This document shows, one piece after another, positions 1 through 64,000 of a DNA stretch of 64,000 nucleotides. Under the pieces are notes generated by a model, which searched no databases, was not told the origin of the DNA, and was given only the letters and a program-made list of their open reading frames with translations. How positions within the stretch are numbered: the stretch's first letter is position 1; each line of letters starts with the position of its first letter. Both the position numbers and the translations under genes were made by a program. Source of the DNA: Azolla caroliniana (taxonomy: Eukaryota > Plantae > Polypodiophyta); NCBI GenBank assembly GCA_043228905.1, contig JBHGNT010000011.1, positions 2,914,001-2,978,000 of the forward strand, given 5' to 3'.

Positions 1-1180
1 ATTGTATGTGGAGTTGGTAAGTTGCTCTAGATGTTCAAGAGTTTTACTAATGAATATTATAGCTGAAAATATGTACTTTAGCTAAGTCAAAATTATGTGT
101 AGAGAGATGTCAAGAATGGAAATGTGGGAAAACCAATCCCAAATTTGGTTGATAGTGGAACCAGGTTCCCATGCAATTCTTGGAAGTCTATATGATGAGG
201 TTTTTTTTAATGCTTATATATGTATTCCACAACCCTCTCCATGCCAATGATCTCAATGGGAACTGATTCAATGTCAAGTAGTCAGAGCATGTATGATGTC
301 TACATCTTGAGTTGGAAAAACTCATCCAAAAACACTCTTGGACATTTTTCAAATCATTCCAAGTAAAGTTAGAGATACTTCCACTCTTTAGAGAAGTATC
401 AATATTGCCAAAGCTTGTCAAAGTAGTGTTCCTTAAGAACCCAACATTTCACTTCTCCTTCGTTTCATATGTTGTCAAATGAATAGTAAACCATCTCTCC
501 CCCTTTCACATGGTGAGTGACATATAAGTTTGATACATTATTGTTCTAAACCTCAAGGCAAAGGTATCTGAAGCTTTCTACTTTTTGATATGGCCCATTG
601 TTGTACACAATGCTTCATTTTTCCTTACAAAGAATCTTTATAAGCGTAACCTTTATCTTGGAGCTATTGCCAACTCAATTATTATCCATGCAAAAGTTCT
701 AAATTAGGCATTCATAAGCTTTTGCTTCTCTTCTAAAAGTACCACATCTTGTGGCTATCAAAAAGCACAATAATTGCACTCCCAATGGCAGCTCTGCTTT
801 GTTGTTGTACAAACTCTATCCATATCCCAAAGAGAATTAGTTGGAATTAGAACTATTTGCTTAAGACAATAGTGGCCATAGAAAACCTTGAAACTTATAT
901 TGCTTAAATGCAAATGAAGTGTCACTTCCCATAGAATTGTATGAAGTATTACTTCCCATAATATTACAAGCATATACCACTCACTACTTGTTCTTCTATA
1001 CTATCTCCAAAGAAAATGAACCATAGCTTGTAAAGATATCTACCAAAATCAAAATTGTGGATTTGAAGTCTACCTAAAGAGTGTATCTATAGCTCAACTG
1101 TCAATCTAGGGGGTGACTCAACATAGGAGACTTGGGCCACACATTATCGTTTCTCTTCTCTTACCACCATATATATTCCA

Positions 1181-1354
1181 GATTACACTTGACCTACGCC
1201 TTTGATGAGTTTTAAGCTAATATATAGCTACAAAGGTTGCGCTTGCTCTTTCTCTCTCTCTCTCTCTTTCTCTCTCTCTTCGTAAATCAAGATTACACTT
1301 GACCTACGCCTTTGATGAGTTTTAAGCTAATATATAGCTACAAAGGTTGCGCTT

Positions 1355-1393
<39 letters not shown>

Positions 1394-1400
1394 AAATCAA
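1181..1400. repeat. 110-bp tandem duplication containing (CT)n
   Basis: GATTACACTTGACCTACGCC...CGTAAATCAA occurs at 1181 and again at 1291, nearly identical. Confidence 0.9.
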
Positions 1401-1505
1401 TGTTTGTTATTAAAACAATATGATAATACACCCTTTGCTATCTTCACTACATAAATAGTGATAGTGCAAGGTAAACCCTCTCAAGTGTTGTAAAACTAGA
1501 TGACA

Positions 1506-1544
<39 letters not shown>

Positions 1545-4500
1545 CATGCTCACCTTTACATGGGGTCTTGGGGTTTGTAGTTGATGTGATGGTGAAGAGG
1601 TTCCGCAACCACCAATGCTACTTCATGTGCCCTTTGCACTTAGTGTTTAGATCTTCAAGTTACACACTAAAAAACTTGGATCCACCTTTGTTGCTTTGTT
1701 GTAGGATCACATGTTAATTTTCATGCATCCTTATAATCCTTTACATATCTACCTTTCACTTGCATGCCTTGCCCTTCTAAAAGAGGAATCCAATAATTAG
1801 CTTCTTGTAGATAGTGTAAGGGTTGGGAGACCCCTCTTGTGCCCTCTACACTTAATGCTTGGAACATCGAGTTACAAATTATTAGTCTTGAATTAACCTT
1901 TGTTGTTGCACCTTAAGATTCTTTAAATTGATTTTCATGTATCACTATCCTCTACTTATCTGTCTTTCACACTTGATGATTGGCTTTGCCCTTTGAGAGC
2001 AAAGAGACAAGTTGGTTCAAATAGTGGTTCTTGAGTTTGTTCCTTCTACTCCTTGCATTCCCATTTGTAGTATATCAAATTTCTCTTCTAGTAACCTTTG
2101 AGGTGTTTACACAAACTATAATTTTAATTCTCCATTTTAGTTGGCAAAGAATTGGCATCCTTGCTTTTCGACAACCGGTGTTACGATGTAATTACGTTAT
2201 CATAAATATTACTCCTTTTCCATATGAAACCATTACTTTTAATAGTTCCAACTTCCAACTAATTTTCTTGGAAATTTATAGAAGATTATTAGTATCATAA
2301 CCATTAGAATTGAAATGATAACCAAAAGTTACAGTAGACGCAAAAATAGCATACAAAAGCTAAAAAAATATGTAACTCTTAATTTATCTTCATGTATGAA
2401 CTTGCTACACTTCAAAAAATTTCAAGCTATGGATTATATTGAACAATTGATACATCTTTGGTAACCATTTGTAAACACGTGACTATATGAGACACTAGTT
2501 ATTATTTGATAACCTTTTCCACCTATTCACTATTTGAATTTTGTTTAAATGCCGTACATCATGCCTATATGTATATCTACCATCGCGTTTTAGGTAAATA
2601 ATATCCAATGTTACCCAAATTCTTGTAGTTGGGGAGCTACAATTGCACATTAGGCCTCACAATACAACCTCATAATTTGCATGCCCATATAATGCTACAA
2701 CCATTGTGCATGCAAACCAAGGGAACATTTGGACCAAGTTCAAGAATCTCCCCGTGTATCAGGGAGCTCTTCCATTGTGCATGCAGCCCCGTGGCCTCGT
2801 TTTTATAAGTTACATGGTTACAATACCCATATAATGCTACAACCATTGGGCATGCAATCAATCATTTTTATAAGTTACATGGTCAATTTTAAATCCATAT
2901 GTGTAATGTTTTTATTGGAAAGACAAATCCCTCAAGTGTAAGGAACATCCCTTGAGCGTAAGAAGCCCAAGTCCTCATTTTCAATCTAGTGTCGTCTTAC
3001 AAAATGCAATGATGCTATTGTAAAACCATGGGTTGCGGAAATGAGTCTGTAAATGATTAGTTCACTCCCATTCATACAATGCATGTCGCATGAGACACAT
3101 TTCTTTGAACTTGAACCCATTGTATCATTAACATTACAGAGTATAAAAATGATTTACCATGATGACCTCACATTTAAGTAAATACATTTGTCATTGTAAT
3201 TGCTGATGATTTTCTAAAAGAAACTTTTAGTTGATCATGACCTTCTCTAGACATTCATATAGAAATACACATATACACATGTACATATGTAATTGCCATT
3301 AATCTATAAATCCTTTCAATGTACATATACTAAAGTGTTGTTTCAACATTGTGCCTTTTCTTGAGGGACATGATACTATAAAAGAATCAATCACTGGTGA
3401 CTTTAGAAGACCTAGATAATGGGTTGTCATCTCAAACTTTGACACAATGTTACGACCACTGTAACATATGGTGTATCTTTATAAGACATTATTCCTTGCC
3501 TATGGAGTTGTAAAACCATTTGTGTGGGTTGAAAGAATGTGAATTGAGAGAGATTGCATGCGTAGTCATGCAATGTATGTTCGAATGTATAAATGGGGGA
3601 TTCATCCCTAGTTGATATAAAGTAGATCAATGCTAGTCTTATTACTAATTCATTCTTAATACTATCTTAATCTTTGTTCTCTTATTTGTTTGTCAGTCAA
3701 CCTCTCCTAAACCCAAAACCCAAATCCAATAACAAGAGAACATATGGAATGACAAAGAAATTAAATATTGGATTCTCAAGAAATACCTCTTGGAAACTTT
3801 TGTAATATTGGTGTTTTTCGTAGGGGTTGACTAGGCATGGGGAAGTAGCATCCCTAAATCCACATGGGAAGAGTTTCAAAATGCCCAAACACCATACATA
3901 CTCCTACTCCAATCACATACAAAAGTAGCTTCATGATGTACATTGCAAATGAACCTATCTGCATATGATAATTGGGAATCCGTGTAAAGAGAAGTGGGAG
4001 AAGAAACATCATCTTCCTTCATAGTCATCTAAATTTACCTTTCTCTAAAAGATGAAATAGAGTGTGAAAAGGAGAGTTTTGTGTTAAAGAGTGTTAGTGG
4101 GAAAAAGGTAAAGGGAGATTGCAATTTACCCCACCCACATACAAGAAAAAATCTAGGAAAAGAATGTTATATAAAAATAAAATAAAATAAAATCTCATAA
4201 AATGTAAAGATATAAAGCAAGATTTATGTGTTTTAACTTTTACCCCTCCATCAAACTTCTTGTTCATAGGTCTTATGGAGTTCACACATGTGTTTTCCAT
4301 TTCCCACATGATCATGGTTTTTATGTTCATTTCTTTTCTCCTCTACTAAAAACACACGATTCCTTTAAGGAATGCCAAACCTAAATATAGCACAAGAAAG
4401 ACAACCAAAACATCCAATAGGAGTCTAGGTTGGAGATAATGAAGAAAAGAATATAGAGGAACTCTTCGTTTTGACAAACACGGGTAGATAGACAGGTTCT

Positions 4501-5335
4501 ATTATTGTCGTCGTACATTAAAATTGACCTATGGGATTGTCATTTATTGATCTTGGGATTAAGAATCGGGTAGCTATTATTTTTCTTGGGGAAATTTGGG
4601 TGGCAGCAAGGAAGAAAATGTACTATTTTTGGAAAAAGAGAGGAAGAAAATGTACTAGCTTCACCCTTGAGCTAGTTCTGGAGAATCTTCGAAGAACACA
4701 AGCTTCACCCTTTAATCTTCCTTGTTATTTGGGGCATCTTAACTCCTAATCGTATCTCTACTAGAGTTTCCCTTGGTTTATGTCCTCATGAATTTTCAAG
4801 CTTTGGTGACGATATATTATAGAGTATAATATACAAGATTAAATTTTGAAATATTGCAATTAAAGTAAAATATCGTATTATATTTCTCTAACTCTATTTA
4901 AGAAATTTACGTCTCACTTTAATAGTCCCATGTAACATTTAGGATCAAAATTAATTTGTTTTTAATAAAACCAACACCAAATGTAACCACGCTAAGGAGC
5001 CACTACGATGCAATAAGGGGCAGATCCAATGGAGCCGAAAGACAACAATTAGCCTTCATCCAACAATGGTTGTCCTCTCTCTTTCTTGAGTCAGTAGGCC
5101 TCCACATATGATGGAACTATCGAGTCACTTCTAGGATTTGTATATAACATTCTCAGTTGTAAAATTTTTTAACTAATGGAATGGGTTTTGTTTTTTGAAA
5201 AAAAACACCAAATATAACCCATCTCAATAACAACAAAAGCATGCAATCTCTATAATCAGGTCAACGCAAAGTCAATAATATTAACAAATTAGCAACTATT
5301 GTAACAAATTTGGGAATTAAAAGCATTGCATGTAG

Positions 5336-7992
5336 TTTTTTATTTTTTATTTTTCCAAAATAAAACTCCTTCCATTAGTTATAAAATTTTACAAATGAGA
5401 CGATTATGTGCAAATCCCTGAAGGGACGCGATAGTTCCATCTTATGTGGATGCCCACTGACTCAAGAAAGGGAGAGGACGACCATTGTTGGATGAAGGCT
5501 ATTCGTTGTCTTTCAACTCCCTCGGAGCTACCCTTAAGGCCATCATATTGTCTCTTCAGAGTGGCTACAATTTCACTCCATATCTCTTGCAGTAACCTTG
5601 TTGGATGTGCGGTTTGGTTGGAGAAGACTCGCCTACATCGTTGTTTCCATAAAATCCAAAGGGTTATTGGGCTGACCAATTCCAACACCTCTTGAGATTT
5701 GTCATTAAGAGGAATGGAGTGGACATTGCCGCTGGAGGAGAAAAGGACCTCTTGTGCTTTTATCACCAAAGCCATCCCCTCCTCTTGATGCTCGTATCTG
5801 CCAATTGCAGCCTGCCATTATAACCAACATATATTTCCCCACTTGATTGAGCCTTGCACCTGGCATAATTGCAACAAGCGGCCAACCCCCTGCCATATTC
5901 GATGGGACGTTGGGCAGTCCCATAGAGTGTGTCGTATGGATTCTACTGCATGTGGGCACTCTACACAATTAGGAGAGCTAAGGTTCCCATGTTGCCATGC
6001 TCCCACCGGTAGGGACTTATGTATTAATAACCATTGGAACGTGGTAATACGCCTCACATGTTGTTGTTGCCAGATTTTCTGCCAAAACTTGGTGATTATT
6101 GTGGAAGGAACTTGAAATGTGTGCCAGACCTTCGCAGCAGCTGGTTTTAGGGCGGCTTGAGCACCTAGAATGTGGCGACCCAATCTAGTTGTGAATTGGA
6201 AGAAAGGGATGGGTTTGCTTCCTTGCCTTGCGCGTAGGGATCACACCATGTCCATTGCAAAGGGTCCCAACTGACCTTACGTAGCCATGTGTTTTCATGA
6301 GTACATATATGCCAATCGGGTTGTACTTTGATCGGATCAGGATCTACAATCCATTTATGACTAGTATACGTGAGTACTCGAATTGCGTTATTCTGTGTTG
6401 GAGTCTCAGTGTCTCGCAATTCAGAGCCTTCGAGTCTGTCTGGTGGTCCCCTACCTCTCGGGATCAGAGATCCCTCCTCCTCATGGCCTATCCATTTCTC
6501 CATTGTCGTCCTTTGAGTAGCAAATTCCCTAATCAGTAGAGCATTAATGATTTCCGATCTCATAGTCCATCTGCCCCTGATTCCATGGAGTATGTTCGCC
6601 TGATCTTGTCGTGGCCTTGACATAAACCGTTGCCAACATTCTATAGTTTTTCCTGGACCTTCTGCAATGTATCCCCATGACAACCCCTTACGTGATTCCA
6701 GTAGTTGATTAGATTCATCCTTGAGACATGGGTTCCATAGGATACGTTGACTGCGCCAGGCAGGTTCCGATCTCGGTTGATCACACTTGAGCCCTCGGCG
6801 AATGTCACACCATGCCTTCCACATGGATGCACTAAATCTATCCTCCAATTGGTGGGAGAAACTAGGTTTGAGATCCATGTTTAGAATCCATCCCGTTTGG
6901 GGGGCCCAATTGACCCCTTTTCGTGGCCTAAAGTAAGCGAAACGTAACCTCAGTAGCATTTTCCAACAATCATTTCCTGGTTGGAGTCCTCGCACCACAA
7001 ATTTGGCAAGTAAGGCTTTCGATTGTGAAAGGGGATCAATAAGACTCAATCCCCCTTTCGACTTAAGCGCTGTGAGTATAGGCCACGCCACCTTGGCGCA
7101 AGCTACATGGTCTTCCTTACTAGACCAAATGTAGTTGCGGACCAGTCGTTGAATCTGATGTATACTTTGCTTGGAGATTGTCCAACATGAGAGATTTTAC
7201 CATGCTGTTGCGATTAGTACCTGATTTGCCACTATGATGCGACCCGCTAGTGACAATTTTTTCGAGCTCCAATGTATCAACTTTTGTCGAATGGAATGGA
7301 TAACGGGTGCAATCATAGTCTCCGACGGTATGTTGAAACCAATTTGGAAACCCAAATATTTGGTGCTTGCTCCTTGATTGATCCATTTGAAAGCGGGGTT
7401 TGGGTGCCACGCCGGATGTGTTTCCTGAGAGAGCCATATTGCGCAGGATTTGTGCCAATTGATCATGGCGTTGGATCTCTTGCAAAATACAACTAGCCCA
7501 CTTTCTAGCTTTTGGAGGTTTTCCAAGTCCCCTTGAAGGAAGATTGCTATGTCATCTGCAAATTCTATATCTAGGATGCTTTGGTGAGAATGAGGTATGG
7601 GAAGACCACGTAGGTTGAGATGCCGCGAGTTGAGAAAGCAATAGAGTGCTTCGGTGTATAATAGAAATAAGGATGGAGCTAGTGGGCATCCCTGCCGTAC
7701 AGATCGAGATATTCGGAAAAAGGGGCCCCTTTCACCTGCCAACGGAATGCAAATGCTGCCATTCCTATAAAATCCTGCAATGCCTTTGATCCATGTCTAT
7801 TGAAAGCCGAGTTTCCTCATCACACTTTCTAGAAAGCTCTAACATACCCTGTCATATGCTTTCTTAAAGGCTAGTAGCACCACCGCTACCTTGTTGTTGG
7901 TATGCTTGGCAAGGGCTACTACTTCCCAGAATGAGAAGAGATTGTCTAGGAGGCTCCGATTTCTAACAAAACCTGTCTGGGACGGATGAATT
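5336..7992 (-). mobile_element. 5'-truncated, decayed L1-clade LINE (RT + zf-RVT)
   Basis: Broken ORFs with IHPSQTGFV, SVRQGCPLAPSLF, FADD, KYLG, GGLSL, CVECPHAVESIRHTLWDC and LWILWKQRCRRVF. A-rich tail near 5336-5354 on the - strand. Confidence 0.9.
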
Positions 7993-8200
7993 GCAAACAT
8001 TTTTTACTAATACAAACATTTAAAAGTACTTACATATTAAGATGTACCAAACTCTTCGAATTCCATTTCAGCAAAAAATGGTGAAATGCAACTTAGTCTT
8101 CGACTAAAAAGGAAGAAAATGCTATGTACTCACTTTTAACTTGTAACTATATTTTTGATAGCAAACATGGTCAGTTTAGTTAAGGTAGATGGAAGAGGGT

Positions 8201-8416
8201 AAAAATATTTGCTTGCGAGGATTTTCTAATAATTTCGAGTTTAAGGTGTATAATTTAAGCATTTTTTAATATTCATGAGATTTGGAGTTTTCTTTCTTTT
8301 ATGTATAGACAGCCTACAGGGAAAAATATTTGCTTGAGATGATTTTCTAATAATATCGAGTTTAAGGTGTATATTTAAGGCATTTTTTAATATTCATGAG
8401 ATTTGGAGTTTTCTTT
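8201..8416. repeat. ~122-bp tandem duplication
   Basis: AAAATATTTGCTTG...CATGAGATTTGGAGTTTTCTTT is present twice. Confidence 0.8.
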
Positions 8417-8575
8417 ATGCAAGTATAGACAATACGTATTTTTTGCACCGTGTCAAGTACAATATTAAACAAGAAATGAGTAATTTAGTAAAGTAAATCT
8501 AAGGTATAGTTTATACAATAACATTTATGAGATATTATACATACCTAAACATTAAAGACATGCACACAAACAACC

Positions 8576-9040
8576 CTACCCATGGCCATTATATCTATCC
8601 AAAGCTACTATTCAAATTCTAATCGGTAGATTCCAAGTTGGTTATGGCCTTGCTAGATCGAAACGTGAAGCTACAAGAGAAATGTGGATCTACAATTTGC
8701 ATCCCCACATAGTATAGACGACTACCCATGGCCATTATATCTATCCAAAGCTACTATTCAAACTCTAATCGGTAGATTCCAAGTTGGTTATGGCCTTGCT
8801 AGATCGAAATGTGAAGCTACAAGAGAAATGTGGATCTATAATTTGCATCCCCACATAGTATAGATGAACCATCAACCACTTGATCTATTTGAACATAACC
8901 TACCCCAACCTCAAATACAAGGTCAAACTCCTCAACCAATTGATCCAAAGACTATTCCAAGAGCATTTAGACTACACTAAAAGAGTATTGTGACATGTAA
9001 AGGAACCGTTGATTGTGGTATAGTTCATGAAGCAAGCGTT
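8576..9040 (+). mobile_element. Degenerate copia RT fragment with internal 146-bp tandem duplication
   Basis: Unit CTACCCATGGCC...ATAGTATAGA at 8576 and 8722. It encodes LDRNVKL and IYLNIT-like remnants similar to the copia RT at 45050-45313. Confidence 0.65.
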
Positions 9041-11092
9041 TTCATTCACCTACATCAAGGTTTCTAGTCTCCTTATGTAGGGGCAACCCTCTATTGGATC
9101 AATAAGTAACAACTTATTATGGTATTTTGTAGCATATAGGACAAACATGTGGGCAATGTAGTTGCCATATGGGAAGCCATTTAGCTTGAACAAACCGTGA
9201 AGGACTTTAATGCTCAAATCAATAAGCCATCTCAAATCTTGTGAGACATAGTTAAGCTGGACAGGCATTTTTAGAAGTCACACTCAACCATAGATTTATT
9301 GGAGAATGCATGCTAAAGTCCACCTTTGTTGGAAGTGCTAGGGAAAATGTTCTTGCAATTAAATGCATTGGGTGCCACCAATATTTCCCCACTCTCTAAT
9401 CAAGATTTATAGGCCTATGCTTCATTGTGAGTACACAAGAGAAGCTATATATAAACCAAGTTCCCAATATACAACAATGTTTGATCAATGTAACCTCTAC
9501 TTCTTTGTCTATTTCTTTATCGTAATTACCTTTCCCCAGTAGTAAGTTGTTGCACTACTAGCATTACATCTTGGATTTGAAACCCTCTCCATACATATAT
9601 ATCCTCTTAATTGATTAGATGCCACTGTGGAATGTAGGGTTGAACCCATGACCTCTTGGTCTCCATCTCTTTCTCTCTCTCTCTCATACACATAGCTTCT
9701 ATTATCTCATGCATTGCTTAATGATCCTTCAAAGCTTCCATATTTATTCAGAAAATTTTCTACGAAACAATATAGACTCATGAATTGATGACAAAAGTTT
9801 CCATCCTCTACATTATATCCTATGTTTCTAACATAGACACAAGAATTGATTAAAAAGTTTCCATCCTTTATACACTCCACTATATCCTATATTTCTAACA
9901 TAGACTCAGGAAATGAGAACAAAGTTTCCATCCATCATACACTCCAAACAAGCTTATTGCATGCCAAGTACTTTGTAACACATGTCCAATACTCCCTTCT
10001 TTCGTATGTGGTGTCACACATAAGACAACTTTGTTGTAATAAAATATTAACTGGAACAATGGCTAATAGCTTATGTGTGATCACCATCCACTATAACTGT
10101 TCACAAATCCTTTCTGTTGTCATCATGGGTTTTGGCTATCCATGTTGATCTGCCTCGTGCATATTCCGCTCCCTAGACCGTGCACAATACAAACTAGCCG
10201 ATCCAATCCATCATTTTTACACTCAAAGTTTAGCTCAGGTAATACTACCGGAGATATGTTCCTAGTATTAACATTCCTTCCCAAGGGTTCCTAGTTGACA
10301 CCATACTTTGAGTGACGTTCTATCGCAAAATTTTTTGATCTCGTCTCCAGCCAACAGGCCACTCTTGTGCAACCTGCATGAAACCAGAGAATGCCAAATA
10401 CAAGTAAAAGTGGGAATCGATAAAACAATACTAGAGATGAACAAAAAGAATCACGATTGATAGCGAATCATGGTGAAACGGAATTATATTACACTATACA
10501 AAGCCTCCACTGGCAGTCACTTGATGATTACACTCTTATTTACGCTACCGCCTTAAACAGTACACAGAACAAATCACTGATTTGGGTATCTTACATATGC
10601 TACATGGCAATTCACTATACCACCATTCAGTTTTCACGGAGGAAAGGTCTTGCAACTAGGACTAATGGCAACATTACCATTAATGACTTGAGCTCCTGAA
10701 GAAAATTAGAGCTCATAAATGCATCCAAAAGAGAAGAGTTCTCAATGATAATGTTGTAGTAGTAAACATTGTCATCACCAGTGATGCTCATGGCTTCATC
10801 CTCCTGAACAGGGAAGTTCATATCAAATTCACTATTGTTCTAAATTCTCCCCATGTCTATTTGTAGGTTCTATAATCAAATATTGGGGATCATTGTTGGT
10901 TGTTATACCACCGTAACCTTCACAACATGGTTAAGCTCAATCTCATCAGAGAATCCCAATGCTTCAGCATACTCAAATCTGTTAGTTAACTGATTTGTGT
11001 TGTGCAATTCCTTCTCAGGATAAGAATCATGAGAATGAAAGCCTACCAGATACATGAGATCTGGCCATATTCATACATTCATACAAGCATTT

Positions 11093-11973
11093 TCATATTA
11101 GAACTTCATCATGGATCACATCCAAGTTATCTGGTTTCTTTGGCTCCGATCCTACCTCAGAGCTCAGATTATTTCCTTCTCCATTCATCGATGCCAATAT
11201 CGAATCCTCTTGCTCATCAGACTCATACTCTGGATATCTAATAGGCAAACCCAGAGCGGAATATGAGAGAATCTCTGGATTTGTTAACTTATCCAAATTT
11301 AAGCCTTCTTTTCCATTTACTTTTTCGCCTTCGATTCCATATGCTTCGGCATCATACGCTGCAGTTATATAATCTTCTTCTTCATCCTCATCTTCGATTG
11401 TAGGCTTAGCCACAGGTATAATAGTTCCACTATAGCTTCCATCTTTATTTCTCTTAATCCTTTCCCTCACGACGGGTACTAATGCATCCAGAATCTCGAG
11501 AAGTATCTCATCGTCGAGAGAGAAACCTTTACTTATTGCGGTATCCATCACCCTGTGCCGAAACTCTTCTTCCGTAACATTTTCGAGTATCGAGAAATCG
11601 ACAGACGAAACACCAGAATTCAACTCATTGAGCTTTCTTAAAGCACTCTGTTGAGCATCAATGGAAGCTCCTGGAAAAGGAACTAATCCGAAAAAGGATC
11701 CAACAACACTGCTTTCCATTCCTGGAGATGAAGCAAGAATAGAGGCATCATCATAACTTTCAATACTAGCAAAGTTTCTCATATCTTTGTTTTCTTCTTC
11801 AATACCATCTTTACAGTCATCTTCTTCTTTAGCTTCATCGTCTTCTTCATCAATATCATCGGAAATGCGTGCCCGAATAGCAGGAAAACTCGGATTCAAA
11901 GAGGTTGTAATCTTGTTTCCAAGCATATTCTCTGCATCTACAAAATCTCCTTTAGATACAACTTCCTTATTAC

Positions 11974-12006
<33 letters not shown>

Positions 12007-12142
12007 TTCTTCTCGATTCTTCCACTTCTTCACCATGCTTTTCTGTTTCATCTATCAACGAAATACCTTCCACGGAATTGTCAGGGAGTGTGTTTTCTTC
12101 TTGTTGAGGAAGAAGAAGGGCAGAGGTATTGCCCAAATCCAT
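11093..12142 (-). CDS. Highly acidic 349-aa ORF (poly-Asp), function unknown; weak resemblance to a Toc159-family A-domain; possibly a truncated gene
   Basis: Long D/E-rich ORF, CT-rich region upstream, (TCA)n at ~11975-12006. Further acidic reading-frame fragments with stops at 10670-11060 and a candidate acceptor near 10375. Confidence 0.55.
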
Positions 12143-12375
12143 GATGTCAAAACGCTTCCTTTTCTGAGAGTGTTACAGATTGAACATCGGACAAGAGGAA
12201 GTGTGGAGACAGGGCTTACCAGATACCCTGCTTCTCTCTCTTCTTATCTTCTCGGAGTCCCATAGTATGAACCATACGTACCCTACGTGCATTTGCGTAT
12301 GGTAAACACTCTCAAAGTATGGTAAATACCATACTTTTGTATTCATTATTTATTATAAGGTAAATTGTTTGATAA

Positions 12376-13881
12376 TGTGGTGGTCACATGGACCACACCT
12401 AGATTAGGCCCCTACCAAGCCCCATGCACCACACATAGACCACACCCAAATTAGGCCCCTACCAAGCCTCATGCACCACACCCAAACTAGGCCCCCACCA
12501 AGCCCCATAATTAGTAGAGCTAATTGGAGCGGGAGAACACCCTCCACGCTAAGAGAGAGTCTATAAAATGTAACTTGAGACATAATGAAAGGAAGGCTAT
12601 TCTTGAGAGCATTTCACATCTTGAGCATTTCACATCTTGGTTGCGTCAGCTAATTGGATGTTCTGCTTCTGTTGGTGATTCTGCCACTTTCGGCAGTGAC
12701 GCCGAATGTGGCCATAGTTGTTGCAATAGAAACATTTGGGGCGTCCCTGGCTGTCTCGTTCGGGCAATGCACGCTTGACATGTAATTGCGCGTTCTGGAT
12801 GTCGATGTCCATGGGAGTGACGGCTGGTATAGTGTTTGTATGATCATGACTAAGATTACCTGGTGTGTGCATGTCGTGCGCGTCTGCAGCTTCGATGCAT
12901 TGGGCAGTGAGGATGGCTTCGTGTAGTGTCGTCGGGCCTTGATCACATACACGGCGGCGGAGGTCATGTCGTATACGCGGCCAGAAAAAAAACAACTTCA
13001 TGTCCTCCGACATGTTGGCATCAGCTCGGCGTAGGATCTGCACAAAACGAACCGCGAACTGGGTGATGGGTTCGCTTGGTTGTTGGGTAATTGACTCAAG
13101 TTGTTGTAGGGCCGTCTGGCGGGAGTCTTGATGAGCAAAATTCCGAATCATGGCTGCCTGTAATAGATCCCAGTCGTTGCGTGTCTCTTCGGGTTGTTGT
13201 ACAAGCCATGTTGCCGCGATATTCTCGAGGAGTGTCTTCATCTCCATTGCCTTCCGAGGGTGTGGCCACTGGTGGTAACTGGCCACCATTTCGAAATGAT
13301 CCAGCCAAGAGAGGACGTCTTCCGATGGTAGGCCGGAGAACGGTTTTGGGCGAACTCGAGAGTCCGGGAGATTTTGTTGTGGCTCGGATCGTGCTGAAAG
13401 AAAGGACAACATGGCTTGGTTAGTATGGTTAACTTGTAAAATGATGTTGGACAGAGCTTGAACCAGTTGGTCGATTGGCGATGTGGGCTGGTGTCCTTGA
13501 TTGTGTTGTAGGAATTCCGGATTCATCGAGTTTGCGTTGCCGTCATTGTTGTCGTGTTGCATCGTGGCGGGCGTTGTTGGGGTCGTGAGTTGGGGTGGCT
13601 TGGCCCGTCTTCTCCACCAAGATGTGAAATGCTCAAGATGTGAAATGCTCTCAAGAATAGCCTTCCTTTCATTATGTCTCAAGTTACATTTTATAGACTC
13701 TCTCTTAGCGTGGAGGGTGTTCTCCCGCTCCAATTAGCTCTACTAATTATGGGGCTTGGTGGGGGCCTAGTTTGGGTGTGGTGCATGAGGCTTGGTAGGG
13801 GCCTAATTTGGGTGTGGTCTATGTGTGGTGCATGGGGCTTGGTAGGGGCCTAATCTAGGTGTGGTCCATGTGACCACCACA
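12376..13881 (-). mobile_element. Gag-only gypsy-type LTR element with inverted LTRs, TSD ATAA
   Basis: 259-bp TG...CA repeat at 12376-12634 (+) and 13623-13881 (-), apparently identical. ATAA at 12372-12375 and 13882-13885. PBS TGGTGGAGAAGACGGGC follows the right LTR on the - strand. Confidence 0.9.
12630..13562 (-). CDS. gag: Retrotransposon Gag (capsid + CCHC knuckle), uninterrupted
   Basis: PKPFSG..SEDVLSWLDHFE, QQPSEPITQFAVRF, VTPMDID and CFYCNNYGHIRRHC. The stop codon lies inside the inverted LTR. Confidence 0.85.
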   Translation of the reverse strand: MQHDNNDGNANSMNPEFLQHNQGHQPTSPIDQLVQALSNIILQVNHTNQAMLSFLSARSEPQQNLPDSRVRPKPFSGLPSEDVLSWLDHFEMVASYHQWPHPRKAMEMKTLLENIAATWLVQQPEETRNDWDLLQAAMIRNFAHQDSRQTALQQLESITQQPSEPITQFAVRFVQILRRADANMSEDMKLFFFWPRIRHDLRRRVCDQGPTTLHEAILTAQCIEAADAHDMHTPGNLSHDHTNTIPAVTPMDIDIQNAQLHVKRALPERDSQGRPKCFYCNNYGHIRRHCRKWQNHQQKQNIQLADATKM

Positions 13882-14032
13882 ATAAAGTAAGTCAGTTAAT
13901 GTAAAAAGTGTAAAAAAAAAACGTAAGAATGTTTTGATAACATACGCCTTCGTTTTTATTCGTATGAAAAAGAATGTTTGCCAATACATTCCAAGTATAT
14001 TACGTACTATGTTAGACTTTTGCTTGAGCCAA

Positions 14033-14077
<45 letters not shown>

Positions 14078-14080
<3 letters not shown>

Positions 14081-14166
14081 AATGGGTAAATACCCCATTT
14101 TTTTGTTGTAAACCATTTGTCTCATGGGCCAATTTTAGCCTTAGAAGACGTTAATATTTCTTTCTT

Positions 14167-14211
<45 letters not shown>
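14078..14211 (+). mobile_element. Extreme 3' fragment of RTEX-like LINE inside a (CT)n microsatellite
   Basis: ATGAATGGGTAAAT...GTCTCATGGGCCAATTTT.GCCTTAGAAGACGTTAAT followed by (TCTT)n(CT)n. Matches 49932-50045 and 54791-54885(-). Confidence 0.85.
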
Positions 14212-14215
<4 letters not shown>

Positions 14216-14689
14216 GGGTAAAAGCACACAATTATATTAATTGTATGTAAAATCCACTTAGTGACAACACTTCTTAGTCTCCTCTATCTATCATATATGC
14301 CTATGTAGGGAGAGGGACGTTCTGTAATGCTATAAAAAAACCTGAATATGCATTTAAAGAAATGATCCCCGCATGCTCTAACATCCAAAAATTCCACATG
14401 AGAATACCTTTCTACTTCTTTATATAGGCTTTCATCCCATGTCTATTATCAAACATGAAAGCATTACGCATATTCCAATTGTGTTGTAGACCCCAATAAC
14501 GTAAAAATTAGAACACTCTCTCCATCTCATCATTTGAACCATTTTGAACCTATTGAGAAAAAACCCATTGTTAAGGTCTCAAACAACAACGGGTTAAAAC
14601 TGGTCAAATGTCCGATAAGTACTTCCAAATGGTACACGCTATAGGACATTTAATGAACCTATGTTTATTATCCTCCAATGGAACGGTGT

Positions 14690-17600
14690 CGTGTCAAAGA
14701 AATTGGCGTGTGGATCAAGAGTTTAATCCGTTTACCAGCAATCGGAATTCGAAGTCAGGGATCGTCAATCCGAGCTTTGACATGAATTTTGTTTGGAGAA
14801 TTTTTTTAGTCGATTCTGCCAATCCGTTTGCCTACGGGTAGTATGGTGTACTTTTCTTATGTACAACCGCGTAGTGTGTCGTAAGCTCGCGTATTATATG
14901 GTTTATAAAGTGCCCACCTTGGTCACTAACGAGCTCAATTGGGCATCCATAACGGCACCAGAGATGTTCGTACACGAATTTTGTCGTGGATGCTGCTGTG
15001 TTGTCTCGTAAAGCCTTTGTCTCGACCCATTTTGTGCAGTAGTCTGTGGCCACGATGATATACTTATTACCAGTTTGGGCCGCGGCTAGTTTGAAGGGTC
15101 CCACAAAATCTAACCCCCATTTTTGAAATGGTTCTAATGGAAGAATGGGTTGGTGTGGCATTCGAGCTTGTTCCATCGGTTGTCCCAACCGTTGGCACAA
15201 GTCACACTGCCGACAGAACTCGTGGGCATCCTTTTTTATTGTAGGCTACCATAACCCTCTCTGCCATACTTTCCTTGTCGTGGACTCTCCGACAGAGTGT
15301 CCACCGGTGATTCCTAGGTGGGCCTCTTGGAGGATGGCCTTCTTCTCGAATTGTCGAATTGCCCGGCGTCATATTCCGTCCGAGCCTTTGTGGTAGAGGA
15401 TGTCGGAAACGAGACAAAAGTTTCGGCTTCGTACTGCGAGTTGTTTCCGCGCATCGAGGGGCATGTGGTCGGGAGGCAGGCCAGTACTAAGGAAATGGGT
15501 CATCTCTGTGATCCATTCATCTTCTTTGTCGTCTGGCAGCGTTGTGAGATTAAATAGGACGACATCGGGTAAATCGTCATACGTGGACTCGGCAGTGTCC
15601 CTTGACTCGAGGCGGCTTAGGTAGTCAGCGATGGCGTGTTGGACTCTAGGTCGATGCTTTATATGAAAATCAAACTCTTGTAAAAGGAGCATCCATCGAG
15701 CTAGTCGACCTGTCAGGGCTTGTTTATTGACCAGGTAAAGGAGGGCCGAGTGATCAACGTGAAATGTGAATTTTCGGCCTAAGAAGTAATGCCGAAATTG
15801 ACTGATGTTGTAGATCATACCGAGGGCCTCTCATTCGATGGTTGAATAGTTCTTTTCCGCGGCTGAGAGACGTTGGCTAGCATAATACACTGGCCGATAC
15901 CAATTTGGGGGCGTGCATTGCATAAGTGCGCTCCCGATGGCGATATCTGATGCGTCCACGAAAACGTGAAAAGGTTCTGACCATATCGGGGGCTGTACAA
16001 CTGGGGCATGCGAGAGCATTAATTTCAAAGCTTGGTAAGCCTCGTCTTCGATTGAAGTCCATTGAAAAGGAAGTCAATGCACCGCCGCATGTAGTGGTGT
16101 CGCGAAATCGGCCAGGTGGTGTATCATCCGACTGTGCCATCTGATTGTCCTAGAAATCGGCTGAGGGCCTTTGCGTTCGAGGGTGCGGAAGCATTTAGGA
16201 TGGCTTGTACTTTATCCGGGTCCATGGCGATGCCTTCTTGACTAACGATGTGCCAGAGTAGGTTGCCGCTTGTGACCAAGAACGCGCATTTTTCCGGGTT
16301 TAAATTTAACCGAGCCTGGCGACATCGATCAAGACAGAGACGTAATTGGGTCATGTGTTCCAGTCGCTGGCCATATAAGACGAAGTCGTCGAGAAAGACT
16401 TGCATGAACGCCGGGATATACTTGTTAAAAATTTCGGTGATGATGCGCTGGAACATGGCCGACGCCGTTTTCAAACCAAACATCATTACTTCTGCCACGA
16501 AAACACCCCATTCCATGACAAATGTTGTTTTCTCCTGATCATCCAGGTGCATCCTGATTTGGTTGTCACCATTGAACCCGTCTAGAAAGCTGTAGCATTC
16601 GTGACCTGCCACCGTGTTGAGAATGCTATCCGTGAACGGGAGAGGGAATCCATCCGTGACCGTTGCAGCATTAAGCTTGCGGTAGTCGACGCAGACTCGG
16701 ATTTTCTCGTTTTTCTTGGGGACGACTACGATTGGGCTTAACCATGTGGCGCGTTTTACAGGTCGTATGAACCATACTCGGAGGAGCTTGTCTATTTCTT
16801 CCTTGACCTTAGCCGCATAATTGGGGTTCATCCGGTATCGTCTTTGCTGAACCAGCCGAGCATCAGGGAGAAGATGGATCTGATGTTGGTAGTATTGAGG
16901 GTCCAAACCCTTCATATCTATGTAAGACCATGCGAATGCATCCTGGTAATCGGTGAGTAAGTGTATGAGGGCAGCTCGTTCGCCAGTTGGTAAGTTATTA
17001 GCAATCTGTAGGGTGCGAGGGTTCTCGTCTGAACCGAGGTTTAGTGTTTCGAGCGTTGATGCCTTCACTCGTTGGGAGATGGTGAGTTCTTGTTCAAAAG
17101 CGTCCCGAGTGTGTCGTAATTCTGCGATGGTGGTGGGATCGGGCTCGTCTTGAGGAGGTGTATTCTCCGTGACCTCCTCATCTAGAGATGTGCCGACTGC
17201 CGATATGGCGTCGATTTCGAAGAGGGGTATGATAGTGGGATGGTCTTCTAGGAAGTCAGCCACCTCGTCATCGGCTAACCCGTCGAGCATGTGCACCCCT
17301 TCCGCGTATAACGGCGAGGTGTTGTGGGGCGTGGTTACACGTTCTTCGGTTATGATCCGGACCTTGGTCTTTCCTTGGCGAAACGAGATCATGTTGCGCT
17401 GCCAATGCTGTTTGATATTTGTTGTGCACAACCATGGTCTGCCAAGTAACATTGGGTAGGCGCCCTATGCTTCGAGTCGTAATACAACGGCCGAGATAGT
17501 GAACATGTGGCCCCCTAGAGTAAAGTCGAGGTGACGGATTAATTCGATGGGGCGAACCGATCATGTATCGGCCATCCAAAGCCAAAAGGGGCAAGGTTCC

Positions 17601-18870
17601 CATTGGTTCAGACCGAGTTTATGATAGGTAGCCTCGCTGATGACATTCACGCCAGAGCCGCCGTCGATTATGCACCCGTGCAGGTCCCGTCCTTTAATCA
17701 TAATTTTTATGGCTGGATGCTGAGCCTCCATGAGGGGTGGACCCGTTCCTGGTTCGGTCAGGTGCACAGGTAGCGTGGTGGAATGGGTGTTGGCCGTGAG
17801 TGTAGCCAAGGTGTCCCGAAAACGCGGCATGAGTGGAAAGACTTTATGCAAAGGCAGGGAGATCCTGGAACTGGTAAGGGCGTCCCACAGCTGGTCATCT
17901 TTTGTCGACGTGGATGGTGCCGAGGACTGTGGTGCTCCGATGGTCGCGTCTCCCATTTCTGTCTACATCCGCACCACATTGTTTGTGTTAGCTGTATCAA
18001 TCCATTCTTTGGCTGCTTGCCGGACTTCATCCTGTACTTGCCATGGAGTGGCCTGGGTTTTACTGCGTGTTGTGACGTTTTGCATGTCGGCCATAATACT
18101 ATTCACGGCCAGACCCTTTCCGTGGTCTGTTGTTGGGCATTGCGTAGCGTAGTGACCGGGTTGGTTGCACTTGAAGCAAGTAATGGCGGCCAAGTTGCTG
18201 GTGCCAGCCCAATCTGTGTGTAGGGGGGGGTGTGATTGATTCTCGGCCTCGTGTGTTGGTGGGTTGGTCCAGGGCACGTTCGAGCTGCGCGGTTCATTTT
18301 GTGGGGGGTCCCAACGACGGTTGTCGTTATTCCTTCTGTTGTTGCGCAATCCTCAGTGAGAGTTGCGCCGATCATTACGGAAATTTCTCTGATCATATCG
18401 GTCCTCCCGATCATCGTCATATCAATCATAATCGTCGTTTGCCCGATACTGGTCATCGTGATAGCGATCACGGCGGTCGGCTGCTCTCCGTCGGTTGTTG
18501 TTTTGGTAACGGTCGTTGTCCCGATGGTAATCGTCGTCACGACGCCGCCTATCTGGCGATTGGGGTCGTTGGTTATCCTGGTTCTGGTAGGATTGTCACT
18601 CGTCCTGACGAGAGTATGTATCCTTGGGCTCAATTTGGCGAACCAGGGCCGTCGTTGTGCGGTTGAGCAAATTGTATTCACATTGCTCGACAGTTTGAGA
18701 TCGGGACTGGCAGATCGGACATTGTGGCCGGTGAGGACATTCGAGGGCCAGATGGCCCGATCCCGAGCAGACTGTGCATTGGAGTCTCTATGTGTATCTT
18801 GTTTCATTCTCATACACAGGTCCTTCAACATCACAGATGTTGTTTGTTTTTCCGCACTGACGACCTTGTC
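14690..18870 (-). mobile_element. Decayed Ty3/gypsy non-chromovirus (Athila/Tat-like) gag-pol
   Basis: Gag knuckles CTVCSGSGHLALEC and CFKCNQPGHYATQC; protease IIDGGSGVN; RT CVDYRKLN and VFLDDF; RNase H VDASD and VDHSAL; integrase KWGLDFVGP and LVSDQG. Frameshifts and stops throughout. Confidence 0.92.
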
Positions 18871-21134
18871 ACCAACATTTGGTATCAGAGTGTTGGAGGT
18901 TCTTCAACCTGCTGTCGGCCGTCATCGTACACCACAACATTCTGTTTTTTGTAACTTCTTGAAGAACAGAGAAGAGAGAAGACAAACAAGAAGTTTGCAT
19001 CTCACTGTGTTAAATCACTAATTGGAGTAAGCTAGCTGACTATACTTTGTTCCTGTGATTGTAACCACTTGAGGCAAGCTCCCTGTGCAACACCCGACCC
19101 AATCGTGCTTCATTCGGTTAAACGACATCCGAATAGGTCACCGGACACTATTCACTCGCTTGTTGTAACCACCCGCTGCAAATTGGTCTCCTGGCAACAA
19201 CCAAATTCGTGCTTCATTCGGTTGATTGACATTCGGGAGGATCAGTTGGATCCGTCCCTCTAATCGCTACAGTCACCCGAAGCAAAACCGGCCCAGACAA
19301 TCAATTTCTTGTAATCGGTATTCGGCATACAATCGAAAGCTAACCGGGCTCACTCCGACTCGGCAACATTCGGGAAGATCAGCCGGTTCTATCCCTCAAG
19401 TTACTAGAGTCACTCTGAGCAAGTTCAGCAACAAGTATCCGAAATCAAATCAACTCGGGTTCAAAACCGACTAGAACGATATCGGGTGAGCCGACTGACT
19501 GCACCCAACTAAGGTTCGTAGTCAACTCCAAACCGAGTCTTACCAACCTAAACCAAAGCAGATGGCATCAACATCCGACTCATCTCTCTCTGGGGGGCCC
19601 TTCTCTCTCTGAGAGGATATCTCCGTCTTTGTCTTTCGGCAACCAGCTCCTCTATTTTCTCTTCATATGAATCCAATTCGGGGTCTTGGCCGGTTCCGGT
19701 TTCACCTATTCCTTCTTCCTCGGCTTGTTTTGTCTCCTTACCGTCACCAGCCGATTCATCGAGTGCTAACCGGTCTCTTGCCGGTTGGGTCTGCTCATCG
19801 TAGAATCAATCCTTACTAGTGGACTCGGAGTTCATTATCTTCTTCTCCGACTCCCAGTCGGCAACCGTCTTGTCCTCCATGAAGATAATATCTCGACTCC
19901 GGAATACCTTCTTGTCGGCCAGGTCCCACACTCGGTAGCCGAACTCATCATCGCCGTAACCAAGGAATATGCATGGCCGGGTCTTTGGATCCAGCTTTCC
20001 TCTCCGGTCCTTAGCTACATGCACGTACGCGAGACAACCGAACACCTTCAGATGCCGATAGGACACTTCCTTACCAGTCCATACTCTCTGCGGCGTGTCT
20101 CCGTCCAAGGGTACTGAGGGTGATCTGTTTATCACTTACGTACTTGTCGACAGTGCCTCAGCCCAAAACGTCTTGGGTAGTTTAGCATGTGCTAGCATAC
20201 TCTGGACCCTCTCCATTATGGTCTGGTTCATCCTCTCGACTAGCCCATTTAGTTCCGGCGTCTTCGGCACGGTAAATTCAAGCCGGATTCCCTTCGAGCG
20301 GTAGTACTCCTCGAACTGCCCCCGGTATTCTCTTCCGTTATCTGCTCGAACCGCCTTCAGCTTCCGGCCGGTTTCTCTTTCCACTCTCGTGTGGAGCTCT
20401 TTGAAGACGGATAGCACCTGATCCTTCGTCTTCAACGGTGTGGCCCACAGCTTCTGGTTGTGGTCATCTATGAACGTCACGAAGTACTGTGATCTAGCAT
20501 GTGACTTCGTGTTCACTTGACACACATCAGTATGCACCAACTCCAATGGTGCATTACGTCTCATCGGTGGCCTCGATCGGAAGGAGGTCCGGTTTTTCTT
20601 ACCAGCTAGGCAGTCGATGCACCTCTCAAGATGCACGTCCTTCACCGGAATGAGGTTGTCATCGGCAAGCCTCTTCATCCCCTTCTCGCTCATGTGGCAT
20701 AGTCTCTTGTGCCACAGTTCACCGGTAGTGTCGGAAGCCACGTTTCACTTCTTCCGGGCATAACCGGGCATTTATCAGATACAACGTGTTGACCTTCTAG
20801 GCCTGAGCCACTATCAGGCTCCCTTTGCTGAATTTCATGACTCCGTTCTGGATGTTACCCCTGTAGCCTTCATCATCTAGCCGACCGGCTGATATCAGGT
20901 TCAGTCGAACCTCCGGAATGTGTTGGACATCCTTCAGCAACAGCTTGCATCCGGTTGGTGTTGTCAACCACACGTCTCCTATGCCGACAATTCGGCATGT
21001 ACCTTCATTGCCCATCCGGACACAACCGTGATCACCGGCTGTGTAGGATGAGAAGTATTTACGGTTCGGGGTAAGGTGGAACGACACTTCGGAATCAACA
21101 ACCCACGTTGTCTCGTCGCCGGCAAGGTTCAACT

Positions 21135-21767
21135 TATTAGAAATATTGAGAATCGAGTAGATAGGTATATAGAGTTACAACTGCAGAGATGGATATATGA
21201 AAATAGAATTTCTATTACATATGAGAGTAGTTCAAAATGGTAGTTTTCCCATGCGCTCACACCTTAGAGCTTAGATAGGATATGGACCGGCTCACTACAA
21301 AATTAGTGGGGACTGATGATCAATCTGACCACTGTGTGAGAAAAGTGACTTATAATCTATGTTTGGTCTTAGTATAAATGTGCAAGTCAGTTGACAGTAG
21401 TGGAGATATTCCTTTTCTGTCAACTGACTTGTCATTTAATATGACCCAACTCCCTAGGTACAGGCTAGTGCTAGATAATACTTATCTTGAAGTCAATGAC
21501 GCATACTTCAAGACTAAGTACATCGTAACTTGCCCACAAAATATTCTAGCTGACTTGATTAGCCAATCCTTTTATCTATTTCTCTCTTTCCTAAATATAT
21601 TGTGTCCTACGCATCTACGGTTTCCTAGATTAACACCTTATCGACCCATATGGTCGAGTTGCACACTAGCCGCTCCTCATTTGGGGCGCTATCACAAAAT
21701 GTGCAGTCTAAGAGCACATATGGGGATAGATTTACAACTTGGGGCTGATCATTGATTATATCTAACA
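21135..21767. mobile_element. Solo LTR (633 bp) inserted in copia, TSD CAACT
   Basis: Ends TATTAGA...TCTAACA (TG>TA). CAACT at 21130-21134 and 21768-21772. It splits the copia reading frame. Confidence 0.85.
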
Positions 21768-23361
21768 CAACTCACTCTCCTCGGTGATGAGCATCAACTC
21801 TTCTTCACTTGCCGCGATTGCCGTCATTCCCTTCCGGTCCGGCCCCCTCCGGTCTTTACCGTTCCGGTCCGGTGTCCACTTCGAATCGGTACCGTCGGTT
21901 TCCTTGTCTTTTCGGAAGTGCCGACAGTTCTTCTAGAAGTGTCCCGGCTTGCCGCAATAGAAGCAAGTAGGCCTCCCCCTTGACTTTGACCGTGTCCCTG
22001 ACTTTTCTTGGTTCTGGGGACTATGGTTCCTTTGTCTTCCGCATTCCGATTCGGTAAGGAGCGCTTTGGAGTCGGAGCTCGTATCCTTATCTTTCCGACG
22101 CGCTTCCTCATCTAGCAAGCTCGACTTCACGCTTGCTAGGGATAACCGTTTCCCTTCCGGCCCGGCGTTGCCCAACGTGACAACCAGCGTCTCCCAGCTA
22201 TCTAGGAGGGAACCGAGCAGGAGTAGTGCTAGTACCTCATCGGCGAGAGGTACTTCCAATGATGTTGCCTGGTGTATCAACCCCTGGAAGGCATTCATGT
22301 GCTCCGCCATGCTGGAGCCATCTTGGTATCAGAGTCTTACTAGCTTCCGAAATACTGAAACCTGATTAACAGCATTTTTGTTCTGGAACATAATGCCGAT
22401 CTTCTCCCAGAGCTCATGAGCCTTGCTCTCTTCATTGAAGTTGTTGTATAGACTCATGTCGATGAAGCACCGTATGTACGTCGTTGTCTTCATGTGCATC
22501 ACCTCCCATATCGTGGCGTCGATTTTGTCCGGTCTCTTGTCCCCGAACTGAACTGGCAACCAAAGATCTTTAACCATGAGCATGTCCCTCATCTTCGACT
22601 TCCACACTAAATAGTTGGAGCCGGTGAGCTTGAACATGCCTCCCAACGAATCGTCCATTTTTCTGTGTCGTTTCGCTCTGATACCAGTTTGTCGTGAAAT
22701 ACGTGGAATAATCTCCGGTCACAACCGAAGCGTAGATCACTTGATAACAATCAAACACAACAGAAATGGGAATGGAGGTAAGTACCCGAACAGAAAAGAG
22801 AATACATAGGATGTTAACGTGGAAAACCCTGAGAGGGAAAAACCACAGGAGTCCACAGACTCCAAACTGTCACTATGCCAACAATTACAACAGGGAGCAC
22901 AGATGCAACAACCTCGTGCTCATGATCTTCACTTGGCGGCGGTTACAACAGAGACATGTTATGTATCGCTCTCTCTGTCTCTCTCTCTATACATTCATTA
23001 CACCAAAATTACACACACCATAACTACTGAGTTTGCCCTAGGTCATATTTATACTAATATGACTTTCAGATATTTACAAAATATAGCCCTAGTGGGCTCT
23101 CTGGAACATATTTACATATATGTCCCTTCATCCGGTGAGAGGTTCTCACCGGGCCTGCATCATCCGGTTCTCACCGGGTCTTCCTTGCCGGGTACTCGTC
23201 ATCCGGTTCTCACCGGGTCTTCCGTTGTCGGGGTAGTTGTGGTTCGTGCGGCGAAGTCGCGGGGACTAAGGTTAAGGGGAGTTGAAGAAACTTAACTTTT
23301 AATAAGGCTTGTATGGTGATGATAGAATGGATAAGGATAGTAAGAAGAAGAGTTACGAGTA

Positions 23362-23416
<55 letters not shown>

Positions 23417-23580
23417 GAGCATAGATAAAAAATAGAGACAATGTATGATTCAAGAAAGAAGATTGAGACAAAGTATGATTCAAGGAACAAGATTATATGA
23501 TATAAACATTCAATGTATATTAAAAGTATAATATTTTAGCAACTTTACAATCCTTGATCGCAAACTACACACATTCTCTA

Positions 23581-23645
23581 TCGACCCTTGATTTGAACCC
23601 ACGACCTCAACTTCGAAACGAGAGGTTCTCCACCCAATGAGCTAG
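23581..23645 (-). promoter_or_regulatory. tRNA-derived Pol III A/B-box cassette in LTR
   Basis: - strand TAGCTCATTGG...TTTCGAA...AGGTCGTGGGTTCAAATC with tRNA-like spacing; acceptor stem decayed. Confidence 0.65.
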
Positions 23646-23894
23646 TTTTCTTTACTTGATTATATTATTTTCTCCCTCTCTCTTGATTCTTTCTTGTTTT
23701 CCTTGCCCCTCTTTATATAAGTGTTGCCATGCATATGGTAATGTATGGGAGCATGGCATGCATGCAATGCATGATCGCCATTTGGAGCACATGTATTGCA
23801 CGTGATACATGGTAGCCATCATGCTCACTTGAGCTCCCATGTATGAAAATAGATATGGGATAAGTATAATGATGAAAATGTATTCTAAAATAAC

Positions 23895-24092
23895 TAACCT
23901 AGCTTAGTGGTGTATACTTTGTGTTTGGCATACAAGGTTGAGAGTTCAAGTCTATCAATTTTACTTAATACAATATATAGCTTCATTCTTATATCATGAA
24001 GCACAATTATTACACACTTTTACAAATAAATAGCCTAGCCTAGTGGTATGTACATTGTACTTCGTATATAAGGATGCGGGTTCATGTCTCTC
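23895..24092 (+). promoter_or_regulatory. Two tandem tRNA-like A/B-box cassettes (~137-bp unit) in LTR
   Basis: TAGCTTAGTGG (23900) + GTTCAAGTC (23944); TAGCCTAGTGG (24036) + GGTTCATGTC (24079). Confidence 0.6.
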
Positions 24093-27000
24093 AAATATTA
24101 TTAAATACAACATTTAAGTTCATTTTTATATCGTGAAGCACATTCTTCATGACACCGTTGCTGGGACTACAACATCCAGATTCAGCCTCGGTCGAGTTGC
24201 TCATCAACACTGTTCTTCTCACTTCCCATCCGGAGGGACCTGTTTCCTAACAGTCTTTGACCTAGATCTCCTTCCTATCGACTAACCCAATCGACTCTTC
24301 AACCATCGGCACTCACCCCAAACAGTTTGGCTCCTCCTTGTCTTCGACTGTCAGCACTTCTTGGCCCAAACAGTAGTCTCCTCCCACTGGAGGGACATAT
24401 TCCCAACAAGACCTCATCAAGCAGCTAAAGAACAAAAAGGTGGCCACGGAAGACAAAGTCAAAATGGGCATTGAAAGAATCCGGATGTTGGTCAAAGCAT
24501 GGAGGGACTAGACGAAAACAAGGATAGTCCACTACTCGGCGGCAATTTGGCATCAGTGGTCGAAACAAGCGGCGGAACTCCAACTACTCTGGGCGGATGT
24601 GGAAAACCGAAAGAAGGACGAAAACAATTCCTATAAGATGGATGAGGAAAGCATAGTCACCATTCAGGAGGAATTGTCAGAGGATTTTTATGTCCTGGCC
24701 GACACACAGATAGAGGATGTTTGGAAGCTCGTTGACGGACTTGAAGACGATCAACTCGACGTGCAACTATAGCTGAAAGGATATGAGCGGGAGCACCGGA
24801 GGAAGGATGTTGCACGACGAGCGGAGAAAATCAACATCAGTGATGAGGAGCAGCCGACGGAGGCAAGACCCCAGCAGCCAGAGTCATAGACGGATCCGTA
24901 GAAGGTAGGAGACGGAACAGAGGAGCCGGAGCAGAGCAACAACAACAGTCTCAACATCTAGATCTATAGCAGCAGCAGTAGCAAATGATGGAAAAAGGAC
25001 CGGTCGAGCCCTTGGACCAGAGTATACTAGACATCGAGAGCGCAACCGTGGGTTGGACGTGCAATGCCCTGTCCCATGGGTGTGCCATGTGTTGGCCTAA
25101 AGAGTATGTTCCGGAAGAGTAAGTGAATGGGGATGAGTTGACAAGTTGGAGTATAATAATATAATTATTAGTTAAGTAATATTATAGGAATGGACAGATC
25201 CAGATAGTTGTACCGATCCGGATCCGCACCAATTGATAGTCGGTAGTCGGTAAGACACCGTTTTGTAAGCTCTACCGAATGCCTATAAAAGGGTCTGGAA
25301 TTGATGTATAAAGTTAACGGAAGTAATAAGAGATTAGTGTGTTTGTTGTTCTTAATTCTATTGTTCCTTGTGTACTTGCCATTCTGTGCTTAAACTATTA
25401 ATCTTACGCGTGTTATAAGTAATCGGTTGCGTATTACGTAATCCGAAGGGCATCCGGGAATAGTCGGATCAGAATCGGATCAGCACCGGATAACATCCAT
25501 ATCCTAACCACCCTTTGGAGAAGTGTTCTGGAATGGACACCCTGTGTTTGTGGCTAAGTTCAACCCATGATAAACAATTTCTTTTCTCCTTCTCAATAAG
25601 CCTCTTTCTTGCAGTAATTCACAAGTCAGTTGAATGGGATTTTTATGCTATTCTAAACATAGAACACAGATAAGATCTATTATGGAAGTATTTATTTTCC
25701 CTCGATTTGTGGGTAGAAAAAGGAAATATATATATATATACATTTTTTTTCCTTTTTCTTTTTATCAATCAACTTTAGATTTTCTTATGTGATGATTATC
25801 GTAGGAATGCAAAGAGGTTCCTGAGGCTTCATATTGCGATTCAACAGGTAAATTACAAATTTTCGAACCAATCGTTTGCAAATCAATCCGCCATCGAAGC
25901 CACAAATAACTATATAAATCAATGTGTTACAGAAAATTGATGGTGTTTCAACTTACCACAAAGCCTTAATCAAGTGTGTTATAATATGATACAAACTTTT
26001 TGCCAGCTTCGGTTTCTAAGTCCATGGTTAAAATAAACAAGTTATTTAGGCTCCGATGACTGAGTCCCAAGCTTGGTCGTAGCAAAACCTACTACAGAAT
26101 GGAAGGCAGGAGGAGCAAGACTCTAGAAAAGTCTATTTACTTCTGAATCCATTAGTTGGGAATAGGAAGAAGAGGGGAAGTTTAAAAAAATTGGAACTCA
26201 TTTCTTCTCATTCTTATCTCCCCTTGCGCTTTCCTTCAATTTTGTTTATATATGAAGTCTAACTTAAGTTCCCCTCTACGCTCCCTAACCACTGACATTG
26301 TTTGACACTATCATCTGGCACCCCTTGCCGTCATCACAAACATTGTTATAGTCCATCATAGTCCACTTCGTATGTCATCCCTTAACACCTTTCCTTTTAC
26401 CCCTACAAATACCTAAACTAAAACAAATAAAAAAAAGTTCCCTATCCACAAGAAAAAGGAAAAGTATACTCGTCTTCCCTGAATACCCCTTTCATTCACC
26501 AATTAATTACTTGGACATACTAACTTATAGACACACATTAATAGTTATACAGCTATACATGCTCACACACATACATAAAAAATAGATCAAATAAATACGG
26601 ACATGTGTTACACATTTAAAAACTCACACACATTTATATAAAGATCTAGCACACATACGCCTCATTTGTATATTCTTAAAAGAAAAAAACATTTTACAAA
26701 CCCCATGTACATTCTTACGTACATATACATCTATAAACTCATGCAAATAGTGACATACATAACGCTTCGAGTCACACACACACACACATCTTCATAGATA
26801 TTCAAACATCAAATATATGCATTAAAATTGAAATCATCTTTCACACTCGTACATCCTCACTAGAACACGAGTTCCCAAAGGTAGTAAAAGTCCATAGACA
26901 ATAACTCGAGCGTACTCCATCATCTCTAGTGGACTTGATTTCGTTAACCTGCACGTGTGTTGTGTTATGACACCAGCACCAATTGCCCACACTATAATGG

Positions 27001-27499
27001 AGTCTACAGATCTGACTTCAATCCCTAGAATGAAGAAAAGAAATCATAGGTCATTTCAGGTCGTGACCTATGACAGAGCCTGTGTGCACTTCAACTTGGA
27101 CCTTAGGTATCATTGAGCAATCAAAGTTTTTCTCGGCATAAAGAATCCTCTAATGTAGTGTCACATTGGTGGTACACCCGTACATAAAGAAGAAAGGACA
27201 AGATGCTTGAGTCCAAGACCAAGAGTATGGTCTCATGTGACAACTCAGATCAGTCACCCTAGTCGGTTGATAACAAGTGTGGTCCCCGAATGAGCCATTC
27301 AAACATCATATTGTATCTTCACAACATCAGTTTCTGAATGTCAAAATTTGACAACCAATTATATATCCAGAACAATTCCAAATGCTCGTTCTTCATTGTC
27401 CTATATATTTACAACCTTTTCATCACTAGAGAAATCGTGATCAAGACTCAAAAGATAAAAAAAAAATCTTTCAAAACATTTAGAGATGAAGGACTTGAA

Positions 27500-29490
27500 T
27501 GCCTTACAATTATTTTCTAGGCATCAAGGTCATTAAAACTCCATATGGGTTCTTGGTCTCACAATGACACTACATGTTGAACCTGCTCTATAAGTTCAAA
27601 ATGACCGAATGTAAATCCATCATCACGCCCTCGATCGAAACATGAATTTAAGTATAAACCTCGGTGAGTTATATGAACTAATGCAATATCGGCAGATAAT
27701 GAGGAGTATCGCCTATGTGACAATCACCCAACTAGATCTTCGTTACTCAATCAAACTTCTTAGCTAGTTCATGAAAAACCCCCACGACACTAGCATGGGT
27801 TTTGCTAAGCAAGTGTAATGATATCTAAATGGAACAATCAATCATGAATGTGTTCTACAAGCACAAAGTATTGCTTTGACTATCAGGATTCATAGATGTT
27901 GACTGGGGAAGCAATGCATTTGACAAGAGATCTACATTAGGATTTATGTTTTCATTAAGAAGTGGAGCAATCTCCTAGCATAGCAAGAATCAACCAACAA
28001 TAGCTCTATTGAAGATTGAGCCGAATTATAGAGGCGTAGTTGTAGATATATGTGAAACCTTAATGCTTAAAAGACTATTCAAAAACTTTGAAGAATCAGT
28101 CAACCAACCAATCCCGATACACTTCAATAATCTCAACAACATGTAGCTCACAAGGAATTTGGTGTTTCATGCTTGACCTAAGCACATTGAGGTGCATTAT
28201 TATTATATCCATGGTCAAAAATTGGCCAAAGATGTCGACCTCCAATACATAGACACTAATGAGAAGGTGGCCAATATTTTCACAAAGGCGCTAGGTCTCA
28301 ATGAGTTGCGATGATTCTCAGTGGATCAAGGCCTTATAGCACTTGATATTCAAGCTTGAGGAGAAGTACAAGAAAAAGGACAATTACAAGAATGGTACCA
28401 AAACTGAGCTTATCTGAAGAAAGTCGGGTAAAGGCTCAACATTTGAAGATGAGAACTAGGATAAGCTCAACACTGGCATGACACTTGCAGATGAGGAGAT
28501 CTAGTGGAAACAAGACACCTAATGATAGTACAAGTACCTATGCCCTTTGCAAAAGGAAAAGACAAAACAACATGATATGAAAAAAGAAGATAAGCTCGAC
28601 GAAGAGCCAAGGGAAAAATCCCAACAAAGAAGAAGAGAGATGGGATAAGCCCAAAGAAGAATGAGTTGTTGAGATGATGAGAAGCAAAAGAGGAAAAGCA
28701 AGGTTGGCATCAACAGAGTGAGCCTGACACACACGATCAAACTCAATTGGGTGGTTGGGAGGGAAATCTTTACTATGAATCAATGATTGTCACAAGATAA
28801 AGGAAAAGAGAGGTAGGGTAAAACTCGCACAAGATCAACACCCGAATCAAAACATTGATTGGATAATCCTATCATAAAACCCCAACTCCCTAGGATTCCA
28901 TGATCGACTTTTTTAAATAGACAAGATCAACCTTGCCTAATCAAGGTGGAGTACAAAGGAGCAATGTGAAGACGAAGTCCCGATTCCCAACTATTTGAAC
29001 AACATCAATCGTATCTTCAACTACTATGAGACAATTGAGGTTAACAAGACACAAAGTTTACCTTTTGGGGACATATTGAGAATCAAGCTCAACTTGGGTA
29101 AAGGCACAATATGTGAAAGGTGTGTGGGAACACACTTTATTGTAATATGTGTGAACTATCTAGTTACACAAAGAACAATATTACTTGTCAAATATAAATG
29201 TGGCCAAACAATATTAGATATCTAGTTACTTGTCAAATATAAATGTGGTCAAACAATATTAGATATTCTTATGACAAAATTGTACTCAAGTGAATGTTTA
29301 TGACTAGACTCCATTAGCCTCAATTAATGTGGTAGTCCCTTGGGGACTTGTATATATGTATGTAAAGCCCACTAAGAGCATTACTTTATTAAGATGATTC
29401 TTAGTTTATCAATATAGTTTTTCTCTTGATTCTTTTTCTCTCACATGCACACAATGTTTCCACAGACCCCAGCTCGTTGAGATTCAACAT
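27500..29490 (+). mobile_element. Heavily decayed copia 3' part (RT/RNase H, 3' region, probable LTR)
   Basis: Remnants SGAIS.HSKNQPTIA, KHIEVHYYYI and ANIFTKALG. LTR-like segment ending TTCAACA near 29489. Confidence 0.7.
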
Positions 29491-30626
29491 TATTTACATA
29501 TATGAAGGAATTGTATACCGTGTTCCTAGTGATTTGGGGTTGACAAGGATTGTAATGGATTTTGTGCATAAAAAAACCAAGTATCGAGGAGAAGTCTATG
29601 TATAAACTTCCTAAACTTTAGAAAAGAGGAATTTGAACTCTCACTTTCAAGTAAATGGCATACCACCACTAAGCCACTTCCATGAGGTTTACAATGGAAT
29701 TTTTTACTTGGAAATCCAAGCATCAAAACAAATTTCACATTAAGAAGAAGAAAAGTTTATGTGAAAAGAGATTTGACACAAGTCCAAAATCTAGGAAACC
29801 TAATGCCTAATTGACCATCCAATGCTTGTATAAAAGAAGGAAATTCCCCATCATAAAGGATGTAACATGGGAAAAATCATTCCTAAGTTTAGGAAATGCG
29901 TATTGACATACATAGCCGAAACCCAAAAGAGTTGACAACAATAAGGCAACATGGATATTATATTCTACTTGTAGTTCAACTGTGGTATTGGTTAAACATG
30001 TTTAATATAAGTTTATAAAATTGTTCTCCAACAAAAGATCCTAATAATATCTATAAAAATAAGGCAATGTTAGGTTAGGTTTAGGATGGTACAACTTAAT
30101 GTACCACATTAACTTTTATTGCGTTTTTATGCTTCCCACATGTGCTCCTAAGTGTTCAATTATAAACTAATGAAATGGTTTATGAGGAACATGAAATTTT
30201 TCAAAAAACCCTAAAAAGTGAGACCATGATGTGGAGAAACCAATGCAGGCCTGATTACATTGGATTCATTTCTGTTACATCAAATCTTACAATTACAATA
30301 ATATTCTATACTTTTATACATAGACCTTATTGCTGCTACATGGAATACATGTATTGTGGACATCTTTTCTCTCTTATAACATTAAACATCACATCAAATA
30401 TATAAACATAAATGTAGTGTATGCGTTGATTCTGACATAAATTACTTTTGAACCTTTTTATTGATGTCACTACAAACATATGTAAAGCCTAAACAATCTC
30501 AACCTAAACAAACAAATTCCCTTTTACTTTAAAACTAGACTTTAAAGTATCTCCAAGACATTTCGTGTGGTTAGGATGAATCTAAAAATCTAGGGGTTTT
30601 GTGTCACTTGTACTTAAAGTGGGGGA

Positions 30627-30790
30627 AATCATGGCATAACACAATTGTGTGTGACAGAAAACTTATGAGGAACAAATAAGCAAGCTATGAAATCAAGAAA
30701 ATGTGTGGTTGAAATCATGGCATAACACATTTGTGTGTGACAGAAAACTTGTGGAACAAATAGACAAGCTATGAGATCAAGAAAATGTGG
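30627..30790. repeat. ~85-bp tandem duplication
   Basis: AAATCATGGCATAACACA.TTGTGTGTGACAGAAAACTT...CAAGAAAATGTG is present twice. Confidence 0.8.
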
Positions 30791-31744
30791 ACCATCATGT
30801 GGATCAATGATAGTGAAAGGTTGAATTATAAGGTTCTAAATTGAAATAATGATAATATTTATGAGGTTGGTGGGTGATTGTAAATTACAATAAGCTTTGT
30901 GTTCGCTTGAAGGAAAGTTGAAGCAACTTTAGCGACTTGCAATAATGTTCGTGTTCATAAGGCCGAAGTATATCATTAATTTTTAATCATGATGATACTT
31001 AGTGTTCACAAAGGTTGAATAACTCATTCTCGTAAATCTAGCTGGCTTTAATGAAAATATTTGTTTAGGAATTCCATGGCTCACCAATTGAGTGATAACT
31101 TGAGCTATTTTGGAGAGCTTGTAATTACTAGGCAAGGTCTTGAAAAGCAAGTTGGTTTTAGTGAAAATATTGGTTTAAGAATTCCATGGCTCGCCAATTG
31201 AGGAGTGCAAGTTACAAATCATTCATTCTAGCCAGGGTTTTCAAGTTCACACAATGAAAAGATTGGCATAATAACTCCAAGGCTCATTGATTGAGGAATC
31301 CAAGGCGAAAAGACCACCCAGGTAATCCGAAGGTTCTCCATTCAGCAACACAAGCTACTAACCACTCTCGTGATTTCAAGTTGTCCTTACTCACTAGGGT
31401 GAATGAATGTCCTTTTTGCTACGTAAAACAGAAGGGGATGGACAAGCAATGCACACCATAGATGTCTCCGTAAGTGGACGTTTAGTAAGAAGTTACAGAA
31501 ATGGACGATCAGTAAGACAAAAGGGTAAAATAATAAGATACAATTTACATTGCATTGATGCACATGACCCACATTATAAGAGTGTTACTATGGATCAATG
31601 TCTAGTACATTTATATGGGCCAAAAGGGTATCCTCAATTCAATCAAACATCAATGATGTAGAGTCTAGACCCACGTTATAGTTGTCTCCGGAAGTGGACA
31701 CTTAGTAGACCCAGGTTTTTCCCAGAATAACTCGAAGCTAAACA

Positions 31745-32192
31745 ACTACCATAAGAGTGTTTGATGAGAGGATAGTGGCGAGTCCTTCGACACATAACAT
31801 TCAAAATCCACAACCATTAGAGCAAATTGTGATGATATTGTGGATCACGGGGAGTGTTTTCACACTGTGGTTCCCATGGTTTTCTTATACATAGATATAT
31901 TTGCTCTTTGTAAAAAGGAGAGAAACCAAGTTTCACAAAATTTGAAGTTTTACTTCCTTCCAAGAGTAACTCGGTGAAAAAAAGCTACCAGAAGAGTGTC
32001 CGGAGAGGACAATGGCGAGTCCTTCGAGAGACGTAACACTCAAAAACCCGAGACCAATTAGAGCCGATTGTGATGATGTTGTGGATCACGAGGATCGGTT
32101 TCACACTATGGTTTTCTTATACAACATATTTTGCTCTTTGTAAAAAAAAGAAAAACCTAGTTCACAAAATTGAAGTTTTTACTTCCTTCCAA
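31745..32192. repeat. Diverged ~235-bp tandem duplication in the upstream region of the PI-PLC-X gene
   Basis: GGCGAGTCCTTCGA, TTGTGATGAT.TTGTGGATCACG, TTTGCTCTTTGTAAAAA and TTTACTTCCTTCCAA each occur twice in the same order. Confidence 0.75.
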
Positions 32193-32503
32193 AAGCCATA
32201 GTTTAAAAAAAAAAACACCAATGAAGACCATATATACATATATATATATATATCTTCATTACAATACATGTGACAGAAATTCATGAGTTTTTATTTACTT
32301 CATGATTCTCTAATGCAAACAGCAATTGGCTTTTACTTGCCAATCAATTACATACATACTTTGGCTTTATTTTCAAATTATTATTATTATTTTGTAATTG
32401 ATGAATGTTCTGTTAATTTATCTTGTCTCCTTCTTCTTTTTACCTGTGTATTACATATATGTGTGTGTATGTATGTATGTATAACACTGAAAGATCAGAA
32501 TCC

Positions 32504-35500
32504 ATGGCACCTCCATTATTAGTACATAGCCATGTCAGGCTTTTAATTCTTCAGCTAACAAATTTCCCTTTACTGTTACACCTCCTCATCTTAATCCTAA
32601 CACTATCTATCCAACCCTCCTCTGCTCTCCTTTGCAGACTTGGCCAATGCAAGGTCATTACATGGACTACTTTATTAATCTCTGTATAATTAACTTAGTA
32701 ATTGATTAAATTTCTAATTAAGTAACTTTAAGCCATGGATCCCCTTTTTCTCCCTTCATATTTAGTTAGCTAATGAGTTCATCAATCAATCAATCCCCTG
32801 TTTTTCAATTAATTAATCATTCAATGGATCCCCCCCCCCCCCCCCCCTACATCTGTAGATAGCTGATGAATTTCTAAATCAATCCCCTGTTTTTTTTTTT
32901 AAATTAATTGATTGATTAATGGATCCCCTCTGTTTATATTTTGGTTAATTCTAAAATCGCAGCTTCGAGATTTATGTTTGAGGGACTCAGATTGCTCGAA
33001 TGACCTTTTCTGCTCCACTTGTGTTGCCGATGGAGATCTTCTGCGACGATGTCATCGCTCCAAGGCCACCAATTTGTTCACAATTAGTAGTGTAATAATG
33101 GCTTGAAATTAATTCATTCTCTCTCCATTAATCAATGTATCATAATCATCCTGCCAGTTTAGGACTTTTCTTTCTACAAATTCATTTAGGGCTAAGCATA
33201 GGCTTAGGGTCTATAAACAATTTTAGGGTTTGGGGTTTCATAAGCATTTTTAGGGCTTGGTATTTTTTACAAGCATTTTTTTGGAGATTAGGGTGTAGGC
33301 ATTAAAAAGATTTTAGGGTTGAGGTGTTAACATTTTAGGACATTAAAGTAAGGTTTATAACCATGTCATGATTTGTAAGCAAATTCAGGGTTTATTATAA
33401 CCAATTTAGGGCTTGAACACATGGTAGGATTTAGGGTTTTATAAACCTCTTTTTAGAGACATTTTAAGGTTTAGGGTTAGGGTTTTATAAAGATGTGTGT
33501 GTGTGTGTGCGCAGAAAGGAGCTTCCATGCCCTTCAACAAATATTCATGGCTCACTACCCACAACTCATTTGCAATCGTGGGGGAGAAATCGCATACGGG
33601 CCAATCGAGGATAACTTTCGAGAATCAAGAGGATAGTATCACATCCCAACTCAATGTAATCAATCAATCCACTCAATCTACATGCCATTTGAAACCGATT
33701 AATGCTTTGCTTAATTCTTTGATATTATGCCTTTTGAAACCGATTAATGCTTAATGGATTGGTATTATACCCTCCGAAACTGATTAATGCTTAAATGATT
33801 GGTATTATGGTTTGATTGGTATTATGCCTTTTGAAACCGATTAATGCTTTGATTAATTCATTGTTATTTTCGTTCGATCTCAATGCACCATGATCACTAA
33901 ATCTAACCTTAATTAAAGGACCAATTTCGCCTGTCGATATCGACCCATTAATAGCTTGCTCTTGATGAACCATCCTATCCAAGTTTATAGTCTAGACATT
34001 TGAAGGTGTGGGCAAAAGTTTGGACAGATTTATATTGGGTCAAGAATACAAGTCTAGACAATTATGGTATATAGATTGGTTTACTAGACCATGACTAGAA
34101 GTAGAGTCGATAAAGTACATTTCTAGGTAAAGATTTTGCCTTGACATGTGTGGTCGACCAATATAAGCCTAGTTACTCACACATTTTGTGGTTGATCGGA
34201 GTCTCGACAACTATACTTTCAATATTGGCATCATATGAAAATACATTGGTTTACAATCTAGAAATAATCTTAACGCCTCGATAGTGACATGGGGATCATC
34301 AACCTCATGGACCATGCTTTGGACAACTATTTTCTGGACATAGACCCTTACTTAACATACATGTGATTACAATGAAGTAGAACTTCTTGTCGAATATTTA
34401 ATTCAAATATTGATTTCTTCATGGAATTACCACAGAATGGTGTAAGAGGCCTCATGCTTGATATGTATGATTTCCTTGGAGACGTATGGCTTTGTCATTC
34501 TTTCGGAGGTGTTTGCTACAACATCACAGCATTTGTAATTCTCTCTTCCTCTTGGTCACTTCATAAACTTTGCCATGATGACACTTATGTGATACTATCA
34601 TATTTTGTTGAATTCATGATTAGGAGCCAGCCATTGACACAATGAAAGAAATAGAAACCTTTTTGGCAACTAATCCCACAGAAATCATCACTATCTTCAT
34701 AGAGGATTATGTGAGAACACCAAATGGCTTAACAAAGTTATTCTCAAAATCGGGCTTGTTCAAATATTGGTTTCCGGTTTCGAGCATGCCGAAGAATGGC
34801 GAAGATTGGCCAACTATTACCGATATGGTGGCGAGAAACCATCGATTGCTTGTGTTTACATCGAATCGAACCAAAGAATTAAGTGAAGGCATAGCATACA
34901 ATTGGAAATATGTGAATGAGAACCAATGTGAGTATTGTAAAGGTGTTACAAATTTTATGAAAGCAATCAACCCACCCTCTACCTTAATCTCAATTAATTA
35001 ATGGGGAACATGTTTGTTAAAATAACATGACAATATAAAAGAACATTGTTGTCTTGCTTTAATATTAAGATCTTATGGCAAGGTAAACCATCTAAGGTGT
35101 TGTAAGACTAGTGGACATAAAGGCAACTACCGTTAAGGACAAGGTATACAAAGCTCAATAACAAAAATTGATTAATCAATTCCATTATCAACCTATGTAC
35201 CTTTGTTTGGCACTCTATGTAGGCCATCAAATGACAACTGGTTTCTCATTTGTAGTTGAGGATTAACACGATTTCTTACTCTAGGTAAGCTACTAAGATA
35301 TAAACATAAGGTTTTGAGTTCAAAACTAACATTTGTACATATTTCTTAGACAATATATATCACTTTTCGAAACCATTGATAAAACGATCTCATATATGGC
35401 CCCATTGATTCCCTCTCTTCCTCCGTTTTTCGATGTATTGACATGACACCCTCTATCTTTGTTTTTGTAACTTTTATCAATTGTAAACAACAATATATAA

Positions 35501-36537
35501 CATGGTTTATCTTGTTGTTAAGATGGCAATAAAGGAATGCAATCCGGGAATTGCTCAAATCGAGGAGAATCATTGCCATTGAATGCCACCAGTAGATCAT
35601 TGGTGTTGATGAACTTCTTCCCCGATGATCCACTTCAACCTCAAGCTTGCAAATTCAACTCAAACCCTTTACTAAAAATGCTCCCTACATGCTATCAAGC
35701 TGCTGGGAACAGATGGCCCAATTACCTCGCTGTAGATTTCTATAAGGTATGTTATAATGTTATGTGTTTACTTTATCATCTTAGGCTTTTATGGATGTTT
35801 TAGTGCTCAATGGTGGTTTTGAGATACAAGTTTAAAGTTCACAACTAGATTACTCTTGTCATAATTGCTTTCTAAATAGAATGCAACGAATGTGTGAGAC
35901 TAGAATTTCAAAAGTTTGAATGAAATGATCATAGCCAAATGAAATTTACTAGCATTGATAAAGGTTCTCAAAATGTCATAGACTCATATGTGTGTGTGAG
36001 ACTGTCCATAGTTCTATCTTGAATTGCATGAAATTACACAAATGCCAACAAATCGTCATCATATAAATGATATATATCTAACCTCCGATAAGTAGTCATT
36101 AGTAAAATTGAAAGAAGTATTTGTCTATGCTACACTAGCATGGAAGAGAAATTAAAATTTCATCTCATGGTTTTTACTCATTTAATATACAAACTCTATT
36201 TGTTGAGGAAAGAGGAGTGATGGTGGAGGAGCGTTTGCGGCATTGGATAGAATAAATGCAGGATTGATGTGCGGGTGCTCAAACATCAACATATGCAAGG
36301 TTTGCTTTGAAAACTAAGAAAGCATTTATACATGGTAATTGACGGTTTGTGATTATAATTGTTCAAACATGGCAGCTAAATTTAGCCTATGCAATGTGCA
36401 ATGAGTCTAGCGAGAATGGAACTTTTAAGCTACCTCAAGTAACTCCCTCAACCTCCAACATTTTACTTCCACTAACTCCATTTATTGTCACACTTAGCAT
36501 GACCATCTACATGACTCATTATTTTGGCACCTTGTAG
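32504..36537 (+). CDS. PI-PLC X-domain / PLC-like phosphodiesterase (At5g67130-like), 8 exons, ~431 aa: 32504-32653, 32963-33091, 33515-33655, 34436-34534, 34624-34927, 35523-35746, 36213-36299, 36376-36537
   Basis: All introns GT-AG with frame preserved. Motifs PFNKYSWLTTHNSF, NQEDSITSQLNNGVRGLMLDMYDF, EIITIFIEDYV, NRWPNYLAVDFYKRSDGGG and LMCGC. Hydrophobic N- and C-termini (signal peptide, possible GPI anchor). Confidence 0.93.
33155..33490 (+). repeat. Degenerate TTTAGGG-containing repeat in intron 2
   Basis: About ten TT(T)AGGG motifs, all on the + strand, ending TTTAGGGTTAGGGTTTT. Confidence 0.7.
33682..33856 (+). repeat. Minisatellite in intron 3 (TGCCTTTTGAAACCGATTAATGCTT core, 4 copies)
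   Basis: Core visible four times with variable linkers. Confidence 0.8.
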
Positions 36538-36707
36538 TCAAATTCCAAGGATCTTTTCCAAAAAAAACTCATTCTTTGATAATATGAAGACATAGTTGCC
36601 AGCCAACAATGGATTTTTACCAACTTCTTTTTTGTTATCATTTGCAAGTTACTACAAAATTAAAATATGGAGTAAACAAACTGTATTTTAACTGGTTTGT
36701 GTTATTC

Positions 36708-37020
36708 TATATGTAACATGGTAACTTATTTTCCATCATTTGTAAAAATGGCTTGGACAAACTTGTAAATCTCTCATACCAACATAATATTAGTTTTTCT
36801 CTAACCAATCAAAAAAAAGTTTTTAAGATCCGAAGTCAATATTTACGAAGTTGTAGAATTGTTTATATGTAACATTGTAACCTAAATTCCATCATTTGTA
36901 AAATTGGCTTGAACAACTTGTAAATCTCTCACACCAACATAATATTGGTTTTTCTCTCCCAATCAAAAAATAGTTTTTAAGCGTCGACATCAATATTTAC
37001 GAAATTGTAGAATTGTTTTT
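36708..37020. repeat. ~156-bp tandem duplication downstream of gene
   Basis: TATATGTAACAT...CCATCATTTGTAAAA...TTGTAGAATTGTTT is present twice. Confidence 0.8.
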
Positions 37021-39039
37021 TTCCGAAACTGGAATCATTTTTCAATGTTCCATTTTTCTCAAGATGAAATGTTGCTCCTACTTTTAAAACCATCTAAGAC
37101 CAAGGACAACCATATCCAAAAAATGCCTAGCAATGATATAGACACATTTTTTGTTGGATATGCTTCCTTGATACTTGATCACTTATTTCTTATCTGCAAA
37201 TTGATGAGCTTATGTTATGCCCCTATTTCATGCGGGTACTTAAAACCACAAGAAAACACAATTAGGACACAAAACTTACTCATATATCATTATAAGAAAA
37301 AAAGCTTACAACCTTCCCAAGTTGGGACAAAACCAAAACTCAAAACTCAGAGTTGGAACAAGTCGGGATTGAGTAGGAATTGAGTTGGGACAACTCCCAC
37401 ACAAGATAATAGAAAGAAGGAGAGAGTGAATCTAAGAATTAGAGAATGGTTAAAAAATGAGAAGTGATCCTCCTTATATAGGCCAAATATGGTTGTTGGG
37501 GTGGGTAGCTGTTGGGATTGGGTTGTCCCAACCTATGGCGCCTACTTCAGGACTATGATTGGCCCCCATGGACGATGCTACTTGGGAGTGAGCAAATTCT
37601 CTTAGAGCAAACTTCCTTTACTTTTTATGATTGCAAGAGTGCAATCTTTTAGAGAGGGGGATTATGTTACGAGCATAACCATAACCATAGAGTGTTAATT
37701 TGTAAGGATGAAAGGTGAGGATTGAGCTACCTCAATCCTATGGTGAGACATAACTTTAGATTATTTCATCACCTGGTTACTTTTTGTAAAAAAAAACAGC
37801 CACATGGGAAACACACACAAAGGCTTTGGGTTGAGCCTATATAAGAAGGCTAGCTATATTCATGATTAGGCATCTCTTTTCTTTATTGTTTTGAGATAGA
37901 GAATATGATACTGTGGCAAAGCTCTAGCTTCATACACATGTGCCTCCTTCATCTTGAAACCCAAGGTATGATCCATGACCATACAAGGTGGTATGGAACA
38001 TTAACAAGGGACTTGGATCTATCTCTCAGTTTTGCTAGGGGGTGGTAGGGTGGAATGACATCCTTTCTTCCTTATTTTCCTCTCTAATTTTGCTTAACAT
38101 TAATTAAGGTTCTAACAGAAGTACTTGGTAATTGCTAGAGAAGACTTTAAAGCTTGGTGAAAGGGAGGACATTTAGGTTGAAGACCACATCAACAATCTA
38201 CTAGTCCATCCCCGAAGATATACTTTGTAGATATGGGTGTGAAATTAACTCGCAAGAACCTTGGAGTTCTTGATAGAGTGGAGATTTGGTTATCCTTATC
38301 AAGGCATACAACTCTACAGTGCACGACAAGGTAGAAAGGGGAATTATCCAGTTATTTAAGGCTTTGGCAAAGGCATGCAAGGAATGAGCTAGGATTTGGC
38401 TGAAGGTTTTACCCTATTCACATTGAGATCTTTCCTATTGAGTGTCGAGAGACACACAAACTGCCTCTCTAACTCCTGTAGCATTGTGGTGGTGCACCTC
38501 CCCTTTCCAAGTGATTTGACCCAATCCATTAGGTCTTTCTTCATCGTCTACAATGAGTCATTGAGGTCGTATACTTTGAGCAACCCCCTCTCAAACTCTT
38601 TCCAAGGGTGGCTTTCTACTTGCAACTCGAGTACCTCCATGTGAAGACTCGTCACTATTGCTCTTGTGAAGCCACTCACGTGCTTCTATTCCATAATGTC
38701 TCTCATCATCATTCCGGCTTTATAAGCCTTCAAATAGCTCAAGGCATCTTTCTATTGAATCAGTTCATCGTTCTGACAATAATTTCAATGACTTGGTCTA
38801 GCCTTGCCATGTTTTCCCTTCCTCGCATCACTCCATCCATGGCCAAGTTGAACTTGATGTCACGTAAACACGCATGCATGTGCTATTCTAGGGGGACCAT
38901 GGGGGTCTTGGACCAGGGAGGACGTGAGTGAAGGTGGGGCTTGAACCCGAGTGGGGACTCAAATGTGATTGGGAACTCGAACACAAGTTGGGCACTCAAA
39001 TGGAAGATGATGAAATGAATGTAAGATGTGAACAAACGG

Positions 39040-39697
39040 TGTCGTGAAGAATTTTGGCCAGAGGCGGAAACCGGAAAATATTGGCTACATCGGCGGGGTG
39101 CAGCATGTGCGCTCACCCTTGTACATTTAGTGTGAATAATGAGGGCGCCTTTATGGCGCCAAAGAGTAATCAAGTCGGGACAAGAATCCCATGTAATAAG
39201 GGATTTATCCCACAATGCTACGCATCCCTCTCCTTGTTCTATAAAAGGGAGGGAGCGCCCTTTGTGAAGGGGTTGCCCATTTTTGCATTCATAGGGTATA
39301 CCGTTAGAGGAAGAAACGTTCTCTCTTCCTCTTTCTTTCCTCTTGTTTATGGTTTCGTTTCTCTTCTATGCTTCTTCCTCTTCATCGTTTTGAGTATCGA
39401 GCCTTGGCATCTCGTGTTCCTGTTTTTTGCCTGTTCTCTGTGCAAGATCCCGCTCGGCACGACAAGCCTGAGAGCTCCCCGACCGGCGGCTTGGCAGTAG
39501 ACGACTATTGTAACCTGAGCTACTTAGGTCGGGCTCGATACCAGTATTGTATCTTAGTCTTGTTACATATACATGGAGGGTTCTGCGCACCGGTGTTTGT
39601 GTGGGTGTTTTGGTGTTCTCTTACCTCCGTTCTTGTACAAAGGGCGTGAGTTGGGTTGGTGTGGTGGGAGTGTGTGGGTGTGAGTCGGTGTCAAGTG

Positions 39698-39728
<31 letters not shown>

Positions 39729-42700
39729 ATTCGGTTGCTTCTGGAACGCGTCCGGAATCATCTTCACGGCTTCCCTTCTTCCCTCGTCCGAGACCCCCGT
39801 GGTCCCGCCCTTCTACACGCACGCGCGAAACTTCGTGACATATTTGGTGAACCCGACGTGAAGGGTGGCAAGGGAGGATGGAGTTGGAAGAAGACAACTT
39901 TGCGCAACTTTTTGTTGAAGCGATGAGGGAGTTTGGATGAGCAACAACAAGGAGAGAGACGGCGCAACAAGCTGTCAAATGCGTGGTCGAAAGAGTCGGC
40001 CGGTTCAATGGCCGTTTCGGTCGAGTCATCCACATCCGAATCACGCTCCATCCGAATCGGAATGCCGATCTTTTCGTGCCGCCTCCTCGCAGGCCGTTTC
40101 CCATCCCCCTTCGTTGGCATCGTGCCAGGACTCCTCGTCGGCACCTTCCTTCTCTCCGGTCTCATGTCGGCACACGGGCTCGACCACCGGAGTCTCCAGA
40201 ATCCGCATGGAGAGCTCTTCTGAAAGGCGCGAAAGACCAGGGACGGGCTATAGAGCCCGATCGGTAGGGCTCGGTTCGGTACGATAGTGCCGGCGCGGAA
40301 GAGGGTGCGAAAAAAATTGGTCTCTTTTACATGAGGACACAAGCCGGCGCGGAAGAGGGTGAAGGCCGCAAATCTGGAAGCTAGCGGTCGAGGTTGCGGA
40401 GAGAGACTAGCAGGTTTTGGACACTGCTGCCCAAAACTCCGGACATTGGAGAATCAAGTGCAGGCGGCACTTGATCGATCGAAGTCCAGACGCTTCTCAC
40501 CGAATGTGCTTGGGGAGCGGTTCCCCGAACGAGCGTCCGCAAATCATTACGGGACGGAAACACTACGTCTTATCCGGAGACTCAGGCAGCCGACAACGAG
40601 CGCCGGCATGAGACCTAGAGAGATGGGAAATGTAGGCGGGTACGCGAGAAGGAGAGCAACGACGAGTTCGGGAGAAGTACAAAGGATGAAGAGGAGAACG
40701 AAGATCGGTGCTACGGAGATCCTCACACCGATCTGGCTGTCGGCCCGAGTCCTATAGGAGAGATTGGTGGCGACAAGAGAACGGGACCCGGCAATCCAGA
40801 GAATGACGAATGAGAACCGGGTGGAGCGGACTTCCGAATAACCATTCCGGGAGGCCTACGAAGAGGCTGGGAACACGGTACGTCAGTACCACGGGAGAGG
40901 GTGTGGAGCGAGCCACCCTCTCGGCTTGCGAAAGAAGGAAGACCCAGGATAAGGGTCAGAGATACGACGAGCCCGAGGAGGATCCTTCACACCGGATCCG
41001 AAGACTCCGGCAGTCGGCCCGAGAGCCGATGTGAGACCTAGAGTGACGATCGGTGGCGGCGAGGGGACGAAGGCAAAGAACTGCAGGCGGGCAAACCGAG
41101 GTCCCACGAAGATCCTCACACTGACCCGGCGGTCGGCCCAAGAGCCGGCGTGAGTCCTATAGGAAAGGATGGTGGCGGCAGGTGAACGTGTTCAGACGAT
41201 GGAAAGCAGAGAAGGAAGGTATTAGGCTGGCGAAGCGGCTACGAACCGAATCAGACCGACTGGCAAGGTCACGGGCATAAGGAAGTCCGGTCCTACGGGA
41301 TCCCCACACCGAACCAAAGACTCTGGCAGTTCGGCCAACGTGGCAACATGAGACCGAGAGAGAAGGTTGGTGGCGGCGGGAAACGGGACCCGGCAACACG
41401 AAGGTGGACCCGGCTACGCGGAAGACACGAGGAGAGTCGCGAAGGACTCCGACAAAAGACACCCGAATTTCGGCAAGTTGAGAAACGGAGTCCGGTCCTA
41501 TGGGACCCTCACACCGATCCGGAGACTTCGGCGGCCGGCTAACGGGAGTCGGCTTGAGACCTAGGGAGAAGGACGGTGGCGGATCAGGAGTCGGTAAGAC
41601 AGGGGGTGGACGAAGTGCGAAACCCTTACCGCCGGTTACGGTTTCGGAAGGAGCTGGTAGGGGCAAACACGGGGAGGTGTGTCGGGCCGGAAAGGCACAC
41701 CTGGGACGGAACAAGAGTCTCGCAAGTGGCCATCGCGGGCCGGATCGAAGCGTGACTACGGGACGGTGTTTGGCACAGGCGGTGCCGAACAAAGGAAGTG
41801 GAACGTGCCACATGGAGGTGTCGAAGTAGAAAGGCGAGCACGAAGAATGGGTTGCACGGTTCAGAGGTAGTGCATAGAAGGCCAGGGAAGGATCCTCCAC
41901 ACCGTTCCGAGGACCATGGTAGTTCGAGCCGATGTGGCGGCGTAAGACCATGGAGAAGGAAGTTGGCGGCGAGAGGACGAAGGCAACGCGAAACAACATG
42001 GGACGGCAATCAAGACAACCCGAATGGTCGACGGAGGCCAAGTGGGCCACTACGGGCGTTCCTCAAGCGGAGGACATCGGGCATACGGCGGAGAGCGGAG
42101 CGTGCATACGGCCGAACAAGGGCTAGCGAAAGTACGTGTACTACGGAGATCGCGGCGAAGGACCCATCGACGGGTCGAACGAGCCTACGGGTAGGTAAGC
42201 GCGAAGGAAGAACCAAAGCCGAAGATTCAAACCGGCAGCGGGGCCGGGATGCGGATTACAGAAGACCGGTTTCTCACCGGCCGAAATCTCTCATCCTTCA
42301 CCGGATTTGGCACGTACCGGTGGACGTGCGGTTTGGTGGGGGCGGATGTCGTGAAGAATTTCGGCCAGAGGCGGAAACCGGGAAATATTGGCTACATCGG
42401 TGGGGTGCAGCATGTGCGCTCACCCTTGTACATTTAGTGTGAATAATGAGGGTGCCTTTATGGCGCCGAAGAGTAATCAAGTCGGGCCAAGAATCCCATG
42501 TAATAAGGGATTTATCCCACAATGCTACGCATCCCTCTCCTTGTTCTATAAAAGGGAGGGAGCGCCCTTTGTGAAGGGGTTGCCCATTTTTGCATTCGTA
42601 GGGTATACCGTTAGAGGAAGAAACGTTCTCTCTTCCTCTTTCTTTCCTCTTGTTTACGGTTTCGTTTCTCTTCTTTGCTTCTTCCTCTTCGTCGTTTTGA

Positions 42701-43144
42701 GTATCGAGCCTTGGTATCTCATGTTCCTGTTTTCTGCCCGTTCTCTGTGCAAGACCCCGCTCGGCACGACAAGCCTGAGAGCTCCCCGACCGGCGGCTTG
42801 GCAGTAGACGACTGTTGTAACCTGAGCTACTTAGGTCGGGCTCGATACCAGTATTGTATCTTAGTCTTGTTACATATGCATGGAGGGTTCTACGCACCGG
42901 TGTTTGTGTGGGTGTTTTGGTGTTCTCTTACCTCTGTTCCTGTACATAAGGGCGTGAGTTGGGTCGGTGTGGTGGGAGTGTGTGGGTGTGAATCGGTGTC
43001 AAGCGCTCTCTCTCTCTCTCTCTCTCTCTCCCGTTCGGTTGTTTCCAGAACACGTCCGGAATCGTCTTCTCGGCTTTCCTTCTTCCCTCGTCCGAGACCC
43101 CCGTGGTCCCGCCCTTCTACACGCACGCGCGAAACTTCGCGTCA
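39040..43144 (+). mobile_element. Non-autonomous gypsy-type LTR element with two ~800-bp LTRs (39040-39840, 42347-43144)
   Basis: Direct TG...CA repeats, roughly 95-97% identical by eye. PBS TGGTGAACCCGACGTGA (Trp-type), PPT GGTGGGGGCGGA, short gag N-terminal remnant (VVERVGRFNG), no pol. Flanks AACGG/AACAA (imperfect TSD). Confidence 0.9.
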
Positions 43145-43620
43145 AACAAGGCAAACGATCCGGAGATGGATTAAGAGCGGCTAGACTCATCCACTGGCAA
43201 CCACTTAAACCTCCTCACACTCACACATAATGATGAAAGGAGACCAATATATGATTTTGGTTGAAAATATTTATAGAGAAATATCCCTTTTGTTACAACA
43301 AAGTGGTATCACAAAATGAAATGCCACGAAAGAAATGGTTTTTACAAGGTTTAAACAAACAAAAATAGGAGATGGGAGAATAATACAACCAATTAGAGCC
43401 TCCGGTGAAGGTAAATGGAGTGGTCTGTGAAGATCGTGCCTCAATGTCGTAATAGTGTCTTCGGGCCACACCGTGCTCCCTTCGACACAGTTGGCAAGCG
43501 AGTTAGCCAACTCCCTTCACGAAGCTATCCACGTGTAATGAGGTCGGAGCCATGAAGACAACGATGACCTCCGAAATGGAAAAGGAGGTTGATAAGAAGA
43601 TGTGAAAGTATAAATAACAG

Positions 43621-46600
43621 TGTTGTGATATGGGGATCACAGAGGAGGAAATAAGTTTAACTACAAATATTAAAAAGGTTCAATGATAAAGTTAGGGTGT
43701 GGTAGAAGGACACGTATTGTGGTGCGTTTAAAACAATAAAAAAGTCTTAGCTCAATTGATAAGAGTTTGTAACATGATTGAGAGGGGGGGAATAGAGCAG
43801 GTAATTGGGAAAGAAAAAGTGTGGCATGTGCTAAAATAAAAAGCACCCAATAATTGTATTGGGGAACAAGCCTTTTAAAACCTATAAAAGGGCAAAGAGA
43901 ACTCATGGTTAAGGGGAGAATATAAAGAACCAGATATGATTCTTGTGCAGCGGAAGAGATGTGTGTTATGTGTATGTGTGAGAGGAAAGAGAGAAGAGAA
44001 GAGAAAACACAAGATAGATTAGATAGAATGGAAAATAGAATACTCAAGAAGAAGGTGTATATTCACAAGGAGAATAACAAATACAAAATGTAGCATTACA
44101 AGGAGTCACAACCGACTTAGTATGAAGTAGGAGAAGGGTGCTTTATATAAAGTCACCCTCGCTCTTCATTATCTCACTACAACAACAACTCTCTTGGGGA
44201 ATGTGAAGACTCATAGTCATAGGGAATATGGAACTCATTAGTTATGTGTCATAGAATATAGTTAATGTGTAGAGAGTAGTGGTGTGACTCTTGACCTTTG
44301 AGTGATCATAGATTCTCAAAGGGTGTGTTCACACGTTGCACTAGGTTGACCTTGATTCTCAACACGCCCCCTCAAGTTCAACTCGGGTCGATTGCTTTCG
44401 GTTGATGTCCGCTTTGGCTGGTATCCGGTTTAGATGATCTCCGGTGTTCGCTTCGGCTCATACCCAGTTCAGACAGTATCCGGTTCTCTCTTGTACTCCC
44501 CCTCAAGCTTGGCAAGTTAGGGATCGTCAATCTATGGTCTGACATGAATTGCTGAAGCTTGTCGGCTCCTAGGGCTTTGGTGAAGATGTTGGTTGTCTCA
44601 AGATTCGTGTTGATGTGTTGAAGGTCAACATCTCCGGTCTAAACACGCTCTCGAATGAAGTGATAGTGCACTTTGATATGCTTTGTGTGTGTCTGGAACA
44701 CCGGGTTCCAAGCTAGATAGATACTGCTCATGTTGTCGCAATAAAGGGGAGTCAGATCCTTGATGCGAACGCCCAGATCCTTCAAAATCCTCTTGAACCA
44801 GAAGAATTCACATGCAGTCACGATTGTGCCCATGTATTCAGCCTCCGTGCTCGAAAGTGCGACGATATGCTTCTTCTTACTACTCCAAGATATTGCTCCG
44901 CTGCTGAGCGATAAGACAAATCCGGAGGTCGATCATCGATCGGCTTTGTAGCCGGCCCAGTCGGCATCTATGTACCCTTCGAGTTGAATTGGTGTCACCG
45001 ATTTGTAGAGAATGCCGTCATCCATTGTACCACTCACATATCGTAATACTCACTTAGTGCAACCGAAATGGATATCGCGCGGAGTTTGCATGAATTGGCT
45101 AGGGAATCCGACTGGATAGCTAAGGTCGGGTCGAGTGATTGAGAGATAGATGAGGCTCCCGATTAGTTGATGATATTGAGTTGGATCGCACTCATCTGTG
45201 CCGGAATCAACATCTATTTTGAGGTTTCTATCGAGAGGGGTTGCCACAGATTTGCACTTAGCCATCTTGAACTTGTATAACAAGTTGAGGATGTAGTGCC
45301 GTTGAGAGATCATAATGCCGGCCGGAGTCCAAATTACCTCGATGCCAAGTAATGGACCTCCTTCATGTTCATCATCTCAAATTTTCCGAAGAGGAGGAAC
45401 TTGACCTTGTTGATGTCGACTAGACTTTCACCTCCAATGACCAGATCATCTACGTATAGGATGATGACAATTGGGCTTCTTGAGCCATTTCGTACGTAGA
45501 GGGAGTTGTCGGATTTCGACATTCGAAAGCCGATTCGATGAAGATATTGCGTTATCTTCGAAAGCCAAGCACACGTTGCTTACTTGAGGCCATAGAGAGG
45601 CTTCTTGAGTTGGCAAACAACTTTAAGATGAATGTTGGATTCGAAGCCGAGTGGTTGTACCATGTACACCTCTTCTAGTTCGCCTTGAAGAAAGATGTTC
45701 TTGACGTCCATCTGGTGGAGATGCCACCCTTTCGCTCTTGTGAGTGCGATTACTGTCCGCACAATCGTCATCTTTGCCACTGGGGCAAATGTCTCTTCGT
45801 AGTCGACTCCATGTTTTTGTGCGTATCCTTTCGCTACGAGTCGAGCTTTGTAGTGGTTGACGGAGCCGTCGACTTTACACTTCACCTTATAAATCCATCT
45901 ACAACCAATTGCCTTCTTGTGCGGTGAGTGGGGAACGAGATCCCATGTCTCATTTTTGGAGAGTTCTTGCATCTCCTCATTCATTGCTTCAATCCATCTG
46001 GGGTTCTTCACGGCTTCGGAAAACGTTTGCGGCTCTCGTACAGTCGCAACCTTCATCATAATGGTATCCATATACTCATCGTAGCCGAATCGGCCTACTA
46101 GGTTTTTATCTCGGGTGGATCGGCGGAGCTTCTCCTTTGTGGATACAAAGGCTTTCTTCGCCCCATTTGTCCGGATGTCGAGGCCTTCGAATTCACTATC
46201 GAGGGGGCGAGTCAACTCGACCTCGATCTGATGTTCATATTCTAGCATTTTGGCCTTCCCTTTGTCCAACTTCGGACTTGGCCGAGATATGCTTTGATCG
46301 CTCGGAGGCTCTTATGGCCCACTAAGCCTTGTCGTAATTGGGCATTCTTCGAACATGTGTTCGAGTCAATCTCCACTAAGCCTTGTTTGGTGGATTTCGG
46401 GTCAACTGGAAATGGTTTGGGAGGATTCGGCTCAGGTTCGTACCATGATGCCGATTCATAGAAGAATACTTCTCGACTCACATGAGCCTTTCGAGTCGAG
46501 GGGTTATAGCACTTGTACCCCTTTTGCTCTAGTGAGTATCCTACAAGGATACATTTCTCCGACTTCGGGTCGAGATTTTGTCGCTTCTCGTTGGGGATCT

Positions 46601-48303
46601 GCATGTATGCAATGGATCCGAATATCCTAACATGTGATAGATCAAGCTTCTTTCCAAAAAACTTCTCGTGCGGGGTAACCTCATGCACGCCGGATGTTGT
46701 ACACCGGTTCATTAAGTAGATGGTTGTGTTGGTGTCTTCTGCCCAGTATGACTTTGACATGTGCTTCTTGTTAAGCATGGCCCATGCTACTTCGAGGATG
46801 TGCCGATTCTTTCATTTGGCTACTCCGTTCTGTTGTGGCGTATGTCGACACGAAAACTTGTGCCGAATTCCTTCTTTCTGGAGAAAAGCCGAAAATTTGT
46901 CGGAGAAGTACCCTTTTTCTCCATCCGAATGAAGACATTGTACATGTGGACCTATTTCCTTTTCGACTCCACTCTTGAATTTTTGGAAGTTTTTGAACAC
47001 TTCGCTCTTTTGTTGCATGCGGTAGATCCAAGTGTGGCTGGAGAAGTCGTCGATGAAGGCCACGTAGTATTGACATCCACTGAATGTAGCCGTCTGAGCT
47101 GGTCCCCATACATTAGAATGAATTATGTTGATGGCTCACGTTCCTCTCCTTCGGAAATGGGTGCCGATGTTGCTTGCCGAATTGGCATGCTGCACATACG
47201 CCTTCAATCTCTTTCTCTTTGAAGGTTGGGATTGTGATAACGAACTCCTTTCAATTACATTGACTTGAGCTTTTGGAGGTTGATGTGGCAAATCCGCTTG
47301 TGTGACAACTCTATGTTGGTGTCGCCTTTGATGCCTTTTGCAAACATGGCCGATTTCATCTCATGCTACTCAAGAATGAACATTCGACCCTCTGTTCATC
47401 CGCGAGCGATGAGTCGACCCTCTTTCTTAATGAAGCCTTGATTAAATCAAAACAATTTGGCCGACGGAGACCAAATTCTTCATAATGGTAGGTACATGCA
47501 AGACATTCTTAATGTAAGTTTGGTTAAACCTTCTTTTCCAAATGGAACATTGCCGATGTGCCAAATCGGATGAGTAGTGTCATCTTTGGTTTCGACATAG
47601 CCGGGTCGGTCCGACTCTCGAAGTTTTGATGAGACGTCATATGGTTTGAGGCACCAGAATCGACGAACCATACGTCTTTCAAACTAGAGGCACTATTTGA
47701 AGTAGAGGCCGATATAGAATTTGCTCTATGTCTCATCGCAAACATTATGCCACGATCGTCATAGTCAGAGTTGGTGGCGTAATTGGTGAGTTGTCGGCTA
47801 GTGGAAGTCGACTCACGCATCTTCTTTTGGCACTCTTCTTCGTGGTGGCCGATTTTTCCACAATATCTGCATTCGATCGAGTTTTGTCAGATTGAACCGG
47901 AATGGAAGCTCCCCCCTTCTTCCGAAGGTTCCTTGGTGGCTTCCGTCTTGTTGCTGAAATTACAAGTTGTTTTGCAAGTAGGGGCTCGTCTGCCTTGTCT
48001 TTGGCCGAATCGGCCTCTTGCTCGGCCACCTCCGTTCGAATGTGTGTAGAGCATGTGGCCTTCCGAGGCATTGCCCCTTGTTTGAACATGGTTCTCTTCG
48101 ACCAACAACATGGATTGAAGATCGACAAAAGAGGGAGGATTCTCCTGTGCTAGTACGACGGTACTCATTGTGCCGAACTGTGGTGCAAGGCCGCCAAGGC
48201 ATATTTGCTTCATCTCATCATCAACCACATTGACGCTTATTGAGCCAAGCGAGTCACAAAGCTCCTTGACTTCAAGGTGTAGTTTGTGATGGACATATCC
48301 CTT
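43621..48303 (-). mobile_element. Decayed copia (3' LTR ~43621-44364, RNase H, RT, INT, PR, partial gag)
   Basis: KHIKVHYHFIRERV, LYVDDL, YKARLVAKGYAQ, HQMDVKN, TPQQNGVA and WFVDSGASNHMT. PPT next to LTR at 44365. Outer LTR boundary less certain. Confidence 0.9.
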
Positions 48304-48450
48304 TGTTGGATATTATTCAACTCTTGGTGGAGTTGATGAAGCGTAAGTGTATGCGGAAACGTATGAGGATCTGTCTTAGTTCATACTCAGAAGACAACAC
48401 AGAAAGAGAGGCAAAGATATACACACTTTTAAGATTTAATGGAAGCTCTG

Positions 48451-50045
48451 TTGGAGTCACCTTTAGTGCTCGCTCAGGTAAATTCTCGATGACCCAGGCA
48501 GCCAAAGATAGGCTAACGAGAGGGTATGCATCCCTCTCACTCTTAGAGAGACAATGCCATCAGGCATACTTTCAAGAGCCACGGACTAAGGGATGGCTTT
48601 TTGACTCATTAGTGACCCCGTCCCTCATGTATGCATCAGTAGTATGGGCTCCAGGTTTACCATCTTTCATGTGGACGCAATTAGAGACCTTTAGTGACGA
48701 TGTTATCACGTCAACTCCGAAGCAAATCGACAGTACCACATGACATTATTAGAGCTGAGTTCAGTCTACCCCCGATGTTAGTAGAAGCACTCTTTCAAGT
48801 GGTAGTTTTTATTCATCGGATACATAGCCAACCACAAGATAGGATATCCCGTCGAGCCTTTGAGGCGTCTCGATCTTTATATGTGTCTGGCGACACTAAC
48901 TCTTGGTATAGCATCGTGGTGAGTTGGCTCCGTGCGAACGGCATAGACATTAATAACCTACCTCCCCTTAAGTACAACCATGGGACTGATCAAACTTTAA
49001 TCTCTCACGAAGATCGTAATAAAGTGATACGCCAAGAAATATGGCAAATTTACACTCGATACAAATGGATCACCCCACGAGAACCACTCCCATCTAAAAT
49101 GGTGTACTATAAGGAACACTTCTTGCGCTTCTCTACGCTAGGCTTTATTACACGACCAAGATATTTAGATACATTCTTATCAAATGCACTAAGGGTGGCC
49201 ATTGGACAACTTAGGATATCATCTCACCAACTTGAGATTGAGAATGGTCGGGCTAATAGAGTCCCTAGAGAGGAAAGGTTATGTAGGTTATGCCACATAG
49301 AGATAGAGGATGAGTATCACTTCACATGCAAATGCCCAACTTATGCCGAGATACGAGCGGAATACCAAGACATACTAGGACCCTCTCCCACCCTCTCCAA
49401 ACTATTAGATACCCCGAATGTAAAGAGACTAGGTAGATATATCTTAGACCTAAAACAACATAGGGAGAATAAATTACAAAGTGCTAACGATAACCCTCTT
49501 AGTATTCATCACCATGTAACTAGTGTAATTTTTCAGGAACAAGGGGAGACGATGAATGTGGATACACTTACGCCGCTCGGCCTCTCCCTTGAGGAAGCAG
49601 AAATGCAAAGAACAACGAAACGCCCTCGAATGTTGGGCTTCAAAACAAGTCAACGTGGAGTAGACAAGATTAAGAAGATAAGGGAACGTGAGCTACGTCG
49701 ACTAGAAGCTATGGTTGGGGTACCTCTTACATGGGGACCACAGGCCACATCCACATCGCAACCCTTTGACCTTCCGCTTCTCTTCGAGAGACTTGGATGG
49801 AAATGAAAATAACAATTGTATAACACCATTTTCATTGTAGTAGAACATGTTTCTATATAAAACATGTTTGTTATTTTTTAGAACTATTTAGCTTAAACTC
49901 TATTTTTCATCTTATTTTTATTTTTACTTCGATGAATGGGTAAATATCCCATTTTTGTTGTAAACCATTTGTCTCATGGGCCAATTTTGGCCTTAGAAGA
50001 CGTTAATATATCTTTCTTTCTTTCTTTCTTTCTTTCTCTCTCTCT
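48451..50045 (+). mobile_element. 5'-truncated RTEX-like LINE, TSD CTCTG
   Basis: ORF 48694-49806 is homologous to the ORF2 C-terminus at 54987-56549 (QLRISSHQLEIENGR...CRLC..EDEYHFTCKC). (TCTT)n(CT)n tail. CTCTG at 48446-48450 and 50046-50050. Confidence 0.9.
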
Positions 50046-50061
50046 CTCTGAGACTCGATAT

Positions 50062-52813
50062 TGAAAAGAATAGCGCGGAATACTGCTCGGCCACAACCGA
50101 GCCTTAGATCACTTCTTTGAGAATCAAACACAGGAATGGGGTTGGGGATAAGTACACGTACACACACGAACAATAGAGAGTACACATGATGTTTATGTGA
50201 AAAACCCTAATAGGGAAAAACCACGGGAGCCCACAAACTCCAAACTATCACTATATGAGAAAGGTACAATCAGAGACTCGGAGGCAACAACCTTGAGCTC
50301 TGTATCTTTGCCAAACAATGGTTATAATAGAGTATTGCTCTGTATCTCCTCTCTCGCTCTCTTCCTCTCTCTCTATACAACAATTATACACATACAACAA
50401 TATGACAACACTATCTACTGTGATTGCCCTAGGTCATATTTATACTCATATGAACTTAGGGCTATTTGCAAATATAGCCTCAAGAGGCTTACTCAAAACA
50501 TATTTACAAATATGTCTTCTCTTCCGGTTCTCACCAGGTCCATCCGATCTAGTTTTCGGATCTCATCGGGCCCTCTTTATTCATAACCGGATCCCATCCA
50601 GAGGGATCGACTTCCCAACAATCTCCCCTTTCACTCCGGCATGGGATGTCTCGTCAGCCCGATCCGCTTACGACACGCGTCCAACTTGTCGGTTTTCAAC
50701 ACCTTGGTCAGCATATCCGAGCTGTTCTCCTCTGTGTGGATCTTTGTCAGCATGAACTCTTGATCTTCTACTCTCTCCCGGATCTAGTGGTAGCTCCGCT
50801 GGATATGTTTCATCCTGGAGTCGTAGGCCGCGTTCCTCGTAAGGTGGATGGCACTTTGACTGTCGCAGTAGAGCCGATATTCCTCCTGTTGGATCCCTAG
50901 CTCTCTGATGAAGCCCTTCATCTAGATTATCTCCTTGCTAGCTTCCACAACTGCCATGTACTCCGCCTCCGTGGTTGACAACGCAACCGTCTTCTACAGC
51001 CTCGACTGCCACGAAATAGCTCCCCCTGCATAAGTCATGACATATCCGGATGTAGACTAGCTGGTATCCACATCAGCCGACGTATCCGAATCGGTGAAGC
51101 CTTCCAAGAGGGGTTTACCGGAGCTGAATCGAAGGCACATAATCAAGGTTCCTTTCAGATACCAGAGTATCCACTTGACTGCGTTCCAGTGCTCTCTTCC
51201 AGGATTGCTCATGATTCGGCTAACTACTCCGATAGCGTAACCGATGTCCGGCCGGGTACACACTATCGCATACATCAAGCTCCCGATGGTAGAGGCATAT
51301 GGTATCTTCATCATATCTGTCTTCTCTGCCTTTGTCTCCGGGCTTTTCTTTTCAGACAACTTGCAATTTGCCGGAAGTGTCGATCCGACCGGTTTCACCT
51401 CCGACATGTTGAACCTTTGAAGCACCTTTGTCATGTACTTCTCCTGTGACAACCACAACAGTTTCTCTGACCGGTTCCGGATAATGTGCATTCGCAATAT
51501 CTGTCTTGGCGGACCCAAGTCTTTCATTAAGAAGGTCCGGTTCAGAGCCTTCTTTAGCACCCGAATCTTGCCTTGTTCTTGTTCGACGATCAACATATCA
51601 TCCACATATAGGAGTATTAGGAAATCTTCTCCGACAAATTTCTTCACAAACATGCAGTGATCGGCCTGCATCTTGTGGTACCCTTCGTTTGTCATGAGGA
51701 GTCGAACGTCTAGTACCATTGCAGGGGAGCTTGCTTCAATCCATACAAGCTCTTCTTCAACCAGCACACAAGGTGCTCCTTCCTTTTCTTCTCAAATCCT
51801 TCCGGTTGATGCATGTAGATCTCTTCTTCGAGGTCGCCATGTAGGAATGCCGTCTTGACGTCTAGTTTCTCTAGCTCGAGGTCCATGCTTGCCGCTATGC
51901 TTAATACCGTCCGGAGCAAAAATCTCGTCGAAGTCTACTCCCTTCTTCTACTGGAAACCCTTCACTACAATTCGGGCTTTGTATCTTGACGGGTTTCCGG
52001 CATCTCCCGGTTTTAGCTTGTACACCCACTTGTTTCGGAGTGCTCTCTTCCCTTTCTACAACTTCGTCAGTTCATATGTGTGGTTCTCATGCAGAGAATC
52101 CATCTCATCCTGCATGGCACTCAACCACTTGCGGTTGTGGATGTCTCTCTTTGCTTCTACGAAGCTTTCCGGCTCCCCCTCATCGGTTAGCAACACATGC
52201 TCTGCATCTGGAAATCTTTGGGGGCACTTCTCTCTCGGAGAGGGCGTCTCCGTCCTTGGTTTTTGACTATTGGTTCCTCCATTTGTTCCTCATCCTCATC
52301 CGATTCGAGATCTTGTCCGGTTCTGGTGTCTTCTTCTTCTTCGGTCGCTTTGGTTTCTTGTCCTCATTGGGCCGGCTCATCAAGTGTCATCCGGTTGCCG
52401 GCCAACATCCAGTTTTCAACTGGGTAGGTCCTTGTGTCCTCAAACTGGTTTTCATTGGATGATTTGGAGTTCATCTTCTTCTCCGACTCCTAGTCGGCAA
52501 TGGTCCTGTCTTCCATGAAGACTATGTCCCGACTTCGGAACACCTTCTTGTCAACCATATCCCACACCCGGTAACCGAACTCATCATTGCCGTATCCAAG
52601 GAATATGCATGGTCGGGACTTCGGATCCAGCTTTGCTCTCTTGTCCTTCGCCACATGCACGTAAGCGAGACATCCGAACACCTTTAGATGCCGGTAGGAT
52701 ACGTCCTTACCGATCCATCACGTAAGTTGCCGTCATCAGTGCCTCAACCCAAAACATCTTGGGTAACTTGGCATGTGCAAGCATGCTCCGGACTCTCTCC
52801 ATTATGGTCCGGT
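50062..52813 (-). mobile_element. Tnt1/Tork-like copia, 3' half (3' LTR 50062-50620, RNase H, RT, INT end)
   Basis: [45 protein letters not shown] at 50621-50630. LTR related to 22690-24174. Confidence 0.9.
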
Positions 52814-53618
52814 TGTTAGGAGCAATACTAAGACAAAGAAGTATTGTCAGGAATAGTACTAAGACAGGGAAGGAATTAGTACTAAAAGATGAGGATTAGT
52901 ACTAAGGGAGGTGTAGAACTCTCGAGAGAAGGAAAGAGTGAGTGAGAGAGAGAGAGAGAATGATGATAACAAAATATATATATTATGTTAAGAGAATATA
53001 CAATAGTAGCTAGGAGGCTTAAGATTGGCATTGAACTAATTTGGTTCGAAATAATGCCTTGTGCCTCCTTTTATAGTGTTCTTAGGAGTACTCTTGAAGT
53101 TTCTAAAATGTTCTAGAGAAATATGGAATATACATCAATTTTCTATAGTAAAACTTAAATGAAAATATTTTTTGTATTACAACATATAGTCTAATGGTCA
53201 AGAGTTTGACCCATGTAACATAAGGTCATGGGTTCGAGTCTTGCCATATCATGACATTATCCTCCCTTTAAAATGATGAGTGTCACGATGGGACTATATC
53301 CTAGCCAATTGACTAAATAGTAGAGCTTGTTGCGAACAATCTTGAAATCGAGGATGGCGGCAATCGAGCTTGACGTCGATTTAACACACGAGCATTAGAA
53401 AATGCCTCTAGAAGATCCCTCTAAAAAATGCCTCCATTGTGTAAAAGAGTCTACTATTGCTAATAGCTCCTTATCATGAATTTCATGGTTGATTTCGGCG
53501 GCGTCAAACTTGCGTGAGTGGAAAGCCACAGGATAGAGCTTTTCATCATCGCCTTGTTGTGACAAAATGCTACCCAACGTGAAATCTGACGTGTTTGCTT
53601 CGATGATGAATGGTTTTT
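52814..53618 (-). mobile_element. Tcn1-like chromovirus gypsy: 3' LTR (52814-53256), PPT and RNase H fragment
   Basis: TGT...ACA LTR; PPT GGGAGGATAA(-); [43 protein letters not shown]. Confidence 0.8.
53185..53246 (+). promoter_or_regulatory. tRNA-like Pol III A/B-box cassette at the U3 end of gypsy LTR
   Basis: TAGTCTAATGG (53187) ... AGGTCATGGGTTCGAGTC (B box 53231) ... CCA. Confidence 0.65.
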
Positions 53619-53707
53619 TCTGTTATTAACCGTTCGGTTGTAGCAAGGAGTGCGGGCGACTTTGTGATATAGTAGATAATGTAATAGTAAAAGAAGAGAT
53701 TCTAAGC

Positions 53708-53760
<53 letters not shown>

Positions 53761-53789
53761 CAAGAAGTTTTCATTAAGATGAAAGGAAA

Positions 53790-53844
53790 GACCTTATGCA
53801 GCAAACTAGTTTCGCTCGCTTAGAGCTCATCAGTGCAAAAGGTC
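53790..53844 (-). ncRNA. Minimal type I hammerhead ribozyme in left pLTR
   Basis: - strand GACCTTTTGCA-CTGATGA-GCTC-TAAGC-GAGC-GAAA-CTAG-TT-TGCTGCATAAGGTC: complete core, 4-bp stem II, palindromic stem III. Confidence 0.85.
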
Positions 53845-54304
53845 ATGAAAATACAAATGGTGGTTTATATAGGATGTTGAGAATGGGGAAGGGAGGAGAA
53901 AGAGGGAAAGTATAATCATAGTGAGTGGGGTGTAATAAGAGTGTAAATAGATGGAAGGTTGTAAGGATTTAAGGTGGAAGATCTTGATGATAGGGGGGGT
54001 GGTGATAAAGGGGGAAATGAGTTGGTGATAGGAAGATTGATAGGGTGATAAGACAGATGAGTGAGTGGGATATGGTGATAAGGGGAAATGAATGAGTGAT
54101 AGGGTATGTAATTATAAGTACGTAAATATAAGATGGTGAGAAGGTGAAAATTAAGGAAGGGAATAAGAAGGGAAAGGAAGGAAAATGAAAAAGGAAGTTA
54201 GTAAGAGGTGGTGGGGAGAAGGTTTGAGGGAAACGAGGGAAGAGAGAGAGTGTATAAAAAGGTAGTGAGAGGTATAGGGGAGGGGGAAGGGAGAAGGGAG
54301 AAAA

Positions 54305-54520
54305 AAGGGAGAGAGAGAGAGAGAGAGAGAGAGAAGGAATGAGTGAAGATATAAAATAGTAGTAAGGGAGGGAGGGAGAGAGAGAGAGAGAGAGAGAAGG
54401 AATGAGTGAAGATATAAAATAGTAGTAAGGGAGGGAGAGAGAGAGAGAGAGAGAGAAGGAATGAGTGAAGATATAAAATAGTAGTAAGGGAGGGAGAGAG
54501 AGAGAGAGAGAGAGAGACAA
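54305..54520. repeat. ~58-bp tandem repeats with (GA)n in PLE 3' UTR
   Basis: (GA)n-AGGAATGAGTGAAGATATAAAATAGTAGTAAGGGAGG three times. Confidence 0.85.
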
Positions 54521-54672
54521 AAATATAGATTTTAGTGAAATATAAGGGAATGATAGGGGAGTATAGATAGGAGGGAAGGGGAAAAAAGAGATGTGTGTGA
54601 CTAGTAAATAGTAGTAAGGGGGAAGGAGGGAGGAACGAGGAAGGGGGATAGATGAAGGGTGAGAAAATATGT

Positions 54673-54800
54673 TTATGGGGGTTCTAAGATGTTTTTAGTT
54701 TTGACTAGAAAAGAGTGGAGGTTTTTGGATTTTGTCCAACAAATAATGGGTTTAGGGAAATGTTGTAGTTGGGGATCTAATTGTAGGCTAGAAAGAAAGA
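54673..54800 (-). pseudogene. C-terminal end of the PLE RT ORF, separated by the LINE insertion
   Basis: SLQLDPQLQHFPKPIICWTKSKNLHSFLVKTKNILEPP*, matching the post-thumb LQxDP...PxxxxxxxxNLxxxLV motif of PLEs, followed directly by a stop. Confidence 0.75.
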
Positions 54801-54986
54801 AAGATGTATTAACGTCTTCTAAGGCCAAATTTGGCCCATGAGACAATTGGTTTACAACAATAGAGTATTTATCCAGTCATCATAACTAAAATAAAATTAA
54901 GTAAAAAAATAGAACTTAAACTAAAAGAGTTCTAGTAGTGTACAATATGTAGTATACTCGAAAGTGACTATACACTAAGCCTAATT

Positions 54987-57900
54987 TTATTTCCACCCAA
55001 GCCTCTCGAAAAGAAGTGGGGGGTCAAAGGGTCTTGATGTGGGTTCCAATGTAGAGAGTGCCCTAGCCATGGCTTCTAGGCGGTGTAGCTCACGTTCCCT
55101 TATTTTCAATATTGCTTCCACATCACGTCGAGTTGCTTTGAAACTCGGCACCCGAGGACGTCTGGTTCTTCTCTGGTTTTCTGCCTCATCAATGGAAAGG
55201 CCGAGTGGTGCAAGTGTGTCGGCATTCGTTGTCTCCTCAGGTTCCTGAAAAACTTCATTTGTTACATGTTCGTGATCATTAGCAACATTATTGTCAACAT
55301 TTTGTAACTTATTCTCTCTGTGTTGTTTTAGCTCTAGAATGTATTTGCCTAATTTCTTTATATCTAGAGTATCTAATAGTTTGGGGAGGGTGGGAGACAG
55401 ACCAAGTATGTCTTGGTATTTTGCCCGTATCTCGGCATAGGTTGGACACTTGCATGTAAAGTGGTACTCATCCTCTATCTCTATGTGACATAACCTACAT
55501 ATCCTTTCCTCCCTAGGGACTCCACTAGTACGGCCATTTTCAATCTCAAGTTGGTGAGATGATATTCTAAGTTGTCCAATGGCAACCCTTAGTGCATGTG
55601 GTAAGAATACATCTAGATATTTTGGCCGCGTGATAAAACCTAACTCAGAGAAGTGCATGAAGTGTTTCTTATAGTACGACATTTTAGATGGGAGTGGCTC
55701 TAGTGGGGTGATCCATTTACACCGAGTGTAAATTTGCCATATTTCTTGGCGTATTACTTTATTGCGGTTCTCATGAGAGATTAAGGTGTTATCACTCGTG
55801 TGGTTGTACCTAAGGGGAGGTAGGTTATTAATGTCTAGACCATTCTCAAGAAGCCAACTCACCATCATGCCATACCATGAGCTAGTATAGCCGGACTCAT
55901 ACAATGATCGAGAGGCCTTAAAGGCTTGATGAGATATTCTATCATGTGGTTGGCTATGTATCCTATCAATGAAGACTACAAGTTGAAAAAGTGCCTCTAC
56001 TAGCATTGGGGGTAACGTGAACTCGGCCCTAATAATGTCATGTGGTACAGTCGATTTGCTTCGGAGTTGGCGTGATAGCATCATCACCAATGGTCTCTCT
56101 AATTGCATCCACAGGAAGGATGGTAATCCTGGAGCCCAAACCGCTGATGCATACATGAGGGAGGGGGTCACTAATGAGTCAAAGAGCCACCCTTTAGTCC
56201 GTGGCTCTTGAAAGTGTGCTTGGTGGCATTGTCTCTCTAGGAGTGAGAGGGATGCATGTCCTCTCGTGAGTCTATCCTTCGTTGCCTGTGTCATCGAAAA
56301 TTTACCTGAGCGGGCACTAAAAGTGACTCCGAGATAGACGTACGATCCAACCACCTCGAATGGGCTATGGGAGATAGTTAGGTGACACTTAGCTCTAACT
56401 TGGGCCGATGTGTGGAAGATAAGGACTTTCGTTTTCCCTAGATTCACTACCAATCCTCGTTGTACACAAAAGTCATCTAAGGCATTAAGGTGCCTCTGTA
56501 GGTCGTGTTCGGATTCAGAGAGCAAAACTATGTCATCCGCATAGAGCAAGATACGAACCTACGTATCCCCAAGGACCACTCCGGTGCCTCCCTCATGAGC
56601 AATAAAATCTGTGATCTCATCAATGTAGATCCCAAAAAGCGTCGGTGATAGGGGGCAACCTTGTTTTACACCAATAGTGCTAGTGAAACGATTGGATAGG
56701 CCACCTGGGCATCAGACACACCCGGACACTTGTTCGTATAGTGCGTAGATGGCCCATACCATATCATCTGGTATCCTCAAGCTTTTAAGTCTATCAAACA
56801 ACCGCTCTCTAGGGACTGTGTCAAAGGCTTTGCGGAAGTCCACAAAACAACAATATAATTTCTTCTTGCGAGCCTTAGTTTGGTCAATTAGGCATCTAAG
56901 TGTGAAGATATGATCAATAGTGGACAAGGCTCGTCTAAAGCCAGCTTGTTCAGGTGCACGAAGGTTTAGGGTCTCCATGTAGTCGCTAAGCTCTGCTTCC
57001 ATTACTGCACCATATAACTTAGCAAGGGTATGGCCTATCATAATGGTCCTATATGTATTTGGGTCCATGGGGTCCCCCCCTTTATGTATGGGGGCCATTG
57101 TATTCATAGTCCACTGTGGTGGAAAATCCTTCGCAAGGGCACGATTGAAGATTAGAGTTAGCAAGGGAGCTAGGCACTCTCTCGCATATATAATGTGTTC
57201 TGCTCGCAATCCTGTGTGGTCCATGGACTTCCTATGTTGTAATTTCTTTATGACCTTCATGATCCTAGAGGTCGTGAAAAGTGTCCCCCTGGTAGGCCGG
57301 GGTGTGGAAGGCATTGGAAAGGGTGGTTGGTTTGGGATTTGGTAAAGTCTCTCTGTATATGTGTGCCAAGTTTCGGGATCTTCGATGGGTGTTTGTGGTC
57401 TTGGCTCTCGTAGTCTCTTCCATGCCGTGGCGCAATCGCTACTCATGAGCATATGGTAGAGTTCCCAGTATTGGGATGCCTCCCACGCTCGTCTCTTACG
57501 ACGTGTCATCTTACGCATTTCTTTGCGAGCTTGTATGGAGGTAATACTACCATTGAGTTGCGATACTGTAAGTTGTCTATGTAGGTCCCTACAATCCTTG
57601 TCATACCATTTATTTTGTGGCATTGATCCTGATCTACCTTGATTTGAGTGTTTTGTATATGGGAAACTGCTAGCTGTTGCGGAGTGAAGGATGTGTGTGA
57701 GTTTTGTACTAAGGCTTTCTAACGGTAGGGAGGGATCAAGGGAGGGGAGATGGGCCTGAACATGTTGAGAGTATATGTCAGAGAGCTCATGTGTGAAATG
57801 TATTGTGGTGTGATGGCATGGTTGACTAGACTTGGTGACCTTAGAGATATCACATTTTAGCTCGAAGTATAAGAAACTATGGTCTGCGCCAATAGGGCAT

Positions 57901-58718
57901 GGGGCCACTCGGAAGGAGTTAATCATGTGGGTAGCTTCAGGGCGCCCTATTAGATAGTCAACTGTGCTTTCCCCTCCTCCATGTGGGAAACATGTGAGCT
58001 CTTCCGAGCCCGGCCACTTAGCTAAACCATTATATATGACCATCTGGTGCCGACTGCCAAGTTCGAGCAGATGATGGCCAAAGCTCGTGGCGTCCGCACC
58101 TTGATCCTTTGATCTACGTGTGGTGCCTATGTCTAAAGGATCAACATTTACCCTTTCTAGGTTTCTATTCATCTGAAATACTCTGCATTGTCGGGATTGG
58201 GTTCTCGCATTGAAGTCTCCTACAAGAAATACTTCTCCTTGGGAAGAATATCGGATTATGTCATCTGATAGGGGTTCGTATGGAGAAGGCCCATGTGGCA
58301 TTCCTTCATCGACTAATCTCGTCAAGCCACCAATATTATAACGGGATCCTTTTGGGGGAAAGTAACAAATGGCGAAAAATACTGCATGGTCTTTGCTTGT
58401 GGAGACTTTCACCCACATAAAACGAGCTTCTGGGTCTATCTTCATTATTTCTATCCTATTATGTAGCTCTCTACGAAATAGTATCGCGACACCTCCAAAT
58501 CCCCTAGTAGTGTGTCGACGTGAGGTTTGTCTAAAAGAGGACGCCCAACGGAATCCTTCGACCCGTGGGAGTCCTCTATTTGGGCTCTGATGTGTTTCTA
58601 CCAAGAAAAGTATATCAGATACCTTTAGTATCTCCTCTAGGCGGCCAGGGTGTGCCCAGAGTGCGCCATTACAATTCCATAGGGTCATCCTAAGTGCATT
58701 TTCTGTCACATGGGCCAC
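54987..58718 (-). pseudogene. LINE ORF2 (APE endonuclease + RT + C-terminal Cys/His motif), two in-frame stops near 56560 and 56712
   Basis: WNCNG, LVETH, GDFNAR, STVDY, ADH; QAGFR, FVDFRKAFD, GVKQGCPLSPTLF, LYADD, YVYLG. Confidence 0.92.
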
Positions 58719-58724
58719 ACGCCG

Positions 58725-59537
58725 TCAATTAGTAGTGCGATCATTTATGATCACTCGCCCGTCTCGGTAAAAGGCGCGATGGCCTTCTTTACGAGCTTGC
58801 ATAACTCATGGCATACAACTCTTGCGATGCTCAATTTGCATCTTAGTGAGGTCTTCATCGATATAGATGGGGTCCCCATCCATTCCTCAAAGGATTGGTC
58901 TCTTCTTAAAGAAAGTGATTCTAGAGTCTAAGTCTTTAAATTGAAGGACTAAGGCTCTCTTCCTAGTTGTGTCACGCCCGGCCCTCCATGCTTTGGTGAT
59001 AGGTAGGGCCTCTGTGTACCCTAACATTTTCCCAAGTGTTTGTGCGTCCTCATTTGGGGATGCACCTTCCTTGAGCCCAGTGACACGTACATTTAAGCGT
59101 CGGGCCTGACGCATTTTCTCTTCTTCAAGGGTGGTATTAACAATATTTTCATCTTTTATTTCTTTTTTAATGTTTCTTTTAACCACATCTACCCAACCCG
59201 TTTTAGCTAACTCTATGTTATTATTAAATTCCTCTTTAACTTTTTTAATTTCGTCCTTTATATCCTCTATAGAGGATATTTCACCGTCTTCTCGAGATAC
59301 CTCGATGTCCTTATGTTGTTTTTTAAGGTCGATGTTTTCTACTTTAAGTTGTTCTATTTCGGCCTTGAGGGCATCTTTTTCCTCTCTATCTTTTTTCTTG
59401 TGGGTTTCGGTGTCTTTTACCCATTTTTTCATATCCATCTCTATTTTTGTTAAACGATTAAACATATCTAAAAAGTCCTCCTTACTTATAGCCTCGTCTT
59501 GTATATCCTTATGTTCCTTAGTCCGTCTAGACGTCAT
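58725..59537 (-). pseudogene. LINE ORF1 (coiled coil + RRM-like + IYIDEDLT domain), two TGA stops
   Basis: Coiled coil, RRLNVRVTGLKE; reading through the stop at 58887 gives PIYIDEDLTKMQIEHR. Confidence 0.8.
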
Positions 59538-60013
59538 TGTGGTGTCAATAAGAAAAAAAAGGTAAAATAAATGGGTTCGAGACTTAGCCGAGTTTGTGTG
59601 TATGTCGCAATCACATCGGCATTTTGTAGCACGCGACGAGCACACCAAAAGAACCCACCCACGAACTCGTCAAGAAAATGGCACTTCACCACATCAAGAG
59701 AAAACGGAGAAGAAACACCCCGTGACGGCGACGGTGACAGTGGCAGTCGTCAAACGACGGTAGACGACGGCAGCAGACGGCAGACGACGGAAGACGACTG
59801 CAGACTGTAGAAGACGGCTGTAGACGACGGCGACGACGACGACGACGACACTAGCTGGCGACAGCAACGGCAGAGAGAGACGAGGAAGAGAGAGAGAGAG
59901 AGAGAGCAGACGGCGACGGTTGCAGCGGCTGCAGACAACGGCTGTAGACGACGGCGACGAGAGCGACAGCAACGCAACGGTAGAGAGAGCCGTTAGAGAG
60001 ACGCAACGCAACG

Positions 60014-63000
60014 GCGAATATCTAAGTTTAAAGATAGTGGGCGGGGTGGTTTTTTTAGTTTTTTCTTTGAAGAGGAGAGTGTGTTTAAGGGAGTAAGGGT
60101 GTTTTCTAAAGTTCTTTAGAATAAAATGCGTGGGATAACCTCGGGCCCTAGGTCTCGTAAAGAATTTCTTTTGCATATTTAAATAACCTAGGGATGTGCT
60201 TTCTCTAACCATATATCTTTTTAATTCATTCGAAACGAAACTATTTTTAACATGGAGAGGGTGATTGGAGAAATAAGGGATGTATTGATATGTATTAAGT
60301 GTTTTTTGAAAGCAATTAAAAGTGAATCTATTATTATCTAAGTTAATCCATAAGTCTAAAAAGGGTAGTTTCGTGTAAGAAGTATGTATGGTTAGTTTGA
60401 TAGAGTTTTGAGTAGTGTTACTATAGAAGTTTAGGTATTCGAAAAGTTGGGGTTTAGTACCAGTCCAAACGCCAAAGGCATCATCAATATACCTAGTGAA
60501 ATAGAAAAGGTGGGGTGATGGATTGGAATTTTCTAGATATGAGAGGAAGAGACATGCGTAGACAACGGAAAAATTACTGCCCATGGCTGTTCCTTTTACC
60601 TGTTGATAAATTTGGTTGTTGAATTTTAGGAAGTGGTATTCTAAAGTGAGGGTGCTAAGGGTATAAATCAAATTAGTTTTTTGGTTCGAAAAGTGGGGGG
60701 AAATAATATTTTTTAGGGCTAAGAGTCCTAGTTTTGGTGGGATGCTAGGGTAGAGTGATTCAACATCAAAAGAAAAAATGAAGCTATTGGGTGGTGTTAT
60801 AAGTTGTTCTAAGGTTTGGACAAGGGAATGGGAATCCCTAAGATATTGTTTTTGACGTAGAAATATAGGGAGGAGTTGGTGGTGAAGCCATTTAGACGTT
60901 TGTTCAAATAATGAACCATTATATGAGCAAATTGGTCTATAGCTAACAGGGGTTTTATGTACTTTTGGTAGGAAGTACATATTAGGTACTGAGTAACCTT
61001 TAGGAGGTTTGTGTAGGATACATTGTATTACTATGAGAGACAAGATATTAAGGTTACGGTTGACTATGTCATGTAGTCGACTTAAAAGTTCTTCTAATGG
61101 GAGACTATTAACTTTTTTATATGTAGTGATGTCAGATAAATGTTCTAGGGCTTTATCTAGGTATGTTTTTTTATCGAGGACACAAACTCCAATGTTTTTG
61201 TCCGCTGGTAGGATGATTATTTGTTTGTTTTTTCTAAGGCTGGTTAGTGCTATTTGGAGGTGTAGTGGTATTTTGGTATTAGGCAGTATATTATTATGGA
61301 GGTTTGTGGAGAGAGAGATATTGTGTTTATGGAGTATAGACTCTAATGGTGGATACTTAGTAGGAGGGTTCCAATTCGGGTTGGGTAGTTTGAAGGGATT
61401 AGAGGGGGGAGAGTTGAAGTCTTTAAAGAAATGTTTAAGTCTCAAGGATCTACTAAGGTTTTGGTATTCTTGAAGAATGGATTGGTTAGTAGGTGGGGGG
61501 CAGGGGGGTATAAACTTAAGTCCTAGGTTTAAAAGTTTGATTTCTAATTTACTAAGGGCGTAATTTGAAAGATTATGAATTTTGCTTTTTAAGATGGGAG
61601 TCGTGTCTACGGTGGGAGTAAGTGGTTTCCAAAACTTGTATCTCAGCCTTTTAGTGCGTGATTTAGTGTAAGGGGAGAAGGGGAAATGGGAGTTTTTTCT
61701 ACCTAGCCACATGTACGTATCACACGTTAAAGGGGGCCTATCTAGTATGTAAAAGAGACATTTACACGGGTGTAAGGCGTGCTTAAACCGTTTACTAATT
61801 CGTTTAGCACGCCTCGTTACACGTTTTTTGGTTTAGACATATAAGACGGAGTTTTAGTTATGGGGTGACGGGGGGGTTTGTAAGAGTTGTGTGGGTTTGA
61901 TTTATTATGTGGGTGGGTGGTTGGGGCAGATAAGTTAAAATTAGGAAAAAGGGGAGGGGTGTTAGATGTAAATAGGGAGGGGTTCTTATTCAAATTATGT
62001 GAAAATAAGGGGGGGGTGGCATGTGTGGAATTATTAAGAATGGAGAGGGGGGCATGGGCGGAGTGTGTGAAAATATTAGGGGGTGTTGGGGCTATATTAG
62101 AGATTGGGGGAGGGGTAAGACCTTAATTATACAAAGTTTTGGGGGGAAACTTAGGGTGAGGATCATTACAAAAAGGGGGCATGGGGTTAAATAGGGGAAT
62201 ATTGGAAAGTAACGGGGGGGGGGGGGGGGGGGGTATACAAAGAATTAGTAGAAAGTGTGGGGGGAGGGTTTTGAGAGTGAGTGGGGTATGGGTGTGGTGG
62301 CCATGAATAAGGAAAGGGAGTTGGGCTCTTGGTGTGTAAAAGGGATGGGTTGTGTTGTTGCCCCAACGTAGGAGGGAAAGAAAATTGAGGGGGAAAGGAG
62401 GGATGAGAGGTCTCGAGGGGCTGAGTATACAGAGGAGGGCTGAGGAGCAGAGGAGGAAGGTGAGAATGGGGGAGATGGACTCTATTGTAATCGAATGTAT
62501 GACTAGAGGCCATACCCTCGTTGTAGCCCGCCTGTGCATTAATCCTGTCGGACTGATGTTGGTTGTGTTGGGCCGACGAGAATCGAGGAGGTGTGGTCGT
62601 TGAGTGGAGGCTATGGATCAGAGATGGAGGTGCTCTGTGTGCAGCATGTGGCCAAGCATGCATATAGTGGTCGATGTCTCTGTTGCCGCCAAAAAGTGAT
62701 GATGGTGGTCGTTGATGGAGATCTTGTGGTGGATGATTATAGCCGTTGATGTCTCTATTGCCGCTGTTAAGTGATGATGGTGGTCGTTGATGGAGATCTT
62801 GTGGTGGATGATTATAGCCGTTGATGTCTCTATTGCCGCCGAAAGTTGATGATGGAGGTTGTTGATGGAGATCTTGCGGCGGATGATGCGAAGGACCTGT
62901 ACGAAGGGAAGCATGAGTGGTAAAGTTGGAGTTCGGGTTATGGTGAGGGTAGGTCGAGTTTGTGCTCGGGCCTACCGAAAGCTCGTTGGATCTATAGAAA

Positions 63001-63345
63001 AGTACTCTTGGGTTTCGATGGTTGAGGTTGTGAGGATATGGGTTCATGCTAACTTCATTATTATTTATGTTGCAGATGAATTGAGGATGGTTGCGGTGCT
63101 TGGATGATCCGCGGTGAATTTGTGGTGGAGGAGGCTTCGGGTTTGTTATTTGAGGCCAAGGGTTAGGGTTTGTGTTAGTGTTAGTTTTTAGGTTGGGAAT
63201 TGTTTTAGAGTTAGGGTTGGGATTAGGGTTGGGGTTTGTTCTCAAGTTAGGGTTAGGGTTATGGTTTGTTCTCATGTTAGAGTTAGGGTTTGTTCTCAAG
63301 TTAGGGTTAGGGTTAGGGTTTGTTCTCAAGTTAGGGTTAGGGTTT
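60014..63345 (-). pseudogene. PLE long ORF: Asn/Pro/His-rich N-terminal extension + basic patch + RT
   Basis: ORFs 62187-63386, 62123-62539 and 59694-61712 join through two frameshifts and one stop. KKRVTRRAKRISKRFK precedes the RT. No GIY-YIG motif seen. Confidence 0.75.
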
Positions 63346-63586
63346 CCCCTTATCACCATATCCCACTCACTCATCTGTCTTATCACCCTATCAATCTTCC
63401 TATCACCAACTCATTTCCCCCTTTATCACCACCCCCCCTATCATCAAGATCTTCCACCTTAAATCCTTACAACCTTCCATCTATTTACACTCTTATTACA
63501 CCCCACTCACTATGATTATACTTTCCCTCTTTCTCCTCCCTTCCCCATTCTCAACATCCTATATAAACCACCATTTGTATTTTCAT

Positions 63587-63641
63587 GACCTTTTGCACTG
63601 ATGAGCTCTAAGCGAGCGAAACTAGTTTGCTACATAAGGAC
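63587..63641 (+). ncRNA. Minimal type I hammerhead ribozyme in right pLTR
   Basis: CTGATGA (63598) GCTC-TAAGC-GAGC GAAA CTAG TT; stem I GCA/TGC plus CCTT/AAGG. Confidence 0.85.
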
Positions 63642-63671
63642 TTTCCTTTCATTTTAATGAAAACTTCTTGA

Positions 63672-63702
<31 letters not shown>

Positions 63703-63790
63703 CTTAGAATCTCTTCTTTTACTATTACATTATCTACTATATCACAAAGTCACCCGCACTCCTTGCTACAACCGAATGGTTAATAACAGA

Positions 63791-64000
63791 TAAATATGAG
63801 CCAAAATAGGAGCTGATGTAAATGCCATCTTAAGACCCTCAAAAGCCATGTTTGTGCCTTTAGACCAAACGAACGATTGTCCCTTCCTAGTGAGTTGTGT
63901 GAGAGGCAGAACAAGCTTTGAGTAATCCTATATAAACTTGCGGTAGAAATTGGCAAAGCCTAAAAAGCATTGCACATCTTGAAACGAACGCGGAGTCTGC
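63791..64000 (-). mobile_element. Upstream part of the same gypsy (RT thumb/connection)
   Basis: VQCFLGFANFYRKFI...PLTQLTRKG..FVWS...LKMAFTSAPILAHI, contiguous with KPFIIE at 53618. Confidence 0.9.

What the first reader, a model, noticed from the sequence alone, without database searches (positions are those of the whole stretch)
53619..63790. Endonuclease-less Penelope-like retroelement with twin hammerhead ribozymes, integrated at an internal chromosomal site
Seen: a PLE-type RT whose reconstructed C-terminus (54673-54800) stops right after the NLxxxLV motif. No GIY-YIG is visible at either end. Both termini are outward-facing 3' ends (inverted pLTRs), each with a hammerhead. The element splits a gypsy frame between APILAHI and KPFIIE with no recognisable TSD. 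Known: EN-deficient PLEs (Athena, Coprina, Selaginella elements) are typically telomere-associated, and PLE pLTRs carry minimal hammerheads. Inference: this is a plant EN-minus PLE lineage that patches internal double-strand breaks by priming cDNA from both broken ends.
Basis: partly seen in the sequence, partly recalled or inferred. Interest (0 to 1): 0.88.

Follow-up and report, generated by a model that had tools for sequence, protein, structure and literature searches.

The report
Telomere-type retroelement patching an internal break
A plant jumping gene of a kind that has no DNA-cutting enzyme and is known from chromosome tips sits here inside another mobile element with the same end sequence on both sides, which suggests that it likely filled a DNA break by copying its RNA from both broken ends.

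Summary
A Penelope-like element (4.5 kb without a later LINE) plus an inverted 447-bp copy of its own 3' end splits a gypsy RNase H frame; about one codon is lost and there is no target duplication. It is not a deletion derivative: intact relatives (about 580-640 aa) also lack GIY-YIG and form a land-plant clade with Selaginella, Cryptomeria and Ginkgo proteins, matching the published endonuclease-less Selaginella (Coprina-type) element. Seven other copies end on non-telomeric DNA in the same short zone behind an invariant motif and hairpin, with partial homology to the target and no TSD (0 of 4 double-ended copies); two more lie head-to-head. Best model: both break ends anneal to this RNA site and prime cDNA. 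Break priming was already proposed in print and inverted pLTRs are common in endonuclease-positive elements; the junction evidence in an endonuclease-less plant family appears new. The scan noted the same arrangement in a fungus. No genome was held, so telomere distances are untested.

The parts
53398..53619 (-). Target: downstream part of a gypsy RNase H frame (KPFIIE...)
   Evidence: Pfam RT_RNaseH_2 positions 28-96, E 4e-21
53620..54088 (-). 3' end (pLTR) of the long arm; element ends at 53620
   Evidence: inverted repeat with 63343-63789; same terminus in L034 and L038
53628..53654 (-). Invariant GCACTCCT motif (53644-53654) and 4-bp hairpin (53628-53639) just 5' of the priming site
   Evidence: 8 invariant columns in 21 sequences; 83% of cells paired, 10 cells with double changes, 1 of 500 shuffles as high
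53801..53836 (-). Minimal type I hammerhead with palindromic stem III, GUU cleavage triplet
53864..53871 (-). TATA-like box 38 nt upstream of the hammerhead core (likely promoter of the next unit in arrays)
   Evidence: same spacing in most relatives; position
54089..54672 (-). 3' UTR with (CT)n-containing tandem repeats
54673..54783 (-). C-terminal piece of the PLE RT, ending NLHSFLVKTKNILEPP*
   Evidence: aligns to the end of P0001
54784..60012 (-). Later LINE insertion (ORF1, APE endonuclease and RT, (CTTT)n tail) that removed about 53 bp of the PLE RT
   Evidence: Pfam Exo_endo_phos and RVT_1; gap against L001
60013..61712 (-). N-terminal 566 aa of the PLE RT (ORF2); no endonuclease, no CxC, no IFD
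   Evidence: 11 residue differences from L001 unit 1
61817..63345 (-). 5'-truncated, frameshifted ORF1 remnant; the TTAGGG-like run at 63150-63345 is its in-frame Asn-Pro repeat, not a telomere cap
63343..63789 (+). Inverted 447-bp copy of the 3' end: TATA 63560-63567, hammerhead 63595-63630, motif 63755-63765, hairpin 63770-63781; joined to the long arm through a shared TTT at 63343-63345
63790..64000 (-). Target: upstream part of the same gypsy frame (...FTSAPILAHIY)
   Evidence: translation; Pfam RT_RNaseH_2 positions 1-25, E 0.06

Best explanation
This is a dead copy of an endonuclease-less, two-ORF Penelope-like element of the land-plant Selaginella (Coprina-type) clade, which likely entered a pre-existing double-strand break in a gypsy element by priming reverse transcription from both broken 3' ends. 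Shown: the family has no GIY-YIG; its units lie head to tail; copies end in one short zone just behind an invariant motif and hairpin, about 15-30 nt before the next ORF1 start; in one subfamily that zone reads AAACCCTAAACCC and is joined to telomere repeats, in the window's subfamily it is A-rich and not telomeric. Inferred: read-through RNA from an array is bound by the RT at the motif and hairpin; each T-rich broken end annealed to the A-rich zone through 2-5 bases; one cDNA ran 4.5 kb, the other 447 nt, both through the uncut hammerhead; host end-joining fused their 5'-truncated ends through a shared TTT. That gives two identical outward-facing 3' ends, no duplication and a loss of 1-3 bp. 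A LINE later broke the RT.
For: No GIY-YIG in 30 of 30 clade proteins or 67 of 67 loci, while the same HMM finds 47 of 335 proteins elsewhere; the model of the 621-aa protein has no spare domain and its best fold match is TERT; ORF1 N-terminus is helical with no family or fold match. Of 26 loci with the motif behind a hammerhead, 19 run into the next ORF1, 1 into telomere repeats and 6 into foreign non-telomeric DNA; L034 adds a seventh foreign junction and L061 a second telomeric one; L013 is capped by CCCTAAA at its truncated 5' end. No TSD in 4 of 4 double-ended copies. After the first mismatch at six 3' junctions, 25 of the next 36 bases still match the element's own continuation against 23 of 97 further out. 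2 of 67 loci (L006, L060) hold head-to-head 5'-truncated copies of different subfamilies. The window has no direct 5' pLTR and only a 3-bp GGG/CCC stem at the inner junction, so fold-back cannot make the short arm. In vitro, an endonuclease-positive PLE starts RT internally at an AC-rich stem-loop, extends both strands from the same site, uses uncut RNA and is predicted dimeric (PMC11167929).
Against: No genome, so no copy was mapped against telomeres. Empty sites are known only for the window, and there only from codon spacing. The related loci are short-read metagenome contigs (coverage 1-27 in their names), mostly from one series of assemblies, where repeats collapse and can be chimeric; L060 has coverage about 2. 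The homology count uses six junctions for which a close array-type relative existed (L025, L034, L038 left out); L031's 6 of 6 may be polymorphism, and the window's continuation rests on one 10-letter loose end. No listed contig bridged either outer junction or the inner junction of this copy (tables were cut). The two arms differ in microsatellite type. An APE-bearing LINE family is abundant in the same genome and could supply nicks. The GIY-YIG HMM was built from Neptune-type domains and could miss a very divergent nuclease.
Confidence: 0.65

Rival explanations
1. The element borrows a nuclease in trans (the APE of a LINE, or a GIY-YIG of another PLE family) and inserts by ordinary target-primed reverse transcription at staggered nicks.
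For: Both primer ends in the window are T-rich; LINEs with APE domains are in the window and deep in the reads; inverted pLTRs are typical of endonuclease-positive PLEs.
Against: No TSD in 4 of 4 copies; junction flanks differ by subfamily and follow each subfamily's own template rather than one cut motif; the 30-40 bp tail of endonuclease-positive PLEs is absent; Arkhipova 2013 saw no cross-mobilisation between the two PLE types in a rotifer.
Confidence: 0.15
2. Two separate events or DNA-level capture: one copy inserted first and a second later at its 5' end, or filler DNA was copied from an array during repair.
For: Arms differ in microsatellite and at 7 other sites; head-to-head arms in L006 and L060 come from different subfamilies.
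Against: Both arms stop at the same base, which is the terminus seen in independent copies; only about one codon of target is missing between them; 5 of the 7 differences are C/T or G/A changes, 3 at CpG, as expected after insertion; DNA capture would not respect an RNA priming site.
Confidence: 0.12
3. The inverted arm arose by self-priming (fold-back) on an antisense template, as proposed for endonuclease-positive Penelope elements.
For: Proposed for head-to-head pLTRs with palindromic junctions (PMC3846280); the two L060 arms are truncated within about 35 nt of the same position.
Against: The window's long arm has no direct 5' pLTR to copy and no real palindrome at the junction; the L060 arms are only 77% alike and closest to different subfamilies.
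Confidence: 0.05
4. The copy is a deletion derivative of an endonuclease-positive element.
For: 47 of 335 retrieved proteins do carry a C-terminal GIY-YIG.
Against: All of them fall outside the land-plant clade; relatives at 92-98% identity have intact ORFs ending at the same place.
Confidence: 0.02

Closest known systems
Selaginella moellendorffii endonuclease-less PLEs Sm1/Sm2 (Coprina type; Gladyshev and Arkhipova 2007, not held; row 'Selagine1' in Fig. S1 of PMC8557442)
   Same: RT3-RT4 region of Selagine1 (FDVESLYPSIP...GTAMGSNFAVVYAC) matches the window RT and P0025 by eye; Selaginella P0025 is inside the same 100%-supported clade; no endonuclease; telomeric repeats joined in relatives.
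   Different: Probably a fern host; the window's subfamily has no telomeric repeat at its priming site; many copies join non-telomeric DNA; inverted two-armed structure, which PMC3846280 says endonuclease-less PLEs of protists and fungi do not share.
Coprina-1_Alen and Athena/Terminon telomeric PLEs
   Same: Two ORFs with a coiled ORF1, hammerhead near the 3' end, direct repeats, telomere capping of 5'-truncated ends (PMC13159263; L013).
   Different: All 13 Coprina-1_Alen copies are at chromosome ends; here at least 7 relatives and the window copy end on non-telomeric DNA.
PLE-X of Chara and Selaginella (Chlamys-derived, endonuclease-less; PMC8557442 section 9)
   Same: Endonuclease-less plant PLEs with hammerheads and non-telomeric insertions whose mechanism is stated to be open.
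   Different: PLE-X have the CxC motif and IFD; the window RT has neither; no rDNA target seen here.
Endonuclease-positive Penelope/Poseidon/Neptune insertion units
   Same: Inverted 5'-truncated copy at the 5' end, pLTR hammerhead, internal RT start at an AC-rich stem-loop.
   Different: They carry GIY-YIG, often a TSD and a 30-40 bp tail; none is found here.

Membership tests
Penelope-like elements | Telomerase-like RT with DKN/DKG and N-terminal GxKF/Y motifs | tested here: met
   GLKF, DKN, YIDD; best fold match TERT 3du5, E 3e-12
Penelope-like elements | pLTR from tandem or partial tandem copies, with type I hammerhead | tested here: met
   46 hammerheads in 45 of 67 loci, all on the sense strand, 46 of 46 with a palindromic stem III (four variants), 41 of 46 with stem I paired; arrays
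Endonuclease-less PLEs, Coprina/Sm1 type | No GIY-YIG domain in intact members | tested here: met
   0 of 30 clade proteins, 0 of 67 loci
Endonuclease-less PLEs, Coprina/Sm1 type | RT groups with Sm1/Sm2 and Coprina | tested here: inconclusive
   Groups at 100% with a Selaginella protein that resembles Selagine1, inside a large endonuclease-less set apart from the endonuclease-positive clade; named Coprina, Athena and TERT references were not in the tree, which is unrooted
Endonuclease-less PLEs, Coprina/Sm1 type | Reverse-complement telomeric repeats near the hammerhead and attachment to telomeres | tested here: inconclusive
   Met in L012, L061, L013 and degenerately in L001, L005, L006; not met in the window copy or in L027, L033, L034, L038
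Endonuclease-less PLEs, Coprina/Sm1 type | Copies largely confined to chromosome ends | not testable with these tools
   No genome held; 7 relatives end on foreign non-telomeric DNA
PLE-X (Chlamys-derived) | CxC motif and IFD insertion | tested here: not met
   No CxC or CxxC in the 566-aa piece; RT3-RT4 spacing is of the IFD-less kind
Neptune / Penelope-Poseidon / Dryad | C-terminal GIY-YIG | tested here: not met
Hammerhead ribozyme | Self-cleavage | not testable with these tools
   Needs in vitro transcription

The most novel reading that the evidence does not exclude
These plant elements carry a telomerase-RNA-like module (invariant GCACUCCU, hairpin, short template). The template is telomeric in some subfamilies and has drifted to non-telomeric A/C-rich sequence in others, turning a telomeric retrotransposon into a genome-wide, nuclease-free break patcher. 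A dimeric RT, helped by hammerheads that pair through their palindromic stem III, would hold two RNAs and capture both ends of one break.
Probability: 0.3. Interest if true: 0.8.

Novelty: new variant of a known kind. Interest (0 to 1): 0.55.

Why it matters
How endonuclease-less PLEs reach internal sites is stated as open (PMC8557442 section 9), and priming at double-strand breaks has been proposed without junction evidence that I could find. This family offers young copies, a defined RNA priming site, telomeric and non-telomeric subfamilies side by side and a compact 620-aa TERT-like RT, so the question becomes testable by junction mapping and in vitro. It also extends telomere-type retroelement arrays from Selaginella to probable ferns, Cryptomeria, Ginkgo and a Closterium sister group, which bears on how telomerase-like enzymes moved between chromosome ends and break repair.

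Tried and rejected
No whole genome was held, so copies could not be mapped. Viral contigs gave no relative (84 pattern matches, 0 confirmed). No RNA holder was listed among 21 runs; this says nothing on expression. Read laying used contigs only: depth over the PLE was hundreds against about ten for single junction contigs and tens of thousands over the gypsy, a hint of a modest multi-copy family and not a copy number; no listed record bridged this copy's junctions. My first idea that the RT reads straight across the LINE site was wrong: 18-20 codons are lost. The TTAGGG run as a telomerase cap was rejected: it is in-frame ORF1 and the telomere repeat in relatives is CCCTAAA. A hidden nuclease in ORF1: no Pfam family, no Atlas hit, low-confidence helical model with no fold match at E 0.001, 4 unnamed homologues only; the low-complexity C-terminal part was not modelled. 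PDB sequence searches with the gypsy pieces were weak. Single-sequence folding did not show the hammerhead. The host gene exon gave no Atlas hit. Names for 8 of 10 neighbouring clusters were missing or uninformative, so fungal Coprina could not be placed on the tree. 15 of 261 proteins were dropped from the large tree for covering under 300 profile positions or not matching (245 kept plus rounding of the same filter). Three key papers were not held.
Full report
Anatomy. The element runs on the minus strand from 63345 to 53620 and is followed, head to head, by an inverted copy of its last 447 bp (63343-63789). From 5' to 3' the long arm holds a truncated, frameshifted ORF1 (63345-61817), an RT ORF starting at 61712, a LINE at about 54784-60012, the last RT codons to the stop at 54673, a 3' UTR, a TATA-like box, a hammerhead, a (CT)n tract, an invariant motif, a 4-bp hairpin and the end. 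Without the LINE it is 4,497 bp. Against locus L001 (98% identical over 2.8 kb) the LINE removed about 53 bp of the RT thumb. The flanks are two parts of one gypsy RNase H frame, matching Pfam positions 1-25 and 28-96 with one further residue present, so about one codon is missing. No tandem plant telomere repeat occurs in the window.

Is the endonuclease really absent? The RT search gave 144 hits, 120 listed; the closest are intact proteins of about 580-640 aa ending just after the NLxxxLV motif, and the first Pfam GIY-YIG is at rank 42 with 30% identity. An HMM built from 12 GIY-YIG-bearing hits found 47 of 335 proteins held, none in the window's clade, and nothing below E 1 in six frames of 67 related loci or of window 50000-64000. 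The AlphaFold model of the 621-aa relative (mean pLDDT 84.8) has its best matches in telomerase RTs. ORF1 (about 750-880 aa in relatives) has a helical N-terminal part with no family or fold match. The family is endonuclease-less.

Where it belongs. In a 245-row FastTree and a 43-row IQ-TREE the window RT lies in a 100%-supported clade with Selaginella, Cryptomeria and Ginkgo proteins, sister to a pair that includes a Closterium protein; GIY-YIG-bearing proteins form a separate group. The trees are unrooted and lack named Coprina, Athena and TERT. The Selagine1 row in Fig. S1 of PMC8557442 matches this clade by eye, and PMC13159263 lists Sm1 and Sm2 as Coprina-type. The RT lacks the CxC motif and IFD of PLE-X. 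The host is probably a fern: the nearest named hit of the nested LINE is Adiantum nelumboides at 51%; this is weak evidence.

The family is telomeric and tandem. Of 67 loci, 26 have the invariant motif within 700 nt behind a hammerhead: 19 continue into the next unit's ORF1, 1 (L012) into (CCCTAAA)n and 6 into foreign non-telomeric DNA. L034 (mutated hammerhead) is a seventh foreign junction, L061 a second telomeric one, and L013 has CCCTAAA repeats on its truncated 5' end. In L005, L006 and L012 the zone behind the hairpin itself reads AAACCCTAAACCC, which is the published mode of attachment for Athena and Coprina. A loose end in run X2 matches this subfamily, so it probably occurs in the same organism as the window. 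Cryptomeria carries eight near-identical named intact copies, seven on scaffolds of 15-53 kb, as arrays would give.

The priming site. All non-array copies stop about 20-35 nt after the motif. The window's two ends, L034 and L038 stop within a few bases of GGTTAATAAC. The hairpin covaries (83% paired, 10 double changes, 1 of 500 shuffles; related sequences inflate this). After the first mismatch, 25 of the next 36 bases at six junctions still match the element's own continuation, against 23 of 97 further out (L025, L034 and L038 left out for want of a close reference). This fits imperfect annealing of a target 3' end to the RNA. None of 4 double-ended copies has a TSD (longest shared word 4 nt; null mean 4.2-4.5; the 5' junction of L038 is uncertain). 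L039's 5' end joins a copia RNase H in frame through shared sequence. Flanks of 6 loci share repeats with the window outside the element, so these hosts are related and the sites are ordinary repeat-rich DNA. Hammerheads occur 46 times in 45 of 67 loci, never on the antisense strand, always with a palindromic stem III in one of four variants; cleavage was not tested.

The inverted arm. Two of 67 loci have a minus-strand RT fragment abutting a 5'-truncated copy; in L060 the arms are 77% alike and closest to different subfamilies (87% to L018, 80% to L031). In the window the arms differ at 7 sites outside the microsatellite, 5 of them C/T or G/A, and join through a shared TTT with no direct pLTR to fold back on. 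Two RNAs primed from the two ends of one break is the simplest reading; borrowed nicks and sequential events are not excluded. These contigs are short-read assemblies, largely from one series, and some may be chimeric.

What is in print. PMC8557442 (passages, section 9 whole, supplement search and part 54) describes inverted 5'-truncated copies as usual for endonuclease-positive PLEs and leaves open how PLE-X insert without an endonuclease. PMC3846280 (passages) says endonuclease-less PLEs can prime at deprotected telomeres or double-strand breaks, are largely confined to ends and, in protists and fungi, lack the direct/inverted repeat organisation. PMC11167929 (parts 1-2 of 4) shows internal RT initiation at an AC-rich stem-loop on both strands. 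PMC13159263, PMC12477314 and bioRxiv 10.64898/2026.07.22.740005 were seen as passages; PMC12477314 names only Selaginella for plant telomeric PLEs. Gladyshev and Arkhipova 2007, Arkhipova 2017 and Lin 2016 were not held and are known to me only through these citations and recall. Nine searches (listings only unless named above) found no description of this fern-type family or of two-armed internal endonuclease-less copies; the library lacks most subscription papers and RepBase. Searches of earlier notes by sequence and place found nothing.

Verdict. Real feature; endonuclease-less family shown (about 0.95); two-ended break patching likely (0.65); a new variant of the known Sm1/Coprina kind.

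Noticed in passing
window 33185-33490: Cluster of about seven scattered TTTAGGG-like words and one (TTAGGG)2 in AT-rich DNA; no similarity to the PLE loci. Possibly a decayed interstitial telomere-like tract.
   Followed up: partly
window 14100-14215, 48270-50060 and 54784-60012: Three copies or ends of one LINE family with a (CTTT)n/(CT)n tail; nearest named relatives in Adiantum and Riccia. The copy in the PLE made a deletion of about 53 bp and no TSD.
   Followed up: partly
window 12373-13884: 269-bp perfect inverted repeats around a gag-like ORF (12630-13733, retrotransposon gag with zinc knuckle-like end); an unusual arrangement for an LTR-type gag.
   Followed up: no
window 39040-43144: Young LTR-like direct repeats (98% over 300 nt, spacing 3.3 kb) around GC-rich DNA with no long coding ORF recognised; related DNA flanks L037.
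   Followed up: no
window 11093-12172 (minus): Acidic 359-codon open frame, probably a host exon; no Atlas hit.
   Followed up: partly
L001:4060-4255: A tract of degenerate AAACCCTAATCC repeats inserted between the (CT)n and the motif, absent from the window, L027, L033, L034 and L038: telomere-like sequence is gained or lost within one subfamily.
   Followed up: partly
L002:2540-2616, L046:2690-2721, L060:2250-2444: A tRNA-like short element appears to be inserted in the (CT)n tract behind the hammerhead in several copies; label by eye.
   Followed up: no
L015:671-5922 and L017: Intact two-ORF L1-type LINE lying head to head with a full PLE unit, joined at a (CT)n tract.
   Followed up: no
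ORF1 of the family (window 63150-63345; L001:5300-5560): Asn-Pro repeats are encoded by (AACCCT)n, a vertebrate-type telomere word, although the telomere repeat in relatives is CCCTAAA; the window copy is truncated inside this repeat.
   Followed up: partly
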